NCBI GenBank assembly: GCA_041641305.1
Contig: JBEPYN010000002.1
Coordinates: 512,001 to 576,000, forward strand
Length of the DNA: 64,000 nucleotides
Source of the DNA: Nitrososphaerota archaeon
GTDB taxonomy: Archaea > Thermoproteota > Nitrososphaeria_A > Caldarchaeales > Caldarchaeaceae
Direction of reading: 5' to 3'
Positions 1-64,000 of this stretch are shown here, one piece after another. The notes beneath the pieces were generated by a model. It had not been told where the DNA came from and did not search any database. It worked only from the letters and a program-made list of their open reading frames with translations. Both the position numbers and the translations under genes were made by a program. Every line of letters begins with the position of its first letter. The first letter of the stretch is position 1.

Positions 1-121
1 GAGTGACCGCGCCGTTTCCAGCCCTTACGTAGATGGGAAGCATCTCCTTCGGCATCTCCTTGGTTGTAGGAAGCAGCCGGGTTCCAAGACCCGCCGCAGT
101 TATCACAACCTTCCTGACCAT
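1..121 (-). CDS. Sugar-phosphate nucleotidyltransferase (GalU-like), N-terminus only, runs off the window edge
   Basis: Manual translation [30 protein letters not shown] carries the AAGLGTRxxPxTKxxPKEMLP signature. Confidence 0.85.
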
Positions 122-294
122 CTTTGGTTCCCAATGGTAAAGTCTACTACATAACCATTAATGGTCAAGGGCGCCTCTAGTGATAAGATTCCCGTCAACT
201 TATGATTGTTCGTTGGAAGCATTGAAAACAAAGTCGGAGCAAGACTCAGGGGATGGGAGAGAAAGACGATAAGCCAAAAGCTTATTTTTAAAAG

Positions 295-539
295 CTAGTC
301 ATAGATGGTTCTCCTCATACCCACGTCTATGAATACTACGGATTGATTTTTTCGCTTCTATCATGTAGTCTCCACCCCTCCATCTGTAGTAGCCTGTTAG
401 TTCTCCCCCTGAACCTTGTTCCGCTGTATGGTTTTTCCACAATCTCTAGTATCGCTTTCTCAATACGTTCCCTAGCCTCTTGAGGAAGTTTCCTATACTC
501 TCTAAGAAATGATTTCGTAAAAGGAGCCTTGTAGGTCAA
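295..539 (-). pseudogene. RelE/ParE-family toxin, frameshifted
   Basis: N-terminus FTKSFLREYRKLP..RERIEKAILEIVEKPY; RelE-like RGELTGYYRWRGGDY and VVFIDVGMRRTIYD* continue in other frames. Confidence 0.75.
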
Positions 540-546
540 GGCAGTG

Positions 547-756
547 CTACGCTTTCCTCAATAACTCTCGTATATCTTCTGGATTTTCAGCTGATATTGT
601 CTCCCCACGGTGGTACTCCTCTGTAGCCTTCTTTATGCGCTCCAACCCTTCGCTATCGGCCATCTCCTCCAGAGTAGCAAGTATTTCCTCAACTCTATCA
701 ATATGCTCCCGCAGCTCCTTCAGCAAATCACGAGGTAAAGCTACAGAACCGCCCAT
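547..756 (-). CDS. Putative antitoxin of the RelE pair
   Basis: Small acidic ORF (LEEMADSEGLERIKKATEEYHRGET) directly upstream of the toxin, same strand. Confidence 0.7.
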   Translation of the reverse strand: MGGSVALPRDLLKELREHIDRVEEILATLEEMADSEGLERIKKATEEYHRGETISAENPEDIRELLRKA

Positions 757-1164
757 GACCAGTCAAAAGACCAAGAACCTAATAAGGGTTATAACAGTGT
801 CCGGGTGCAGAGACATGTTTACAAGCCGAGGCGCAATTATTGGCTGCATGGTTGTTGTGGCGTTGTTTTATGACTGTTTTGGAGTAATAAAAAGAAGTTG
901 TTGGGTTCATCTATCCTATGGGCGCTAGTCAAGCCTTGTCCACGTATCCTTGTTAAACATTGTGTATGATGAGACAGAATCCATTAGAAACATTACTGCA
1001 ACACTTACACCGTCTTTCTTTCCACCTCATCAACATACACAAGCCATTTTACCCATCGCCTCCTCTATAAATGCAGGATTCGGCCGCCAGTATCTATCAA
1101 CTTGGCTGAGCTACTCCAGCTGAGCACGCTGTTGCATGTTTTTAGATCTGGCCATGTGCTGGAC

Positions 1165-1809
1165 TCAGTTTTCTGTTCTGGTTATTATGGGGTATGGTGT
1201 TGCTTTTTTGTCTTTGAAGAGGTGGTTGATTAGGGATGCTGCGGCGAGGAAGTCGAGGGCTATCATTGAGAGTATCATGGCTGCGCCTGCTTCGTGGTGG
1301 AGCTGGGGGCTGAATATGACTGGTGGTGCGACGTAGAGGGGTTCGGTGACAAGTGTGAGGTAGAAGCCGTACCATCCCATGACTTTGCCGAATGCGATGG
1401 CTAATGCTTCTCTCCATGGTTTTGACAGGCCTTGTGCGGAGAAGTAGAGGATGATGCCTGTGATGAAGTAGGATATTCGTTTGAGCTGGTAGAGTATGGG
1501 GTTGTTGAGGTCGGCTGGACATATTCCGTATCCGAAGAATGAGTTGGCGGGTAGGTGCCAGTAGAATATGAGGGCCGCTGCTGTGCTGAAGCCGATGTAG
1601 CGGCTCCAATGCTTGCCGAGGTTGATGCTGAGACGTGAGGATAAGAGATAGGCTGTGGAGTAGCCGACTGCTGCGATGAAGGTTGGCCAGACATCCATGT
1701 AGAAGAGTAGGTTGGTTAGCTCGAGGCCCCTCACCAGAGGGTAGTGGAAGACGGTGATGTAGGCGAAGGCTGCGATCACGGTGGCTGCGGCTGCTCCGCG
1801 GATGTCCAA
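1165..1809 (-). CDS. DUF1404 / caa3-type CtaG-like membrane protein
   Basis: Multiple TM helices, FYWHLP motif, late LY...AGAAM segment. Confidence 0.55.
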   Translation of the reverse strand: MDIRGAAAATVIAAFAYITVFHYPLVRGLELTNLLFYMDVWPTFIAAVGYSTAYLLSSRLSINLGKHWSRYIGFSTAAALIFYWHLPANSFFGYGICPADLNNPILYQLKRISYFITGIILYFSAQGLSKPWREALAIAFGKVMGWYGFYLTLVTEPLYVAPPVIFSPQLHHEAGAAMILSMIALDFLAAASLINHLFKDKKATPYPIITRTEN

Positions 1810-1958
1810 CTCATTAGACCGCCTGTCTGGGGGTTATTTAACCCCGTGTCTTCAACCCAGAATATTATGGAGAGGCTTCTTCTGCTTTTTTCCGCAGAGC
1901 CTCAGCCATCTCCTGCTTCTTTTTCCTAATCTCCTGTCTCAGCTGCTCGAACTCTTTT

Positions 1959-2666
1959 CTAACCTTTTCCTCCAACTGTCTCCACCTCTTTTCTTCTCTC
2001 GAGAATGCGTTTCACATGCTTGAGTTTTACGAAGTCTTCTCTCTCGCGTTCTTCGAGGCTTGAGCTGATGAATTTTATTGCTTCTTGGTATCTCGGGATA
2101 ATGAGGTGTTCGAGGGCGTTGAGTAGGCGCTGTGTTTTCTTCAGCTCCTCGGCGAGGCGGAAGATTGTGTTCTCTATTTCGGCCACTCTGCAAAGCGTGG
2201 CTATTATTTCTCTGAAGTTCCTGACGGCTTCGTCGAATGCTGAGGCTGTGTCGAGTAGGCCGTAGTTGAGGGGGATTTTTGTGCTCGCTATCTCCAGGGT
2301 TGGTATCCTTATGCCGAGGATGGTTTTCTCGCTTACCTTAACCTCTATGGACGGCGGTGTTGTGGCGGCGATTGCCTCGACCTTGACCGAGCCCATTTCC
2401 GCGTATGCTTTGAAGAGGGACATGTATGCCTGTCGGAGAGGCTGCTCCATCTTCTCCCGCTCCGTTTCAGCCATTTCAACCAAGTCGTTCAGACGCCTCA
2501 CCAAAACATCACGCTTATCCTCCAGAATACGGTAAATGCTCTTCGCAACCTGAAGGGAGCGCCTCGCCCTAATCAGCTCGAGCTTTGTGGGCAGAAACTT
2601 GCCGCCGAAGCTTACCGACAGAGGCGATGCACCGTAAATTTTTCCTAAAGACCGCTCTAAATACAT
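1959..2666 (-). CDS. atpD: A/V-type ATP synthase subunit D (true start may be downstream)
   Basis: PTKLELIRARRSL..LEDKRDVL and ELKKTQRLLNALEHLIIP..LEEREREDFVKLK motifs. Confidence 0.95.
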   Translation of the reverse strand: MYLERSLGKIYGASPLSVSFGGKFLPTKLELIRARRSLQVAKSIYRILEDKRDVLVRRLNDLVEMAETEREKMEQPLRQAYMSLFKAYAEMGSVKVEAIAATTPPSIEVKVSEKTILGIRIPTLEIASTKIPLNYGLLDTASAFDEAVRNFREIIATLCRVAEIENTIFRLAEELKKTQRLLNALEHLIIPRYQEAIKFISSSLEEREREDFVKLKHVKRILERRKEVETVGGKG

Positions 2667-2699
2667 ATCGGGGGTTTAGGGAGCATGGTGTGACGCCCA

Positions 2700-3020
2700 A
2701 CGGAAAGCTGCTGAAACCTCATACTTTAGCGTCTTAAAGCCAGAACATTTCTCAGAATAGTCATATTCTTCGTCAGGTTTATAAGAGATGCATAGGGTAT
2801 TGTCCTCAACCCATAGGTCGATAGGTATGGTTCTTGGTCAGTGGCAACAGTCTCGGCCTATAGCGCGAATACACCATAGTAATTGGGAAGGTGGTGTAAA
2901 TGAGGTTCTACTGCGATGTCCATAGGAAGAGGGATGACACAGGCTACAGGGTAACATACACAACGGATGGCGAAGACTTTAGACATGTTGATTCACCGGT
3001 GGAGATACCGGCAGGCCTGG
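2700..3020. mobile_element. Decayed, internally deleted and truncated copy of the 5824-7349 element
   Basis: ~2733-2823 aligns with ~6044-6135 (IDLWVEDN.LC.SYKPDEEYD on the minus strand). The ORF at 2900 encodes MRFYCDVHRKRDDTGYRVTYTTDGEDFRHVDSPVEIP, nearly identical to the N-terminus of 6332..7180, then diverges and stops at 3058. Confidence 0.85.
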
Positions 3021-3064
3021 CTGCGGAAAAACACGCTTATATAGGGTTTGGGTGTTGAGTATGT

Positions 3065-4501
3065 TTGATGTCGGCTGCCACGGCGCTGAACAAGTACCGC
3101 AACTTCAGCGACTGGTTTGACAAGCTTCTGCTCGAGGCCCGTATCGTTGATGATAGGTTTCCGGTTAAGGGTTTCTCTGTCTATTTGGAGAACGGCACAT
3201 ACATACTGAGGCGTGTGCAGGAGTTGTTGGAGAAGGAGCTGCTGGAGACGGGTCATAAGGAGATGATTTTCCCGCTTGTTACGACGGAGGAGCTTCTCGG
3301 CAAAGAGGCGCAGCACATCAAAGGCTTCAGCACGGAGGTGTTTGTGATAGAGTCGGCTGGCGGTAAACCGCTTGATGTTAAGCTGATTGTGCGTCCGACG
3401 AGCGAGACCATCATGTATCCCATGTTCAAGCTGTGGATAAGAAGCCACGCAGACCTACCTCTACTTGTCCATCAGAGCAACATGGTTTACAGACATGAGA
3501 CCAAGGCGACGAGGCCTCTGCTAAGAGTGCGGGAGATTCCTTGGAATGAGGCGCACACGGTTCATGCAACTGCGGCCGAGGCCGACCAACAGGTGCGTAA
3601 AGCGGTGGAAATCTATCGCAAGGTGTTGGACCAGCTTGGGCTCGCTTATCTCGTGCTCAAGAGACCTGATTTCGACAAGTTCCCCGGCGCAAGATACTCA
3701 ATAGCCTTTGACGCATGGAACCCCGACGGCAGAGTGAACCAAGTCGCGACAGTCCACAATCTTGGGAAGAATTTTTCGAAGGTGTTTGAGATAGAGTTTG
3801 AGACACGTGAAGGCAAGCGTGAGAACCCCCATCAGCTGTGCTACGGTTTTGGCTATAGCAGGGTTTTGGCTGCGTTGATAAGTCAGCACAGCGACGACAG
3901 GGGTCTCGTGCTTCCGCCTGTTGTCGCTCCTCTCCACGTGGTAATCGTTCCAATTGTATTCAAGGGTCAGGAAGAGGCCATTAAACAATTCTGCTACAGT
4001 GTCGCGGAGAGGCTGCAAAAGTTTTCTGTGAAGGTTGATGATAGGGAGGATGTGACGCCGGGTGAAAAGTTCTACTACTGGGAGAAAATGGGTGTCCCGG
4101 TGAGGCTGGAGATAGGGCCGCGTGAGGTGGCGGAGAACCGGGCTACGTTGTTTAGACGGGATACGTTGGAGAAACAGGCTGTCGCCGTCGAGGAGATTGA
4201 GAAGGCTGTGGAAAATGTGTTGAAAAGCATGGAGCAGAGTCTCGCGGAGAGGAGCTGGCGTATCATGCGTCAGATGATTGTCGACGCTTCAAATGTTGAT
4301 GAGGTGAAAAAAATTATTTCGGAGAGAAGGATCGCGAGGTTTGGCTGGTGCGGCTCAGTGGAGTGTGTTGAGCAACTTAAAGAGGCTGCGGGCGGGGAGC
4401 TTAGAGGAAGCAGGTTTGACGAGCTTGAGGTGCCCAACGGCCCCTGCATAATCTGCGGAAAAAATGCGGCAGAAGTGGTTTACTTCGCTAGGGCGTATTG
4501 A
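3065..4501 (+). CDS. proS: Proline--tRNA ligase (archaeal/eukaryotic type)
   Basis: VRPTSETIMY, YRHETKATRPLLRVRE and EIGPRE motifs; C-terminal Zn motif and ARAY terminus. Confidence 0.97.
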   Translation: MMSAATALNKYRNFSDWFDKLLLEARIVDDRFPVKGFSVYLENGTYILRRVQELLEKELLETGHKEMIFPLVTTEELLGKEAQHIKGFSTEVFVIESAGGKPLDVKLIVRPTSETIMYPMFKLWIRSHADLPLLVHQSNMVYRHETKATRPLLRVREIPWNEAHTVHATAAEADQQVRKAVEIYRKVLDQLGLAYLVLKRPDFDKFPGARYSIAFDAWNPDGRVNQVATVHNLGKNFSKVFEIEFETREGKRENPHQLCYGFGYSRVLAALISQHSDDRGLVLPPVVAPLHVVIVPIVFKGQEEAIKQFCYSVAERLQKFSVKVDDREDVTPGEKFYYWEKMGVPVRLEIGPREVAENRATLFRRDTLEKQAVAVEEIEKAVENVLKSMEQSLAERSWRIMRQMIVDASNVDEVKKIISERRIARFGWCGSVECVEQLKEAAGGELRGSRFDELEVPNGPCIICGKNAAEVVYFARAY

Positions 4502-5456
4502 GGACGTAGTTGTCGAGTGCTCTTAGCCGTTTGGCTGGGTCGGGGTGTGTGCTGAAGAGCTCTGCCACTGTGCTGGGTTTACGGCTCTTCACCTCTTCGA
4601 CGACCCTGTCGATGTCGCCGAATGCCTGAAGCTTGACGTCGGGGTCGGCTATGAAGAAGGCCTTAAACTGCTCAACATGCGCCACCTCTTCTTTTCTCAA
4701 TCTACCAGCCAGCATCATTATTCTTACAAGGGCCCGCTGGAGGTTTCGGGCACCATTCGGCACGGTTTTTGCCGAGAAGTAGTCGGCATAGTATTCGCGG
4801 AGCCTGCTCATGTAGAAGACGAATATGTTGAAGATGAAGCTGAAAGCCATCAACGCGATTCCGATGAGAAATGCGTAGGCTCCCCCTTCTCGGCGGCCTC
4901 CGAAGGCTCCTGAGACCAGCAATGTGTAGCCGAGATAGTATATGATGGCTGGTATGATGCTTATCGCCATCATGAAGGCAACGTCGCGGTGCTTGATGTG
5001 GCCCAGCTCATGTCCTATGACGGCTTCCACCTCTTCCCGCGGAAGGCTTTCGACAAGCCGTCTGGTGACAGCGACCATGGGGCCTGTGAGGGGACTGCCG
5101 TATGCGAATGCGTTGGGGATGTCTATTTCCGCGACATAGGTTTTCGGCGGCTTCTCCATCCCCGCGGCCAGGCTCAGCCGGTTGACAGTTTCCTCAACCC
5201 AGCCGAGTCCAGCCTCAGCCGCTGGACGGGTTCTATAAACCGCTCCGATTATGTATGGGCCGATAAGCCACTGGAAGACGTGGAAGACGACGACAAACCC
5301 TATGATGGTGTAGAAGTTCAGCAGCGGTATGCGGAGAAAAGTGAGCACAGCCACGAAGAGAAGCGAGGCCACCGCCGTTATCAACGCCCATGTACCAATC
5401 ATGGCTAGACGGAGCTTGACCAGCGAAAGCCTTGCCCTCTCCTGCGCAGTAGCCAT
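4488..5456 (-). CDS. htpX: Zinc metalloprotease HtpX (M48)
   Basis: PNAFA, HELGH, SRLREYYAD and STHP motifs; TM segments. Confidence 0.95.
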   Translation of the reverse strand: MATAQERARLSLVKLRLAMIGTWALITAVASLLFVAVLTFLRIPLLNFYTIIGFVVVFHVFQWLIGPYIIGAVYRTRPAAEAGLGWVEETVNRLSLAAGMEKPPKTYVAEIDIPNAFAYGSPLTGPMVAVTRRLVESLPREEVEAVIGHELGHIKHRDVAFMMAISIIPAIIYYLGYTLLVSGAFGGRREGGAYAFLIGIALMAFSFIFNIFVFYMSRLREYYADYFSAKTVPNGARNLQRALVRIMMLAGRLRKEEVAHVEQFKAFFIADPDVKLQAFGDIDRVVEEVKSRKPSTVAELFSTHPDPAKRLRALDNYVLNTP

Positions 5457-5512
5457 ATTAGCTCACCTGAGTCGGCGTATGGTTCGGGTTCTAATAAACC
5501 ATATCCAACATC

Positions 5513-5797
5513 TTAGAGGAATTGCTCGGGCTTTCTCTCATCTCTGGCCCTAACCTTGAGGACGCCGTAGTGGATGGCGCAGCTGATGCAGAGGTTTTTT
5601 ACTACGATGTTTTCGGCGAGATAGGCACCCGCCTGCTTCAGCTCACGGGCCAAGTCACCGCGGACAAGAGAAACACGCCGCGTTACACGCTGGACCTTGC
5701 TTCTCGGCACATAGGCTCCGCAGTTGTCGCACTGAACAGTCGGCTCCTTCCCCTTAGCGCCTTTCGACCTGCCACGGCTCTTACGCTTGAACGGCAT
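5513..5797 (-). CDS. rps26e: 30S ribosomal protein S26e
   Basis: MPFKRKSRGRSK..VQCDNCGAYVPRSK..CISCAIH..VRAR. Confidence 0.96.
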   Translation of the reverse strand: MPFKRKSRGRSKGAKGKEPTVQCDNCGAYVPRSKVQRVTRRVSLVRGDLARELKQAGAYLAENIVVKNLCISCAIHYGVLKVRARDERKPEQFL

Positions 5798-5820
5798 TCC
5801 ACTCAATCACTACTATGTCT

Positions 5821-5830
5821 GTTATATAAA
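5821..5830 (-). promoter_or_regulatory. TATA box of rps26e (TTTATATAAC), coinciding with the left junction of the element
   Basis: Archaeal TATA consensus ~25 nt upstream of the ATG at 5797. Confidence 0.6.
5824..5830 (+). repeat. ATATAAA direct repeat, left copy
   Basis: ctgtt-ATATAAA-gatcg. Confidence 0.55.
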
Positions 5831-5903
5831 GATCGTCGAAGGTTAAACCAATTTTCTCCAAAACCTTCGCCAATAAATCCCTTGGAAAACAATTCGAGGA
5901 CAG

Positions 5904-6164
5904 CTATTTAGGTAGGTTGTTTTTCTTTTTTCTTGGTTTTGTTCTTATTTTTATTGCGTGGAATGGGCATTTTTGAAATTGTTCAAGAATGTGTCCTTTC
6001 TGGCATTTTGAGCAGAAGCCTATACCCTCCTCATAATTCGGGGTTTTAAAGGTAGGAATATTCTCATAGTGGTCATATTCCTCGTCAGGTTTATAAGACA
6101 TGCATAGGATATTGTCCTCAACCCATAGGTCTATAAATAATCGATTTTCCCTCATCCACGCCAT
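5904..6164 (-). CDS. Small putative zinc-binding accessory protein of the element
   Basis: CSKC..CPFH..IRTKPR motif; a homologous reading frame is conserved in the second copy. Confidence 0.6.
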   Translation of the reverse strand: MAWMRENRLFIDLWVEDNILCMSYKPDEEYDHYENIPTFKTPNYEEGIGFCSKCQKGHILEQFQKCPFHAIKIRTKPRKKKNNLPK

Positions 6165-6331
6165 TATTCAAGTCGTTATTAGACAGGTATGCATGGTGGC
6201 TTGGTATCCTAAGCCTAAGCCCAGCCGTAGTATAATACCTATTTTTTTGGTAATGGCTTTAAACCAGTTTTTAGGTTATGGGGGACATGGCCACTACCTA
6301 TGGCACGAATACACCAAAGAAAGTGGTGTAG

Positions 6332-7180
6332 ATGAGGTTCTACGCTGATGTTCATCGGAAGAGGGATGACACAGGCTATCGGATAACCTATACAACTGAT
6401 GGTGAAGACTTTAGACATGTTGATTCTCCGTCGGAGATACCGGTAGAAGCTGGAGACAAAGTATACGTAGACACAATACCGATAATACATACAGATGGTT
6501 TCATAGAGCTTCTTAGAAGAGGTGCTGAGGTTTACTATCTGAGGAGACTAACCATGATTGAGGCTGTGAGGCAGAAGATGGGGATAAAATCCAAGTCCGC
6601 GAGGACAGATATCAAGGCTTTGATGGCTGTTGATGATAAGTGGTTCCGTAGAGTGGATGAGAATTTCTTGGTGATGCGACAGATGATTTCGGCGTTTAGA
6701 AGTTTGGAGAGAACTATGCAGAGGCTGGAGAACCAGCTCAAGGCGGCTTCATCTGCTACCGAGGAGAGCTTGAGGAGAATGGTAAAACAAGTAGAGATAG
6801 AGAAAGAGGTCTTAGCCAAACGGATTTCAGAGGAGGCGGCGAAGAGGTTCCCAGTCTTCGTAAAGGTTGTGGAAGAGCTAGGGATAATGGGAGAGAACCA
6901 TGTATTGGCTTGTGAAGCTTTGGCGGAGCTGCTAACCTACGTCGACTTCAGCAAATCCTTTAGACAAGTGCGAGGATACCTACGGCTCTACAGGAAACGT
7001 TCAAAAAACCAGACGTATAACCACGAGACACGCCATGCGCTAACAAGGCTCACAATGGCAACAACAAGAAATACACCAAACGCCCATAAACAAGAAGACA
7101 TACTGATGAAGATATGGCTGACAATCAGACAGGAAACCCAAGAGAGGCTGGCAGGCATACCGGCCCAACAACAGGGATAA
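6332..7180 (+). CDS. Divergent IS110-family / TasR-like protein (RuvC-like domain, coiled coil, Tnp/Nop-like C-terminus)
   Basis: FYADVH (D6), VYVDT (D47), KSARTDIKAL (cf. KTDxxDA), coiled coil, then ELGI..LAELL..DFSKSFRQVRGYLRL (cf. IPGIG..EIGD..RF..K.LASYAGL). Confidence 0.7.
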   Translation: MRFYADVHRKRDDTGYRITYTTDGEDFRHVDSPSEIPVEAGDKVYVDTIPIIHTDGFIELLRRGAEVYYLRRLTMIEAVRQKMGIKSKSARTDIKALMAVDDKWFRRVDENFLVMRQMISAFRSLERTMQRLENQLKAASSATEESLRRMVKQVEIEKEVLAKRISEEAAKRFPVFVKVVEELGIMGENHVLACEALAELLTYVDFSKSFRQVRGYLRLYRKRSKNQTYNHETRHALTRLTMATTRNTPNAHKQEDILMKIWLTIRQETQERLAGIPAQQQG

Positions 7181-7307
7181 AACCCAGAAGCCGGTATGTC
7201 CTGTTATATAGCGAGCTGACTCTTTCGCCAGCTATGTCTAGTTTATAAACGGCCGGCTTCTTTCATGGGTTTCCTAGGTGTTGTTGCTGGTTGGTTGCCT
7301 GCCAGCC
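7146..7307 (+). ncRNA. Putative guide RNA (bridge/seek/tigRNA-like long stem-loop with a symmetric dual-guide internal loop)
   Basis: Nested helices ggctggcaggca/tgcctgccagcc, caacaaca/tgttgttg, aaaccca/tgggttt, gaagccgg/ccggcttc and agctg/cagct; the internal loop is two copies of ATGTC-N9-ARCG. Confidence 0.7.
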
Positions 7308-7342
7308 AACCACCCCCTTATTTTTTCCCTTAATTTATGTCC

Positions 7343-7349
7343 ATATAAA
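7343..7349 (+). repeat. ATATAAA direct repeat, right copy
   Basis: tgtcc-ATATAAA-ctaac. Confidence 0.55.
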
Positions 7350-7520
7350 CTAACAGGGAAAACCACAACTAGGTATCTATTTCTTTCATTTTCCTCTTAC
7401 GAATGCTCAAATAAGCAATTCATGGTTTAAAGCTATGTAATAAACCAACTAGACATATCATAGGTTGATAAGTTAATATACAGGGTTGGCTAAAGTGGGC
7501 GTCGGGCAGCCGAGTAACAA

Positions 7521-9440
7521 ATGGTGGCCGGTCTGAAAAAACTTTCATGCTACAACAAACCCCTGAACTTTCCCGAGAATAATTTTGACCACGAATGGTG
7601 GAAAAAAATTTTCAACGAGTACTACCTTGTTACAGATGGGGACGTTGTCTGCAACCAAGAATTGACCAAATACGAGGTCGACCTCATAGTCAAGCTTCTC
7701 GACCTCGATAAAACCGATGCGGTGCTAGACCTTTGCTGCGGCAACGGCAGACACGCAATAGAGCTCGCTAGAAGAGGTTACAGGGATATACATGGGCTCG
7801 ACTACTCCAGGTTTCTGTTAAACGTTGCCAGAAATTCAGCTAGACAAGAGGGGCTGAAAATAGACTTCAGATGGGGGGATGCAAGGAGCTTGCCCTTCGC
7901 GGATAATTCATTCGATGCAGTTATTTTAATGGGAAACAGCTTCGGATACTTCGCTGAAATAGATGATGACCTGAGAGTCCTAAGAGAAGTGAGACGTGTC
8001 CTAAGACCTTATGGCAGAATCCTCATCGACGTTGTAGATAGAGAACAGTTCTTAAAACATTTGGAGCCAATCAGCAGTGAAAAAAATGGAGATGTTCAAA
8101 TAATTAGACTGCGGAGGGTCATCGGTCGAAACAGATTGGTGACGCGTGAAATTGTTATCAGGGAAAACACGGAGGTATTAACCGACCATGTCTATGGCGT
8201 TAGACTATACAGCTTCTCAGAACTCAAATGCATGCTGGAGCAGGCAGAGTTCGCAAATGTGACTCTCAAAGCCAGTATCTCATACAATCCTGAAGGAAAG
8301 GACCCTGGAATGCTCAAAACTAGGATGGTCGTTACAGCATTATCTTCGAAGGAGAACATCGTTACAGCCCACAAGCCGCTCATAGCGGTGCTCATCGGTG
8401 ATCCAAGTAGACGCAATCCTGTTAAGCCTGGTGCAGTATTAGATGAAGATGATGTCTATGCGGTTAACGAGTTAAAATCAGCTCTCATAGGTATAAGAAA
8501 GTATCAATTCTGTTTCCTCGATAACCACGACTCATTTCTAGAATACTTGAAGGCAAACAAGAACTCAATTCATATCGTCCTCAACTTATGTGATGACGGA
8601 TTTCACAACGACCCGCATATGGAGGGGCATGTTCCAGCTTTGTTAGAGATGCTAGGGCTGCGGTATACTGGTGCTGGGCCAAGATGCCTATTCCTATGCT
8701 ATGACAAAGCAGCCGTCAATGCGATCGCAGAATCAATGAGCATCCCTGTACCAGAGTATGTGCTAATTAACAACCAGGATGAACTGAACATAATACCTAG
8801 ACGAATTTATCCCGCTATAGTGAAGCCTAACTTCGCAGATAACAGCTGGGGAATAACTGCGAAAAGTATTGTTCGGGACAGAACCGAGTTGGAATCTGCA
8901 ATTCATCAATTGAAGATTGAATGGGGCTACCATGGCCCAGTATTGGTGCAACACTATGTTGAAGGAAAAGATCTGACAACCGCTTTAATAGGAAATCCGC
9001 CAGATTTCATTGTGCTACCGATTCTGACAGAAGATTATTCTTGTTTACCTGACGGGCTTCCGAGAATTCTGACCTATGATGCAAAGTGGGTTCCAGACTC
9101 TCCATATGGTTGTGTACAGTCGGTACCGGCTACACTTAATTCCGATATAAGACACAGGCTAGTCAACTGGAGCAAAGAGCTGTTCATAAGGCTGGAGTGC
9201 AGAGATTATGCGAGATTTGATTGGAGATTGGGATATGATGGTACTCCATGGCTGTTAGAGGCTAACCCAAATCCTGGATGGGTCTGGGATGGTCATCTCA
9301 GAAAGGCATGCAATTATATGGGATGGAGTTACAAGAAGATGTTTCAAGCCATCATTGAGGCGACTGAGAAACGTTATAGAACGGCCAACTCCAAACAACA
9401 CATTAGTATTCATCCTCAAAAGATTGAAGCCATACACTGA
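7521..9440 (+). CDS. Class I SAM methyltransferase fused to a D-Ala-D-Ala-ligase-like ATP-grasp domain
   Basis: VLDLCCGNGRH and GDARSLPF motifs; YTGAGP..DK, AIVKP, VQHYVEG, YARFDWR and LEANPNPG motifs. Confidence 0.85.
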   Translation: MVAGLKKLSCYNKPLNFPENNFDHEWWKKIFNEYYLVTDGDVVCNQELTKYEVDLIVKLLDLDKTDAVLDLCCGNGRHAIELARRGYRDIHGLDYSRFLLNVARNSARQEGLKIDFRWGDARSLPFADNSFDAVILMGNSFGYFAEIDDDLRVLREVRRVLRPYGRILIDVVDREQFLKHLEPISSEKNGDVQIIRLRRVIGRNRLVTREIVIRENTEVLTDHVYGVRLYSFSELKCMLEQAEFANVTLKASISYNPEGKDPGMLKTRMVVTALSSKENIVTAHKPLIAVLIGDPSRRNPVKPGAVLDEDDVYAVNELKSALIGIRKYQFCFLDNHDSFLEYLKANKNSIHIVLNLCDDGFHNDPHMEGHVPALLEMLGLRYTGAGPRCLFLCYDKAAVNAIAESMSIPVPEYVLINNQDELNIIPRRIYPAIVKPNFADNSWGITAKSIVRDRTELESAIHQLKIEWGYHGPVLVQHYVEGKDLTTALIGNPPDFIVLPILTEDYSCLPDGLPRILTYDAKWVPDSPYGCVQSVPATLNSDIRHRLVNWSKELFIRLECRDYARFDWRLGYDGTPWLLEANPNPGWVWDGHLRKACNYMGWSYKKMFQAIIEATEKRYRTANSKQHISIHPQKIEAIH

Positions 9441-9497
9441 GAAAATTGGGTGTTGGAACTAGCTTGTTTATGTTAATTTAAATACAGTGGCTGCAGC

Positions 9498-10439
9498 ATG
9501 AATAATGTGAGCAAGAAGGTCTTGGTGGCAGACTCTATTGACAAAGCGGCTGTTGATGTTCTCGAAGATGCGGGTTTCCAGGTTGATTTACGTCCAGGGA
9601 TTTCCGCGGAGGAGCTTGAATCCGTGATAGGTGGCTATGATGTGTTGCTTGTCCGTGGGAGGACAAAGGTAACTGCGAAGGTTATTGAACGCGGTGTTCC
9701 CGTGTTGAAGGTTGTTGGCCGTGCTGGAGTTGGACTCGACAACGTTGACCTCGAGGCTGCGGCGCGGCATGGCGTCAAGGTGCTGAACACACCAGAGTCA
9801 ACGACCGAAAGCGTTGCGGAGCTCGTCGTCGGGTTGATGATAGCCGTGGCCCGTAAAATCGCTTGGTGTGATAGACAGGTTCGCTCAGGTAAGTGGCCGA
9901 AGTCCGAGGCCATGGGCGTAGAACTGGCTGGGAAAACCCTCGGTGTTGTGGGCTATGGACGGATCGGGAGACGTGTCGCCGAGATAGCATATGCCATGGG
10001 GATGAAGGTTGTTGCCTACGACGTCATACCCATTCCGGAGGAGATTTTGGCAAAAGCCGGGGCCAGGCTCACAAGCCTCGAGGAAGTGCTGCAGACAGCA
10101 GATGTCATAACCCTGCATGTACCTCTTACACCCGAGACAAGACACCTAATCGATGCAAGCAAACTGGAGATGATGAAGCCGACCGCCATACTCATAAACG
10201 CGTCACGTGGAGAGGTGATAGACGAGGAAGCACTCTACAACGCTCTCAAAGACGGTAGAATAGCGGGCGCGGGTCTCGATGTTTTCGAGAAAGAGCCACC
10301 CACCGGGAGCAAGCTTCTCACGCTCGACAATGTTGTGCTCACTCCGCACATAGGTGCTCAGACTCGGGAGGCTCAGGAGGCTGCTGCAACGATGCTGGCG
10401 AAAAAAGTTATCGAAGTGTTTGCTTCAATGAGTTCTTGA
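9498..10439 (+). CDS. serA: D-3-phosphoglycerate / D-2-hydroxyacid dehydrogenase (no ACT domain)
   Basis: RAGVGLDNVD, GYGRIG, INASRG, LDVFEKEP and TPHIGAQT motifs. Confidence 0.85.
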   Translation: MNNVSKKVLVADSIDKAAVDVLEDAGFQVDLRPGISAEELESVIGGYDVLLVRGRTKVTAKVIERGVPVLKVVGRAGVGLDNVDLEAAARHGVKVLNTPESTTESVAELVVGLMIAVARKIAWCDRQVRSGKWPKSEAMGVELAGKTLGVVGYGRIGRRVAEIAYAMGMKVVAYDVIPIPEEILAKAGARLTSLEEVLQTADVITLHVPLTPETRHLIDASKLEMMKPTAILINASRGEVIDEEALYNALKDGRIAGAGLDVFEKEPPTGSKLLTLDNVVLTPHIGAQTREAQEAAATMLAKKVIEVFASMSS

Positions 10440-11268
10440 CAAGCTTGAGCAGCTTCTCCGGATAAAGGCCGGACAAATCCTCCCTGTAAAAAACCACAAT
10501 CTTTTCATCATATCTCCTGTCCAGCTCCACCCCGGGGCCCAGCTCAACCCACACTCCTTCCTCGACAAATTTTCGGAATTTCTCCACCGCGTCCCCGCTC
10601 CTGAGAATATCTATGGGACAGTTTATGTACATGGGCCTCTTGTCGACGATGTGGCGGGTGGATTTGGGTGGCAGCCTGTAGGCATGTTTGGCGATTGAGA
10701 CGACCTCCTCTTTCCTCAGAGGCCTCAGCAAGTATCCGAAGACGTGTCTGCCCCGTTTAACAACCTCTTCAACGTCACTGTCTCTGACATAGGTTATGCC
10801 AAGCGTTTTTAGTCTCTGCTCGAGCATGGAAAGTTTCCCGTAAACCTGCTCGGTGGCCAGAGTTTCTTGATGTTTGATTTTCAGGCTCTGTCCATTGCTC
10901 CAGATGAACCAAGCGTCGTAGATGTCTCTTGACTCTGTGAAGCCCAGTTCGCTGCAATAATCCTTTAACTCATCGCTGGATATGTTCTTTGACGCAGCTC
11001 GCCCCCATCCGGCGAGGACAACACGGGGAGACATGTAGTCGACTGTGTAGACGGGTATTTTTTCGAGGCCTAGAACCATAGCCGCCTCAACCCTGTGCGT
11101 GCCATCTATAACCAGCCCGGTCTCAGCGTCGACTATCACGGGGTCTATGAAGCGGCCTTTTTTGGCGATGTCCTCGGCTATGCGGGAGACTGCTTGTGGA
11201 ATGGATTGCTCATGTGGGTGAAGGTTTCCGGTGTCGGCGAGTGTGACCGTCCAAGGTTTTAGCCTCAA
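10408..11268 (-). CDS. ParB/Srx-fold protein, SerK/SbnI-like free serine kinase candidate
   Basis: LHPHEQ, DPVIVD..VIDGTHR and LPPKSTRH motifs. Confidence 0.65.
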   Translation of the reverse strand: MRLKPWTVTLADTGNLHPHEQSIPQAVSRIAEDIAKKGRFIDPVIVDAETGLVIDGTHRVEAAMVLGLEKIPVYTVDYMSPRVVLAGWGRAASKNISSDELKDYCSELGFTESRDIYDAWFIWSNGQSLKIKHQETLATEQVYGKLSMLEQRLKTLGITYVRDSDVEEVVKRGRHVFGYLLRPLRKEEVVSIAKHAYRLPPKSTRHIVDKRPMYINCPIDILRSGDAVEKFRKFVEEGVWVELGPGVELDRRYDEKIVVFYREDLSGLYPEKLLKLVKNSLKQTLR

Positions 11269-12341
11269 CCCAGTTCAGCCATCTCTTCAAACAGATGCCA
11301 CGGCATGGTGGCGTAAACGTCTTCGAAGATGACGCGTGGGCTGGGCGGCGGTGTCTTCTCCGCTTCCTCGGTGGCGCGGCGCAGCTCGTCCTTGAAGCCG
11401 TCCACAATTTTCTGCTCCTCCTCGGGGGACCACAACCTGTTGCGGGTAAGGTAGACCCGAAGCCGCTTCAACGGGTCAAATGCCCGCATTTGTTCAACCT
11501 CTTCTTCGGAGCGGTATTTTGAGGGGTCGTCAGCGGTTGTATGCGGCCCCATCCTGTATGTGACGGCCTCTATCAGAACAGCGCCCTCACCAGCTCGGGC
11601 CCTCTCCACAAACTTTCTGCAGACAGTGTAGACAGCGAGGACATCGTTGCCGTCGACCCTTATTCCCGGAATTCCGTAGGCTTTTGCCTTTACCGCTATG
11701 TTGGGTGCGGCTGTCTGCATCTTGAAGGGAACGGAGATGGCCCACTGGTTGTTCTGAACAAAGAAGACCACGGGGGGCTTGAAGACACCGGCCCAGTTCA
11801 CTGCCTCGTGGAAATCTCCTTTGGAGGTGGCGCCGTCGCCCAAGTAGACCAGAAACACCTCTTTCTCGCCGCGTTTCTTCGCCGCCATCGCCATGCCAAC
11901 AGCCACGGGACACATGAGAGAAACCGCTCCCGCACCCACTACAATCCTATAGCGTCTGTCGCCATACAGCGTGATTTCATGCCCCTTCATGTGGTCGAGG
12001 TTTGTGGCAAACATTCTATGCATCAACGTTGTGAGCGGCGCTCCTCTGAGAAGACCCACAGTCAGCTCACGGTAGGTTGGAAACATCCAGTCTAAGTCGC
12101 TCAAGCTGTGAACGCTTCCCACGACAGAGGCCTCCTGTCCCTCGACCGGCGCGTAGCGTGATGCTTTCCCGAGCGGATGTATCTTGAGCATCCACTGGTC
12201 AAACGTTCTCAGGACAACCATGTCACGCATCATCTTACGCATCATCTCGTTGGAGAGGCCGGGGTCAGGCTCCCCGACCAGCTCCCCCTCAGGGCTCAAA
12301 ACCCTGTAAAGCCCTAACTCCGCCTGACCGTCTCCAGACAT
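11265..12341 (-). CDS. pdhA: 2-oxoacid (pyruvate) dehydrogenase E1 alpha subunit
   Basis: GQEA, PTYRE, GDGATSKGDFHEA..NNQWAIS and YRMGPHTTADDP motifs. Confidence 0.9.
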   Translation of the reverse strand: MSGDGQAELGLYRVLSPEGELVGEPDPGLSNEMMRKMMRDMVVLRTFDQWMLKIHPLGKASRYAPVEGQEASVVGSVHSLSDLDWMFPTYRELTVGLLRGAPLTTLMHRMFATNLDHMKGHEITLYGDRRYRIVVGAGAVSLMCPVAVGMAMAAKKRGEKEVFLVYLGDGATSKGDFHEAVNWAGVFKPPVVFFVQNNQWAISVPFKMQTAAPNIAVKAKAYGIPGIRVDGNDVLAVYTVCRKFVERARAGEGAVLIEAVTYRMGPHTTADDPSKYRSEEEVEQMRAFDPLKRLRVYLTRNRLWSPEEEQKIVDGFKDELRRATEEAEKTPPPSPRVIFEDVYATMPWHLFEEMAELG

Positions 12342-13519
12342 TCCAAAAACTCCTCGTCAGACAAAGCCCTCTTCTTAGCGATAGACATCTCCTTCACTTT
12401 TTGGAGCAGGGCTTGAACCTCCTCCGGCGACGCTTTTACACCGAGTTTCTCGAGCTTCCACTCGATAGAGTGTTTTCCACTCTTTTTGCCGACGAGGACA
12501 TCATGTCTGTTTCCGACAAGCTCCGGTAGAAAGGCCTCGGAGCCGAGGTGGTACTTTACCCAGCCAGCCACCGATATGCCCGATTCTCTTGTGAACACTC
12601 TCTCGCCGACGACGGGTTTGTTGGCGGCGAGCCGGAAACTTGTCAACTTCTCCACAAGCCGAGAAACCTCCACAAGCTTATCGAGGCGGAGGCCGAGGCG
12701 TCTACCGTAGAGCAGCTCAAGGCTTAGAACAACCTCCTCAAGGGCCGCGTTACCAGCTCTTTCGCCAATCCCGTTGACAGAGACATGCACCACGCTTGCT
12801 CCCGCCGACAAGCCGGCTATGCTCACCGCCGTCCCCATACCAAAGTCGTTGTGACAGTGAACCTCGACAGGCACATTCACCGTCCGCACAATCTCACCGA
12901 CAAGATACCTGAACCCCTCCGGAGAAGCACAGCCAAAAGTGTCAACAACCGCGACGGCGTCGGGCTTAGCCTCCTCAACAACCTTAGAGTAGATGTGTTT
13001 GAGGAAGTTGATATCAGCTCTTGTGCCGTCCACGCCGAAGAAAACAGTGTACAGCCCATGGTCCTTCGCATACTGCACATGCGTAACCGCTTTCTCTACA
13101 ACGTCCTCGGCTCGCCATCCAAACTGCATCAGCTTCGGCACACCCACCGGCCCCTCGGTAACTATTCCAGAGACATCTGCCTTGAGAGCTGCATCGATGT
13201 CCTCTTTCACGAGGCGCGCGAACCCGAAAACCCTAGCTCTAAGGCCCTCGTTGGCAATCATCTTCACGGCGTTGAAGTCCTCCTCGGAGACAACGGGCAT
13301 CCCAGCCTCGAGCCTGTGCACACCCAGCTCATCTAACGCCTTCGCAATCTCCAGCTTCTCGGAAGCCTTCAGCACGACGCCGGGTGTCTGCTCACCATCC
13401 CTCAAAGTAACATCATAAATCTCAATCTTCTCAGGAAAATTGAACTGGTTAACAACCTGTGGAGAAAAGTTGTAGGGGCTGACCCAGTGTTTTTCTCCTC
13501 GCCAAGGCTCTGATGACAT
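12314..13519 (-). CDS. DRE-TIM acyltransferase (isopropylmalate/homocitrate/citramalate synthase family), no regulatory domain
   Basis: DVTLRDGEQTPG, HCHNDFG, GIGERAGNA and GKKSG motifs. Confidence 0.85.
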   Translation of the reverse strand: MSSEPWRGEKHWVSPYNFSPQVVNQFNFPEKIEIYDVTLRDGEQTPGVVLKASEKLEIAKALDELGVHRLEAGMPVVSEEDFNAVKMIANEGLRARVFGFARLVKEDIDAALKADVSGIVTEGPVGVPKLMQFGWRAEDVVEKAVTHVQYAKDHGLYTVFFGVDGTRADINFLKHIYSKVVEEAKPDAVAVVDTFGCASPEGFRYLVGEIVRTVNVPVEVHCHNDFGMGTAVSIAGLSAGASVVHVSVNGIGERAGNAALEEVVLSLELLYGRRLGLRLDKLVEVSRLVEKLTSFRLAANKPVVGERVFTRESGISVAGWVKYHLGSEAFLPELVGNRHDVLVGKKSGKHSIEWKLEKLGVKASPEEVQALLQKVKEMSIAKKRALSDEEFLECLETVRRS

Positions 13520-13520
13520 T

Positions 13521-14486
13521 TTACTCAGCCACTACTGGGTTGCGCATAACGCCGAGGCTCTCTATCTCAGACTCGACCACGTCACCGGGCTTGAGATAAT
13601 ACTTTTCAGGGTTTTCTCTGAAAGCGGCCACTCCGGAGATGGTTCCAGTGGTTATGATGTCGCCTGGCTCAAGCATCACCCATGAATAGTGCTCTATAAT
13701 CTCCTGCAACGTGACCGAGAGCCTGCTGGTGTTTCCCGACTGCCTCACTTCGCCGTTAACCCGCAGCTCCATCTTCAGGTTGTGGGGGTTACTTATCTCA
13801 TCCTTGGTCACAAGGTAGGGGCCCATGGGAGCGAATGTGTCAAGGTTTTTCCCAAAGTTCAGCAATCCGTTCTTCATCTCCTGCCGCTGAATGTCACGCG
13901 CGGTTATGTCGTTAAACACCATGAATCCGGCGACATAATCGAAAGCCCTCTCCTTCGCAATGTATTTTCCACGCTTCCCAATAACGATAGCCATCTCAAG
14001 CTCGTAGTCAAGCTCCTTGGTGTACTTTGGGTAGACGATGTTGTCGTAGGGCCCTATGACCGCTGTGGGGCTCTTCAGGAAAGATATCCACTGGGGAATT
14101 GGAAACTCCCATTTTGCTTTCTCAGCTTCTTTCGCATGTTCGCGGAAGTTTCCCGCGGTGTGAATTATTTTACCCGGCCGCGGAATGGGCGCATGAAGAC
14201 GTACCTTGCCAAGCTCATACACGAAGCCTTCTCCGTAGGACATGTTGATGAAGGACCTAGCCTTGAACAAAACTCTCTCAGCAGCCTCAAAAGCTCTGCG
14301 GCCTCTACGCAGGAAAGAAACCATGCTAGATGGTAGTAGAGCATCCGCCAAAACCTGCGGATCCTCCTCGCCATCCTCATTCAACAACGCTGCGTAGGCC
14401 ATGTTTCCATCAATTAGGTATTCGCCGTAAACTATGCCGAGACGCGGTTCTCGACGATGGGGATGTTGGAAAGTGACTAGCTTCAT
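13521..14486 (-). CDS. Fumarylacetoacetate hydrolase family protein
   Basis: GNFREH, FLKSP, DYELE, NDITARD, KNLDTF and GDIITTGT motifs. Confidence 0.92.
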   Translation of the reverse strand: MKLVTFQHPHRREPRLGIVYGEYLIDGNMAYAALLNEDGEEDPQVLADALLPSSMVSFLRRGRRAFEAAERVLFKARSFINMSYGEGFVYELGKVRLHAPIPRPGKIIHTAGNFREHAKEAEKAKWEFPIPQWISFLKSPTAVIGPYDNIVYPKYTKELDYELEMAIVIGKRGKYIAKERAFDYVAGFMVFNDITARDIQRQEMKNGLLNFGKNLDTFAPMGPYLVTKDEISNPHNLKMELRVNGEVRQSGNTSRLSVTLQEIIEHYSWVMLEPGDIITTGTISGVAAFRENPEKYYLKPGDVVESEIESLGVMRNPVVAE

Positions 14487-14580
14487 ATCGCATATCTTGT
14501 TTGCTGCGTCGTATTATACTTTGGCCTGATGTTTTTCTTGGTGTAAATGTTTTTTAGAACGGTGGCGACTTTTTCCGAAT

Positions 14581-15891
14581 GTGAATTCAGCGCGTTTCTT
14601 CAACAAACCCGCTGAAACTATGAGTAGGAAAGATATTGAGGAAAACCGTGATAAGATGCTGCGTTGGACTGTTCGGCATGCTTACAGAAACAACCCATTC
14701 TATCGTAAGAAACTTGATGAAGCGAAGGTCAGCCCAGACGATGTTAAGACGGTGGATGATTTGGTGAAGCTGCCTTTCACAACCAAGGATGAGCTGCGTT
14801 CACTGTATCCATACGGCACTCTCGCCGTGCAGCGTAGCGAGGTTCTTGAGGTTCACGCCACCTCTGGGACAACAGGTGTGCCGACCCTCGGGTTCTACAC
14901 AAAAAACGACATAGAGGTCTGGGCCGAGGTCTCCGCCCGTAGCCTAGCCATGTCCGGGCTGACTAAGGAAGATGTTTTTCAGATTACCCCGAGTTTCGGA
15001 ATGTTTACGGGAGGGTTCGGGTTCTACTATGGGGCACGCAAGATAGGCGCCATGATTATACCAACCGGCGCAGGGTTCAGCCGCCGCCAAATACAGTACA
15101 TGCTCGACTTCGGAACCACTATGGTGTGCGCGGTTGTTTCATACATTCTCAGGTTGACTGAGACGGCTTTGGAGATGGGTGTCGACCCGGCTAAGGATAC
15201 ACTGGTTAGGAAGGGTGTTTTCGGCTCGGAGATGTGGACCTCTGAGATGAAGAAATGGGTCTCCGACAAGTGGAACATGGATGTCTACGACATCTACGGG
15301 TTTACGGAGCTTTGTGGACCCGGTGTCGCGAACGACTGCTTTGTTCACGATGGGCTGCATCTATGGGAGGACCATTTTCTCGTGGAGGTCATCGACCCCA
15401 AGACCGGTGAACCCGTCGGCCCCGAGGAAAAAGGCGAGCTTGTCTTCACCACATTGACTAAAGAGGCGGCGCCGCTCCTCCGATACCGTTGCAGAGACAT
15501 CTCATACATCTACGACGCCCGCTCATGCGACTGTGGAAGAACCCATCTCCGGCTCGGATACATTTCTGGCAGGGTTGATGACATGATAAAGGTCTCAGGC
15601 GTCGCTGTCTGGCCCAGCGCAGTCGAATCAGTATTGCTCAGACATCGTGAACTTGGCCCCGAGTATCAGATAGTTGTCTGGAGGGAGAAGGGCCTTGATA
15701 GGATGAAGGTCGTCGCCGAGCTGGCCCATGAACTGAGAAGCGATGAGGCCGAGGCTCTGCGAAGCAAGTTGGAGAGAGAACTACATGAGACACTGCTTAC
15801 AAGTGTGCAGGTGGAGCTTGCGGAACCCATGTCCCTGCCACGTCAAGAAGTGGGCAAAGCCAAACGCGTCATAGACAAGCGGGTTGAATAA
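14581..15891 (+). CDS. paaK: Phenylacetate--CoA ligase family protein
   Basis: LPFTTKDELR, HATSGTTG, DIYGFTE, LLRYR and GRVDDM motifs. Confidence 0.88.
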   Translation: MNSARFFNKPAETMSRKDIEENRDKMLRWTVRHAYRNNPFYRKKLDEAKVSPDDVKTVDDLVKLPFTTKDELRSLYPYGTLAVQRSEVLEVHATSGTTGVPTLGFYTKNDIEVWAEVSARSLAMSGLTKEDVFQITPSFGMFTGGFGFYYGARKIGAMIIPTGAGFSRRQIQYMLDFGTTMVCAVVSYILRLTETALEMGVDPAKDTLVRKGVFGSEMWTSEMKKWVSDKWNMDVYDIYGFTELCGPGVANDCFVHDGLHLWEDHFLVEVIDPKTGEPVGPEEKGELVFTTLTKEAAPLLRYRCRDISYIYDARSCDCGRTHLRLGYISGRVDDMIKVSGVAVWPSAVESVLLRHRELGPEYQIVVWREKGLDRMKVVAELAHELRSDEAEALRSKLERELHETLLTSVQVELAEPMSLPRQEVGKAKRVIDKRVE

Positions 15892-16870
15892 AATGGTCCG
15901 AATAATTTCTCGAAGCGAGCTCGAGAACTGGCTTGATATGAAGACCTCCGTCGAGATTGTTGAGGATTTTTTCAGAGATTATGGTGACGAGAAGTATGTT
16001 GCTCCGCCGAGGATGGTTACAGCGATTGAAGAGCGTGACGCCGTCTACCTCAACATGCCGGCCGCCAGCCTCCACGCCGGAGGTTACACGGTGAAGCTGA
16101 TAAACGAATACAGGAAAAACCCCGTGCTACACGGCGTCGAGGCAGCCCATGGTGTGGTGCTTTTCTTCGACATAGAAACTGGGATGCTTAAGGGAATTGT
16201 GGACGCGGTGGCACTCACGTCTCTCAGAACAGGTGCAATAGGTGGAGTGGGTGCAAAATATCTCGCACCCGCTGACAGCAGGTCAGCAGCATTAATAGGG
16301 AGTGGTAGAACAGCGTGGACACAGTTGACAGCTCTACACACAGTACGAGGCATTGAGCGGGTCAAAATCTACAGCCCCACAAAGGCCAACAGAGAAAAGC
16401 TCGCTGAAAAAGCCGCGAAGACCTTGGGAATAGATGCGGAAGCGGTCGAGAACCCGCGTGAAGCGGTTGAGAACGCTGAAGTGGTGCTGGCGGCCACGAA
16501 CTCAGCGGAACCTGTTTTGACGGGTGAGTGGCTTGCAGAAAATGTTCATGTCACGAGTATTGGGGCTTTGCCTACTCGTAGAGAGCTTGACCTTGAGACT
16601 TTCCGCCGCGCGGAGCTGATAGCCGCCGACCTCAAGAAATCCGTGCTCAAGGAGGCTGGGGACATAATGGCCGCGGTTGAGAAGGGAATCGTGGACCCGG
16701 CCAAGGTTCTTGAGCTCCATGAAGTTGTTAAACAGAACCTGACAAGGCCCCGGAACGTTCACGTCACATTGCTCAAATCCGTTGGGTTTGCGGCTCTCGA
16801 CCTTTACTTTACTTCACGTGTCCTGAGAATGGCTGAGAAGATGGGCGTCGGCCGGGTTATCGAGCTTTAG
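15884..16870 (+). CDS. Ornithine cyclodeaminase / mu-crystallin family protein
   Basis: LTSLRTGA, IGSG, ATNS and KSVG motifs. Confidence 0.9.
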   Translation: MNKMVRIISRSELENWLDMKTSVEIVEDFFRDYGDEKYVAPPRMVTAIEERDAVYLNMPAASLHAGGYTVKLINEYRKNPVLHGVEAAHGVVLFFDIETGMLKGIVDAVALTSLRTGAIGGVGAKYLAPADSRSAALIGSGRTAWTQLTALHTVRGIERVKIYSPTKANREKLAEKAAKTLGIDAEAVENPREAVENAEVVLAATNSAEPVLTGEWLAENVHVTSIGALPTRRELDLETFRRAELIAADLKKSVLKEAGDIMAAVEKGIVDPAKVLELHEVVKQNLTRPRNVHVTLLKSVGFAALDLYFTSRVLRMAEKMGVGRVIEL

Positions 16871-17994
16871 TATGACCTCGGTAGGCCGAGGCCTTTTTCC
16901 GCTATGAATGCAAGGGCCAGCTCCTGTGTTATCGGCCCCGACTTAAGCAAGTAGATGTCTCTCATCACCCGCTCCAGCCCAGACTCCTTAAGGTAGCCGT
17001 GTCCGCCGAGAACCTGAATAGCTTGCCCAACCGCCTTGAACACAACCTCGGAGGCGAAATACTTGGCCACGCACGCGGCCACACTCGCATCCTCGTCCCT
17101 GTCAAACTTTCCAGCGGCGTCGAATGTCAGAAGCTTCGCCGCCTCGGCTTCGGCGTAGAGTACTGCGAGTGGGAACTGTATGCCCTGATATGTGCCTATG
17201 GGTTTTCCGAAGACTTTCCGCTCCTTGGCATATGAGGTGGCTGTTTTGATTGCGAAAAGCGCTGAGCCGACGGCGAGTGCTGCGTAAACTATGCGATCCG
17301 GGTTAAGTGCATGTGTGAGAGCCTTCCAACCGTTGTCCACCTCCCCCACAACACTCTCCTCATCAACCTCGACATTCTCAAGCCTCATCAAACCCGTGCG
17401 GAAATAATTGGTACCCATCTTCGGAAGCTCCGAGAAGCTGAGACCCGCCGCCTTCATGTCGAGAACAAACAACGTAATCCCCGCACTCTTCTTCGCAGCA
17501 CGTTCAAGCGGCGTTGTCCTCGCTGCAAGAAGCATATGGGTGGCTCTGTCAAAGTTGTTGACATACATCTTCTCCCCGTTTATCACATATTTCCTACCTT
17601 GTTTGACCGCGGTTGTCTTTATCGAGAGAACATCGGATCCAGATTCTCTCTCTGTTATCGAGAGGCCCATGATGTATTCTCCTGTAGCGAGTCGCGGAAG
17701 AATGCTTTGACGCTGGCTCTCTGACCCTGATTTGTTTATCACGAGAGAGGCCATGTTGTTGCTGAGAAGCGGGTAAATGGCTGTCCCGCAGCCATGCATA
17801 GTGAGATAAATCACGGCTTCGACGAGTTTAGAGACGGTTTTGCCCAGTCCGCCGTAGGTTTCTGGAATCAGGAACCCGGGCATCCGACGCCTCCCACACT
17901 CTCGCCAAAACTCCTCGGGGAACTCACCCTCATCGCTTGCCTTCTCCCAGTAGCTCAGCGGGAAAAGTGCTGGCAGGTCCACAACCTCTTTCAC
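16867..17994 (-). CDS. Acyl-CoA dehydrogenase
   Basis: ITERESGSD, INGEKMY, RKVFGKPIG.YQGIQF and QVLGGHGY motifs. Confidence 0.93.
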   Translation of the reverse strand: MKEVVDLPALFPLSYWEKASDEGEFPEEFWRECGRRRMPGFLIPETYGGLGKTVSKLVEAVIYLTMHGCGTAIYPLLSNNMASLVINKSGSESQRQSILPRLATGEYIMGLSITERESGSDVLSIKTTAVKQGRKYVINGEKMYVNNFDRATHMLLAARTTPLERAAKKSAGITLFVLDMKAAGLSFSELPKMGTNYFRTGLMRLENVEVDEESVVGEVDNGWKALTHALNPDRIVYAALAVGSALFAIKTATSYAKERKVFGKPIGTYQGIQFPLAVLYAEAEAAKLLTFDAAGKFDRDEDASVAACVAKYFASEVVFKAVGQAIQVLGGHGYLKESGLERVMRDIYLLKSGPITQELALAFIAEKGLGLPRSY

Positions 17995-18078
17995 GTATCA
18001 GATGATGCAAACCCTTGTTTTAGTGTTGTCGGCGATGAAATCTCTAATACTCCGATTATACGAACACATCGGGAAAAA

Positions 18079-19203
18079 TTGGCTAAAAGGTTGCCGCTCC
18101 TCTTCTTCGGACACTTGGCCAACGACACCCTCTACACAAGCCTACCACCACTGCTTCCACTGCTGGCGGCTCAGCAGAAAACATCCGCAGCCACACTGGC
18201 ACTGATACCGACAGTCTACATGATGACCGCGTCATTCCTCCAGTTAGCGGTGGGATTTTTCTTTGACAGAAAACCTAAACCAACCCTAGTTCCTCTCGGC
18301 CTGTTTTTAGGCGGAGCTGCGGTATCCGCGATCGGGTTTGTCGAAGGCTATCCGCTGATATTGTTGCTCGGGTTTCTTGGCGGTGTCGGATCCGCCTTGT
18401 TTCATCCTCCGGCAACCTCTATAGCCTCACTTTCTGATAAAAGGTCTTCATCGGTCTCCTTTTTCATGTCGGGTGGAGACATTGGGCTGGCGGTAGGCTC
18501 CTTTCTCGCTACAACGGCTTACGCCGCCATGGGGGTGCATGGCACGGGACTGCTCATAATCCTACCAGCCTTAGCCGCCACAATGCTATTGATCGGAGAG
18601 AGGCAACGTGTTGAGGCCCCGGTTCAAAACCCTGTGAAACCCGATGTCAGGCAGCTTGGCTTCGCGTTAGCCACCGCTATTCTCCGAGCAGTAGCCGCAC
18701 TGTCATTCGTCACTTTTCTTCCACTCTATCTCACGGAACGTGGACTGGGTTTCTCAATGGCTGGAACAGTGTTGACAATCATGATACTCGCGGGGGCTGG
18801 AGGTATGTTGTCCGCTGGATACATTGCGGAAAAGATTGGTAAGAGGAGGGCGGTTTCGCTGTTCTTGGTGTTGACTGGCCTCTGGATACCTGTCGCTGTT
18901 CTCACTCCGCCGCAGCTGGCGTTTCTTGTGTATGGAGTTCTCGGGTTCCTCATATTCGCCGTCCATCCCCTGCTGGTGGCATACGCCCACGACCTGTTGC
19001 CACAAAACCTCGGAGCAGCCTCGGGTCTAATGTATGGGCTGACCTTCGGACTAGGCCACTTGGTTGTCCCCATCATCGGCGCCGCCGTCGACTTCTATGG
19101 ATACCAGAGTGTTCTCCTCAGCCTAGCATTCATGCCTTTCACGGCGGCCCTCTTGTTCCAGCGTGCTCCCGCCGCCGCAAAAACCCGCACCATATATAAG
19201 TAG
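18079..19203 (+). CDS. MFS transporter (Fsr-like); TTG start inferred
   Basis: GHLAND and GSALFHP motifs, ~12 TM helices; the upstream ORF extension overlaps the acyl-CoA dehydrogenase. Confidence 0.88.
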   Translation: MAKRLPLLFFGHLANDTLYTSLPPLLPLLAAQQKTSAATLALIPTVYMMTASFLQLAVGFFFDRKPKPTLVPLGLFLGGAAVSAIGFVEGYPLILLLGFLGGVGSALFHPPATSIASLSDKRSSSVSFFMSGGDIGLAVGSFLATTAYAAMGVHGTGLLIILPALAATMLLIGERQRVEAPVQNPVKPDVRQLGFALATAILRAVAALSFVTFLPLYLTERGLGFSMAGTVLTIMILAGAGGMLSAGYIAEKIGKRRAVSLFLVLTGLWIPVAVLTPPQLAFLVYGVLGFLIFAVHPLLVAYAHDLLPQNLGAASGLMYGLTFGLGHLVVPIIGAAVDFYGYQSVLLSLAFMPFTAALLFQRAPAAAKTRTIYK

Positions 19204-19221
19204 CTGAGTGGAATAAGTTCT

Positions 19222-19857
19222 GTGGAGAATAGTTTCGTCAACGTACTCCAAAAACTGTTAAACGGGCTTAGGACAGGAAATCATGTGGAGATTATCCACG
19301 CAGGTGGCAAGAGGATACTTAGGATTTTTTGGTTGAATGTTGTGCATGAGCCTGAGGTTTTTCGGGCGATTGCGAAGCTGGTCAAAATCCATGTTGAGAA
19401 AATGGGCTACGATGTTGAAGCTGTAGCCTCGGTAGAAACCTCGGGAGCCAAATACGGGTTAGCGGTCGCCAACGAGCTGGGAAAACCCTACTACTCCATA
19501 CACAAAGCGAGGAAACTAATCTTTCAACAGCCTGTCGCGGCGGAAGGGTTCTCAGTCACAGAGAGTAAACCAGTGACCCTGCATCTGGACAGGGCGGTCG
19601 CATCCCAATTTAACAGCGTGCTCCTCATCGACGACGTGAGACGGACCTCTGCGACGATAAACACTGCCGCAGCTCTTCTAAGTGAATGTGGAGTCTCTGT
19701 AACAGCCTGCTACGTGATCATCGACCTGGCCTTTGCAGGGCATCCGAGGCCTGAAAAGGTTCCGCCTAATAGGTATCACCCGCTTTTCGTGGTAAGCGCC
19801 GTAGACGACGAAGGCAAATGCGTTGTAGACGAGGGACTTGTCCCCGAGTTTCTGTAG
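19222..19857 (+). CDS. Type I phosphoribosyltransferase-like protein
   Basis: VETSG, IHKARK and an atypical PRPP loop VLLIDDVRRTSAT. Confidence 0.75.
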   Translation: MENSFVNVLQKLLNGLRTGNHVEIIHAGGKRILRIFWLNVVHEPEVFRAIAKLVKIHVEKMGYDVEAVASVETSGAKYGLAVANELGKPYYSIHKARKLIFQQPVAAEGFSVTESKPVTLHLDRAVASQFNSVLLIDDVRRTSATINTAAALLSECGVSVTACYVIIDLAFAGHPRPEKVPPNRYHPLFVVSAVDDEGKCVVDEGLVPEFL

Positions 19858-22040
19858 CGTCTAAGAAGCCGCATCGCAGCAGCCGCTAGGAGTACCAGCA
19901 GCACTAAAGCAGTGATGGTTCCCAGCACTGGTGTGAGGATGTTCGGCTCCTCTAGAACAAGTGTTACTCGTGTCGGTGCAGTAACCCTGAGAAACGTGCC
20001 GCTATGCTCTACACCCGCCTCATCTACATAGCCTCTCAAACCAAGTTTCAACCCTTTGGCCCTAAGCAGTGAGCCGATGTCCAGTACCTCGCCTTCCCGT
20101 GCCCAGGCTATGTCCGCCAATGTGCCGTTCGGATAAAAAACATCAACCCTATGGTATGCATCGATAACGAAACGCGCTTTCTCCTGCTCACCGTTTACGA
20201 TGACGTGGCTGGGTGTAGAGGTGTATCGGGTGTATGATGTTGAAGGTAGCTGGAGGGAGATGTTGGCTTGCCTGTTTCTCAGGAGCACTAAGTTTGTTGA
20301 GCCCGCTGTCGAGGCGTTGGCGATGGGTGTGTTGTCGAGGAGAATCGTTGGCCGAGCTTCTGCGACATGGCCATCTATCTCAGCTACGAGAACGTAGGCT
20401 ATGTCTGCGTTTAGCTTGCCGTGTCCCCATATATTCGACACAGTGTCCCCTGTGTAGCTGTCCCGTCTCGCAGTGTTCCTGATTATCTCGAAAACTTCTT
20501 GCGGCGATAGGTTTGGCGCGAGTTGGAGGATGAGCGCAGCCACTCCGGCGGCGTGTGGTGCTGCCATGCTTGTGCCCCGGCTTACTGCTATGTCTTCGCC
20601 TGGGCTGAATGCTTGACGTGTTGCGTCTCTTGAACGGGCTGCGAAAACAACTCCTCCGGGGGCTGTGATGTCGGGTTTTGTTCTTCCATCGGTTGTTGGG
20701 CCGCGTCCGCTGTAAAACTCGATATCCCCGACTATGCCGCCCACACTCCATGTCTGTCCGCTGGCGTTCCACATCGCTCGTGTGGTGTAGGCCCCAACCG
20801 TCAAAACTTTCTTCGCTGTACCAGGGATTGTTACTGTATAAGATGATGTGATGCTGTAATCCAGTGATGGGAGAAAAGCCTCTGACTCAGTGCTGCATGT
20901 GTCTGACTCCAGCCATGCATGCATTTTCCCGTCAACAACTTTTTGCGGCGTTAATGTAAGCCGCCAAACACCTGTTTCGAGTGGTTTGCCTCTGATTGTT
21001 ATCGCGATTTCCTGCAGCGTCTCTGTTCTCTGGAGGCTTGTCTCGAGTATGGTTTCATTGACTGTTTTGGAGCCGTTTTGCGGCAGCTCTATCCTGTCCA
21101 ACCCCGGTGTTGTGAGGGTTAGATCCATGATGTTTTCGGAATGTGTTACGAGCGAGAGGGCGGCCTCTGTTGTCTGCGGCGGGATTGTCCACTGGAGTGT
21201 GAGCGTGACACCCTGTGTCAGGGTTGCTTCAACATGTCGGGCGTCGTTGGCTGAGTTGCCCGCCGCGACTACGAAGACAACGCCTTCCTCCGCCCATTTG
21301 TCCAGCGCTTTTTCGAGAGGTGTGCTGCCGTCATGTGCTCCGATGTCTGTCCCGAGGCTGAGGACAACGACAAGCCTTCTGCCCAGCTGCCGAGCTTTCT
21401 CGACCGCATATGCGATGCCGTCCAGCAGACCCTCTTCACTGAAGAACCATCTAGCTCCACCGCATGCGGGGCCGCCGCTTTTAACCACCACAAGCTCCGC
21501 ACCAGACGCAACACCTCTCAGCCCCCGGTCCCCGTAAAATCCGCCAGCTGCGATCGACGCCACGACCGTTCCATGACCCACCGTGTCACGCTGCGGACAA
21601 TCACCTGACACAATCTCTTGTCTGTCGCATTCATAGCCATATCCAAAACCCTGCGGAGGCTTTCCCCCAACAGTCTGATCCCAGATAGCCACAATCCTTG
21701 TGCCGTCGTCTGTCCTGAATGTTAGGTGACTGTAATCCACGCCCGTGTCCACCACAGCAATCAAGACACCGCGGCCATCAACAGCCGCCACATTCACACC
21801 CGAGACATTTAGAAGCCTATCAACACCGATGTCAACCAAACCGGCGTCCAGAAGAGGATAATATCTCCGAGACATGTAATGGCTGAAGCCCAGCGTGTGA
21901 AGCATTTCACGAACCATAGGTGAAACAACACCGTCTACAGCACTTGGCTGCTGCATCATCGCCGCGAAACCGTCATGAATAGAGGAAACGGATATGATAA
22001 CAACAAACAGGTAGAGCAAAACTTCTCGCAAGGCGGTCAT
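19776..22040 (-). CDS. Membrane-anchored S8 subtilisin-like serine protease
   Basis: VDTG, GHGT, AAGN and GTSMAAPH catalytic motifs; hydrophobic N-terminus and C-terminal TM helix. Confidence 0.9.
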   Translation of the reverse strand: MTALREVLLYLFVVIISVSSIHDGFAAMMQQPSAVDGVVSPMVREMLHTLGFSHYMSRRYYPLLDAGLVDIGVDRLLNVSGVNVAAVDGRGVLIAVVDTGVDYSHLTFRTDDGTRIVAIWDQTVGGKPPQGFGYGYECDRQEIVSGDCPQRDTVGHGTVVASIAAGGFYGDRGLRGVASGAELVVVKSGGPACGGARWFFSEEGLLDGIAYAVEKARQLGRRLVVVLSLGTDIGAHDGSTPLEKALDKWAEEGVVFVVAAGNSANDARHVEATLTQGVTLTLQWTIPPQTTEAALSLVTHSENIMDLTLTTPGLDRIELPQNGSKTVNETILETSLQRTETLQEIAITIRGKPLETGVWRLTLTPQKVVDGKMHAWLESDTCSTESEAFLPSLDYSITSSYTVTIPGTAKKVLTVGAYTTRAMWNASGQTWSVGGIVGDIEFYSGRGPTTDGRTKPDITAPGGVVFAARSRDATRQAFSPGEDIAVSRGTSMAAPHAAGVAALILQLAPNLSPQEVFEIIRNTARRDSYTGDTVSNIWGHGKLNADIAYVLVAEIDGHVAEARPTILLDNTPIANASTAGSTNLVLLRNRQANISLQLPSTSYTRYTSTPSHVIVNGEQEKARFVIDAYHRVDVFYPNGTLADIAWAREGEVLDIGSLLRAKGLKLGLRGYVDEAGVEHSGTFLRVTAPTRVTLVLEEPNILTPVLGTITALVLLVLLAAAAMRLLRRYRNSGTSPSSTTHLPSSSTALTTKSG

Positions 22041-22118
22041 TTGTAAAAGATGTGGAATGAAATGATTTATAGATGGTGCATCAACAAGGATATAAACGCG
22101 CAGCCGCAAATTTAGGAT

Positions 22119-23069
22119 ATGAAGTTTCTAAGCGATTCGGACGTTGCTGCAGTTGTTGATCCTGTAAAGGTTGTTGAAGCTGTGGAGCGTGCCTACATAC
22201 TCTATAGCACGGGCCGGGTGGTGATGCCTGTCCGCTCACGTGTAGAAAACAAGGAGCATGGTGGCGACATATTGATGATGCCGTGTCTAGTGCCAGACAT
22301 GGGAATTTTTAGTCTCAAGCTGGTGACAGTCTATCCCCGCAACCTCGAAAAAGGCTTGCCGACGATAAACGCGACAGTCATAGCTTTGGACGCGTCAACG
22401 GGGATGCCTCAGCTCGTGGCTGAGGCGAGGGCTCTCACAGGTTTACGCACAGCGGCAGCAACAGCTGTCTCCATCAAACATATGGCACGTCGCGACTTCA
22501 CCAAAGTCGGAATAATCGGTGCAGGGTATCAGGCGCGGTGGCAGCTGCGGGTCGTCGCGGCAAACCATCCACACGCCATCTTCAAGGCCTATGACATCGA
22601 CTCCAAACGCTTAGACGAGTTTGTGACGGAGATGAGCCGCATGGGATATGAGGTAAAGCCATCGCCGACGGCTGAAGAGCTTGTGAGATGGAGCGATGTC
22701 GTGATAACAGTCACAACCTCGAAGCAGCCGGTGGTGCTGAGGAGCTGGGTGAAAGAAGGCACACACATATCCGCGATAGGTGGCTACACACCTGAGATGG
22801 TTGAAATCGAGCCAACACTCGTCGCAAACTCGAAGCTCGTGGTCGACTCGCGTGAAGCGGTGCGGGAGGAGGCGGGCGACATCCTGAAGCCTATTGAGCT
22901 TGGGCTGATGAGGTTCGAGGACATCTACGCCGAGATAGGGGAAATAGCAGCAGGCCTCAAACCCGGGAGAACACATGAACGGGAGATAACGGTCTTCAAG
23001 AGCGTGGGCCTCGCCGTCCAAGACGCCGCCACAGCCAAACTCCTCATCGACTACCTAATGACGAGATAA
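22119..23069 (+). CDS. Ornithine cyclodeaminase / archaeal alanine dehydrogenase family protein
   Basis: [15 protein letters not shown] and [10 protein letters not shown] motifs. Confidence 0.92.
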
Positions 23070-23908
23070 ATGCCCAAGATCACAGCCGCTGCGCCAAAAT
23101 AGGTAACTGGTCCCGCGACCTCCGCAAGCAAAAAAGCGGCGAGAAGAGTCGCGACAATCGGCTCCAGCAGAGCAAGCGAAGACGCCTGGTATGGATGTAG
23201 GCCTCGTAGACTGGAGAACTGTAGGCCGTGGCCGAGGACAGTGGGGAAAAACGCGAGACCAAGGAGGAAAAGCGCTTGTTCCGGGTTGGGTGGATAGATG
23301 CCTTGGCCAAGCAGGTAGGCGGCGGCTAGGGCTGGTAGAGAGGTGAAGAGTAGAAGCGGGCCGAAGACGGCGAAGATGTTCACCTCTTGCCTGACCCGTT
23401 TCCCGACCACGAGGTAGAGGGCCCAGAAAAAGGCCCCCAAAACAGCGTAGAAATCGCCCAACAAGCCTCCCGCGGCTCCAGAGGATTCGGCAACCGCCAT
23501 GGCGGCGGAGCCGGCCACAGCGAGAACCAGGCCTATTACGTTGATGTTGGAGGGCTTGGTCCAGCCGAGGCCCCAGCCAATAACGAGAGCCATCGCAGGC
23601 GTCGTGTTAACAAGAGTGGTTGCGTTGACGACCGACGTGTTCTGGACACCGAGCACGAAGAAGATGAAGTGCAGGCTGAGCAAAAGGCCGAGCAGCGGTA
23701 TCTCTCTCGGAAAGTCGCGGAAAGCCTTGGCAACATCACTTCGGAAGAAAAACGCAGCCAGGGCCGAGAGCAGCAGCCCCGCCACCAACACACGGAAAAC
23801 AACAATCGTGAAAGCGTCAACACCGGTCAGAAACCTGACAAAAATAGAGGCCGTGCCGAAGAAAAACCCCGCACCGACACCCTGCAAAACATAGAACAGC
23901 CTCGGCAT
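23051..23908 (-). CDS. DMT/EamA transporter
   Basis: Two EamA repeats, ~10 TM helices, LLEPIVA. Confidence 0.9.
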   Translation of the reverse strand: MPRLFYVLQGVGAGFFFGTASIFVRFLTGVDAFTIVVFRVLVAGLLLSALAAFFFRSDVAKAFRDFPREIPLLGLLLSLHFIFFVLGVQNTSVVNATTLVNTTPAMALVIGWGLGWTKPSNINVIGLVLAVAGSAAMAVAESSGAAGGLLGDFYAVLGAFFWALYLVVGKRVRQEVNIFAVFGPLLLFTSLPALAAAYLLGQGIYPPNPEQALFLLGLAFFPTVLGHGLQFSSLRGLHPYQASSLALLEPIVATLLAAFLLAEVAGPVTYFGAAAVILGIYLVIR

Positions 23909-23947
23909 ACATCCGCAGGAGAAAAGTAGGAAAAAAAGATAGAGTGT

Positions 23948-24694
23948 TTAGCCGATGAGGTAGACGACGTTCACCGAAACCGTGAGGGTTGTTGTCCCAG
24001 TCAATATCGGCGGTCCTGTGGATGCTTCGGTGGCTGCGCGAACGGGGTAGGCGGGCTGCACATCAATTATCGACACCGATTTGACGCCTGTTTTCCTCAG
24101 GTTGAGAGGACGGAGAACCGAGTCGGCCTTGGCCTCGGCGTCGCCTATAGCCGCCGATAGAAGCTGCCTATACACAGTGCTATACTGCTCGGGCGAAACC
24201 GTGAAGTACAGTCCGGATACTTGGTCAGCTCCAGAGTTCACGGCCGTCTCTATCAAGGACCCGGCGTCGGCGACACGTTTTGTCCTCACCTCTATGCTGT
24301 ATGTGGCGACATATCCGATAATACGTGGGGGCTCCTTGTCGGGGTAGATGTATTCTGGCGAGATGTCGACGCTGGTCGTCTTCACATCTTCCGAGCTTAT
24401 GCCGAGTCCAAGAACCGCCGAAACCACTCTGTTGGCTTTTTCTGAAAGCTTCGCCAAAGCCTCGGAAGGTGTGGACGCCTTTTCCTGCACCACGAAGGTT
24501 ATAGCCAAAGTGTCTGGAACAATCGTGGTTTGAGCTGTCCCGGTCACCGACAACGTTGAAGAACCCAAGTTATCATCGGAGGTTGTCAGTATCTGGGTAG
24601 CCGATCCACTGAGCAAAGTCACCGCAGCGAGCGCAATCGCCAAGACCGCGGCCGTCACCGAAACGCTAACCAAAGCATACGAGGTTTTGTCCAT
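23948..24694 (-). CDS. SIMPL (DUF541) domain protein
   Basis: LSVTGTA..VPD, ISPEY and AIGDAEAKA motifs; N-terminal anchor. Confidence 0.88.
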   Translation of the reverse strand: MDKTSYALVSVSVTAAVLAIALAAVTLLSGSATQILTTSDDNLGSSTLSVTGTAQTTIVPDTLAITFVVQEKASTPSEALAKLSEKANRVVSAVLGLGISSEDVKTTSVDISPEYIYPDKEPPRIIGYVATYSIEVRTKRVADAGSLIETAVNSGADQVSGLYFTVSPEQYSTVYRQLLSAAIGDAEAKADSVLRPLNLRKTGVKSVSIIDVQPAYPVRAATEASTGPPILTGTTTLTVSVNVVYLIG

Positions 24695-24803
24695 TTTTCC
24701 TCGGCAAACACATTATGCAGCGGGATAATAAGTCCAGAAACACGAACACCGCCAGCCATTCCTTGGAACGGTTTAAAACCCAGCCCATAAGACCCAACAC
24801 AAG

Positions 24804-27110
24804 TTGAAGCTATCAAAAAGGGTTGAGGACCCGCGTCTTCTGCGGGGAGAGGGAATTTTCATAGATGACCTCGCTTTTCCCCAGATGCTTCATCTAGTTT
24901 TTGTCCGAAGCCCCTATGGCCATGCAAAAATAAAATCGATAAACAGCCATGAGGCGCTTAAGAAGGCTGTTGCGGTTATCGACGGCAGAACAGTGGCCAC
25001 AGAGGCTAAGCCGCTCTACACTCTGATTAGGGATGTAGCATATTATGGCATAGCTGTCGGGAAGGCGAGGTTTTTCGGCGAACCCGTGGCCATGGTCTTG
25101 GCCGAGACGCTTGGCGACGCTTATGACGCTGCTGAAGAAGTGGTTGTTGATTACGAGCCGTTGCCAGCGTTGGTTGACCCCGAGGAGGCGGCGAACTCCT
25201 CCAACCTTGTGCATGAAAACCTCGGCTCAAACGTGGTCCTGAGCCGTCGATTCATGTTTGGAGATGTTGAGAAAGTGTTCGCCGAAGCCGACACGGTTGT
25301 GAAGGAGAAGTTCTATTTTGACAGATATGCCGCGGCACCCATAGAGACCTGCGGGGTCATAGCTGTCCCGGGCAAGGACGGCTCACTAACCGTTTACGAC
25401 AACCAGCAGACACCTCAGCTTTTCAAAAAATCTATAGCACAATCCCTCGGGCTTCAGCCAGAGAAGCTACGGTTCATCGAACACGACATAGGAGGCGGAT
25501 TTGGAGTAAAAATAATGCTCTACCCATATGTTTTCCTAACCTGTTTCGCCGCTCTCAAGCTCAGAAAACCTGTAAAATGGGTGGAGACGCGTCGTGAACA
25601 TTTGACAGCTATGGCGCATAACTCCAACAGAGTGACTGTTGCGGAGATGGCTTTGAGGAGAGATGGCAGGGTAACTGGTTACCGGACAAGCTTCATAGAG
25701 GATGTGGGCGCGTATGCCCGGCTCCCAGACCCTGGTGGAACGGTGCGCTCGCTCATGACATACCTCGGATGCTACGATATCCAAAACGTTGACGTCGAGT
25801 TCAAAGTTGTCTTAACAAACAAGTGTCCCACGGGCCCGGTGCGGGGATACGGGTGTCAGCAGGCCTACTTCGTCCTCGAACGCATGATGGACATCGCGGC
25901 TCGGGAGCTCAGGTTAAACCCTGTTGAGATTCGTCTTAAAAACATGGTGGAAAATGTGCAGCAGCCCTACCGCACTGTTTTCGGAAGCCTCTACGACGGC
26001 GGCGACTACAAAACCACACTACTCAAGGCTTGGAGCCTATCACAGGCTGAGAAATATCGCGGAGAACAAGATGTCGGTGTTGGCGTGGCTTGTGTGGTGG
26101 AGCCTGCTGTGACAAATCTCGCCCGCAACAAGCTGCTTTTCCCAGAGCTTGAGTCATCCGGCTCCGGAGAGGGTGCTGTGGTGAGGATGGAGGAGTCGGG
26201 AAACATAACTGTCTACGCTGCTTCTATCCCACAGGGACAGGGCCACGCAACAGTGCTTACGGAACTCGTATCAGAAGTTCTGGGCGCCCGGCCTGAGCAG
26301 GTGCGTATAGTATTCGGCGACACGGACCGTGTTTATCCAAGCCCATACGGCGGCACATGGGCAAGTAGGTTCAGCGTCATGACGGTGGCAGCGGTCAAAA
26401 AATCATGCGAAACACTGAAACAGAGAATTCTCGAGATAGCCGCCGAAATTCTCGAGACTTCGGCAGAAGACCTTGAGATCAGGGATGGCGAAGTATACGT
26501 GAAGGGGTCGGATGTCTCCATATCGTTTGAGAAACTTGCGGCAACAGCCTACCGCAACTCCCTCACCGTCAGAGGCAAGCACACAAGTCTTCAAGCAGAA
26601 TGTTTCTATGAGTTCCCGACATTCAACACCGGTGAACCGGGTAAAATCAACATGTCAGCCACCTACGGAAACTCGGCACACGTAGCCATAGTCAAGGTCG
26701 ACAGAGAGACGGGCGAGGTCAAGATTCTGCGATATGTAGCCGTACATGACTGTGGAAAAATATTGAACAAGAATATAGTGGATGGTCAGATAATCGGCGG
26801 AGTCATGCAGGGGATTGGTGCAACGCTTTATGAGGAAATTGTCTATGATGAAAACGGTCAGATGCTGACGGCTCACTTTAGCGATTATCTGCTTCCCACT
26901 GCAGAGGAGACGCCGGAGATAGTCATAGACCATGTTGAGACGCCGTCGATGTTCTCTGAGCTTGGTTCGAAGGGGATGGGAGAGGGTCCTCTGATACCGG
27001 TGGCAGCCGCCATAGTCAACGCGGTCGAGGACGCGGTCAAAACAAGGTTAACCAGGTCCCACCTATCCGCCAGCCGGCTCTGGGCAACAATAAATGGACA
27101 AAGTCTTTAA
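24804..27110 (+). CDS. Xanthine-dehydrogenase-family molybdopterin large subunit
   Basis: RVEDPRLLRG, GGGFGVK, active-site PVRGYG, QGQGH, GQIIGG and KGMGE motifs. Confidence 0.93.
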   Translation: MKLSKRVEDPRLLRGEGIFIDDLAFPQMLHLVFVRSPYGHAKIKSINSHEALKKAVAVIDGRTVATEAKPLYTLIRDVAYYGIAVGKARFFGEPVAMVLAETLGDAYDAAEEVVVDYEPLPALVDPEEAANSSNLVHENLGSNVVLSRRFMFGDVEKVFAEADTVVKEKFYFDRYAAAPIETCGVIAVPGKDGSLTVYDNQQTPQLFKKSIAQSLGLQPEKLRFIEHDIGGGFGVKIMLYPYVFLTCFAALKLRKPVKWVETRREHLTAMAHNSNRVTVAEMALRRDGRVTGYRTSFIEDVGAYARLPDPGGTVRSLMTYLGCYDIQNVDVEFKVVLTNKCPTGPVRGYGCQQAYFVLERMMDIAARELRLNPVEIRLKNMVENVQQPYRTVFGSLYDGGDYKTTLLKAWSLSQAEKYRGEQDVGVGVACVVEPAVTNLARNKLLFPELESSGSGEGAVVRMEESGNITVYAASIPQGQGHATVLTELVSEVLGARPEQVRIVFGDTDRVYPSPYGGTWASRFSVMTVAAVKKSCETLKQRILEIAAEILETSAEDLEIRDGEVYVKGSDVSISFEKLAATAYRNSLTVRGKHTSLQAECFYEFPTFNTGEPGKINMSATYGNSAHVAIVKVDRETGEVKILRYVAVHDCGKILNKNIVDGQIIGGVMQGIGATLYEEIVYDENGQMLTAHFSDYLLPTAEETPEIVIDHVETPSMFSELGSKGMGEGPLIPVAAAIVNAVEDAVKTRLTRSHLSASRLWATINGQSL

Positions 27111-27133
27111 GACACCCAAAAAACAGGGAAGAC

Positions 27134-28318
27134 GTGCCATCATACATAATCAAAAACGCTGGAACAATCCTCACAGGAGACATATACAAACCTGTGGCGG
27201 ACGGAAACAGCATATACATCAAGGATGGAGTAATCGAAGAAGTGGGTTGGAACATTTCACGGCAGGCGGACGGCGTCTTCGACGTCAACAACATGACAGT
27301 CATGCCTGGTTTATTTGATTCACATGTCCATCCAGTTTTCGGAGACTTTACACCGCGGCAGAACACACTCGGCTTCATCGAATCCTCTGTCCACGGCGGG
27401 GTAACAACATTCATCTCAGCAGGTGAGGTGCATCTACCTGGAAGACCGCGTGGCGACAAGGAAGCGTCAAAAGCCCTCGCCATCATCACACATAAATCAT
27501 TCAAAAACATTCACCCGCTCGGCGCCAAGATACACGCGGGCGCCCTTCTTCTTGAGAAGGGGATGACGGATGCGGATTTTGAGGAGGTTGTCAGGGCCGG
27601 GGTATGGCTTGTCGGTGAGGTGGGTCTAGGGAGTGTGCAGGACCCTGATGAAGCCGCTGTCATGGTGCGGATGGCGCAGAAACATGGGATGAAGGTAGTC
27701 ATCCACACAGGCGGAGCATCTATACCAGGAAGCACAATAAACAACGCAGAAGTAGTTCTCAAAGTCAGGCCCGACGTCGTGTCACATATAAACGGCGGCC
27801 CAACCTCGCCGTCGATACATGACATAAGAAAAATAATTGAAAACCTTAACTCCGCCATCGAGGTAGTCCAGTGCGGAAACTTCCGCTCGATGCTGGAGAC
27901 GGTTAAGATTCTTAGGCAGAAAAACGAGCTTCACAGGCTCATAATAGGTAACGATGCGCCATCAGGAACAGGCGTCATCCCACTCGGCATAATCAGAACA
28001 ATATCCTTCATAGCGTCTAACTCGGATGTCGAGGCTGAAAAAGTTGTATGCGCCGCGTCAGGCAACACCGGAAAAGTATTCGGGTTGAGAGAGGGAGTGA
28101 TTGAGGCAGGACGGCCGGCGGACCTTGTGGTCGTCGACGCTCCCTATGGCTCGGTTGCGAAGGATGCTGTGGAAGCTTTTTCAATTGGTGATATTCCTGG
28201 CGTGGCCATGGTGATGGTTGACGGAGTTCCACGTGTTGGACGCAGCAGGATGACGCCGCCGCCCACCCGAGCAATCAAGACAGAGGGTATAGCCAGGTTG
28301 CCGGAGGCAGGTCACTGA
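27134..28318 (+). CDS. Enamidase-like amidohydrolase
   Basis: DSHVH..GDFTPRQ, HGGVTT, GEVGLG, HTGGASIPG, SHINGGP, NDAPSGTG and SR.TPP match, from memory, Eubacterium barkeri enamidase. Confidence 0.85.
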   Translation: MPSYIIKNAGTILTGDIYKPVADGNSIYIKDGVIEEVGWNISRQADGVFDVNNMTVMPGLFDSHVHPVFGDFTPRQNTLGFIESSVHGGVTTFISAGEVHLPGRPRGDKEASKALAIITHKSFKNIHPLGAKIHAGALLLEKGMTDADFEEVVRAGVWLVGEVGLGSVQDPDEAAVMVRMAQKHGMKVVIHTGGASIPGSTINNAEVVLKVRPDVVSHINGGPTSPSIHDIRKIIENLNSAIEVVQCGNFRSMLETVKILRQKNELHRLIIGNDAPSGTGVIPLGIIRTISFIASNSDVEAEKVVCAASGNTGKVFGLREGVIEAGRPADLVVVDAPYGSVAKDAVEAFSIGDIPGVAMVMVDGVPRVGRSRMTPPPTRAIKTEGIARLPEAGH

Positions 28319-29304
28319 TGAAGCTCGGACTACGCCTACCCACCTACGCGAAGCCAGGCGATTTCTCCTCCTACGAGACACTGAAAAACTATGTTGCGCT
28401 GGCGGAGGACCTGGGTGTTGAAGGTTTTTTCGTCATAGACCATCTGCTCACCTCGAGGCCTGCTTACTCGACAAGCTGGCACGATCCTCTGATAGCTCTC
28501 TCCTTCATCGCCGCAGCCTCTAAAAAAGCAGTCATCGGCCCCATGATACTTGTTCTCCCGTTCAGAAACCCGTATCTTCTCGCGAAGCAGCTAGCGTCTC
28601 TGGATGTATACTCTGGAGGCCGTCTGATTCTTGGAGCAGGGGTTGGGTGGAACCCTGATGAGTTCAGGCTTTTGAATACGCCGCTGGAGAAACGAGGAGC
28701 CATAATGGATGAATACCTTGTCCTGCTGAAGAAGCTTTGGACAGAGGATAAAATCACTTTCGAGGGTAAGTTCTTCAACGTGTGGGACTTGGTTCTGGAG
28801 CCGAAGCCCAGCCAAAAGCCTCATCCACCTATTTGGATTGGTGGGGGCAGCCAGCCTCATGAAATACTCTATGGAGCAGCGGCCAAGGGCATTGACAGGG
28901 TGCTGTACCGTGTGGCGAAGTTTGCCGATGGCTGGATACCGCACTCGAGCTCCACACCCGAGATGGCGAGACAGGACTGGGAGAAGGTCAAGAAATATGC
29001 CACCGAGCTTGGACGCGACCCATACAAAATCCAAAAAGTATACTCGAACTTTGTCTACATCAAGAGGCCGGGCGACAGCGACGATGAAGCGGTCAAACGT
29101 TTCTCCCTCTACTCTGGCATGAACCTCGAATACTGGAAAAACTTCTACCTATACGGCACCGTCGAGGAGTTGGCTCGAAAGATAAAGAACCGGATACAGT
29201 CTCTCGAGGGTGTTGACTGGATTGTCCTCAACCCGGTGACTTATGAGGAGAGCCAGCTGCGGAAAATCACTGACGAGCTTGTACCGCTTTTAGATAATGT
29301 ATAG
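28318..29304 (+). CDS. LLM-class (luciferase-like) flavin/F420-dependent oxidoreductase
   Basis: IDH, DP, LAKQLASLDVYSGGRLILG.GVGW and PKP.QKPHPPIWIGG motifs. Confidence 0.9.
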   Translation: MKLGLRLPTYAKPGDFSSYETLKNYVALAEDLGVEGFFVIDHLLTSRPAYSTSWHDPLIALSFIAAASKKAVIGPMILVLPFRNPYLLAKQLASLDVYSGGRLILGAGVGWNPDEFRLLNTPLEKRGAIMDEYLVLLKKLWTEDKITFEGKFFNVWDLVLEPKPSQKPHPPIWIGGGSQPHEILYGAAAKGIDRVLYRVAKFADGWIPHSSSTPEMARQDWEKVKKYATELGRDPYKIQKVYSNFVYIKRPGDSDDEAVKRFSLYSGMNLEYWKNFYLYGTVEELARKIKNRIQSLEGVDWIVLNPVTYEESQLRKITDELVPLLDNV

Positions 29305-29336
29305 ACTTATATGTAGGAGTTTTAGGTGAAGCTTCT

Positions 29337-30551
29337 GTGAAAAAGTCCGTATTGGTCGCCATTGTTGCGGTGATAGTCGTTGTCGCTGTCGCTGCTTCTG
29401 CGGCCTTTCTCTTCCTGTCGCAGCGAAGCCTCGGCGTATCAGAGGTTAAGATTGGTGCGTTGGTTCCATTGACGGGGCCTTTCGCTGTTTACGGCTCCTA
29501 CACTCTCGACGGCATGAGGTTTGCTGTCGAGGAGATAAACGCTCGAGGAGGTGTTCTCGGCGCCCGTGTTGTCCTCGTGGAGGCTGACGAGAAGAACGAC
29601 GCCAAAGAGGCTGTGGCAATCTTCAAGAGAATGGCCGAGGTTGACAGGGTGACGGCGGTTGTTGGAACAATTTCGAGCGGGATTGGCGCGGTTCTCTCGG
29701 CGGAGGCGGAGCAGGCCAAGGTGCCGCTGTTCCTTGTAGCGGCCGGCTCCCACACTATATTGACCAAGGAGTCGCGGTACACCTTCAGAACATGTCTTCC
29801 ACCCGCTCCTACCAACGGTGAGCTGTTGGCGAACTTTGTCCGCGACAAGGGCTACAAACGCGTCGGCGTCATCATAGCCAGCTATGAATGGGGCTTCGCC
29901 ATCAGAGATGTCTTGGACAAAAGGTTGAAGGCGCTAGGTGTGCAGTATCAGATCGAGGAGGCGCCCCTAGGTGAAACAGACTTTACAACGGTTCTACGCA
30001 AGCTTCAGCCTCTGCAGCCAGAGGTCATGATACTCACCGGACATCCACCAGGCTTCCCAACGATCACGAAACAGGCCATCGAGCTTGGGTTCCAGTCCGA
30101 GTACTACATCGCATCCGTGCAGCCGCCTGAGCTGATGCTAAGGGGTGTAGGCGACATCGGCCTAGGCAAACTCGTGACCACCACCTGCGTAAACAGCGAA
30201 GCACCTGAGTACAGGCAGCTTGCGGAAAGGTTTTACCAAAAATATGGAAAATTCTTTGACCACAACGCTGTCACGGGCTACGTTACAGTCATGATGATAG
30301 CGGACGCTGTGGAGAAGACCAGGTCAGTTGACCCTGTCACTGTAGCGAACCACATACGGACAAGCGAATACAACTCGGCGATATTTGCCTGGCCCCTCTC
30401 CTACACCGAGTGGGGTGAGATAAAGAAGCCTTCTATGAGGTTGGCTGTAATCAAAGGAGGTAACCCCGGAAACATCAACCCCGGCGCCAACTGGGTTATC
30501 GAAACACTCTATGTCTCGCCGCCCGTGGAGCCTTACGTGCCCGAAAAATAA
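29337..30551 (+). CDS. Branched-chain-type (HAAT) ABC substrate-binding protein
   Basis: KIGALVPLTGP and AVEEINARGGVLG motifs; N-terminal TM anchor. Confidence 0.92.
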   Translation: MKKSVLVAIVAVIVVVAVAASAAFLFLSQRSLGVSEVKIGALVPLTGPFAVYGSYTLDGMRFAVEEINARGGVLGARVVLVEADEKNDAKEAVAIFKRMAEVDRVTAVVGTISSGIGAVLSAEAEQAKVPLFLVAAGSHTILTKESRYTFRTCLPPAPTNGELLANFVRDKGYKRVGVIIASYEWGFAIRDVLDKRLKALGVQYQIEEAPLGETDFTTVLRKLQPLQPEVMILTGHPPGFPTITKQAIELGFQSEYYIASVQPPELMLRGVGDIGLGKLVTTTCVNSEAPEYRQLAERFYQKYGKFFDHNAVTGYVTVMMIADAVEKTRSVDPVTVANHIRTSEYNSAIFAWPLSYTEWGEIKKPSMRLAVIKGGNPGNINPGANWVIETLYVSPPVEPYVPEK

Positions 30552-30574
30552 CCATCTTTTTATTTCTCTCTACT

Positions 30575-31333
30575 GTGGTGGATGAAGGGTTGACCACGAT
30601 GATTAGATGTGTCGAGGTTACGAAGTATTTTGGCGGCTTACCAGCGCTTAAAAACGTGAACCTCGAGGTAGAAGCCAACGAAATAAGGGCGATTATAGGC
30701 CCGAATGGTGCGGGAAAAACAACCCTCTTCAACGTGATCAACGGTATTTACAAACCATCCTCAGGGAAGATATTCTTTGACGGAAAAGACATTACGGGTA
30801 AGTCTCCTCACCAGATATTCAAGCTCGGCATGAGCCGAACTCTTCAGATTCCCAGACCCTTCAAGGATTTGACGGTGTGGGAAAATGTTCTAGCTGGCGG
30901 ACTATTCAACGATAGACTTGAGAGAACGGAGCTCGAGAAACATGTTTCAACACTGTTGGATAGGCTGGGTCTTGCCGCGAAGTCGGAGATGAAAGCAGGC
31001 CTCCTGAACCTGCAGGAAAGGAAGAAGGTTGAGCTAGCGAGGGCCCTTGCCTCGAAGCCTAAGGTGCTAATGGTTGACGAGTACATGAGTGGGCTTAACA
31101 CCGCGGAGGTTGAGGAAGCCGTAGACCTCTTCAGAGACCTGCGGCGGGAATATGGGCTAACTATCATATGGGTGGAGCATGTGATAAGCGCGGTCGCATC
31201 TCTTGCAGACAAGGTGACTGTGCTCAATCAGGGGACGAAGCTGGCTGAGGGGAAACCCGAGGAAGTCGTGATGGACCAAGAAGTTGTTGAAGCGTATTTA
31301 GGTGAGAAAGTTGCCGAAACTTCTTCAGCTTGA
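30575..31333 (+). CDS. ABC ATP-binding protein (LivG-like)
   Basis: GPNGAGKTT, ELARAL and EAYLG motifs. Confidence 0.93.
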   Translation: MVDEGLTTMIRCVEVTKYFGGLPALKNVNLEVEANEIRAIIGPNGAGKTTLFNVINGIYKPSSGKIFFDGKDITGKSPHQIFKLGMSRTLQIPRPFKDLTVWENVLAGGLFNDRLERTELEKHVSTLLDRLGLAAKSEMKAGLLNLQERKKVELARALASKPKVLMVDEYMSGLNTAEVEEAVDLFRDLRREYGLTIIWVEHVISAVASLADKVTVLNQGTKLAEGKPEEVVMDQEVVEAYLGEKVAETSSA

Positions 31334-32030
31334 GAACCTAGACTCGGGATACGGCGACATACAGATTCTCTGGAATGTTTCGTTGACTGTGGAGAAGGGT
31401 GAGGTGGTGGCGGTGCTCGGCCCCAATGGAGCGGGAAAAACAACTTTGCTCAAAACAATCGCAGGCATAACAAAGCCTAAGAAAGGAAAGATTCTGCTTG
31501 AGGGAAAAAGAATTGACGGCCAGCCGCCTGAGAAAATCGTAGAAGAAGGTGTGGCCCTTGCTTTGGCCGAGAAAGAGCTTTTCCCGCTGATGACTGTGCA
31601 CGAAAACCTGATCCTCGGCGCATTCAACAAACGGGCCCGCCAAAAGTTGGATGAAAGCCTCGAGATAGTTTACAGCATCTTCCCCAAGCTAAAGGAGAGA
31701 GCTTCCCAGAAGGCCGGCACCATGAGCGGAGGGGAACAGCAGATGCTTGCAATAGGCAGAGCCCTGATGACAGACTCGAAGCTTCTTCTGCTGGATGAAC
31801 CATCAACGGGCTTGGCGCCACTGCTTGTGAAAACCATTTTCGACGCTTTGAGAAGGCTTATGGAGACAAAGAACGAGCTCTCCATCCTGCTTGTAGAGCA
31901 GCGGACCTTGCAGGCCGCGCAGCTCAGCGACAGAGGCTACGTGTTGTCAAACGGCCGCATCGTGTATGAGGGCGACATCAAAGACGCCGTATCCTCAAAG
32001 GCTTTCCTGAGAAAATACATGGGGATGTAG
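31302..32030 (+). CDS. ABC ATP-binding protein (LivF-like)
   Basis: GPNGAGKTT, MSGGEQQMLAIGRAL and LDEPS motifs. Confidence 0.93.
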   Translation: MRKLPKLLQLENLDSGYGDIQILWNVSLTVEKGEVVAVLGPNGAGKTTLLKTIAGITKPKKGKILLEGKRIDGQPPEKIVEEGVALALAEKELFPLMTVHENLILGAFNKRARQKLDESLEIVYSIFPKLKERASQKAGTMSGGEQQMLAIGRALMTDSKLLLLDEPSTGLAPLLVKTIFDALRRLMETKNELSILLVEQRTLQAAQLSDRGYVLSNGRIVYEGDIKDAVSSKAFLRKYMGM

Positions 32031-32903
32031 ATGGATGCATCTATAATCCCGTACCTTGTTGACGGCATAGTCTTCGGGCTTGTCCTTTCACTGATAGCGG
32101 CTGGGCTTACGCTGATATATGGCTTAGCGGGCGTGCTCAATCTGGCGCATGGAGAGCTTCTCGTGATAACAACTGTCACAGCAGCCGTTCTCTCACAGTC
32201 ACTAGGTTTACCACTTCCACTAGCGCTGCTCGCAGGCGTTGCAGCTACAGTGGCCGCCGCCGTTGTTCTCGACCGTGTAGTATTGAATCCTGTGTACAAG
32301 CTTGAGGGGGAGGAGAGGGTGTTGCTCGGTCTCTACATAACTTTAGCCTTCTCGATTTTCCTGCACAGTGGGATAATCACCACTTTCCCACTTGCTTTTC
32401 TGACAGTGAATCTGCCAACTCCAAACATAGAGCTAATCGGCTTATCGTTTAGAACGGCCCAGCTGGTAGCGGCTGTAATATCGGCTGCAATACTTCTCGG
32501 CATCTATCTTTTTCTGAAGAAAACGTGGAGCGGCAGGGCGATTCGCTCACTAACACAGAACGAGACAGGGGCCTTGCTGGTGGGTGTGAGCGTGAAAAAA
32601 TATAGGCTGCTCGTGTTCATGATCGGAGCTGTTTTAGTCAGCATGGCCGGCATTGTTAGAAGCATCATTGCAACGGTGGCTCCCGAAAGTGGTCTCGAGT
32701 TCACCATACTCGGCCTACTGGTGACAGTCATCGGCGGAATAAGAAGCGTCTCGGGAACAATAGCGGCCGGGCTCGTGATAGGTGTTGCATACACGTTTCT
32801 GGTGGTCGTCGTGGGAACCTACCTCGCATACGTCGCCCTGCTTATCCTCATCATGGCGCTGCTGCTTACAAGGCCCTATGGAATACTCGGTGAGAGATGG
32901 TGA
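32031..32903 (+). CDS. ABC permease (LivH-like)
   Basis: GLTLIYG..LNLAHGE and RPYG motifs. Confidence 0.92.
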   Translation: MDASIIPYLVDGIVFGLVLSLIAAGLTLIYGLAGVLNLAHGELLVITTVTAAVLSQSLGLPLPLALLAGVAATVAAAVVLDRVVLNPVYKLEGEERVLLGLYITLAFSIFLHSGIITTFPLAFLTVNLPTPNIELIGLSFRTAQLVAAVISAAILLGIYLFLKKTWSGRAIRSLTQNETGALLVGVSVKKYRLLVFMIGAVLVSMAGIVRSIIATVAPESGLEFTILGLLVTVIGGIRSVSGTIAAGLVIGVAYTFLVVVVGTYLAYVALLILIMALLLTRPYGILGERW

Positions 32904-33865
32904 CTGATAGATTCCTGAAAACCAGGTTGTATGTCCTAGCGGCGCTAGTAATAATATACATCGTGTTACCTCTTCCCTTCATCAACACGCCCTACGTGGT
33001 TTTCATACTTGCGCAGATGACCTTCTTCACAGTATTCGCCTATAGCTTTAATTTCCTGTTCGGTTTCACGCGACAGCTCTTCCTCTGCGTCGGAGCCTTC
33101 GCAGGCATAGGCGCATACATCACGGGGATAATGTTGAGGGATGGCTTAACCGGGCCAATCGAGGCTGTCGCTTTGTCAACGGTTGCAGTCGCCCTCATCG
33201 GCTGGGCTGTCAGCATTGTCTCCGTGAGACGCAGGCTCGTAGCAATCTTTACAGGAATTTTCACACTCGCCATCACACTCGTCTTCGGCAACCTCGTCAC
33301 CGGTCTCGTGGAAGTAACTGGAGGAGAAACAGGCTTCAGGATAAGAGGAGTAAGCCTATTGTTTTTAGACACCATGCCATACTACATGAGATACTACTAC
33401 ATCGCTTTAGCTACGCTGCTGTCGGTCACTACAGTGGCTTTCTACCTCATCTATTACACGAAAACAGGCTACGCGTATAGATGCATTATAGACGATGAGC
33501 TGAGCGCGGAGCTGGTCGGCATAAACGTGCAGAGGGTTAAGACTTTGACGGCCTTGCTTGCATCAGCTTTGCTCGGTTTTTCCGGGGCGTTGTACGGCCT
33601 TTTCTCACAGCTCATTTCACCATCCTATTACGCCTTTGGCTCCATAGACCTGCCCGTCCAAATAATAGTGATTCTCGGCGGCAGAACCTCTCTCCTCGGC
33701 CCGTACATAGGCTCAGCCATAATAGCGGTCGTCAACGAGTCTCTAAGGTTTCTTGGACCACTTACCCAGCTCCTATATGGTCTGATTCTGATGCTTCTTC
33801 TCGCCTTCTTCCGAAATGGGATAGTTGACTTTGTGAAAAGAAAGGTTGCGCCGTGGTTCTATTAA
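32897..33865 (+). CDS. ABC permease (LivM-like)
   Basis: TGGETG and ILGG.TSLLGP motifs; many TM helices. Confidence 0.9.
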   Translation: MVTDRFLKTRLYVLAALVIIYIVLPLPFINTPYVVFILAQMTFFTVFAYSFNFLFGFTRQLFLCVGAFAGIGAYITGIMLRDGLTGPIEAVALSTVAVALIGWAVSIVSVRRRLVAIFTGIFTLAITLVFGNLVTGLVEVTGGETGFRIRGVSLLFLDTMPYYMRYYYIALATLLSVTTVAFYLIYYTKTGYAYRCIIDDELSAELVGINVQRVKTLTALLASALLGFSGALYGLFSQLISPSYYAFGSIDLPVQIIVILGGRTSLLGPYIGSAIIAVVNESLRFLGPLTQLLYGLILMLLLAFFRNGIVDFVKRKVAPWFY

Positions 33866-34479
33866 CGGAGACCGTCCTCGCCCTTTACCTCCTCTTTACG
33901 TAGTCCACCAATCCGTGGCAAAGGCCTCCCCGAGTCGGTTACAGCGGCAATCACAACTATTTCGTCGGGCAGAGGCGCGTCGGGAACACGTGCCTCGACA
34001 GCGTCATAGTGGCTTCTCACAAACGCAGCTCTCTTAAAGTGCAGGGGGACGTCGATTGCTGTGCCAGGGGCCCCTAGCTTAGCCGATGAAGGAATTATAG
34101 CTTTGCATGCATCCTGTCCGCCGCATTCTTCCCGCAGTCCACGACCAAACTTAGGATGGAGAATAGCGTGGCCATGCTCAAGCTCTCCACCCAAACCGAT
34201 TATCGCGGCTTTGCCGTAGCTCTCCACATCGGCTGGCGCAATTCCCAGCGCCTCCCGAGCCCTCTTCGCCAAAAATCCGCCCAAGAAATCTCCAGCATCT
34301 ATGAGCAGCTGCAAATCCTCCACATATTTGCCGGCGTATGGGTTCTTGACCACAGCCGCGGCGGCGCTTTTTCTCACAGGCTTCTGCAAAACTTTCCCAT
34401 TCTCCAGGAACACCTCATCAACATAGACAGCGACTTTACGTATAGCTACACCTGGTGCAGCCTCAAGCATCACCACCAC
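33862..34479 (-). CDS. Amino acid synthesis family protein (DUF1185)
   Basis: NPYAG, ESYGKAAIIG..GELEH, RSHYD, DAP.PDE and GRP.PR motifs. Confidence 0.88.
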   Translation of the reverse strand: MVVMLEAAPGVAIRKVAVYVDEVFLENGKVLQKPVRKSAAAAVVKNPYAGKYVEDLQLLIDAGDFLGGFLAKRAREALGIAPADVESYGKAAIIGLGGELEHGHAILHPKFGRGLREECGGQDACKAIIPSSAKLGAPGTAIDVPLHFKRAAFVRSHYDAVEARVPDAPLPDEIVVIAAVTDSGRPLPRIGGLRKEEVKGEDGLR

Positions 34480-35912
34480 CTCGTCGTCACAATCTTGTGG
34501 TCTGTAAAGAATCTTATGGTGTCGACGCGGCTATGAGCTGTTCCGAAGAAGGATTGCTTCCTTCCACCGAGAGGAAAGTAGGCCATGGGCTGTGGGACAC
34601 CTATGTTTACACCCACGTTTCCAACGTTAACATCAAGCACAAACCTGCGTGCTGTGTTCGGGTTTGATGTGAAGATAGAGGCGGCGTTGCCGTAGGGAGT
34701 GTTTCTGTTTATCAGATCGATTGCCTCGTCCAAGCTCTCCGCATAAAGAACCGATACGACGGGGCCGAATATCTCCTCCTTTGCTAGTGGGGAGCTGGGA
34801 GACACGTCTGTGAAAACTGTTGGGCCCACGAAGTAGCCGTTCAAAGGCTTAAGCGGCTTGTTCTTCCTTCCGTCGACGAGAAGCCTCCCAAATTCTTCAC
34901 CAAGCTCGATATATTTCCAAACTCTCTCCAACCCAGCCCTTGAAGCCATCGGGCCCATCTCGGTCTCCTTATCCATGCCGTATCCAAGCCTAAGCATGGA
35001 CTTGTCCCGCACCAAGTCGACAACCTTCTCACCCCCCTTTACCACGACAAGGTTGGAGCCGGCCAGACAACGTTGACCAGACATTCCGAAAAAGGATGAC
35101 ACAGCAGCATCAGCGGCCTTGACAAAATCTGTGTCAGGCATTACAACAAGGTGGTTTTTGGCACCGGCGTTTATAGACGCGCGTTTCCCCTCTTTCGCGG
35201 CCAGCTCATACAGAAACTTTCCTGTCTTCGTTGAACCTATGAAACCCACGCCCTGTATATCAGGATGTCTAGCCAGCTTCTCCGCAACTCTACCGTCACC
35301 GTGGACAACCGACATTACACCCGCAGGAACACCGGCCTCCTTCACAATCCTGGCCACCTCGTTCGCGACAACAGGTGTCACCTCACTCGGCTTAAGCACA
35401 ACAGTGGCGCCAAGGGCTATGGCGTAGGGCACGTATGAGGACCATGCGTGCAGCGGAATGTTGAAAGGAGTTATCACGGCAAAGCATCCAAGCGGCTCTC
35501 GGATAAGCTCCTGATCTATGTCTGGGGATATGTTGACCATTTTCTCGCCCTTAGCCAAGGTGTAGGCGAGCGCAGCCGCTGCCTCGACGTTTTCCAGACT
35601 CCGTTTAACCTCTCCCACCGCCTCCGCATAGGTTCTTCCATGGTTGTCGACAAGTATTCTCGAAAGCAGCTCGGTATCCCTGTTCATCAGCTCACGGATC
35701 TTCAACAGGTAGGCGACCCTTTCCGAGGGTGTAGTTTTCCGAAACTTTTCAAAAGCGGCTACACCTGCCTCAACGGCTTTAGCAACCTCTTCCTCAGTGC
35801 TGACGGGGACGTAGGCGATGTCTGTGTCAAAAGCAGGGTTCTTTACCGGAATCCTCTCAGAAGACTTCGACTCAACAAACTGCCCAGCAATGAAGTTAGG
35901 TAGTAAACTCAT
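34470..35912 (-). CDS. CoA-acylating aldehyde dehydrogenase (methylmalonate-semialdehyde dehydrogenase family)
   Basis: ITPFN, LKPSE, FIGST, GAKNH, GQRCLA, EEIFGPV and VGVNIGVP motifs. Confidence 0.9.
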   Translation of the reverse strand: MSLLPNFIAGQFVESKSSERIPVKNPAFDTDIAYVPVSTEEEVAKAVEAGVAAFEKFRKTTPSERVAYLLKIRELMNRDTELLSRILVDNHGRTYAEAVGEVKRSLENVEAAAALAYTLAKGEKMVNISPDIDQELIREPLGCFAVITPFNIPLHAWSSYVPYAIALGATVVLKPSEVTPVVANEVARIVKEAGVPAGVMSVVHGDGRVAEKLARHPDIQGVGFIGSTKTGKFLYELAAKEGKRASINAGAKNHLVVMPDTDFVKAADAAVSSFFGMSGQRCLAGSNLVVVKGGEKVVDLVRDKSMLRLGYGMDKETEMGPMASRAGLERVWKYIELGEEFGRLLVDGRKNKPLKPLNGYFVGPTVFTDVSPSSPLAKEEIFGPVVSVLYAESLDEAIDLINRNTPYGNAASIFTSNPNTARRFVLDVNVGNVGVNIGVPQPMAYFPLGGRKQSFFGTAHSRVDTIRFFTDHKIVTTRWW

Positions 35913-35949
35913 GACTTTTTCCTCATATAGCGGTATTTTAAACGTGAAT

Positions 35950-36381
35950 CTACTTGCCTGAAATGAGGACGAGCGCTGTGAGGGCGAGGGCTACGCCGAC
36001 AATCTGCCTAATGGTCAACACCTCTCCGAATAACAGGAAAGATAGAATCAGTGTGACAAGCGGGTACAGCGATGTGGCGACTACGACTATGGAGGATGGG
36101 TTCAGGTCTAGGGCCAGATAAAATGTCACGGCTCCGAGAAATCCCAGGGCCCCTGCGAGAAGTGCGGCCACCCAGGCCTGATTGGTCGGAGTTACATGAG
36201 CCCTCGAGCTGATTATGAACATCAGAGAGACTATCATGTGCCCTATGGCTGCGACCGCAGCATTGTCACGCCATCCAAGTGCCGATGCTCCCACACGTGC
36301 CACAACACCCCAGACCCCCCAGATAAACAGCGTCAACAAAACCAACGCAACCCATCTAACCTCCATGGCGATAGATGGCAT
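35950..36381 (-). CDS. Single-domain EamA family membrane protein
   Basis: WGVWG, FYLAL and SLYP motifs; ~5 TM helices. Confidence 0.8.
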   Translation of the reverse strand: MPSIAMEVRWVALVLLTLFIWGVWGVVARVGASALGWRDNAAVAAIGHMIVSLMFIISSRAHVTPTNQAWVAALLAGALGFLGAVTFYLALDLNPSSIVVVATSLYPLVTLILSFLLFGEVLTIRQIVGVALALTALVLISGK

Positions 36382-36450
36382 ATCACCGGTTCATACCTTT
36401 TTCGGTGAAGAAGCTCAACAACTAAATCTCGGCAGAAAAACGGATAACCC

Positions 36451-36699
36451 ATGAACGTGAGAATAGTATACTGTGTTCCATGCGGCCATCTACCTAATGC
36501 TCTCGAGCTCGCTAAAGACCTTCTCAGCCGATACGGGCAAAGGCTCAACAAGAAATTCTCAGTCACTCTCGACACAAGCGACGGAGGAACCTTCGAAGTC
36601 TACATAGAAGGGGAGAAAATCTTCTCACGCCACGAGGCGCGGCGGTTCCCAACACCTGACGAAATCGCGGGGCAGATTGAAAAGAGGCTTAATGGTTGA
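36451..36699 (+). CDS. Rdx/SelW-family protein (CxxC, no Sec)
   Basis: IVYCVPCG, GGTFEV and IFSR..RFP motifs. Confidence 0.9.
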   Translation: MNVRIVYCVPCGHLPNALELAKDLLSRYGQRLNKKFSVTLDTSDGGTFEVYIEGEKIFSRHEARRFPTPDEIAGQIEKRLNG

Positions 36700-36974
36700 A
36701 CCTTCGCCTAATAGTCTTCGTTGTCGCATGGTCTGCAGCGACCATAGCAGCCCTCACAATCGGACAGCTCTATGAATGGCCAGACAATGTACACATCCGC
36801 TATGGCATACCTCTGACCTATGCTGTTCACACCGTCGTCACGATATTGGGAGCTGCTGACCACTGGAGTGTGGACACAAACATTCTCGCCTTTGACTTGG
36901 CGATATGGATGGCAGGCCTCGTGACCGGAGTAGCTCTGCTATCGAGGCAGAAGACAAGAGATGGACATACCTAG
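36696..36974 (+). CDS. Small membrane hypothetical protein
   Basis: Overlaps the Rdx stop codon; hydrophobic segments, YGIPL. Confidence 0.55.
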   Translation: MNLRLIVFVVAWSAATIAALTIGQLYEWPDNVHIRYGIPLTYAVHTVVTILGAADHWSVDTNILAFDLAIWMAGLVTGVALLSRQKTRDGHT

Positions 36975-36986
36975 CGTAGTGGTAGG

Positions 36987-37562
36987 TCATTTTACTATTT
37001 TGAGACGCGCTGGTGCTGGCGACCTCTCAGGCAATAGCCTTATTCCTTCGTGACGTAGAAGCCAAGCCTTAACGTTCTCGTCACCCCCGTAGCGTCCGAT
37101 TGAGCCGTCGGATTTCACTACTCGGTGGCAAGGTATAATTATTGGAACAGGGTTGCGGGCGACCGCGTTTCCAACAGCTCTGTACGCTTTTGGACTGCCC
37201 ACAGAAGCAGCCACGTCTCTATAGCTCCGCGTCTCCCCAAAAGGGATGGAGGCGACAACGTTCAACACCTTCCCCGCGAAACCAGAGACACGGAGGTCAA
37301 TCGGTACATTAAAGACCCGCCTTACACCCTCGAAATACTCCCCAAGCTGTCTCTTAACCAAACCATTAACCTCTCCAGCGCCGTCGCCAACTATGAAACC
37401 CTCTCTAACGAGGCCCTTAACCAAAGCATTCAAACCCACACCCCACACCACCCTAAAAACACCACGCCTCGTAGAAGCAAAACAAACCAAACCAACAGGC
37501 GACATCAAACAACCCACCGAAACAACCTCTCCCACAAAAACCACATAAACAAAACCAACCAA
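36987..37562 (-). CDS. ogt: Methylated-DNA--protein-cysteine methyltransferase
   Basis: IPFGETRSY, RAVG and IPCHRV active-site motifs. Confidence 0.93.
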   Translation of the reverse strand: MVGFVYVVFVGEVVSVGCLMSPVGLVCFASTRRGVFRVVWGVGLNALVKGLVREGFIVGDGAGEVNGLVKRQLGEYFEGVRRVFNVPIDLRVSGFAGKVLNVVASIPFGETRSYRDVAASVGSPKAYRAVGNAVARNPVPIIIPCHRVVKSDGSIGRYGGDENVKAWLLRHEGIRLLPERSPAPARLKIVK

Positions 37563-37757
37563 TATGCTTTAACCCAGCTCCATTTTTCCAAACAGATGCG
37601 TCGAAAACATGACTAAATTTTCCCGGTCCATTAACAAAATGAACCATAAGCATGCACAAAATAATTGAATTCGCGAGATTGTGGCTGGGCCGCTTGTTAG
37701 ATGTTGCGGTTGAAACATTCTTATTAAACATCGTATACAACATATTGGGGTAACCCC

Positions 37758-38558
37758 ATGTCTTCAACCCCTTTAACCGACCTAATTTCTCTGAAAGGTA
37801 GAAAAGCGTTGGTTACTGGGGCTGCTTCAGGGATAGGGCGGTCGGTCTCTGAGAGGTTTGCAGAAGCCGGCGCCAGCCTAGTTCTTGTGGACATCAACGA
37901 GCCCGCCCTAACGAGCGTCGCCTCATTTATTAGAGATGGATATGGGGTTGAGGTTGAGGCGAAAAAAGTAGACCTGTCCAAGAAGAGGGAGATAGACGAG
38001 CTATGGTCCGGCTTGAAGGAGCGGGCTCCAGACATTCTGGTTAATAACGCGGGCATATACGAGTTCCGAGACTTCTTAGAAGTTGATGAGGATTTCCTTG
38101 AGAGAACCCTCGATGTGAACTTGAAGTCCGCGTTTTACATGTGCCAGCACATGTTTAGGACGCGTGGTGATAGGGGTGGTGTGATAGTAAACGTCAGCTC
38201 CATCGAGGCCGTCCTCCATCTCGTCAAAGGCCTGACCCACTACGGCGTGAGCAAAATTGGCCTCGTCGCACTGACCAGGGCTCTGGCACGTGAATATGGA
38301 GGAAAGGGCTTCAGGGTCAACGCCGTTATGCCCGGAGGAATTCATACACCCGGCACAGATAAGGTCAGGAACGAAGCCCTCAAAAGACTCCAGCTCGGAT
38401 TCTTCATCACAGGTATGAATTTCATATCCAGAATACCCTTGAAAAGGCTGGGAGAACCAGACGAAGTGGCAAGGGCTATACTTTTCCTAGCCTCAGACCT
38501 ATCAAGCTACGTGAACGGTGCAGTACTAGTCGTAGACGGCGGATACCTAACAGACTGA
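37758..38558 (+). CDS. Short-chain dehydrogenase/reductase
   Basis: TGAASGIG, NNAG, YGVSK and VDGG motifs. Confidence 0.93.
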   Translation: MSSTPLTDLISLKGRKALVTGAASGIGRSVSERFAEAGASLVLVDINEPALTSVASFIRDGYGVEVEAKKVDLSKKREIDELWSGLKERAPDILVNNAGIYEFRDFLEVDEDFLERTLDVNLKSAFYMCQHMFRTRGDRGGVIVNVSSIEAVLHLVKGLTHYGVSKIGLVALTRALAREYGGKGFRVNAVMPGGIHTPGTDKVRNEALKRLQLGFFITGMNFISRIPLKRLGEPDEVARAILFLASDLSSYVNGAVLVVDGGYLTD

Positions 38559-38573
38559 GAACCTCTCGACCAT

Positions 38574-38647
38574 GGGCCGATGTATCAGTCTGGGAAAAAC
38601 TAGGCTTCGCACACCAGAGATATGAGGGTTCAAACCCCTTCCCACCA
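38574..38647 (+). pseudogene. Degenerate tRNA-like sequence (resembles tRNA-Ala CGC)
   Basis: 74 nt: GGGCCG start, TCAGTCTGG D-loop-like segment, TTCGCAC loop, intact T-arm GAGGG-TTCAAAC-CCCTT, CACCA end; acceptor and D stems are broken. Confidence 0.45.
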
Positions 38648-39029
38648 GAAAAATATTCTTATGTGTTTTTTCGGCATGGTTTAGTGTTTGAGTATCTTGT
38701 TTGCATCTAATGCGTGCGATAGAAGAAATATGCCGCAAGGAGAAAATTTCAGAGGAAATTATCACGTCTCTAACTCGGAGTTTCCGTGATGAATACTAGT
38801 GCCATCGGCATCTTGGACCAACCATCCCTCCTAGACAACCCTTCAAAGCTATTGTTGACAGTGCATGTAGTGTGTGCGTATTGGGTGGTTGTGCTTAGGT
38901 CTTACACTCCGCCTAATTCCTTAACGGCACAACAAAGGCCAAAGGTATACCCAAAAACTCACAAAAATCTATTGAGAGCTAAAGGATTTATGTCTGTGCT
39001 TCTATTGTAACTTAAATGCGGTGTGGTAG

Positions 39030-40907
39030 ATGGGGGTTATCGTCTGCGTCGGTAGAAAAGGTAATGTAAAGAAATCTATTATCGATGGAGTTCATTTGAG
39101 TGATTTAAGGATTGCTGATGAAGCGCTAGTTAGAGAATTAAGTAGCAAGCATCCAGACGGGTTTGTCCGGATGTGGGGGTTCAAGGAGAAAGTGCGTTAT
39201 CTTTGGAGACGCGCCCGTTTGAGCAAATATGCCCTATTTACTTATCACCCCCGGCAAGCATTGTATGCAGGTAAAATATCCCTTGTTTATCCTTTTAATG
39301 AAGACGATGAAAAACAGCTAGAAGTCAGTACCATAATATCCACCGATGTTTGGGGGAGAGACCTTGATGGACAGACTTGGAAGTATCTCGTATTTCTTAG
39401 TGATGTGAGAGAGGTTTTACTGGGTGTAGAGACTTTGAATGATTTGACGGGGTATAAGCTACATGTCTTTCGAAACTCTTTTTACATTACCGACAACAAA
39501 GCTATGAGACTTGAACAGTTTCTAAATCGCTACTTAGAGGAATCCGTCGAACCTTCTCGTAAAATTACGCCTTTTCAGTTAGCGCGGGAGCGACTTCGCT
39601 CACTGTTTGGAATAATGACTCCCAAGTCAGAAGACTCCTCGTTTTTACCGTCTTCAGCCACGCCATATGAGCGGATGAGAAATTTACGAATCCCTGCTAA
39701 AGAGGAATCGATAGGCACACCGTCCCGAATGATTCGAGACATCGCCGACGCAGAGACATTAAGTGAGGACGCGGAGGTTAAGAGATTAGATGAAGAGTTC
39801 ATCAACTATTTGGATTCGTTGCTAGTGGACCGACTCGAGGAAACAATAAAATTCGGGAAATGGTTATCCGTGTCAACCCTAACTCAATACTATTTTGATT
39901 TGTTCGGGCCAGAAATATTTTTCGATCACATGCTTGCTATTAGTCAGCAATATTCAATATGCGAAACAGAAATTGTGAGCGAGGAGGGCTCATCTAAAAT
40001 GACAACCGGTTTTAATTTGGCACTTTTCGGTGAGCCTGGAACTGGAAAGTCATTTACCTCTAGAGACATGATTCTCGGTAGTGAAGATAAAGGCATACCA
40101 CCCCACGGAATCCCGGGCCGTAACAGATACTGTGGAGGCATGACTCCCGCAAAGTTCATAGAGGTCGGTCAAGCATATGAAAACAAAAAATTCAATTTCA
40201 TAGTAACAGAGTTTAACGACTGGTTCAAATACAGGGGAATGGTGGAGCCGCTTAAGTTAGCCATGGAAAGGGGTTCTATACGGTATGAGACTAAGAGATA
40301 TACTGTTGGTCCGTACCGCTTCACCTCCTTCTTTAGCGTGAATTATAATACGCGAGTTTATGACAAAGGATACGGAGTCACTGTGTCGGACCCGAATTTT
40401 AACGCTATAGAAGACAGGATGTTATGCAGGTTACATAGATTGACCAAAGCAAAATATCAAGAATTGGCAAAAAGTCAGCGAGAAATGATGTTGGGCAAAA
40501 TGCAATCTAAGATGAAAATGTTTGCGCCCCGGCTTAGAGATCATTTGACGTTATGTTACGCTATTCAGACACGGAATACTAAAGTAAATAAAACCTTCTC
40601 GGAAAAGAGGGTCTTGCTGACTAAAAACTTGTTTGATATGCTTGATAAGGCCAGAGATTTAGTTTTGGAAAACCTGAGAACAGGAATAGTCCCTTTCTCG
40701 GCGAGGCTAGAAAGCAGAGCTGTTCAATTGGCTTCTGCCATGTCGCTGATGAACTATTTTAATAGGGAGCACTATATTATATCGGTAGATAATATTGCTG
40801 CTAAAATGGCGACTAGATTTTTTGTAGAAGAAGCATGGATCAGGTCAGGCGAGACATTTCCGATCCGTGAAGTCATCAGAAAACTTGACCTAGAATTTAT
40901 AGACTAA
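39030..40907 (+). CDS. Hypothetical protein: PUA/EVE-like N-terminal domain plus divergent MCM-like AAA+ ATPase
   Basis: Walker A GEPGTGKS, Walker B variant FIVTEFND, LKLAMERG and AIEDRM; Trp-rich N-terminus (MWG..LW..VWG..WKYLVFL..LN..TGY). Confidence 0.65.
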   Translation: MGVIVCVGRKGNVKKSIIDGVHLSDLRIADEALVRELSSKHPDGFVRMWGFKEKVRYLWRRARLSKYALFTYHPRQALYAGKISLVYPFNEDDEKQLEVSTIISTDVWGRDLDGQTWKYLVFLSDVREVLLGVETLNDLTGYKLHVFRNSFYITDNKAMRLEQFLNRYLEESVEPSRKITPFQLARERLRSLFGIMTPKSEDSSFLPSSATPYERMRNLRIPAKEESIGTPSRMIRDIADAETLSEDAEVKRLDEEFINYLDSLLVDRLEETIKFGKWLSVSTLTQYYFDLFGPEIFFDHMLAISQQYSICETEIVSEEGSSKMTTGFNLALFGEPGTGKSFTSRDMILGSEDKGIPPHGIPGRNRYCGGMTPAKFIEVGQAYENKKFNFIVTEFNDWFKYRGMVEPLKLAMERGSIRYETKRYTVGPYRFTSFFSVNYNTRVYDKGYGVTVSDPNFNAIEDRMLCRLHRLTKAKYQELAKSQREMMLGKMQSKMKMFAPRLRDHLTLCYAIQTRNTKVNKTFSEKRVLLTKNLFDMLDKARDLVLENLRTGIVPFSARLESRAVQLASAMSLMNYFNREHYIISVDNIAAKMATRFFVEEAWIRSGETFPIREVIRKLDLEFID

Positions 40908-41149
40908 GAGACAAAGATAAAAGCTCCGGCTGGAAAACGGTCGAAGGACCCGAGAACCGGAAAACCATTCAAGACCAAGAAACGACTAAACCATGAGCAA
41001 GAAGTCTAACGGTTTTTTATGAAAGTTGAGTTCACAATAGAAACGAAACCACAGCCTCTCGAAGACATGACGCCGCCGCAAGCCAACACTTTCTCCATTC
41101 TTCCTTAGTCGTACAGAACCTCTAGGCTCTATCACAAAGTAATTAAATG

Positions 41150-41244
41150 TGCCCCGGGGCGGACTTGAACCGCCGACATCCCGGTCTTCAGCCGGGCGAT
41201 AGAGGAAACTTTTGTTTCTCTCTCCCAGTCTGAGCTACCGGGGC
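41150..41244 (-). tRNA. tRNA-Phe(GAA) with a 21-nt intron at position 24/25 (41199-41219)
   Basis: GCCCCGG/CCGGGGC acceptor, CCCGG-CTGAAGA-CCGGG anticodon arm, GGCGG-TTCAAGT-CCGCC T-arm; the D stem is restored when the insert is removed. Confidence 0.93.
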
Positions 41245-41318
41245 GCGGTATGAGTTTTTCATGGCTTGATTTAAGGTGTTTGCTGTTTTGTGTTTTTATG
41301 TAGGTTGTTTGGTTTAGG

Positions 41319-41858
41319 GTGGGGTTGGTGTCTAAGCAGCCTGTGGCGGCGGGGAGGTTTGTTAAAGGCTATGTTTCGGGTTTTGTGGCTAGGGTTGTTT
41401 CCGATGGTATTGTTTACTTCTTTACTTTGTCTACGCTTGAGGGTGAGGATGTGGTTTTCAGGATGCGGCAGCCCCCTGAATGGGTGTATACAGGCACGCC
41501 GGTGGAGGGGCTGTTGGTGAAGGCTGACGACGTTTACCAGATTCAGGACCTTTCTCAAGCGGCTGAGCTCGCTCAGCCACGTGTCGTCGAGGTCGACCGA
41601 TGCGATGTAACCTACGTAGGCACGGGCTCTGCGAAGAAACCTGTTGTCACTGGGTCAGCGGGTAGGATGGTGATTTCCGCGCCGGCGATAAGCATGGGTG
41701 TGGCGAGAAAAGCTGAGAAAATAGGATACACAAAATGTGTGTTGCATGTGGCTGACTTGGCGACGGGGGCGAGAATAGTGGCGGTCCAAACACCTCAAGA
41801 ACACAGACGAGACACCTCCATGAAGAAAGTGATAACTATGCTGAGTCATGGCGATTAG
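41319..41858 (+). CDS. Hypothetical beta-rich protein, likely co-transcribed with topoisomerase IA
   Basis: Fills the gap and ends 3 nt before the topA start. Confidence 0.7.
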   Translation: MGLVSKQPVAAGRFVKGYVSGFVARVVSDGIVYFFTLSTLEGEDVVFRMRQPPEWVYTGTPVEGLLVKADDVYQIQDLSQAAELAQPRVVEVDRCDVTYVGTGSAKKPVVTGSAGRMVISAPAISMGVARKAEKIGYTKCVLHVADLATGARIVAVQTPQEHRRDTSMKKVITMLSHGD

Positions 41859-41861
41859 TAG

Positions 41862-43664
41862 ATGACTTTGGACAAAGGTGCGATGGGTGGAGAGAAGCTG
41901 ATTATAGTGGCCGAGAAGGCCAGCGTTGCTAGGGCGATAAAGGCGGTGGTCGCCGCAGCCAAGGCCAACGCCGTGGTCTCATCCGTTAGAGGCCACATGA
42001 TGGAGGCTGATCTGCCGGATGGCTACGAATGGGGTGCAAAGCATCCTCTAGAGATTATCAAGCTGAGGAAAGTTGTTGACAAAATTTCGGACAACCGTGT
42101 GTTTGAGCAGCTGGTCAAAGTTTTCAGCGGGGGAGGCTTGCTCGTTATAGCGACGGACAACGACTCCGAGGGAGAGCTCATCGGCTATGAAATTCTACAG
42201 GTTTACCGCCGTGTCAGGGGCGGCGAACCCGTTGTCTTCAGGATGCGTTTTAACTCTGTTGACCGCCGTGAGCTCTTCGCAAGCTTACGGAACCTCGAGA
42301 AAGGGCTTAACATGCGCTGGGTTGAGAAGGCGCGTTTCCGCCAAATCTTCGACTTGGTCACAGGAGCCGCATTCACGCGGTTGCTTACGCTGTCTACTCG
42401 AAGGCTTGCACCTGTCAGGGTGATTAGCTGGGGCTCATGCCAAACACCAACTCTAAACTTCGTCGTCGAAAGAGAGAAAGAAATACAGCGGTTCAAACCG
42501 CAAAAATACTGGGTTCTAGAAGCCACTCTGAGAACTGCAGGCGGAGAAGAGTTCAAGGCTGCGACGCAGCAGATATGGAGCAGGGAGAAGGCGGAGCAGG
42601 CTTTTGAGAAGGCTCGGAAAGCTGGTGAGGCTGTTGTCACAGCCTACAGCAAGGCTGAGAAAACCCTGCCAAGGCCGCTTCCGATGAGGACCGACGACGT
42701 TCTCAGGGATTTGACGAGGATAACGGGGGTTTCGGCTAACAGGCTGCTGGCCATGATGGAGGAGCTTTACGCCGAGGGCTACATCAGCTATCCACGCACC
42801 GACACCAACAGGTATAGACGCGGCTTCGACTTCCAAACACCTCTCAACGCCGTAACGGCCGCAGATGCCCTGCGGGACGCGAAACCAGATAAATCAGAAC
42901 CCGTTCCAAGAAACGGGTCAAGAGACGATGGAGCTCATCCGCCCATTTACCCTGTGGCCACCTACCGCGGCACCGGTGTTTTAATGCAAATATGGGAATA
43001 CATAGCCCGGCGCTTCTACGCCAACGCCTTCTTCGACGACGCTGTTCAGTCAACCTCAAGGGCCGAAATAGACATAGATGAGTTAACATTTTCAGCCGAG
43101 GGCTCGACGACCACAAAACAAGGTTACCTACAGGTCTTCACATATTTCCGGCCCCGCGATAAGCCACTTCCGGAGCTCATGGTGGGTGAAAAGCTTCGGA
43201 TAATCGACGTGGCTATTCGGGAGGATGAGACAAAGCCTCCGCCACGCCTGACCGAGGCCGACCTCCTGAAACTGATGGAGAAAAACGGTATAGGAACCGA
43301 TGCAACACGCGCATCCTTCCCTCAGCTGATAACTGAGCGCAACTACGCCGTGAGGGTTGGCAGGGTTTTCAAGCCGACGCCTCTGGGAATGGCGTTGATC
43401 GAGGCTTTAGCCGAGGCAGATACACGGCTTGTAACACCTGAGACGAGGCGGCTTGTCGAAGACTATATGGCGAAAATCGAGCGCGGGGAAACAGGGTTTG
43501 AAGAAAGCCTTGAGCAAAGCCTCCGACTCTACGAGGAGCTTCTCAAGAGATGCAGCGATAAAATAGATGAGATCAGCAGTAGCCTCGCCCAACACATCAA
43601 ACCCATGGCTCGAAAGAAAGCGGCTAAAAAGAAACATGATGGATTCACAAACCTTAATAAATAA
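41862..43664 (+). CDS. topA: Type IA DNA topoisomerase (no C-terminal Zn ribbons)
   Basis: IVAEK, ATDND.EGE, GSCQTPTL, catalytic-Tyr motif ISYPRT and GIGTDATR. Confidence 0.95.
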   Translation: MTLDKGAMGGEKLIIVAEKASVARAIKAVVAAAKANAVVSSVRGHMMEADLPDGYEWGAKHPLEIIKLRKVVDKISDNRVFEQLVKVFSGGGLLVIATDNDSEGELIGYEILQVYRRVRGGEPVVFRMRFNSVDRRELFASLRNLEKGLNMRWVEKARFRQIFDLVTGAAFTRLLTLSTRRLAPVRVISWGSCQTPTLNFVVEREKEIQRFKPQKYWVLEATLRTAGGEEFKAATQQIWSREKAEQAFEKARKAGEAVVTAYSKAEKTLPRPLPMRTDDVLRDLTRITGVSANRLLAMMEELYAEGYISYPRTDTNRYRRGFDFQTPLNAVTAADALRDAKPDKSEPVPRNGSRDDGAHPPIYPVATYRGTGVLMQIWEYIARRFYANAFFDDAVQSTSRAEIDIDELTFSAEGSTTTKQGYLQVFTYFRPRDKPLPELMVGEKLRIIDVAIREDETKPPPRLTEADLLKLMEKNGIGTDATRASFPQLITERNYAVRVGRVFKPTPLGMALIEALAEADTRLVTPETRRLVEDYMAKIERGETGFEESLEQSLRLYEELLKRCSDKIDEISSSLAQHIKPMARKKAAKKKHDGFTNLNK

Positions 43665-43687
43665 ATAATGTTGAGACGTGCTGAGAG

Positions 43688-44836
43688 ATGGTTGTGCTGT
43701 TTGCCGCGTTTCTGAACCCGTCGTCAGGTGGAGACAATATCCTATCCCTATTGCTGTCGCTTGTATGGTTTGCTTTTTTGATGATTTTCTTCCTTTATCC
43801 ATCGTTTGGTCAGCGTATGCAGCTCTCTTACATGCTTCGAGACCTTGAGAGGAAGTTGAACAAGCTCAAGCTCATCAAGGACGAGATTAACCAGATAACT
43901 GTTGAGACAATTAAGCGGGTTGGTAAGCCTGAGAAAGACCCCGCGCCCGACATAAACAGGCTGAGCGAGTTCTTCGTAATCCAGCCCGAATCAATGGACC
44001 CCTATGGCTTGGTCTACAAACTGGAGCATATTCTCGAGACAGGGGAATCGGTGTATGAGGAGGAGGTGGCTAAGCTGGCGCCCCATGCGACAGAGCATCA
44101 GGTCAAGTCTTTGACAAACCTTGTAGAAGTTCTCCGCGGGATCAACACAATATACCGCGTCGTCCGCCACTACTACCTGCTGGGTAAAAAGACCGCCAAC
44201 ATCTACATGGTTCTACAGATACAGATGATTCTGCCGCAGATAATAGAGATAGCCGAGTCCTATAGGCAGGCGGCTGTCGCCTTCAGCAAGGGGCAGCCGA
44301 TAGGCGACGGTGTTGGCCCGCTTGTTGCCGCGAAGCTTGTGGATGGTTCGGAGAAAGATAGGTATGAGATTGCTAAGGACACGGTTGTTCAGGAGATTGA
44401 GCTGGATAACAGGAGGGTCTATGTTGTCAGGGCCATTGGGCCGGGTGGAACGGTGGGAAGACCCGGGGAAGGCGTCAAACAGCTTGTTGAGAGGCTCGGT
44501 GAAAACCCGAAGCTCATTATAACCATCGATGCGGCCCTCAAGCTTGAGGGGGAGGAGACGGGTAAAATCGCCGAAGGAGTGGGTGTAGCGATAGGGGGGC
44601 CTGGTGTTGACAAGTATAAGATAGAGGAGCTGGCGAAGAGCCGCGGCATTCCGCTATATGCCTTCGTCATCTTCCAATCCATCACAGAGGCCATAACACC
44701 CATGCGTGAATCCATCGCCAAAGCTGCTGACCAAGTGCTTGAGAAAGTTAAGCAGCTGATTCTGGAAAAAGTGAAGAGCGGCGAGTCCGTGATAGTCGCA
44801 GGCATCGGTAACACCATCGGGGTGGGCTTGGGATGA
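43688..44836 (+). CDS. DUF1512 family protein
   Basis: PIGDG.GPL, GPGG.VG, IDAALKLEGE and GIGNT motifs. Confidence 0.85.
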   Translation: MVVLFAAFLNPSSGGDNILSLLLSLVWFAFLMIFFLYPSFGQRMQLSYMLRDLERKLNKLKLIKDEINQITVETIKRVGKPEKDPAPDINRLSEFFVIQPESMDPYGLVYKLEHILETGESVYEEEVAKLAPHATEHQVKSLTNLVEVLRGINTIYRVVRHYYLLGKKTANIYMVLQIQMILPQIIEIAESYRQAAVAFSKGQPIGDGVGPLVAAKLVDGSEKDRYEIAKDTVVQEIELDNRRVYVVRAIGPGGTVGRPGEGVKQLVERLGENPKLIITIDAALKLEGEETGKIAEGVGVAIGGPGVDKYKIEELAKSRGIPLYAFVIFQSITEAITPMRESIAKAADQVLEKVKQLILEKVKSGESVIVAGIGNTIGVGLG

Positions 44837-45054
44837 GCGAGCCATCAATTGTATTAGGTGGACGATCAAGAGAGAAGACACCGGAGCCTCTTACGTTCCT
44901 CAAATGCCTCAGCTGCGGTGTCGAGAACTCGAGACCATTCAGAGAAAATGACTATGTTTTGAAGATTGTTGAGGATGAGAAATGTCCCAAATGCGGCGGC
45001 ACTCGAAGCAAGATTGTGAACATCTACGTGCCCGAGAAGAAGATGTCTAAGTAA
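44833..45054 (+). CDS. Small zinc-ribbon protein
   Basis: CLSC..RPF..DYV..CPKC..IY. Confidence 0.75.
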   Translation: MSEPSIVLGGRSREKTPEPLTFLKCLSCGVENSRPFRENDYVLKIVEDEKCPKCGGTRSKIVNIYVPEKKMSK

Positions 45055-45949
45055 TCACCGTGCAGCCGTCCTTTTCCACCAAAACAGTGTGCTCGGCCTG
45101 CGCCACCGGCTTATTCAGCCTCTCAACGAGCACAGGATAGGCCTTAACCCTGCCGGTTTTGACCAGCCTTTCATGGACGGAAATGGTTTCATGTCCCAAG
45201 TCTGTAAGCCATCGCAGGCTGTAGGGGAGGCCGTCGAACCTCTCGGATAAGGTCTTCAAGAGGTTGGACTCGGGGGTGGATGCTTGGCCGGTGAAGGGCT
45301 TGCCCAGCCTGAATATTGTCGCGTTTCTATGCTCAACTACTTCTCCGAAGCCGTCGGCGACTGTTGCGAAAGGCTCTATCGCGTATATGTGGCCTTCTTG
45401 AAGCTTGGCCCCGTCTCCTGCAGCTATGTTGGGTATTGAGACGCCTGCGTGAAGGTTGTATCGCTGAATCTCATGGCCTGTGAGGTTGCGTATAGGCTTC
45501 ACACCATAACGGGTCAAAACGTTCTGCACCGCCGCCCCGACCGCGGAGACCTTTACACCCGCGGACACAGTTTTCACAGCAGCTTTCAAAGCCTCTTCAA
45601 CAGCTGTCTTCAACATTTCACCAACCGCGGTGTCGGTGACTGTTACAGCGGTGTCGGCGATGTATCCATCCAACAGTACACCGAAATCAATTTTCGCAAC
45701 AAAATTTCTATGCAGAGTTGAGGTGTCGCCTGGAGGAGGAGAATAATGTGCCGCAACACCGTCTACGGAGATGTTGCATGGGAAAGCAGGCTTGCAGCCA
45801 CTGTCAAAAATCATGTTCTCTATCTTCTCCGCTATCTGCAGCAGACTAACACCCGGAGAGACGATTAAGGGCACAGCTGCTCTGATGCGTCTCGCAACCT
45901 CCCCAGCTGTGAACAACGCATCCAGCCCAGACAACCCGTTACACAGCAT
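45047..45949 (-). CDS. map: Methionine aminopeptidase type II
   Basis: AFPCNIS, AAHYSP, KIDFG, DTA, NLTGH, AIEPF and QAEHT motifs. Confidence 0.95.
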   Translation of the reverse strand: MLCNGLSGLDALFTAGEVARRIRAAVPLIVSPGVSLLQIAEKIENMIFDSGCKPAFPCNISVDGVAAHYSPPPGDTSTLHRNFVAKIDFGVLLDGYIADTAVTVTDTAVGEMLKTAVEEALKAAVKTVSAGVKVSAVGAAVQNVLTRYGVKPIRNLTGHEIQRYNLHAGVSIPNIAAGDGAKLQEGHIYAIEPFATVADGFGEVVEHRNATIFRLGKPFTGQASTPESNLLKTLSERFDGLPYSLRWLTDLGHETISVHERLVKTGRVKAYPVLVERLNKPVAQAEHTVLVEKDGCTVIT

Positions 45950-45982
45950 CCTGATCCAGGTTATTTACCCTAGCGCCAGCCG

Positions 45983-46750
45983 CTACTTTTTCTGACCCGT
46001 GCGCATTTTTTCCACAAGCTCAGATATCTTGGTGTTCAGCTCAGCCACGAGCTCGTTTCTCAGCTCAGGCTGGGCCACTAGGATAACAACCTCGAGCACA
46101 GCCTCGTTTTGTCCACGCTCCTTAACGGATACAATCGGTGGAAACCTTTGGTCAAGCTTGCCTCTGTACTTGTTGCAGAGCTTGAGTATCTCGGTCTCAG
46201 CATGTGGTATACTCACGCCCTGTGGAATATGGACAGTCAAAGTGGCTCTCCGCGGAGCGATTGGGGAGAGGTTTAGAGATATTTCTTTGAGTAGAACGGA
46301 GTTGGGGACGACTGCTACGGAACCTTCTTCTAGGATTAGGAGCGATGCGACTGGGTTGATTTCGACCACCTTGCCCCTGAAGCTGGAGACCTGAATTTCG
46401 TCTCCCACGTTGATGGGTATGAAGCTTCCAATCAGATATCTCGAGGAGATGTTGCTGAGAATGTCGCGGACCGCAATAATAGCTGCCACGCCAGCCAGTC
46501 CTATGAGTAGAAAAAGAACGTCGAGGTTGAGTCCAAGCTGGTTAACGATGAACAGCAGCCCTACCAGCCAGATAAAAATCGAGACACCTCTGGTTATCTG
46601 CTCGTTCAGCAGCGGGGGTGCTCTGAACAACAGTCTGCGAAGAATCGATGAGGCTATACGCGCTACGAGAGCTGTGACAAGAAGCATGATCGCTACAATG
46701 GCCAATTGTAGAGTTATCGCTGTGAGCTCGGGAAGCTCCGCCAAAATCAT
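45983..46750 (-). CDS. Small-conductance mechanosensitive channel (MscS family)
   Basis: 3 TM helices, RDILSN, GDEI..G.V.EI and VPNS motifs. Confidence 0.85.
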   Translation of the reverse strand: MILAELPELTAITLQLAIVAIMLLVTALVARIASSILRRLLFRAPPLLNEQITRGVSIFIWLVGLLFIVNQLGLNLDVLFLLIGLAGVAAIIAVRDILSNISSRYLIGSFIPINVGDEIQVSSFRGKVVEINPVASLLILEEGSVAVVPNSVLLKEISLNLSPIAPRRATLTVHIPQGVSIPHAETEILKLCNKYRGKLDQRFPPIVSVKERGQNEAVLEVVILVAQPELRNELVAELNTKISELVEKMRTGQKK

Positions 46751-48096
46751 CCAACCACCTCCTCAACAATTTTCCTCTCAGCCTCGATGCCTCTTTCTAA
46801 CGTGCAGAGTTTTGCGGTTTCACGGCCTCTGTCACCCATCTCCCTAGCGAGTGAATCGTTCTCCAACAATTGTAGCATCCTATCGGCCAAGCCATCGACA
46901 TCATCGGGTTCAAAAACGTATCCGTTGTAGCCATCTTCGACGAGCTCGGCTATGCCGGCTGTGCTGCTTACTATCGCTGGTTTGCCGTACAGCCAGCTTT
47001 CCACAACCACCAGCCCGAACCCTTCGGTGACCGAGGGAAGCACCGTGAACTGGGAGAGTGTATATGCTGCCTCAAGCTCCTTCTGGGTGACATGACCTGT
47101 GAATACAACATGTCGTTCGAGGCCGAAGCTTTTCACAAGACCTGTGAGATAATCGCGCCACATCTCACCCTTAGAGAGGCCTAAACCCTGTCGGGAGCTG
47201 GAAAAGCTACCGTTACCCACGATCAGAAGCTTGGCATCATGTTTTTTCACGACCTTAGCCAAAGCCTTGATAGCCCTATCATGCCCCTTCATTGGATCCA
47301 TTCTAGCTACTATTGAAACGATTTTGTCATCCATGCTGAGTCCATGCTTGTCTGCAAAACGCTGTAAATCGCCTCGTGTAGGTGCTCCATACTGACCTGC
47401 GTCGATGTAGGGATATACGTAGTAGGCTTTGCCGCCGTAACCTATGTTGAGGAGAGTTTTCATGTAGTTTTTGGAGCTGACTACGATGGCGTCGTAGGAG
47501 TTCAAAAACCTCACCAGAAACTCGGGCCACTCGGGCGGTATGACTCGTTTGTCGAAGGGGATGTGCCACCTAAAAATTTTTGGCTTCATGGTTTTCATCA
47601 TCTCACCCATAGGTAGTTGCTGAAAATCATGAATATAGAAAACGTCAAAATCTATTTCTTTGTCAAGTGTCATCGCTGTTTCGCTGCATACTCTGTTATA
47701 CATGTTGTAGTAGATGTAGTCTTCTGACCATGCGAGTTCGAGGAGCGAGAGTGTTGACTCATTCTGCATACCGTGGAAAATCTTCCACATGCTTTCCTTC
47801 ACCGCACCATAGCCCTTCAAAGCCTCGGACCCGAGCTTTACAAAATGCAGCCACAGCCTATCCAAGCGTATCTTATCAGGTGCAGCCGGGTTGAGAGATA
47901 TCCAATGAGCCTCTTCCAGAAAATTTGATTCAAGCATGTGAGATAATAGGGGGTAAACCATTCTAGTCACCCCGCCAGGTGAGTAGATATAATCAGCGCC
48001 CTCCACAAGCTCCGAAAAATCAACAGACTCCACGACGCCTTCAACGGGCCTCAGAAAACGTATGAGCGGAGTTTGTGAACAAACAAGCATCCGCAT
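46747..48096 (-). CDS. GT4 glycosyltransferase (TreT-like)
   Basis: IHDFQ, RWHIP, ARMDPMKG and EGFGLVVVES motifs. Confidence 0.85.
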   Translation of the reverse strand: MRMLVCSQTPLIRFLRPVEGVVESVDFSELVEGADYIYSPGGVTRMVYPLLSHMLESNFLEEAHWISLNPAAPDKIRLDRLWLHFVKLGSEALKGYGAVKESMWKIFHGMQNESTLSLLELAWSEDYIYYNMYNRVCSETAMTLDKEIDFDVFYIHDFQQLPMGEMMKTMKPKIFRWHIPFDKRVIPPEWPEFLVRFLNSYDAIVVSSKNYMKTLLNIGYGGKAYYVYPYIDAGQYGAPTRGDLQRFADKHGLSMDDKIVSIVARMDPMKGHDRAIKALAKVVKKHDAKLLIVGNGSFSSSRQGLGLSKGEMWRDYLTGLVKSFGLERHVVFTGHVTQKELEAAYTLSQFTVLPSVTEGFGLVVVESWLYGKPAIVSSTAGIAELVEDGYNGYVFEPDDVDGLADRMLQLLENDSLAREMGDRGRETAKLCTLERGIEAERKIVEEVVG

Positions 48097-48160
48097 ACAT
48101 TCTTCAGCATCATCCGACCCCTTTATACATTATCTAGTCAACCTTTCTCGAACATATGTT

Positions 48161-48234
48161 TGCGGCCGGCGGGATTTGAACCCGCGACTACCAGCGTGGA
48201 AGGCTGGTGTCCTACCAGGCTAGACCACGGCCGC
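48161..48234 (-). tRNA. tRNA-Gly(TCC)
   Basis: GCGGCCG/CGGCCGC acceptor, CCAGC-CTTCCAC-GCTGG anticodon arm, GCGGG-TTCAAAT-CCCGC T-arm. Confidence 0.95.
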
Positions 48235-48986
48235 TACGTTCGGAGATTTGTTTCGGCGGGATAAAACCTTAACCTGTCTTTGACGCTGATTGTTCCAGGT
48301 TTGACCACTGTGGCGTAGAGGCCGAACGTTCCGTCGCAGGTTGTTCTCAGTGTTTTGAGCAGCTCGAGTTTTCTGCTCAGGTTTTTCTGTTTGTGGGTGA
48401 TGACTATGCATCGTTTCGTTGGCTTGACTATTTTCAGTAATGCTTCACCGGCTTCGAGGTATCCGCCTACAATTGTTTCATCATCCTGTTCCGATGAGAA
48501 AACGATGTTTGGCCTGAAGCGGGCTGCATCGTCGAGGCTGAGTCCCATTTTCTCAAGGCTTCTTAGATTGATTAGGTGGATGGGCATCGAGTCGTGGAAA
48601 CGTGTTTCACGTGTCTCTCCTGTTTTTTCGAAAACTATGTTCTTCTCGAAATCTATCTCAAGACCTCTAAAGCTCAGCGGTATGCCTGTGTTTTGGACAA
48701 GCCTCACAGGTCGTCCGAGGAAATTTGTCAGCATATCGTCATAGTTGTCATTAACTACGGCATCTGGGAAAATCAGGTTAAGGACCCCATTCGCAAGCCT
48801 GGCCCCTATTGTGAGTAGACGCGGCTCTCCCTTCGCTGATAGAGCAAAGCCTGTGAGGGTGTCCACGACGGCAAATAACCGGTCGCCATCAAACCCGTCA
48901 AAAGAAACATCAACATACTCAAGCTCTTCACCTAACAGAGACTTGACAGGATAACGGAACAGTTTCACAACTCGAAATTCATTCAA
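48234..48986 (-). CDS. MOSC domain protein (TTG start inferred; open frame extends to 49040)
   Basis: RYPVKSL, DRLFA, RFRPNI and RC motifs. Confidence 0.88.
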   Translation of the reverse strand: MNEFRVVKLFRYPVKSLLGEELEYVDVSFDGFDGDRLFAVVDTLTGFALSAKGEPRLLTIGARLANGVLNLIFPDAVVNDNYDDMLTNFLGRPVRLVQNTGIPLSFRGLEIDFEKNIVFEKTGETRETRFHDSMPIHLINLRSLEKMGLSLDDAARFRPNIVFSSEQDDETIVGGYLEAGEALLKIVKPTKRCIVITHKQKNLSRKLELLKTLRTTCDGTFGLYATVVKPGTISVKDRLRFYPAETNLRT

Positions 48987-49045
48987 CCCTCGGCGAGATG
49001 GGGAATAAGCATATAAATATTCTTCACCACCCCTACACATGGAAC

Positions 49046-49120
49046 GCCGGGGTAACTCAGCCTGGCCAGAGTGCGGGGCTCATAATCCCGTTGTCGTGGG
49101 TTCGAATCCCACCCCCGGCA
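49046..49120 (+). tRNA. tRNA-Met(CAT), probably elongator
   Basis: GCCGGGG/CCCCGGC acceptor, CTCATAA loop, GTGGG-TTCGAAT-CCCAC T-arm; upstream TATA near 49010. Confidence 0.93.
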
Positions 49121-49196
49121 TGATGCCATGAAATCTATTGCAGTTTGGTTGCATAATGTGTCAGCAACTCTATCTTTACGCAAGATTTAAAAGGGG

Positions 49197-50882
49197 ATGG
49201 GCGGGGTTGTAGGCATGGTTCGCCGTTTGTATAGTCATGAAGTTACTGAGGGGCCTGAGCGGGCTCCTCACCGTGCTATGCTTAGAGCTGTTGGGCTGAG
49301 AGATGAGGACTTTGGTAAACCTTTCATCGGGGTAGCCAGCACAGGTAACGAGGTGACACCCTGCAACCTTCATCTCACAGACCTCGCGAAAGAGGCGAGG
49401 AGAGGTGTTTGGGAGAATAGCGGAGTGGGAATAGAGTTCACGACTATCGCGATAAGCGATGGAATATCGATGAACACCGAGGGTATGAAGGGCTCGCTTG
49501 TGAGCCGTGAGGTAATCGCTGACTCGATTGAGGTTATGTGTTTTGCGGAGAGGTTTGACGGTTTGGTGGGCATAGCGGGCTGCGACAAAAGCTTGCCAGG
49601 TACCGTGATGGCTATGGCCCGCCTCAACATACCGTCCATCTTCCTCTACGGCGGAACAATCCTCCCCGGAAAATACATGGGGCGGGATGTTACTCTTCAG
49701 GATGTTTACGAAGCGGTCGGCAGCTATAGCACAGGCCAAATGACGCTGCAGCAGTTGATTGAGCTGGAGAAAGTCGCTTGTCCGACGGAGGGCTCCTGCG
49801 CAGGCCTCTACACAGCCAACACCATGGCCTCGGCTATAGAGGCTCTGGGAATGTCTCTCCCCGGCACGGCCTCGATACCTGCCGTCGACCAGAGAATCTA
49901 TGACGCTGCATACAGATCGGGTGCGCAGGTCCTGAAACTCTTGGAAAACGGGATAAAGCCACGCGACATAATGACATACGAGGCCTTTGAGAACGCGATA
50001 ACAGTTGTCTGCGCGATGGGCGGCTCAACAAACTCTGTTCTTCATATACCAGCCATGGCCTATGAGGCTGGTGTAAAACTCGACATCGATGTCTTTGACA
50101 GAATCAGTAGGAGAACACCTCATATCGCCGACATGAGGCCCGGCGGCAGGTTTGTCATGGTTGACTTGGACAGGGTTGGGGGTGTGCCCGTTGTTTTGAA
50201 GAAGCTTCTTAACGCCGGTCTCCTACACGGAGACTGCCTAACAGTTACCGGAAAAACTCTAGCGGAAAACCTTAGAGAAATGAAAATAGGAGACGGCGGA
50301 GAAGTCGTAAGGCCTCTGAACAATCCTATACATCCGACAGGCGGTATAGCGATCCTGAAAGGAAACCTCGCTCCAGAGGGTGCAGTAGTCAAGTCAACAG
50401 CATCGACCGTGCAGTATTTCAAAGGCCCCGCCCGAGTGTTCAACTCCGAGGAAGAAGCCTACAGAGCTCTGCTAAGAAGGGAAATTCAGCCGGGCGAGGT
50501 CATAGTTATCCGTTACGAGGGGCCGAGAGGTGGGCCCGGTATGCGGGAGATGCTTGCTGTCACTGCAATCGTTGTTGGACAGGGCTTGAAGGAAAAAGTG
50601 GCTCTCTTAACTGACGGCCGCTTCTCAGGAGCAACACATGGGCTGATGGTTGGACATGTCTCACCCGAGGCCGCCGTCGGCGGGCCAATAGCCGCCCTCA
50701 AAGACGGCGACATCGTGGAAATCGATGTACCAAACCGCAAGCTATCCGTCGAGCTCTCCGACGAAGAGATAAAGAAGAGGATGGAGAACTGGACGCCGCC
50801 TCCGCCGAAATATACGCGGGGCGTTCTGGCCAAGTACGCCAAGCTGGTGGGCTCTGCGAGCAGAGGAGCCGTATGCGGATAA
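49197..50882 (+). CDS. ilvD: Dihydroxy-acid dehydratase
   Basis: [26 protein letters not shown] and TDGRFSG motifs. Confidence 0.97.
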
Positions 50883-50945
50883 CCGTTTAAAACTCTTTAT
50901 AAGAGTATCAGCAGTGTTATCGCGGGTTGATGAGGTGGATGGCCG

Positions 50946-51227
50946 ATGGCTCAACAAAGCTCCGATTGGGAGTCAAAACGGCAGCAGGTTGTTCAGATAC
51001 TGGAGACAATCATAAACGACACGGACACTCCCCGCAACATCCGCAGAATCGCTAAACAGGCCTCCACAGAGCTTTTTAACGAAAAACTCAAGCCAGCAGT
51101 AAGAGCAGCAAACTCAATCGACCTCATCGAGGAAATAATTAACGACCCCAACATGCCATCATTCACGAGAACACAGCTCTGGATGGCGATAAGCATACTC
51201 GAAACAATCCGCTCGTCACAATCCTAG
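50946..51227 (+). CDS. UPF0147 family protein
   Basis: D..PRNIRR..A..DPNMP..RT motif. Confidence 0.9.
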   Translation: MAQQSSDWESKRQQVVQILETIINDTDTPRNIRRIAKQASTELFNEKLKPAVRAANSIDLIEEIINDPNMPSFTRTQLWMAISILETIRSSQS

Positions 51228-51298
51228 TACAGATAAAAAGGTAAAATTCCGCACCACTAAGAAAAAGATAAACAAATACAATCCATAGGTGAAGTTCT

Positions 51299-52681
51299 TT
51301 GAACAATCTGGTAAAGTATGCAGCGATAATTGCGGCGGTCGCAGCCCTAGGCTATTTTATGGGACTAAACACTAGGCAGTTGGCTTCGCTCATAGTTCTC
51401 GGCGGAATGATAGGCGCCACGTTGATGTTTTGGAGGTTTAGGCTTGTCTTCGCATTCTTCGCCCTCACAATAATGCTTGGAACAGACCTGCTTGAGACAG
51501 ATTTGCTCATAGAATTCGCTCACATAGACACCATATTGTTCCTCGCGACGATGATGGTTGTAGTGGGCTATCTCGAGGAAGCCCGGTTCTTCGAAGTACT
51601 GATAGATAAGCTTCTCGCCTTCGTGGGAAACAGACCCAGAACCCTCGTGATTTTCTTTATGGCGATGTCGGCCCTGCTCGCGGCTTTGGTAGATGAGGTC
51701 ACCTCAATCCTCATCATGACAGCTGTCCTCCTCGACTTCACATCCCGCTACAACCTCAACCCAATCAGATTCATACTACTATCCATATTCGCAACCAACA
51801 TAGGGAGCTCGGCAACGGTTGTCGGCAACCCAGTCGGAGTCGTGATAGCTTTCCAAGCTGGACTTGGTTTTCTCGACTTCCTCAGATGGGCTACGCCAAT
51901 CTCCATCGTTTCGCTTGTTCTATGCATGGCGATGGTGTTGATTGTTTTCCGCAAAGACATAGAGCAGCTTAGACAGGCTATGGCATCTATCAAATTGGAG
52001 GCCCCAGCAGCCGAAGTAGCTGATGGGGGACAGCGGGTTGATATCAGGCTGCCTGCCGTGATTTTTCTCGCAACAATCACCGGCTTAATTCTTCACACAC
52101 CTATTGAGCAAGCTTTCGGACTCGGCAAAAACTCGATGCTTCTCGGTGTTCCTTTCCTGTTCTCTGGAATAGTGCTTTTACTTGAACGACAAAGAGCAAG
52201 AGAGCTGGTTGAGCGTAGAATCGACTGGTGGACCCTCCTCTTCTTCATGATTTTCTTCGCGAGTGTTGGTACTCTCAGCCACACTGGCGCGACCGAGGTG
52301 TTCGCAAGCCTCATACTGACCAACGTTGGCGAATCATCTTTCGCGCTAACCATAGTTGTCATGCTTGCCGCGGGGCTGATGTCGGCTTTCATGGACAACG
52401 TCCTCGCCGTGGCAACCTGGATACCTATAATCAAGACGTTAGGCGAGTTAGGGGTGAACGTTTTCCCACTTTGGTGGACCATGCTCTTCGCCGGCACATT
52501 CTGGGGCAACTTAACCGTGGTGGGAAGCACGGCGAACATCGTTGCCGTAGGAATGCTGGAGCGTCGAGAACGTATACACATAACTCTCAGACAGTGGATA
52601 GGAGTCGGCGCGGCAATCACGCTACCTACCATGGCTCTTGCCCTGATACTAATTCTCCTCCAGTTACCTCTGATGACTTAG
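51299..52681 (+). CDS. ArsB/NhaD/SLC13-family ion permease
   Basis: TNIGSSAT.VGNP, SAFMDN and GNLT.VGSTAN motifs. Confidence 0.9.
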   Translation: MNNLVKYAAIIAAVAALGYFMGLNTRQLASLIVLGGMIGATLMFWRFRLVFAFFALTIMLGTDLLETDLLIEFAHIDTILFLATMMVVVGYLEEARFFEVLIDKLLAFVGNRPRTLVIFFMAMSALLAALVDEVTSILIMTAVLLDFTSRYNLNPIRFILLSIFATNIGSSATVVGNPVGVVIAFQAGLGFLDFLRWATPISIVSLVLCMAMVLIVFRKDIEQLRQAMASIKLEAPAAEVADGGQRVDIRLPAVIFLATITGLILHTPIEQAFGLGKNSMLLGVPFLFSGIVLLLERQRARELVERRIDWWTLLFFMIFFASVGTLSHTGATEVFASLILTNVGESSFALTIVVMLAAGLMSAFMDNVLAVATWIPIIKTLGELGVNVFPLWWTMLFAGTFWGNLTVVGSTANIVAVGMLERRERIHITLRQWIGVGAAITLPTMALALILILLQLPLMT

Positions 52682-52923
52682 TCAGTGCTGGGCTTAGCCA
52701 CTATAACAATTTCCTCTTTCTTCTTTGTGACCCAAATCTCGTAGCCATGCTTCAGCAGAGTAGCCAAACAGTCGTGCCACGGAAAATACGCAGGGTCTCT
52801 AACAGTAATCTCGAAACCGCCGTACTCTGTTTTGACGTCACCGGTTTTTCCAACCTGCACCTCCAAACAAGTTTTGAGATCAGCTGCCGGAACCACAGAT
52901 TCTTGGTTCAAACTCCGTATCAT
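52678..52923 (-). CDS. Small hypothetical protein
   Basis: Fills the intergenic gap; ATG start and upstream TATA-like sequence. Confidence 0.6.
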   Translation of the reverse strand: MIRSLNQESVVPAADLKTCLEVQVGKTGDVKTEYGGFEITVRDPAYFPWHDCLATLLKHGYEIWVTKKKEEIVIVAKPSTD

Positions 52924-52993
52924 TGACTTTATAGTCGGTATTTAACCACTACCACTTACTCTTTTATACAACAAAGTCATCATACCGGACAAG

Positions 52994-53824
52994 TTGCCGA
53001 CAACCGTGGCCTTCCAGGGTGAAAAAGGCGCCTACAGCGAAGAAGCCATTCTGCATTTTTTCGGCAGCGAGGTTCAGACGCTGCCCTGCAGAAGCATCCG
53101 CGAGGTTTTCAAGAACTGTGAGGCCAGGGTTGTGGACTATGGCGTGGTCCCGGTGGAGAACAGCATAGAGGGAAGCGTATTCGAGACATATGACATGTTC
53201 CTCAGCTCAAGCGTCAAAGCAGTTGGTGAAATCATTCTCAGGATACGTCACTGCCTAATCGCGTTACCCGATGTCTCGCTCAACGAAGTCGAGACAGTCT
53301 ACTCACATCCACAGGCTCTTGCACAGTGTCGTGGATATCTTCAGTCGCTCGGTGTATCTGTCGAGGTTACATATGATACAGCCGGCAGCGTGAAGATGAT
53401 TAAGGAGAGGGGGTTAAGGAATGCTGCTGCTGTTGCGAGCGAGAGGGCCGCGGAAATCTATGGCATGAAGGTTCTTGCTAAAGGGATAGAGGACTATGGC
53501 CACAACTATACACGTTTCCTCGTAATATCCGTGAAAGAGGCGCTTCATTCCCCCAACAGCAAAACATCCATCATCTTCTCCACAGCCCACAAGCCCGGAG
53601 CGCTCTACAACGCACTCGGAGCATTCGCGAGAAACGGGATAAACCTCACCAAGATAGAGTCACGGCCCACCCGGCAGAGGCCATGGGAGTATTACTTTTT
53701 CGTGGACTTCGAGGGTCATCAAGAAGATGAAAATGTGAAGAAAGCGTTGGCGGAGCTGGTCTCCTACGCATCCTTCATTAAAATCCTCGGCTCTTATCCA
53801 CGCGCGTCCACCGACTTATCCTGA
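52994..53824 (+). CDS. pheA: Prephenate dehydratase
   Basis: QGEKGAYS, PVENS.EG, SHPQALAQC, NYTRF and TKIESRP motifs. Confidence 0.95.
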   Translation: MPTTVAFQGEKGAYSEEAILHFFGSEVQTLPCRSIREVFKNCEARVVDYGVVPVENSIEGSVFETYDMFLSSSVKAVGEIILRIRHCLIALPDVSLNEVETVYSHPQALAQCRGYLQSLGVSVEVTYDTAGSVKMIKERGLRNAAAVASERAAEIYGMKVLAKGIEDYGHNYTRFLVISVKEALHSPNSKTSIIFSTAHKPGALYNALGAFARNGINLTKIESRPTRQRPWEYYFFVDFEGHQEDENVKKALAELVSYASFIKILGSYPRASTDLS

Positions 53825-54706
53825 CCCGATCCTTACGTTACAGAGTTTTTCGAGAACCTCTACCAAGGCTTGTGTACCATTTTCGCCGTGGCCCATTTCA
53901 TCCAGTGTTTTAATCAGCTCGGACACGAGCGCTATGCCTGGTAGGCAGAGGCCGAGGCTTTCGGCTGTTTCTCGGACAAACCGCAGGTCTTTCCTGAGAT
54001 GCTTGACCTTGAAACCCGGTCTCCAGTCTCTCACAACCATTCTTGGCCCGAGGTTGCTTAGCTGCCAGGAGCCGCCCGCCCCAGTTGAGATCACTTCTAT
54101 TACCCGCTTCAAGTCAAGCCCTGCTTTTGCCGCGATCATGAGGGTTTCACATACGCCGAGGAGGTTGAGCGAGACAGCCACCTGATTGCATAGCTTGGTG
54201 AAGCTTCCCGAGCCCGATTCACCCATGTAGTAGATGTTTTTCCCCATGGCTTCGAAGACGGGCCGCATTTTCTCGAAGACCTCGGGTTTGCCCCCCACCA
54301 TTATCGTGAGGGTTCCCTGCTCAGCGGCCATCGTGCTCCCCGAAACAGGTGCGTCAAGCATTTCTCCACCCCTTTCCTCGACACGGCGCATCATCTGCTT
54401 TGAGAAACCTGGAGAAACAGTTGACATATCGACCACGACACAGCCAGGTGCCATGCCTTCCAAAACACCGTTCTGCCCCAGCAGAACCTGCTCAACAGCC
54501 TTCTCATCGGGCAGCATGGTTATGACGCATTCCGAGAGCTTAGCCACCTCCCTCGGTGAACCACATGGAGTGGCTCCGAGAGAGGCCAGCTCATCAACAG
54601 GTACCCTGCTCCTGTTAAACACAGCCAGCTTGAAGCCGTGCCGCAGAAGATTCTTAGCCATCGGCTTCCCCATGAGACCAAGCCCTATGAACCCAACCCG
54701 CTCCAT
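53816..54706 (-). CDS. Beta-hydroxyacid dehydrogenase (2-hydroxy-3-oxopropionate reductase / HIBADH family)
   Basis: GFIGLGLMG, DMST, DAPVSG, KLCNQ and KDL motifs. Confidence 0.92.
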   Translation of the reverse strand: MERVGFIGLGLMGKPMAKNLLRHGFKLAVFNRSRVPVDELASLGATPCGSPREVAKLSECVITMLPDEKAVEQVLLGQNGVLEGMAPGCVVVDMSTVSPGFSKQMMRRVEERGGEMLDAPVSGSTMAAEQGTLTIMVGGKPEVFEKMRPVFEAMGKNIYYMGESGSGSFTKLCNQVAVSLNLLGVCETLMIAAKAGLDLKRVIEVISTGAGGSWQLSNLGPRMVVRDWRPGFKVKHLRKDLRFVRETAESLGLCLPGIALVSELIKTLDEMGHGENGTQALVEVLEKLCNVRIGSG

Positions 54707-54782
54707 GCAAATGCATACCTGAGAGGCGGTATGTAGGTTTTTTACATGGTATTCCACGGAATTTCTTGCGCTGAACAAAGTA

Positions 54783-55478
54783 ATGAAGCAGCGTATACAG
54801 CAGCAGTACCCCCTGCCTGTTAGGGTCGAGGATTTGGCGAGCCTCGTAAGACTGGCTTCTTCTCGGTGGGACTATATGCCGCATCTCATAGCCTTTCAAC
54901 ATCTTCAGCAAACCGTGGTCGCGTATCTTCAGACGATGCCTCTGGGCAAGGTGAGCATACCTATGCTTTTCCACACCGTTGTGCAGGAACCCGTGAAAAA
55001 ATACGTCGTCTACACAGCTTTGGAGAAAGAGGAGACAAGGTTATCAGACCACCCCGAGACAGGGCGTTACGTCTCCTACCCAATAATCCACGTAGACCCT
55101 CCGCCCCGAATCATGGAAAAAGCGATAACCAGCAAACCCGGCAGAAAACTTCGCGGCATCGAAAAAATTAGAGTAAAGGGCCTTGACTCAATTATGCGGC
55201 TGGTTTCGGCGATGACTGACGAGTCGTTCAGCCCACCGGTGTGGTGCTACAGGTCCAAAAACGGCTACAGCCTCTCCGTCCTATACCCCGTCTACGAATA
55301 CTACGACTCGATAGCCCTCCCCTTCCTGTACTATATTGAAATAGCGCAGAAACCGCCAGCGCCTTTCATCGCATACTCGCCCACACTTGAACGAGAGAGC
55401 ATACGCTACACAGACTCCGTCTCCGACACACGCTATTTCTACGGACGGCTGGTGTTCCTCGAAAACTTCATCGTTTAG
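54783..55478 (+). CDS. Hypothetical protein with an internal tandem domain duplication
   Basis: The two halves align (VRVEDLASLVRLAS / IRVKGLDSIMRLVS). Confidence 0.75.
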   Translation: MKQRIQQQYPLPVRVEDLASLVRLASSRWDYMPHLIAFQHLQQTVVAYLQTMPLGKVSIPMLFHTVVQEPVKKYVVYTALEKEETRLSDHPETGRYVSYPIIHVDPPPRIMEKAITSKPGRKLRGIEKIRVKGLDSIMRLVSAMTDESFSPPVWCYRSKNGYSLSVLYPVYEYYDSIALPFLYYIEIAQKPPAPFIAYSPTLERESIRYTDSVSDTRYFYGRLVFLENFIV

Positions 55479-55617
55479 ACTCCCACAGCTCCTTCCTCAG
55501 AAGGTCCCGCACAGCGGTCCTCATAAGAGCGCTACGGCTCGGATAAACACCTTTCTTAATCAACTCATCCATACCATCAATCAGTGCCTCAGGCATCTTC
55601 ACCGAGATCAGCTTCAT
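55468..55617 (-). CDS. Ribbon-helix-helix (CopG/CdrS-like) regulator, 49 aa, absent from the ORF track
   Basis: MKLISVKMPEALIDGMDELIKKGVYPSRSALMRTAVRDLLRKELWESKR. Confidence 0.88.
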   Translation of the reverse strand: MKLISVKMPEALIDGMDELIKKGVYPSRSALMRTAVRDLLRKELWESKR

Positions 55618-55723
55618 ATCGGCAAGCGTATTACCCGGAGGCAGTATATATCTATGACGCGGTTGAGGGTAAGGAAAACTCTATAAAAAACCAGAGGACC
55701 CGCATAGTTAGGGTGAATGTATT

Positions 55724-57379
55724 ATGGCAGCAACAGTTGGAACAGCTACTCAACCTGTTATCATTTTGAAGGAAGGAGCCAAGCGGATGCGTGGAAGAGA
55801 GGTTCAGAGCGCCAACATAATGGTGGCCAAGATAATCGCGGAGACCATGAAGTCTTCGCTGGGGCCCCGTGGCATGGACAAAATGCTCGTCGACAGCTTC
55901 GGAGACATCGTCATCACAAATGACGGCGCAACCATTCTCAAGGAGATGGATGTTGAGCATCCAGTGGCCAAGATGCTGGTGGAGGTTTCCAAGGCGCAGG
56001 ACGAGGAGGTCGGAGACGGAACAACATCAACCGTCGTGCTGGCCGGTGAGTTGTTGACGAAAGCGGAGGAGCTCATTGAGAAGGAGGTTCATCCAACCGT
56101 CATCATCGAGGGCTATCGGAAAGCGGCGGTAAAAGCTCTGGAAATCCTCGACGAAATAGGTGTAAAAGTCGACCCAACCGACAAGGCTCTTCTCAAAAAA
56201 GTGGCCAAGACCTCGATGATCAGCAAGCTGGTGGCCGAGGAGGCGGACTACCTGGCCAACCTTGTTGTGGAGGCTGTGACGAGGATAGCCGAAAAAGTCG
56301 GAGACAAATGGGTTGTGGACCTCGACGACATCAAGCTGGAGAAGAAGGAGGGTCAGTCGCTTCATGAAACGCAGCTCATCGAAGGCGTTGTGTTGGACAA
56401 GGAGGTTGTCCACCCCGACATGCCCAAGCTTGTCCGCAACGCGAAAATCGCCCTCCTCGACGCGGCTCTAGAAATCGAGAAGACAGAGTTCGACGCCAAG
56501 CTGAACATCGAGTCACCTGAGCAGATGCGCGCGTTCATGAAGCAGGAGGAGGACATGCTGCGGCAGATGGTTGAGAAGATAACATCGACGGGGGCCAACG
56601 TGGTGCTGTGCCAGAAAGGTATCGATGATTTGGCGCAGTATTTCCTGGCTAAGAAAGGCGTGCTCGCCGTCAGGAGGATAAAGAAGAGCGACATGGACAA
56701 GCTGGCCAAGGCCACCAAGGGTCGCGTCATCTCCCGTATCGATGACCTTACTCCTGAGGACCTTGGCAAGGCGGCTCTTGTCGAGGAGAGAAGGGTCGGT
56801 GAGGATAAGATGGTTTTCATAGAGGGCTGCGAGAACCCGCGCTCACTAACCATTCTCATACGCGGCGGAACACAGAGGATAGTTGACGAGGCGGAGAGGT
56901 CTCTGAAAGACGCTATCAACGTTGTGAAGGACGTGATTGTCGAAGGCAAGGTGATTTCGGGAGGAGGAGCAGCCGAGCTGGAGACAGCGCTGCGGCTGAG
57001 GGATTACGCCAAAAGCCTACCCGGCAAGGAGCAGCTTGCTGTAAACAAGTTTGCCGAGGCCCTCGAGGCTATACCGTCTCAGCTGGCGGAGAGCTGCGGA
57101 ATGGACCCGATAGAGGCCATTGTCAACCTGACCTCCAAACACAAAGAGGGAAACATCAACTATGGAATCAACGTTTTCAAGTCAGAGCTCGCCGACATGA
57201 AGCAGCTCGAAGTCATAGACCCGCTTCTCGTCAAGAAACAGACCATAAAATCCGCCGTCGAAGCCGCCGCTATGATTCTGAAGATCGACGACATCATAGC
57301 TGCGTCGAGGCTGGAGACACCCGGAGCAGGTAAGAAAGGAGAGAAGGAAGAAGGCGGAGTTGGCGAGTCAGAAGACTGA
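55724..57379 (+). CDS. Thermosome (group II chaperonin) subunit
   Basis: [19 protein letters not shown] and GDGTT motifs. Confidence 0.97.
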
Positions 57380-57617
57380 ACAGAAAACGGCCCAGCTCCG
57401 CCTAACTAAATATGAAAAAGCCCGTATAATAGGCGGCCGGGCCCTTCAACTCTCTCTTGGCGCCTTCCCGCTAGTAGAGGTTTTACCGGGGGATAGCAAC
57501 ATCGACATAGCCAAACGAGAGTTCGAGCGCGGCATCCTCCCTATCATTATTCGGCGCAAAAGAGTCGACGGCAGCTATGTAGATATTCCGCTCAAAGAGT
57601 TGCTGAAGAATGGTTGA
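57360..57617 (+). CDS. rpoK: DNA-directed RNA polymerase subunit Rpo6/K
   Basis: [29 protein letters not shown]. Confidence 0.93.
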
Positions 57618-57807
57618 CGTTGATGAACGTGGCTGGAGGGACGCGTTCACACTTCTTGTCGCAGTGGCTTTTCTCCTTTTTGCTCTTGATGTGTTAGCCG
57701 GGTTCCAGCTTACTTTTCAGTTTGTATTATTCGCGGTGTATTTCCCGATTTTTTTCTCAGGGGCCGTTTACCTGTTTAAGCGTTTGAAGAGATTGCGCAA
57801 GTATTAG
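57610..57807 (+). CDS. Small two-TM membrane protein
   Basis: Overlaps the rpoK stop; two hydrophobic helices and a basic tail. Confidence 0.55.
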   Translation: MVDVDERGWRDAFTLLVAVAFLLFALDVLAGFQLTFQFVLFAVYFPIFFSGAVYLFKRLKRLRKY

Positions 57808-57863
57808 CTACAGGATTCTGTGGTAATAATAATGTGGAAATCGACATACAGTGATAAAAGATA

Positions 57864-58979
57864 GTGATTTTTCCTCCTGAACAGATGTTTCGCAGCGGGG
57901 TAAAGGACCTTAGGGGATGGAGTGGAAGAACAGCACGTTTTCACTACAACAGGTCCCGCGAGATAATCAACGAGGTTGTCCACTCTTTCCTTGACTTGTA
58001 TGGCCCCGAAGAGCTTGTCCAAGGATTCGCAGAACCTTTCTTCACAGACTTCGTCATTACAGCAGCGGGCTTAGATGACACATCTGCGGACTCGACACTT
58101 TTTATGGGCTCCGTGTTGAAAGAGGTCATCAGTCCGCGTGATGGAGCCGCTGTGCTGGGCGGCAAGTTTGCCACAAGGTTCAGAATTCCGAATGAATTGC
58201 CCGAGGTAGCGAGGCTCTTCGGGTTTTCCGACACGATGGTCGAGCGTCTTCTATACTGCAGCAGAATGGTGGCCAAAACAGATAGCGTAGCTCTACAAGA
58301 TGGCTTCGACCTCTATTTTCACATGATGATTCTGTCGAGCACCGGTGTTTGGACAGTTATTCAACAGAGCATCAACCCCTACACTTTTGCTGTCCGACGC
58401 TATCACTGGTTTTCAGGCCGTGTCAAAAGTTTTGTCGACGAGCCTCACACCGGTATAATTTGCGACGAGATAAGGCAGCGTGTTCTAGACATGACCGCCA
58501 AAGCCAGCAGCGAATCACGGCAAGCATCACTTGAAATTCTTGAGAGAGATGCGGCTAAACTTCAGCGGCTCCACATGTTCGGCCGTCTCACAAACCAGAC
58601 AACCCTAGACGACGAGGGGAAAAGTGTGGCAGATTTCCTGAAGCCGATGGAGAAGATAAACTGGGCGCTTGTCTACAAGCTGGGGGAGCAGCGGCCCGAA
58701 TCATACGAGGAGCTGCTGGCAGTGAAGCAGGTTGGCCGCGGTATTGTCAGGCTGCTCGCCTTCGGAGTCTACATGATGTATGGAGTGAAGCCCAGCCTAC
58801 GTGACCCAGCCTACCCAGCTTCACAGTATACCGCAAAATATGAAGAGTCGTATTTTCTGTGGCGTCTGCAGCAGCTGGTTGACGCGATAAAGTCGTCGAC
58901 GTTGGCGCCTGAGTTGAAGCGCTACTCTCTTCACAGACTTGGTGAGGTTTTCGGCGAGGGCGAACCTGTCTCGGCTTAA
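57864..58979 (+). CDS. DUF763 family protein (divergent)
   Basis: YGPEE, GGK, ALQDGF.LY.H, W.V.QQ..N and RRYHW motifs. Confidence 0.8.
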
Positions 58980-60049
58980 GCTCTACCTGCTATGAAATCT
59001 TCGACCATTTGCCGGGCTACATCATCAGGGTATTGTCTCGGAGGCGACTTCATGAAATAGGCCGAGGGCCCCTCGAGTACTCCGCCTGTACCCCGGTCCT
59101 TCGCGATCTTGATGCATCTGATCGCGTCTATGACGACGCCCGCCGAGTTGGGGCTGTCCCATACCTCGAGCTTGACCTCTATGTTCAGAGGCGCGTTTCC
59201 GAAAGCAGACCCTTCCAGCCGAATGTAGGCCCATTTGCGGTCCTCAAGCCACGGAACATAGTCGCTGGGGCCGATGTGTATGTTTTCGGCCGATATCTCA
59301 TAGGGTATGAGGGATGTGACGGCCTGTGTTTTCGAGATTTTCTTCGACTGCAGTCTCTCCCGCTCCAGCATGTTGAGGAAATCTGTGTTTCCTCCGAAGT
59401 TTAGCTGATAGCTTCTCTCTATTTTTACGCCTCTGTCGACGAATAGTTTAGTCAAGACCCTGTGCAGAATCGTGGCGCCTACCTGCGACTTGACGTCGTC
59501 GCCTATTATTGGTATGTTGTGTTTGGCGAAGATTTCCTGCCATCGTTTCTCTCTCGCGATGAAGACCGGGATACCGTTGACGAACCCTGTCCCAGCCATC
59601 AGCGCCTGCTCAACATACCACTTGGTCGCCGACTCGCTGCCGACGGGGAGAAAATTGACCACGACATCTGCCCCCGTGCTCTTAAGGACATCTGCGACAT
59701 CTACGGTGGGCGAATCATCTTTGACGACCACGTCTTTGAGGTATTTGCCGATGCTGTCATGCGTCATCCCTCTCATAACCTCGACCCCGAGATGCGGGAC
59801 CTCGGCTAACTTGAGGGTGCAGTTGGGCTTCTGGAAAATGGCTTTGGAGAGGTCCAGCCCAACCTTGTTTCTGTCGATGTCAAAAGCCGCGACAAACTCG
59901 ATGTCGCCTACATGGTATCCGCCAAGCCTCGGATGCATGAGGCCCGGGATGAAGACATCGTCGTCCACGTCCTTGTAAAAGTATACGCCTTGCACGAGGG
60001 CTGAGGCACAGTTTCCGACACCTATTATGGCTGTCTTTATCTTGGGCAT
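58976..60049 (-). CDS. ino1: Myo-inositol-1-phosphate synthase
   Basis: [35 protein letters not shown] and WDSPNSAG motifs. Confidence 0.96.
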
Positions 60050-60097
60050 GGGTGTGGTGGGTTTCGGGCCGCTAAATACTTTACCCCCATAAAATAG

Positions 60098-60421
60098 TCA
60101 GCCCAGCCTCGAAACCAGCCCCTCTAAAAACATCTTAGCTTTTTTCAGGGTCTCCCTCCCTTTTGGGGTAAGGGTGTAGTATCTGCGGGCAGGGCCTCTG
60201 CTGCCCCTCGACTCTTCGGCGACCTGAATTAAGCCCGCTCTCTCTAGTCTGTAAAGAACGACGTATGAGGTTACTTCACCGGGTTTGAATCCGAATTCTT
60301 TCTCGATCAGCGCACGGATCTCGTAGCCGTAGAGCGGTCTTTTGCTGAGCAGGGTTAGGATGTAGAGCCACAGGTTTTCATGCGTAAGCTTCCTCACAAG
60401 CCTCTCGTAGGCCATCGTCAT
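60098..60421 (-). CDS. PadR-family transcriptional regulator
   Basis: PLYGYEI, Y.VL.RLE..GLI and RRYY.LT..G motifs. Confidence 0.92.
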   Translation of the reverse strand: MTMAYERLVRKLTHENLWLYILTLLSKRPLYGYEIRALIEKEFGFKPGEVTSYVVLYRLERAGLIQVAEESRGSRGPARRYYTLTPKGRETLKKAKMFLEGLVSRLG

Positions 60422-60491
60422 TTCACGGGGATGCGTGGATTAAAGGCTTGGCTGAGGATAGGTTGATATGCAGCGGCTACGGTGCGGGACC

Positions 60492-60641
60492 ATGGTTAAG
60501 ACGCTTGCGGTGAAGAAGAGGTTGGCTAAGGAGATGCGCCGCGCATGGTCAACGCCCGCGTGGGTTGTCGCCAAAACACGTCGAAGAGTCCGCGCCTCCA
60601 ACAGGAGAAGAAGCTGGCGCCGCTCGAAAATAAAGCCCTGA
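60492..60641 (+). CDS. rpl39e: 50S ribosomal protein L39e (absent from the ORF track)
   Basis: MVKTLAVKKRLAKEMRRAWSTPAWVVAKTRRRVRASNRRRSWRRSKIKP. Confidence 0.92.
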   Translation: MVKTLAVKKRLAKEMRRAWSTPAWVVAKTRRRVRASNRRRSWRRSKIKP

Positions 60642-62615
60642 TCACTCTCCCCTAAACTCTGGCTTCCTCTTAGCGAAGAACGCCGATATCCCCTCCATAA
60701 AGTCCTTGGTGAATATCAGGTCTGCGAAAAGAATCCTTTCCATCGCCAGTCCTTTGCTCAGGGGAGCTTCACGGGTCATGTATATGAGTTGTTTGACGGC
60801 TCTCACAGCAAGCGGGGGCTGTGCGGCCAGCTTCTCCGCGAGAATCTGAACCTCTTCCTCGAGCTTTTCAGGCTTCACCACCCTGTTCACCAACCCAATC
60901 CTGTATGCTTCTTCCGCTGATATTCGGTTTCCGAACAACATTAGCTCCATGGCCTTGGCTACACCCACCAGCCTCGGAAGCCGCTGTGTCCCGCCCGCGC
61001 CTGGTATAAGCCCGAGGTTGATCTCTGGCTGGCCAAACTCGGACCTGTCAGTCGCTATCCGGATGTCGCATCCTTGGATAAGCTCGCATCCTCCGCCAAG
61101 GGCGTAGCCGTCGATGACCGCTATCACGGGCTTCGGCATCGACTCAATAATATTCATCACCTCCTGGAAAGCTCGTAGAAATTTTTCCGCATCCTGCTTC
61201 GTCTTTATCTCGGTGAAGGCTGTTACGTCGGCGCCGGCTGAGAAGGCTCTTTCACCAGCTCCTCTCAAAACGACCACACGTGTCTCGCTGTCGCTCCAAG
61301 CCTTCAGCAAAGCATCAGTCAACTCCTCAATCATCTTCGGAGTAATTGTGTTGAGGCGATGAGGCCTGTTAAGGATGATTTTTGTCACAGGCGGCTTTCT
61401 TTCAACAATTATCTCCTCGTAGCCTTTCTCGGCGGCTGTGTAGGTGTGAAACCCGGCCCCGGTCTTGACGCCGAGTTTGCCTTGGTTAACAAGCTCCATG
61501 ATCAGTGGGTCGGGCTTGTAAAAGTCGCCGTATCGTTCAGCCGCCTTGGATAAAGCTGCTGCAACTTTGTCGAGGCCCAGCTCGTCGGCGTATTGGAAAA
61601 CGCCCTTGGGCCAGCCGAGGCCCAGCTTCACGCCTGTTTCAACATCCTCAAGAGAGGCGACACCGTTGCGGACAATCCAAGCCGCCGAGTTTATCGCAGG
61701 AGCTATCAGCTCCACCAAGTCAACTTTTTCACCAGCCTCCCGAGGAATGCTCGGCCTCTCATACACACCTCCCCGATACTCGTAAAAGCCTTTACCACTC
61801 TTCAGCCCAAAGCTCCCCCTCTCATAGAGATGCTGAAACTGGGAGCATACCCGAGGTGTGTTCGGGTCTCTCTCCTTGATGGATTTGCTCGCCAGGACGA
61901 TGACGTCTATGCCCGTGTAGTCGGCGAGCTCAAACGCGCCCATGGGGAGGCCGAGGCGGTAACGTAGAGCCGAGTCGATTTCGGTGACGGTATAAACACC
62001 GTCTTCGACGAGCTCGCAGGCGTGGTTGAGAAGAGGCATCAATATACGGTTGACGATGAAGCCCGGCACATCCTTCCTACATATGACAACTGTTTTCCCC
62101 ATCTTTTTACCAATCTCAACAGCTTTTTCCAAAGTCTCTTGAGATGTTTTTTCACCTGCTATGACTTCGAGGAGGGGCATGAGTGGGGGCGGGTTGAAGA
62201 AATGCATGCCCACGACTTTCTCGGGCCTGTTTGTGGCTGAGGCTATCTCAGTTATGGGGAGAGTGCTCGTGTTTGTTGCGAGAATTGCGTGTTGGGGAGC
62301 TTTTTGGCTCAGGACTTGAAAGATGTTCTTCTTTATCTTGATGTCTTCTGGAGCAGCTTCGATAACTAGGTCCGCGTCAACAACCGCTTCAGCCAGATTG
62401 GTCGATGTTTTTATTCTCGCAATCGCCGCGTCAGAGGCCTCCTTCGTAATCCTTTTCTTCTCTACAAACTTCTCCAAGCTCCACCTTATCTTCTCCAGTC
62501 CTTTCGCCAAAAACTCCTCCGCAACATCCACCATCACAACATCAAATCCAGCTAAAGCAGCCACCTCGGCGATACCGTGACCCATAACACCCGCTCCAAC
62601 AACAACTACCTTCAA
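60642..62615 (-). CDS. 3-hydroxyacyl-CoA dehydrogenase / enoyl-CoA hydratase fusion (archaeal domain order)
   Basis: GAGVMG, TNTS, HFFNP and PGFIVNR, then crotonase motifs FSAGAD, GGGCE and PGAGGTQRL. Confidence 0.95.
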   Translation of the reverse strand: MKVVVVGAGVMGHGIAEVAALAGFDVVMVDVAEEFLAKGLEKIRWSLEKFVEKKRITKEASDAAIARIKTSTNLAEAVVDADLVIEAAPEDIKIKKNIFQVLSQKAPQHAILATNTSTLPITEIASATNRPEKVVGMHFFNPPPLMPLLEVIAGEKTSQETLEKAVEIGKKMGKTVVICRKDVPGFIVNRILMPLLNHACELVEDGVYTVTEIDSALRYRLGLPMGAFELADYTGIDVIVLASKSIKERDPNTPRVCSQFQHLYERGSFGLKSGKGFYEYRGGVYERPSIPREAGEKVDLVELIAPAINSAAWIVRNGVASLEDVETGVKLGLGWPKGVFQYADELGLDKVAAALSKAAERYGDFYKPDPLIMELVNQGKLGVKTGAGFHTYTAAEKGYEEIIVERKPPVTKIILNRPHRLNTITPKMIEELTDALLKAWSDSETRVVVLRGAGERAFSAGADVTAFTEIKTKQDAEKFLRAFQEVMNIIESMPKPVIAVIDGYALGGGCELIQGCDIRIATDRSEFGQPEINLGLIPGAGGTQRLPRLVGVAKAMELMLFGNRISAEEAYRIGLVNRVVKPEKLEEEVQILAEKLAAQPPLAVRAVKQLIYMTREAPLSKGLAMERILFADLIFTKDFMEGISAFFAKRKPEFRGE

Positions 62616-62655
62616 ACTATGTCGAGGTAAACATGTGACCTGAGATATTTAATCT

Positions 62656-63885
62656 CTATTGGACGCGGAAAGTCTTCAAAGCCTGCAGCAAGGCGTCTCT
62701 TAAGACTTCCAGCTCCTCCTCTGTGTTGTAGATGTAGAAGCTTGCGCGTGTTGTTGCCGGTATTCCGAGGATTGTGTGGATTGGCATGGCGCAGTGGTGT
62801 CCAGCCCTTACGCAGATACCGTGTTTGTCGAGGTATGTCGCGAGGTCGTGTGGATGAATGTCTGCGAGTGTGAAGGAGACGAGTCCGCATCTGTGCCGCG
62901 GGTTTTCCGGGCCATAGACCTTCGCATACCTTATCTCGGACAATATTTCCAAAGCTTTTGCGGTCAACCTGTGTTCATGCTCCTGCACATTCTCCATACC
63001 AATCCTCTTCAGGTAATCAATCGCTGCGCCAAGCCCTACCGCGCCCGCTATGTTCGGTGTGCCTGCCTCAAACTTCCATGGGACATCATTCCACAGGCTG
63101 TGGTCGAGGTGGACCTCCCTTATCATCTCGCCTCCTCCTTGGAAAGGCTCCATCTCCTCGAGCAGCTCACGTCGTCCATACAGAACGCCGATGCCCGTGG
63201 GCCCAAGCATCTTATGGCCGCTGAAAGCAAGCAAGTCGCATTCCATGTCCGTCACGTTGACCGGCATGTGGGGAACTGACTGAGCCGCATCAACTACGGC
63301 CAAGGCACCATGCTCATGCGCCATTCGGCAGAGCGTTTTAGCATCGTTTATAGTTCCCAGAACGTTTGAGGCTTGCGTGAAGCTGAAAATGTCGGCGCCT
63401 CTCAGCTTCTTATCAGCTTCGGATAGGTCGAGATAGCCTTGGTCGTCGAAGGGGATGTAATCTATTTTGAGACGGTTGATTTTTGCGACCAGCTGCCAAG
63501 GCACGATGTTGCTGTGATGCTCCATCGTGGTCAGGACAATTTTTCCACCCGGCTTAACCCTGTTCAACCCGAGGCTGTAGGCCGCGAGGTTTAGAGCCTC
63601 GGTCGTGTTCCGGACGAAAACAATCTCTCTGCTACTGCGTGCACCGATAAATTCTGCAACCTTTTTCCTCGCGTTTTCATACGCCTCCGTGGCCTCGACG
63701 CTTATCCCATAAACGCCCCGGTGCACGTTGGCGTTCATCTTCCTGTAAAACTCGGCCACCGCCTCTATTACTTGGACAGGTTTTTGGCTTGTCGCGGTGC
63801 TGTCGAGATAGATGAGGTTCTTGTTTGTTTGGAAGATGGGGAAATCTTTTCTGATGCTGTAGGGGTCGAGACCCGTCGAGGCCAT
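62656..63885 (-). CDS. sufS: Cysteine desulfurase (SufS type)
   Basis: YLDSTATSQKP, SGHKM and RAGHHCA motifs. Confidence 0.95.
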   Translation of the reverse strand: MASTGLDPYSIRKDFPIFQTNKNLIYLDSTATSQKPVQVIEAVAEFYRKMNANVHRGVYGISVEATEAYENARKKVAEFIGARSSREIVFVRNTTEALNLAAYSLGLNRVKPGGKIVLTTMEHHSNIVPWQLVAKINRLKIDYIPFDDQGYLDLSEADKKLRGADIFSFTQASNVLGTINDAKTLCRMAHEHGALAVVDAAQSVPHMPVNVTDMECDLLAFSGHKMLGPTGIGVLYGRRELLEEMEPFQGGGEMIREVHLDHSLWNDVPWKFEAGTPNIAGAVGLGAAIDYLKRIGMENVQEHEHRLTAKALEILSEIRYAKVYGPENPRHRCGLVSFTLADIHPHDLATYLDKHGICVRAGHHCAMPIHTILGIPATTRASFYIYNTEEELEVLRDALLQALKTFRVQ

Positions 63886-64000
63886 GCATTATCTATATCT
63901 TGGAGGGATTTAGCTTCTTGTTTACATCACGGACCATATTTGGGCCTCTTTGAAAGCTCTATCGGCAGTGTCAAAGGCCTGAAGGGGTAGTCTTTCGTCT

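Follow-up and report, generated by a model that had tools for sequence, protein, structure and literature searches.

The window, a 64,000-nt stretch of a Nitrososphaerota contig, contains an inserted element whose two 9-nt RNA guides spell out, on opposite strands, the very target that the insertion has split. Related copies show the same relationship: their guides change with their flanks and match the empty alleles of sister species. We propose that the element is probably a selfish RNA-guided homing nuclease system, inserted by repair and often at TATA boxes, and not a bridge recombinase.

Architecture of the element in the rps26e promoter

The element sits in the promoter of the host gene rps26e (ribosomal protein S26e; 5513..5797, minus strand; Pfam PF01283). 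In 10 congeneric genomes, serA is divergent from rps26e at a distance of ~80-110 nt, and the host is a Caldarchaeum-like archaeon, the closest named homologs of the window belonging to Ca. Caldarchaeum subterraneum, HR01, and HR02. The left target half with the duplicated core occupies 5819..5830 (plus strand, as for all features below unless stated), the core being 5824-5830. On the minus strand, 5823-5830 forms a TATA-box-like octamer 25 nt upstream of rps26e; its position and a matching AT-rich box in relatives suggest that it serves this gene as TATA box. The right core copy (7343-7349) and right target half span 7343..7352, after which the ancestral rps26e promoter continues. Between the duplicated cores lie 1,512 nt of inserted DNA (5831..7342), lower in GC than the host genes flanking it on the left.

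A preliminary description, made from the sequence itself, had outlined this arrangement, and all of its coordinates proved exact, base for base. Guide A (7201..7209) repeats 5819-5827 exactly, and guide B (7239..7247) gives 7344-7352 in reverse complement; their predicted pairing partners are the bottom strand at the left half-site for A and the top strand at the right half-site for B. Both junctions share the 7-nt core, and excision of 1,519 nt restores a 15-nt site that A and B cover with a 3-nt overlap.

At its left end the element carries 80 nt of captured host DNA (5833..5911), the 5' region of a gene that we take from our own reading of its translation to be guaB-like (G000 C2:63156 onward, 94% identity). 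This piece stops at an AT-rich box and is probably a former left flank. It is followed by an 86-aa ORF with two Cys pairs (5904..6164, minus strand; zinc-finger-like, no Pfam match), a passenger found at the left end of several copies and missing from others. A different ORF of 134 aa, also without Pfam match, occupies the left end of C. subterraneum copies (L124:3405-3809). The gene for a 282-aa RuvC - coiled coil - Nop/Tnp protein (6332..7180) overlaps the predicted guide RNA (7146..7307). Downstream, a C- then T-rich tail common to all copies, possibly an archaeal terminator, leads into a variable right end (7308..7342).

Two further features of the window lie close by. A degenerate second copy just upstream of proS (2717-3058) lacks the hairpin; its left-end sequence is 83% identical to 6029-6135, the first 39 codons of its gene are 87% identical, and C. 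subterraneum has two small genes at this position, one of them DUF2283. To the right, a low-GC gene (7521-9440) encodes a 639-aa protein in which a SAM methyltransferase is joined to an ATP-grasp domain resembling D-Ala-D-Ala ligase; the gene is absent between rps26e and serA in ten congeners. We considered it as cargo of the element and rejected this, as the gene lies right of the target and is a separate insertion.

The predicted guide RNA

The predicted guide RNA is a long conserved hairpin with one symmetric internal loop and an inner hairpin at 7214-7233. As the preliminary description had it, the hairpin runs over the end of the ORF: the stem closes at 7146-7157/7296-7307 and covers the last 35 nt of the gene. 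It folds at -83.8 kcal/mol (z = -5.67 against shuffles), and an alignment of 22 homologs shows compensatory change in 16 of 38 consensus pairs, with both guides unpaired in the consensus. A homologous hairpin lies 3' of the gene in the copies examined, each with a single guide unit per gene and neither a tandem array nor a second variable loop. The variable part of the RNA consists of two 9-nt segments. These had been described as set between fixed ATGTC and ARCG boxes; the family consensus is instead UG(U/A)C-N9-RACR. A subfamily (L012, L087, L092, L109) has other guide boxes, GC-N9-WTAC, equally symmetric. An Rfam search of the guide RNA region returned no match, a sigma-70 scan was uninformative, the host being an archaeon, and a single raw RNA run contained no reads from the organism itself and two from a relative.

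The guides evolve quickly. Two copies that are 3% apart in the ORF differ in 7 of 18 guide bases, each fitting its own site, and guide turnover in close copies is ~ten times faster than that of the gene. The homing-nuclease reading leaves this turnover unexplained, which counts against it.

Guides match flanks and empty sites

Given the local dinucleotide composition, the chance of the match in the window is about 0.013 on the left, about 0.010 on the right, and about 1e-4 for both in the right orientation; the two guide 9-mers are scarce, with just 7 and 4 occurrences across the 1.66-Mb genome. The preliminary description had called for a comparison of guides and flanks among homologs, and this revealed that the guides do follow each copy's flanks. 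Among 35 curated copies, 13 have a perfect right (antisense) match 110-1000 nt downstream, five have a perfect left (sense) match 0.9-2.2 kb upstream, and four have both. Permutation of the guides among the same copies gave null means of 0.18 right, 0.19 left, and 0 both, and a wrong-orientation control gave 0, 1, and 0. That 22 of the 35 copies have no perfect right match counts against a homing nuclease. A second run on 12 distant copies, partly overlapping the first, found three right matches and one left match against 0 and 0.2 expected. The left side is taken by either guide, as expected of a symmetric dimer.

The guides also spell sites that sister species retain intact. Five insertions of C. 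subterraneum have orthologous empty sites in the genome of the window, which agree with the joined guides at 15/15, 15/16, 15/16, 15/16, and 14/16 positions; a sixth, in a coding sequence, agrees at only 10/16. Conversely, two insertions in the genome of the window are empty in C. subterraneum and match the joined guides at 16/16 and 15/15 positions. These empty sites measure 15-16 bp, with half-sites overlapping by 2 or 3 bp. Two copies have a guide that fits the empty allele at 9/9 positions and the filled junction at 8/9. One strain whose left flank has been replaced by a tRNA-Glu end retains the old guide, as does a copy with a decayed left junction. Because guides fit the empty allele better and survive loss of the flank, they describe the intact target and were not copied from the junctions. 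At one orthologous site in two species, a one-base difference in guide A is mirrored in the right flanks. The tRNA-Glu case (GCA_038736885.1, L081:3362-3480), in which the other strain's element, guides unchanged, is joined on its left to the 3' end of the tRNA gene (C2:613482 in the genome of the window), reflects either rearrangement or misassembly.

For the rps26e promoter, the empty allele that had been predicted was not found in its exact form, all same-species contigs and assemblies examined being filled, which clonal descent would explain as well; the homologous promoter site was found in C. subterraneum. The reconstructed empty site of the window copy agrees with it at 16/26 positions in register (P 4e-4), and right of the core 9/14 bases match in register versus 3/14 for the filled allele. 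A search of metagenome contigs with the species-specific rps26e leader gave no match. Sequencing reads yielded the rps26e-serA joint of another species only, plus internal deletions of related copies, and among viral sequences the 17-nt empty site found six matches, by a rough estimate about as many as chance would give in that collection.

At several sites the target is an AT-rich box that lies 15-25 nt ahead of the start of a gene (rps26e, tRNA-Thr, argS-like, and others). TATA boxes are not the only targets, as some distant copies (L018:1365; L089, about 306 nt right of guide A) have a G/C-richer guide whose match is a tRNA-Thr(CGT)-like anticodon segment.

Junctions and ends

Among nine elements with both ends known, 3-7 central bases of the target are duplicated, around positions 6-11. 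In TasR, cleavage falls 5' of the base that pairs with guide position 5 (PMC12045711); applied to a 15-16-bp site, this rule predicts 3' overhangs that span positions 6-10 or 6-11. Of 14 right junctions, the targets of five being read from the guides only, nine start at position 6 or 7, and of 10 left junctions six finish at 11 or 12. Matches overrun the guides by 1.6 nt on average versus 0.4-0.7 expected, an excess for which P does not exceed 5e-4 at match rates of 0.4 or less.

The inner ends are unconserved, the distance from guide A to the right site ranging from 123 to 913 nt, and they carry old flanks: two copies hold a duplicated gatD 5' piece that starts at its AT-rich promoter box, 1-2 bases from the present guides. 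Donor ends of known source show mostly short filler without clear microhomology (suggestive in one case, L040, and absent in three), and such filler counts against the homing-nuclease reading. No intact target within one mismatch was found for any of the four full copies in the genome of the window. There is also no 9-nt match to a circle joint inside the element that could serve as a donor guide, and no circle joint was seen in the contigs of three runs, a form of the data that drops rare variants. One contig skips 772 nt of the gene (window 6367 to 7140) and keeps the hairpin, a non-autonomous deletion derivative.

Distribution and islands at guide-defined sites

A profile search of 300 genomes from the phylum found the family in 22, every one of them within Caldarchaeales. 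One genome has 33 matches, many of them partial, and C. subterraneum has five close copies, each at a site of its own. No relatives were found in viral contigs, and no partner gene is common to all copies.

Two sister copies lie at the ends of much larger inserts. The first, of 14,662 nt (G000 C1:439858-454540, L141; 14.7 kb), carries a type III Cas10/Csm cassette and a Cas_APE2256 gene. The second, a conjugative-type insert of 116,667 nt (G000 C2:346790-463476, L135-L140), encodes HerA/TrwB-like ATPases, ParB, primase, helicases, and ribonucleotide reductase. Guide half-sites bound both inserts, and C. subterraneum is empty at both sites. The larger island is largely missing from the relatives tested; for part of it C. 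subterraneum does have a relative, in a neighbourhood that lacks the gene. The 134-aa ORF seen in C. subterraneum copies also occurs near its left boundary. The islands may have been brought by the element or may have landed inside it. The guide-defined site at which two species differ by one guide base, mirrored in the flank, is occupied in them by different islands of about 24 kb and 16 kb (L035/L144/L145 vs G000 C1:515550-531650).

The protein

Pfam and single-sequence PDB searches with the 282-aa protein, like a single-protein scan of genome contigs, gave no match; only fold and deep profile succeeded. The model (pLDDT 90.9) aligns with TasR (PDB: 9MTY) at Z 15.4 and rmsd 3.8 (243 aligned residues, over residues 1-273) and with ISCro4 at Z 12.7. 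Foldseek puts ISCro4, IS621, and TasR together (ISCro4/IS621 E 1.7e-7 to 1e-4, TM about 0.6), with E-values slightly better for the IS110 proteins than for TasR, and the deeper profile gives E 1e-8 for TasR 9MTY versus E 2e-4 for IS621. Taken together, the modelled fold and the profile place the protein closest to TasR.

The profile shows a deletion across the serine loop of IS621 (S241) and no conserved Ser. The RuvC acidic positions are D6, D47, A90 (normally D), and D93, leaving the DEDD tetrad incomplete. D6, D47, and D93 are invariant, and none of the best 120 homologs showing the motif has Asp at the third position; many distant relatives do, and these too lack the serine loop. The loss of this residue, compared with four acidic residues in TasR, counts against nuclease activity; with the serine loop missing as well, the protein cannot act like IS621.

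Proposed mechanism and alternatives

The element had been suggested to be either a recombinase or a homing nuclease. A nuclease fits the junctions; a recombinase is unlikely without a serine loop, a third acidic residue, a donor guide, or fixed ends. As the TasR fold suggests, a dimer of the 282-aa protein would bind the pseudo-symmetric RNA loop. Guides A and B would then pair with opposite strands of the 15-16-bp target, overlapping by 2-3 bp at its AT-rich core; that these are their targets is established by covariation and empty alleles. Following the TasR rule and the duplications at the junctions, the RuvC sites would cut five bases in from the 5' end of each guide, leaving 5-6-nt 3' overhangs. 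Host repair could then copy or join the element, plus variable neighbouring DNA, into the break. Insertion splits the target, no intact one being left for the genome's own copies, and would bar the element from cutting itself, while duplication of the core would let the promoter box survive. Changed guides would move the element to a new site, from which it could home into empty alleles.

Two results from TIGR systems stand against this proposal. Those stem-loop TasR proteins that have been tried to date act as dead repressors (bioRxiv 10.64898/2026.09.09.750476), and TasR has been assayed on abutting or gapped half-sites (PMC12045711), not on overlapping ones such as those observed here.

An alternative, which we regard as possible although rather unlikely, is a serine-free RNA-guided integrase, in which RuvC performs strand transfer with a DNA 3'-OH, in the way of DDE transposases, and joins donor ends into a site named by the guides with a short duplication. 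It would account for the many new sites per genome, as with the five close copies of C. subterraneum, for the staggered duplications, and for a 116.7-kb island in a guide-defined site of a genome where searches limited to PF00589 and PF00239 found no tyrosine or serine recombinase domain. The slight lean of the Foldseek E-values to IS110 agrees with it, as does a direct-transfer route reported for an IS110 (bioRxiv 10.1101/2025.10.25.684509). However, the donor ends are neither conserved nor guide-matched, the duplication varies from 3 to 7 nt, and the filler bases at the junctions resemble repair.

We find it improbable that the protein is catalytically dead and serves only to select the site for an enzyme of the host or of an island, or to repress the promoter as dead TasR proteins of the stem-loop kind do. 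The Asp-to-Ala change throughout the subfamily and the frequency of TATA boxes among targets are consistent with this, as is repression of transcription by dead TasR (bioRxiv 10.64898/2026.09.09.750476). It is countered by the invariance of the three remaining aspartates by Ala-bearing copies that have got to new guide-matched sites, and by the lack of a full-tetrad paralog in the genome of the window. Moreover, every copy's target is split, hence there is nothing to repress, and the copies have no partner gene in common.

That the element moves by other means and its guides are written afterwards from the new junctions is very improbable and largely refuted: fast guide turnover would be accounted for, but guides fit the empty allele where the junction has lost a base, and they persist beside both the tRNA-Glu flank and the decayed left junction. 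That the element is a canonical IS110/IS1111 bridge recombinase whose donor loop is hidden is scarcely credible; the fold is the same, and in its 9-nt guide and 2-nt core overlap the RNA is similar to the target loop of IS621, but the serine loop and the D102 equivalent, both essential in IS621, are missing, there is only one variable loop, the element holds no 9-nt match to a circle joint, and fixed ends are lacking. Chance matching of AT-rich 9-mers, a caveat of the preliminary description that the A/T ends of the guides would favour, is refuted by the permutation test with these same AT-rich guides and by seven matching empty alleles.

Beyond homing, we tentatively raise a two-part RNA-programmed integration that needs no serine, donor guide, or fixed ends, in which 18 actively rewritten guide bases would direct anything from 1.3 kb to a 117-kb conjugative-type island into a 15-16-bp site; we regard this as rather unlikely.

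Comparison with known systems

The arrangement is strongly supported by comparative evidence, and the element belongs within the IS110/TIGR superfamily. It falls outside IS110, lacking the serine, donor loop, and fixed ends, and outside TIGR as defined by array, boxes, and half-sites. With TIGR-TasR (Faure et al. 2025, PMC12045711, PDB: 9MTY; Xu et al. 2026, bioRxiv 10.64898/2026.09.09.750476, stem-loop tigRNA) it shares the RuvC - coiled coil - Nop fold without serine loop, two equivalent and interchangeable 9-nt spacers that read opposite strands from a stem-loop, a guide that may overlap the gene end, and junctions that fit the C-5 cut rule. It differs in having one guide unit rather than an array, boxes UG(U/A)C and RACR rather than CCA (box C) and UG (box D), half-sites overlapping by 2-3 bp (15-16 bp) rather than a non-overlapping 18 bp, and three acidic residues rather than four. 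Unlike TIGR-TasR, it resides on the chromosome in several copies, and its guides target the site of its own insertion.

The IS110/IS1111 elements IS621 and ISCro4 (PMC11208158; PDB: 8WT6, 9T56), with their bridge or seek RNA, have the same three-domain RuvC - coiled coil - Tnp fold and an internal RNA loop that spells the target on opposite strands with a short core overlap. The present element differs from them by the missing catalytic serine loop, D102 equivalent, and donor-binding loop, by the lack of fixed ends or terminal repeats, and by variable 3-7-nt duplications and captured flanks. The position of the RNA downstream of the gene is that of IS1111.

Homing endonuclease elements and TnpB/omegaRNA of IS200/IS605 interrupt the site of their own nuclease and spread or persist by break repair. 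The element likewise interrupts its recognition site and leaves no intact one, and it would spread or persist in a similar way. Unlike these systems, its specificity resides in two reprogrammed internal RNA guides and not in the protein or a flank-derived guide, and it has no intron, intein, or TnpA.

No published description of this family was found in the literature searched, of which our coverage is incomplete, and it seems to be a homing system new to the literature, guided by RNA and reprogrammed in nature. The TIGR papers state natural targets and spacer acquisition as unknown (PMC12045711; bioRxiv 10.64898/2026.09.09.750476), and the 2026 survey again lists natural TIGR targets as undetermined (bioRxiv 10.64898/2026.09.09.750476); the guide pairs with chromosomal targets and empty alleles described here would supply these missing targets together with a biological role. 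If cutting is confirmed, the element offers a 282-aa programmable nuclease from a hot-spring archaeon, and if it also drives insertion of the islands, a new route of large-scale gene transfer. Its place between TasR nucleases and IS110 recombinases makes the transition proposed between them testable; on the reading favoured here, it would work like TasR and live like a homing element.

Follow-up and report, generated by a model that had tools for sequence, protein, structure and literature searches.

In Eubacterium barkeri, the fermentation of nicotinate proceeds through a molybdenum (Mo) hydroxylase, ring reduction to 1,4,5,6-tetrahydro-6-oxonicotinate (THON), and an enamidase (Ena) that forms 2-formylglutarate, according to the parts of Alhapel et al. 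(2006, PNAS 103:12341) that are related in PMC9304392 and PMC3511419. An aerobic THON route encoded by a conserved cluster has been described in Azorhizobium caulinodans, Bradyrhizobiaceae, and other proteobacteria (Kitts et al. 1992; PMC3511419), and bacterial nicotinate clusters are flanked by HAAT transporters (PMC3511419). Among the more than 180 related loci compared in this study, canonical bacterial clusters had the arrangement NdhFSLM-Ena-Hnr-UPF0280-DUF1185 with either Hgd/Hmd or an MMSDH-like aldehyde dehydrogenase (ALDH), and their 505-507-aa Fer4 protein is named 6-hydroxynicotinate reductase (hnr) in NCBI and UniRef.

The window analyzed here is a stretch of 64,000 nt from Candidatus Caldarchaeum. 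The host is a hot-spring archaeon. Positions 24804-35912 contained ten genes in two converging operons, based on the ORF list, Pfam, and NCBIfam. Operon 1 encodes a Mo-hydroxylase large subunit, an amidohydrolase, a luciferase-like (LLM) oxidoreductase, and a five-gene HAAT ABC transporter, and operon 2 encodes an MMSDH-like ALDH and a DUF1185 protein; every member of this run that a sequence-only reading had listed was found in place. We consider, with a probability of roughly 0.6, that the cluster is a catabolic island for nicotinate (vitamin B3) or 6-hydroxynicotinate, which would follow the THON route with Hnr replaced by an unrelated LLM enzyme.

The genes are tightly packed, with 0-32 nt between them or small overlaps. 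Inspection of the sequence revealed a TATA-like box (TTTAAAA) on the plus strand at 24772..24778, 25 nt upstream of the TTG start of operon 1, and another (TTTAAAA) on the minus strand at 35936..35942, 23 nt upstream of the ATG of the ALDH-DUF1185 operon. Both are putative promoter elements, the former by analogy with general archaeal promoter architecture, and the 25-nt spacing suggests that operon 1 may give a leaderless transcript. The arrangement was maintained in five further Caldarchaeales assemblies (L013-L017), and the core of the cluster was seen again in Terriglobia, Methylomirabilota-like, and soil-metagenome contigs; therefore, the grouping is not due to chance. In HR01 the transporter is relocated, yet DUF1185-ALDH still adjoins the LLM gene.

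As in E. barkeri, the locus combines a Mo-dependent hydroxylase with an enamidase (55% identical), for which the THON route is proposed here, and DUF1185 lies within the same cluster, as it does in E. barkeri-type genomes. Unlike E. barkeri, Caldarchaeum has an LLM gene where Hnr (Fer4 plus DUF362-type protein) and its UPF0280 partner stand, one unsplit CoxL-like subunit with no neighboring F or S genes instead of split NdhL/NdhM with NdhF and NdhS, and an MMSDH-like ALDH instead of Hgd, Hmd, the B12 mutase, and the dimethylmalate branch. The locus resembles the aerobic proteobacterial clusters in its HAAT ABC transporter, enamidase, DUF1185, and aerobic context, and the proposed route would end at glutarate/glutaryl-CoA, as in Azorhizobium, rather than at propionate and pyruvate. 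However, the proteobacterial clusters (L189, Sulfitobacter; L190, Comamonadaceae) retain an Hnr homologue, UPF0280, and ferredoxin-NADP reductase, whereas in Caldarchaeum the LLM enzyme, presumably fed with F420H2 via Fno, takes the place of all three.

The amidohydrolase (394 aa, 27134..28318, plus strand) is an enamidase orthologue, as the sequence-only reading had supposed: residues 3-382 matched the E. barkeri enamidase (PDB 2VUN) with an E-value of 3.5e-122 and about 55% identity, and all of the metal-ligand motifs (HxH at H64/H66, H191, H218, and D274) aligned with 2VUN and were unchanged across 14 homologues. Of 16 Caldarchaeaceae genomes, 13 contained the enamidase, which is proposed to hydrolyze THON to 2-formylglutarate and ammonia. 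The DUF1185/AA_synth protein (205 aa, 33862..34479, minus strand; Pfam E-value 3e-69) matched the PDB entries 2QTP and 3BYQ, both uncharacterized. Its gene is a neighbor of Ena in 66 of the 80 loci from genomes, Hnr- and LLM-type alike. Enamidase/DUF1185 pairs also occur in further contexts in Thermomicrobium, Rhodococcus, and Mesorhizobium; therefore, the module is not bound to nicotinate in every case. Additionally, the same genome holds a second, diverged Ena-like cluster.

The LLM oxidoreductase (328 aa, 28318..29304, plus strand; Bac_luciferase E-value 5e-46) has a start codon overlapping the Ena stop by 1 nt. Each of the 43 enamidase loci of 18 kb or more contained exactly one of the two candidate reductases, with Hnr in 38 and LLM in five. 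In the metagenome loci whose LLM is an orthologue (at least 44% identity), Ena adjoins it in 13 of 14 with enough upstream DNA, the Mo large subunit lies 3' of it in most of those with enough downstream DNA, and Hnr is absent from all. Where the LLM was a paralogue (40% or less; 58 loci), Ena, DUF1185, and the Mo large subunit were all absent, and the linkage of LLM orthologues to Ena, DUF1185, and Mo-hydroxylase is seen in the annotated examples L093, L095, and L097. A tblastn search of the 99.3%-complete genome, for which the sequence-only reading had called as a possible refutation, detected neither hnr nor the UPF0280 partner gene, and Hmd, DUF1015, and DUF429 were not found either. These replacement patterns bear out the suggested exchange of Hnr for LLM, and we propose that the LLM enzyme is a 6-hydroxynicotinate reductase standing in for the unrelated Hnr.

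The Mo-hydroxylase large subunit (768 aa, 24804..27110, plus strand) belongs to the xanthine dehydrogenase family (Pfam Ald_Xan_dh_C, MoCoBD_1, and MoCoBD_2; E-values 2e-20 to 2e-84), and no genes for FAD or 2Fe-2S subunits adjoin it. Its top PDB matches were CoxL, glyceraldehyde oxidoreductase, and quinoline oxidoreductase, and Q202, GGGFG 230-234, R347, and the catalytic-type E727 showed no variation in 43 relatives. Its position next to Ena is conserved in Caldarchaeales (61-86% identity). In the phylogenies envisaged by the sequence-only reading, LLM-type enamidases were interleaved with Hnr-type ones, and the Mo subunit fell within an orphan CoxL-like subfamily. It shares just 29-33% identity with NdhL/M and is an orphan CoxL-like paralogue rather than an Ndh orthologue; the genome holds five more such paralogues. 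Other Mo paralogues of the genome are nearer to NdhL (C1:501-505 kb, 47%), and in the tree the Caldarchaeum copy is not strictly orthologous to its counterparts in the LLM clusters of bacteria. We propose that the large subunit acts as a nicotinate 6-hydroxylase.

The MMSDH-like CoA-acylating ALDH (480 aa, 34470..35912, minus strand) scored 430.9 bits against TIGR01722, by far its best family (runner-up 311), although this lies just under the cut-off of 448.5. Its ten best PDB matches were all MMSDH at about 340 bits (others 244 or less), and, like the CoA-acylating MMSDH structures 1T90, 5TJR, and 4E4G, it has an Arg-Cys active site and lacks the general-base Glu motif, with GAKNH where ELGGK would stand. 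Arg104 aligns with the Arg of the 'kRgiEnvE' motif in the solved MMSDH 5TJR, which we take to be a carboxylate-binding residue. A housekeeping MMSDH paralogue elsewhere in the genome passes the TIGR01722 cut-off (483 bits); therefore, the cluster copy is a diverged, cluster-specific enzyme. The ALDH occurred in 22 loci and Hgd, the 2-formylglutarate reductase of E. barkeri, in 17, with both in none. This exclusion agrees with both enzymes using 2-formylglutarate, a 2-substituted malonate semialdehyde like the methylmalonate semialdehyde of MMSDH, and with the earlier suggestion that the ALDH may convert it to glutaryl-CoA; CO2 would be released in this step. No glutaryl-CoA dehydrogenase could be picked out from the five acyl-CoA dehydrogenases of the genome.

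The transporter, encoded on the plus strand, comprises a binding protein (Peripla_BP_6, 29337..30551) with a hydrophobic membrane anchor at its N-terminus, two ABC ATPases (30575-31333, Pfam ABC_tran and BCA_ABC_TP_C; 31302-32030, Pfam ABC_tran), and two permeases (32031-32903 and 32897-33865, both Pfam BPD_transp_2). HAAT transporters also flank the bacterial clusters of both the Hnr and LLM types, and the binding protein shares 25% identity with theirs and is not orthologous. The importer is proposed to take up nicotinate or 6-hydroxynicotinate.

It is unlikely that the same module serves a different substrate, namely another N-heterocycle or lactam (e.g., another pyridine/pyridone carboxylate), in which case the substrates of the Mo enzyme, the LLM, and the enamidase homologue would resemble nicotinate, 6-hydroxynicotinate, and THON as analogues. 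The orphan type of the Mo subunit with its paralogues, the non-orthologous binding protein, the second Ena-like cluster, and the Ena-like/DUF1185 pairs of Thermomicrobium roseum and Rhodococcus, which are accompanied by Rieske dioxygenases, CoA ligases, and aldolases, would fit such a module. However, the enamidase and DUF1185 are 52-59% and 55-62% identical to their counterparts in canonical nicotinate clusters, and, if the Mo-hydroxylase with its different type is set aside, only the reductase has been exchanged in comparison with Hnr/ALDH-type clusters. Moreover, LLM-type enamidases lie outside the well-separated Rieske-context clade, and those from soil are sister to the enamidases of aerobic proteobacterial Hnr clusters, suggesting that LLM- and Hnr-type enamidases likely share the same substrate. 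Rather improbable, too, is a role of LLM in another redox step (e.g., an FMN-dependent oxygenation, or an F420-dependent reduction that turns 2-formylglutarate into 2-(hydroxymethyl)glutarate), with an unlinked enzyme reducing the ring. Characterized F420-dependent LLMs include alcohol/aldehyde oxidoreductases (Adf, FGD, and hydroxymycolate dehydrogenase) that are among the PDB matches, neither ALDH nor Hgd was seen near soil-bacterial LLM clusters, and we know of no LLM shown to reduce a pyridone. Against this, the exclusion partner of LLM is Hnr and not Hgd or ALDH, Hnr and its partner are missing genome-wide, no redox gene besides LLM is common to every LLM-type cluster, and Caldarchaeum and Terriglobia have LLM alongside the ALDH that is itself exclusive with Hgd. 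That unrelated housekeeping genes are neighbors by chance is extremely improbable and already contradicted: CoxL-like, amidohydrolase, LLM, ALDH, and HAAT proteins do form large families with paralogues in the genome, but the set recurs in at least three phyla of bacteria as well as in archaea, and linkage is confined to orthologues.

With LLM as the ring reductase, the cofactor is probably F420. Among solved structures, the LLM enzyme lacks a close relative, and its PDB neighbors include both FMN and F420 enzymes; therefore, the assignment rests on the family model and on co-occurrence, the latter confounded by phylogeny. The closest model, TIGR03619 'F420-dependent LLM' (Rv2161c type), gave 200.4 bits in NCBIfam, which exceeds its cut-off of 166.9. 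CofD scored above the cut-off in all five other LLM-type genomes (6/6 with Caldarchaeum) versus none of ten Hnr-type genomes, and cofD adjoins LLM in L097. The search for F420 biosynthesis genes proposed earlier was only partly affirmative: CofC, CofD, CofE, and Fno exceeded their cut-offs, but FO synthase (CofG, CofH) was lacking here and in 16 of 17 Caldarchaeaceae genomes; therefore, F420 must be made from imported FO. This gap, together with the FMN-type luciferase-like proteins that are nearest by sequence among solved structures, would suit the use of FMNH2, or of a bound flavin together with NAD(P)H, in an otherwise identical pathway. We regard this as quite improbable given the TIGR03619 score, the retained F420 genes, and the CofD distribution. 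In addition, F420-type LLMs have a size like that of the 328-aa protein, which lacks the long insertions carried by FMN monooxygenases. NpdC/NpdI of picrate-degrading Rhodococcus and Nocardioides, which we take to be F420H2-dependent LLM hydride transferases acting on electron-poor aromatic rings, would share with it the luciferase-like fold and hydride transfer onto an activated ring carbon, although their substrates are nitroaromatic and that proposed for Caldarchaeum is a 2-pyridone carboxylate.

Taken together, we infer the substrates, cofactor, and reaction order as follows. The substrate would be imported via the HAAT ABC system, and nicotinate would be hydroxylated at C6 by the Mo large subunit together with FAD and 2Fe-2S subunits whose genes lie elsewhere. 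The LLM enzyme would then move a hydride, most likely from F420H2 regenerated by Fno from NADPH, onto the 6-pyridone ring to give THON, a reaction otherwise carried out by Hnr, an iron-sulfur enzyme that depends on ferredoxin. Ring opening by the enamidase would yield 2-formylglutarate and ammonia, the MMSDH-like enzyme would oxidize and decarboxylate the former to glutaryl-CoA, and DUF1185 may help a step near the enamidase that all variants share. We found no paper tying F420, LLM enzymes, or Caldarchaeum to the nicotinate THON pathway, in keeping with the earlier remark that no such archaeal pathway is described, and no earlier description of the exchange of Hnr for LLM in the otherwise known route. 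The LLM variant is not confined to archaea and is common in soil bacteria, and an Hnr-type cluster is present in one Archaeoglobi MAG (L037).

The window occupies positions 512001-576000 of contig C2 in a genome of 1.66 Mb with 99.3% completeness, and the genome's proteins showed 94% identity to those of Candidatus Caldarchaeum subterraneum. Ten genes arranged in two converging units were identified at 24804-35912. On the plus strand, the genes code for the large subunit of a Mo-hydroxylase (768 aa), an amidohydrolase (394 aa, 27134-28318), and a luciferase-like oxidoreductase (LLM, 328 aa, 28318-29304), followed by the parts of an ABC importer: a Peripla_BP_6 binding protein anchored in the membrane (29337-30551), two ATPases, and two permeases of the HAAT family. 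The minus-strand unit encoded an MMSDH-like, putatively CoA-acylating aldehyde dehydrogenase (ALDH, 34470-35912) followed by a DUF1185 protein (33862-34479). All genes named in the sequence-only reading were present. Intergenic gaps in both units were 0-32 nt, or the genes overlapped, and the stop codon of the amidohydrolase gene had one base in common with the LLM start codon. The motif TTTAAAA was located 23-25 nt ahead of the start codon in both units, which suggests leaderless transcripts, judging from general archaeal promoter architecture. A metatranscriptome from a study whose DNA data include this sequence gave 0 reads in about 3% of the run, and a second metatranscriptome contained short, diverged pieces only; neither result bears on expression. 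Additionally, an ornithine cyclodeaminase/mu-crystallin-family gene (22119-23069, plus strand) was found immediately upstream of the cluster, with synteny kept in another Caldarchaeales locus (L016).

Residues 3-382 of the amidohydrolase aligned over its full length with residues 3-384 of the enamidase (Ena, EC 3.5.2.18) of E. barkeri (PDB 2VUN; E 3.5e-122, approximately 55% identity). H64/H66 (HxH), H191, H218, and D274, the putative binuclear-metal ligands typical of the amidohydrolase superfamily, were identical in the aligned 2VUN residues and invariant in 14 homologues. Orthologues of Ena were detected in 13 of the 16 genomes of the window's family, as well as in 1 of 19, 0 of 4, and 0 of 35 genomes in other families of the order.

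The genomic contexts of Ena were compared using 80 loci from species genomes, the best 80 of at least 583 matches, which were scored with proteins of the window and of a Desulfitobacterium cluster. The loci of anaerobic Bacillota and Thermodesulfobacteriota had the E. barkeri layout, including the nicotinate dehydrogenase genes NdhF, NdhS, and split NdhL and NdhM, Ena, and a protein of 490-510 aa that begins with a 2[4Fe-4S] domain and is named 6-hydroxynicotinate reductase (hnr) by NCBI and UniRef. These loci also contained a 283-aa UPF0280 protein and DUF1185, followed by either the 2-formylglutarate reductase Hgd with Hmd or an MMSDH-like ALDH. Plasmids of aerobic proteobacteria (Sulfitobacter, L189; Comamonadaceae, L190) carried genes for Hnr, the ferredoxin-dependent 6-hydroxynicotinate reductase, UPF0280, two DUF1185 proteins, ferredoxin-NADP reductase, Ena, and an HAAT transporter, with a Mo-hydroxylase additionally on the Sulfitobacter plasmid. 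One archaeal metagenome-assembled genome, Archaeoglobi archaeon JdFR-42 (L037, 9989-14665), harbored Ena with an Hnr homologue and UPF0280 on the opposite strand, and neither NdhFSLM nor DUF1185 was seen within 10 kb; modules of the Hnr type thus occur in archaea too. The chemistry of 1,4,5,6-tetrahydro-6-oxonicotinate (THON), which the present Ena would hydrolyse to 2-formylglutarate and NH3, is summarized in PMC9304392, and the findings of Alhapel 2006 and Kitts 1992 are cited as conveyed in PMC9304392 and PMC3511419.

In contrast to the E. barkeri-type cluster, Hnr (Fer4 and DUF362-type, approximately 490-510 aa) is missing from all Caldarchaeales loci, the Hgd/Hmd branch is missing from the Caldarchaeum cluster, and the cluster encodes a single unsplit large subunit, not the four-subunit NdhFSLM. 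The proteobacterial (Azorhizobium-type) cluster (PMC3511419) has Ena, DUF1185, and the HAAT ABC transporter in common with the present one, whereas its Hnr homologue and UPF0280 are missing here. No tblastn match for Hnr, UPF0280, Hmd, DUF1015, or DUF429 was obtained anywhere in this genome, the Hnr search with the Desulfitobacterium orthologue having used a threshold of E 1e-5 and covered the window as well. The refuting condition of a canonical hnr elsewhere, set out in the sequence-only reading, therefore did not hold.

Hnr and UPF0280 were likewise lacking in two Terriglobia genomes and in the Caldarchaeales loci (L013-L018), where the LLM gene adjoined Ena. Of the 43 loci that spanned 18 kb or more, Hnr was encoded in 38 and the LLM in five, with no locus having both or neither. 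Proteins with approximately 50% identity to the LLM were found in Acidobacteria, Methylomirabilota, Rokubacteria, Binatia, and others, and Ena was located beside the LLM in all three contexts inspected. The gene order in two of these was GntR, HAAT ABC genes, Ena, DUF1015, (DUF429), DUF1185, the LLM, and an orphan Mo large subunit, and that in the third was Ena, the LLM, CofD, and then the L, M, and S subunits of a Mo-hydroxylase. Among soil-bacterial clusters of the LLM type (L093, 7375-9415; L095, 8197-9426; L100, L103, and L105), DUF1015 and sometimes DUF429 were inserted between Ena and DUF1185, and no ALDH or Hgd was seen nearby. A search for the LLM on plasmids gave no match at E 1e-40.

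In a metagenome scan, 22 loci encoded an LLM with at least 44% identity; Ena was present in 13 of the 14 having enough upstream DNA, a Mo large subunit lay downstream in most of those with enough downstream DNA, and Hnr was found in none. The 58 loci with LLM paralogues of 40% identity or less, which served as a built-in control, contained no Ena, DUF1185, or Mo subunit. Because the linkage is confined to LLM orthologues and absent from paralogue loci, the orthologue group is a dedicated member of the module. Chance juxtaposition of the genes is ruled out by this orthologue-specific linkage and by the recurring gene set. The occurrence of LLM-type clusters in bacteria also rules out an archaea-specific pathway, and on this point the sequence-only reading is corrected. 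Its central proposal, that the LLM would act as the ring reductase in place of Hnr, is supported by the linkage and by the mutual exclusion across the 43 loci.

It could be asked whether the LLM-type clusters process THON or a related compound. In the Ena tree, the proteins of soil LLM-type clusters were sister to their counterparts in the Hnr clusters of aerobic proteobacteria (SH-aLRT 93). The Terriglobia clade and the Caldarchaeales clade, to which L097 and L099 belong, branched separately. The DUF1185 proteins of the LLM type shared 55-62% identity with those of the Hnr type. Together, the tree and these identities favor the same ring-opening chemistry in both kinds of cluster. The Ena-like proteins from contexts with neither Hnr nor the LLM formed their own long-branched clade (Thermomicrobium, Rhodococcus, and a Mesorhizobium plasmid). 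These results show that the Ena/DUF1185 pair is a reusable module, so that a related substrate instead of THON is a possibility, with shared THON chemistry being the reading favored by the comparison.

The clusters without Hnr or the LLM were located on a Thermomicrobium roseum megaplasmid (L186), a plasmid of Rhodococcus sp. USK13 (L187), and the Mesorhizobium plasmid (L188, noted as lacking Hnr). Their partner genes varied, including those for DUF1185, Rieske dioxygenase subunits (in the Thermomicrobium and Rhodococcus contexts), DHDPS-like aldolases, SDRs, and a Mo-hydroxylase, with CoA ligase and enoyl-CoA hydratases in T. roseum only; these clusters probably encode uncharacterised routes for N-heterocycles in strains that are in culture. 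A possible second N-heterocycle cluster was also identified in the window's genome (contig C1, 1-8559; L184). Besides an Ena paralogue (427 aa, 37% identity) and a further LLM oxidoreductase, it encoded two ABC ATPases, a CbiQ component of the ECF type, a decarboxylase of the UbiD family, and a Mo-hydroxylase large subunit truncated where the contig ends.

F420 is the likely cofactor of the LLM, which scored 200.4 bits against the TIGR03619 "F420-dependent LLM" model (cut-off, 166.9). Solved structures did not help with this assignment, as none is close (best match, 96 bits) and the matches included both FMN and F420 enzymes. The sequence-only reading had named F420H2 or FMNH2 as the reductant and had called for a search for F420 biosynthesis genes. 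Genes above the cut-off were found for CofC (C1:510036-510575), CofD (C1:510608-511510), CofE (C1:163286-164029), and the NADPH:F420 oxidoreductase Fno (C3:22754-23365). FO synthase (CofG/CofH), by contrast, was found neither here nor in 16 of 17 family genomes, a closed one among them, which is a further correction to the sequence-only reading. The sole family genome with CofH lacked Ena. F420 would therefore need imported FO as its starting material, suggesting that the lineage relies on scavenged FO. CofD was above the cut-off in 5/5 other LLM-type genomes and in 0/10 Hnr-type genomes, a contrast that is confounded by phylogeny.

The Mo-hydroxylase large subunit was complete, with three Pfam domains, and its Q202, GGGFG, R347, and catalytic-type Glu E727 were invariant in 43 relatives, including NdhL/M of Hnr-type clusters. 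No genes for FAD (M) or 2Fe-2S (S) subunits adjoined it; such genes sit elsewhere in the genome, which contained 15 large-subunit matches and only six S and six M genes. Approximately ten large subunits were orphan, of which six fall into a single CoxL-like subfamily, and a stand-alone S and M pair with no large-subunit gene nearby (C1:185346-186705) could serve several of them. The tree placed the Mo subunits of Caldarchaeales and bacterial LLM clusters on different branches within a single, strongly supported subfamily of orphan CoxL-like proteins; paralogues of the window's genome fell between them, and all were distinct from NdhL/M. This topology rules out orthology of the Mo subunit across LLM clusters. 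The sequence-only reading is also corrected in that the subunit is an orphan and no Ndh orthologue. A Mo-hydroxylase is therefore constant in the module while its identity varies, and its substrate is the least secure of our assignments. An E. barkeri-style operon with FAD, 2Fe-2S, and split large subunits (451 and 339 aa) was located 520 kb from the cluster (C2:16318-19971); this set and that at C1:501122-504695 were nearer to NdhL/M (37-47% identity) than the window's subunit. At C1:402671-405551, an acyl-CoA dehydrogenase gene lay directly upstream of a Mo-hydroxylase paralogue sister to the window's subunit.

The ten best PDB matches of the ALDH were all MMSDH. Its TIGR01722 score (430.9 bits) was just under the cut-off (448.5), and a paralogue at C2:476615-478144 exceeded it (483.3 bits). 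Alignment to 5TJR paired ...GQRCLA... with ...GERCMA... and ...INAGAKNH... with ...LGGAKNH.... Hydrolytic ALDHs have a general-base Glu where the MMSDH-like ALDH reads ...GAKNH. In the present enzyme, Arg precedes the catalytic Cys and the ELGGK-equivalent segment has no general-base Glu, features characteristic of CoA-acylating MMSDH. Among the long loci, the MMSDH-like ALDH was found in 22 and Hgd in 17, never together, as expected if both consume 2-formylglutarate. This exclusion and the active-site motifs are consistent with the proposal that the ALDH would convert 2-formylglutarate, a 2-substituted malonate semialdehyde, to glutaryl-CoA by oxidative decarboxylation, the Azorhizobium-type outcome. 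The sole Hgd-like tblastn match in the genome (38% identity; window 53816-54778, 18 kb away) looks like a generic 3-hydroxyisobutyrate-dehydrogenase-family gene. None of the five acyl-CoA dehydrogenases of the genome, including one 7 kb upstream of the cluster (16867-17994, minus strand), reached the NCBIfam cut-off for glutaryl-CoA dehydrogenase, and acyl-CoA dehydrogenases showed no linkage to the bacterial clusters.

Taken together, the comparative evidence supports the sequence-only reading overall, with corrections on three points (taxonomic range, the Mo subunit, and FO synthase), and the LLM variant would be a new version of a known pathway, of which no description was found in the searchable literature. 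We give roughly even odds (about 0.5) to the full interpretation: that the LLM clade (at least 44% identity to 28318-29304) is a new F420H2-dependent 6-hydroxynicotinate (2-pyridone) reductase, that an undescribed ferredoxin-independent THON pathway operates in Caldarchaeaceae and many soil bacteria (Terriglobia, Methylomirabilota-like, and others), and that DUF1185 is an unrecognized, near-universal THON-pathway enzyme acting with Ena. If so, pyridone-ring reduction would be added to the reaction types of F420-dependent luciferase-like enzymes, and part of the large TIGR03619 family would gain a function. DUF1185, which has two crystal structures and no function, would be tied to the Ena step, and glutaryl-CoA in the "Azorhizobium" branch would probably come from MMSDH-like enzymes. 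The textbook anaerobic pathway would then have been rebuilt for aerobic or microaerobic organisms using F420, and Caldarchaeaceae, which are known from genomes only, would possess the first archaeal candidate route of nicotinate catabolism in the literature searched.
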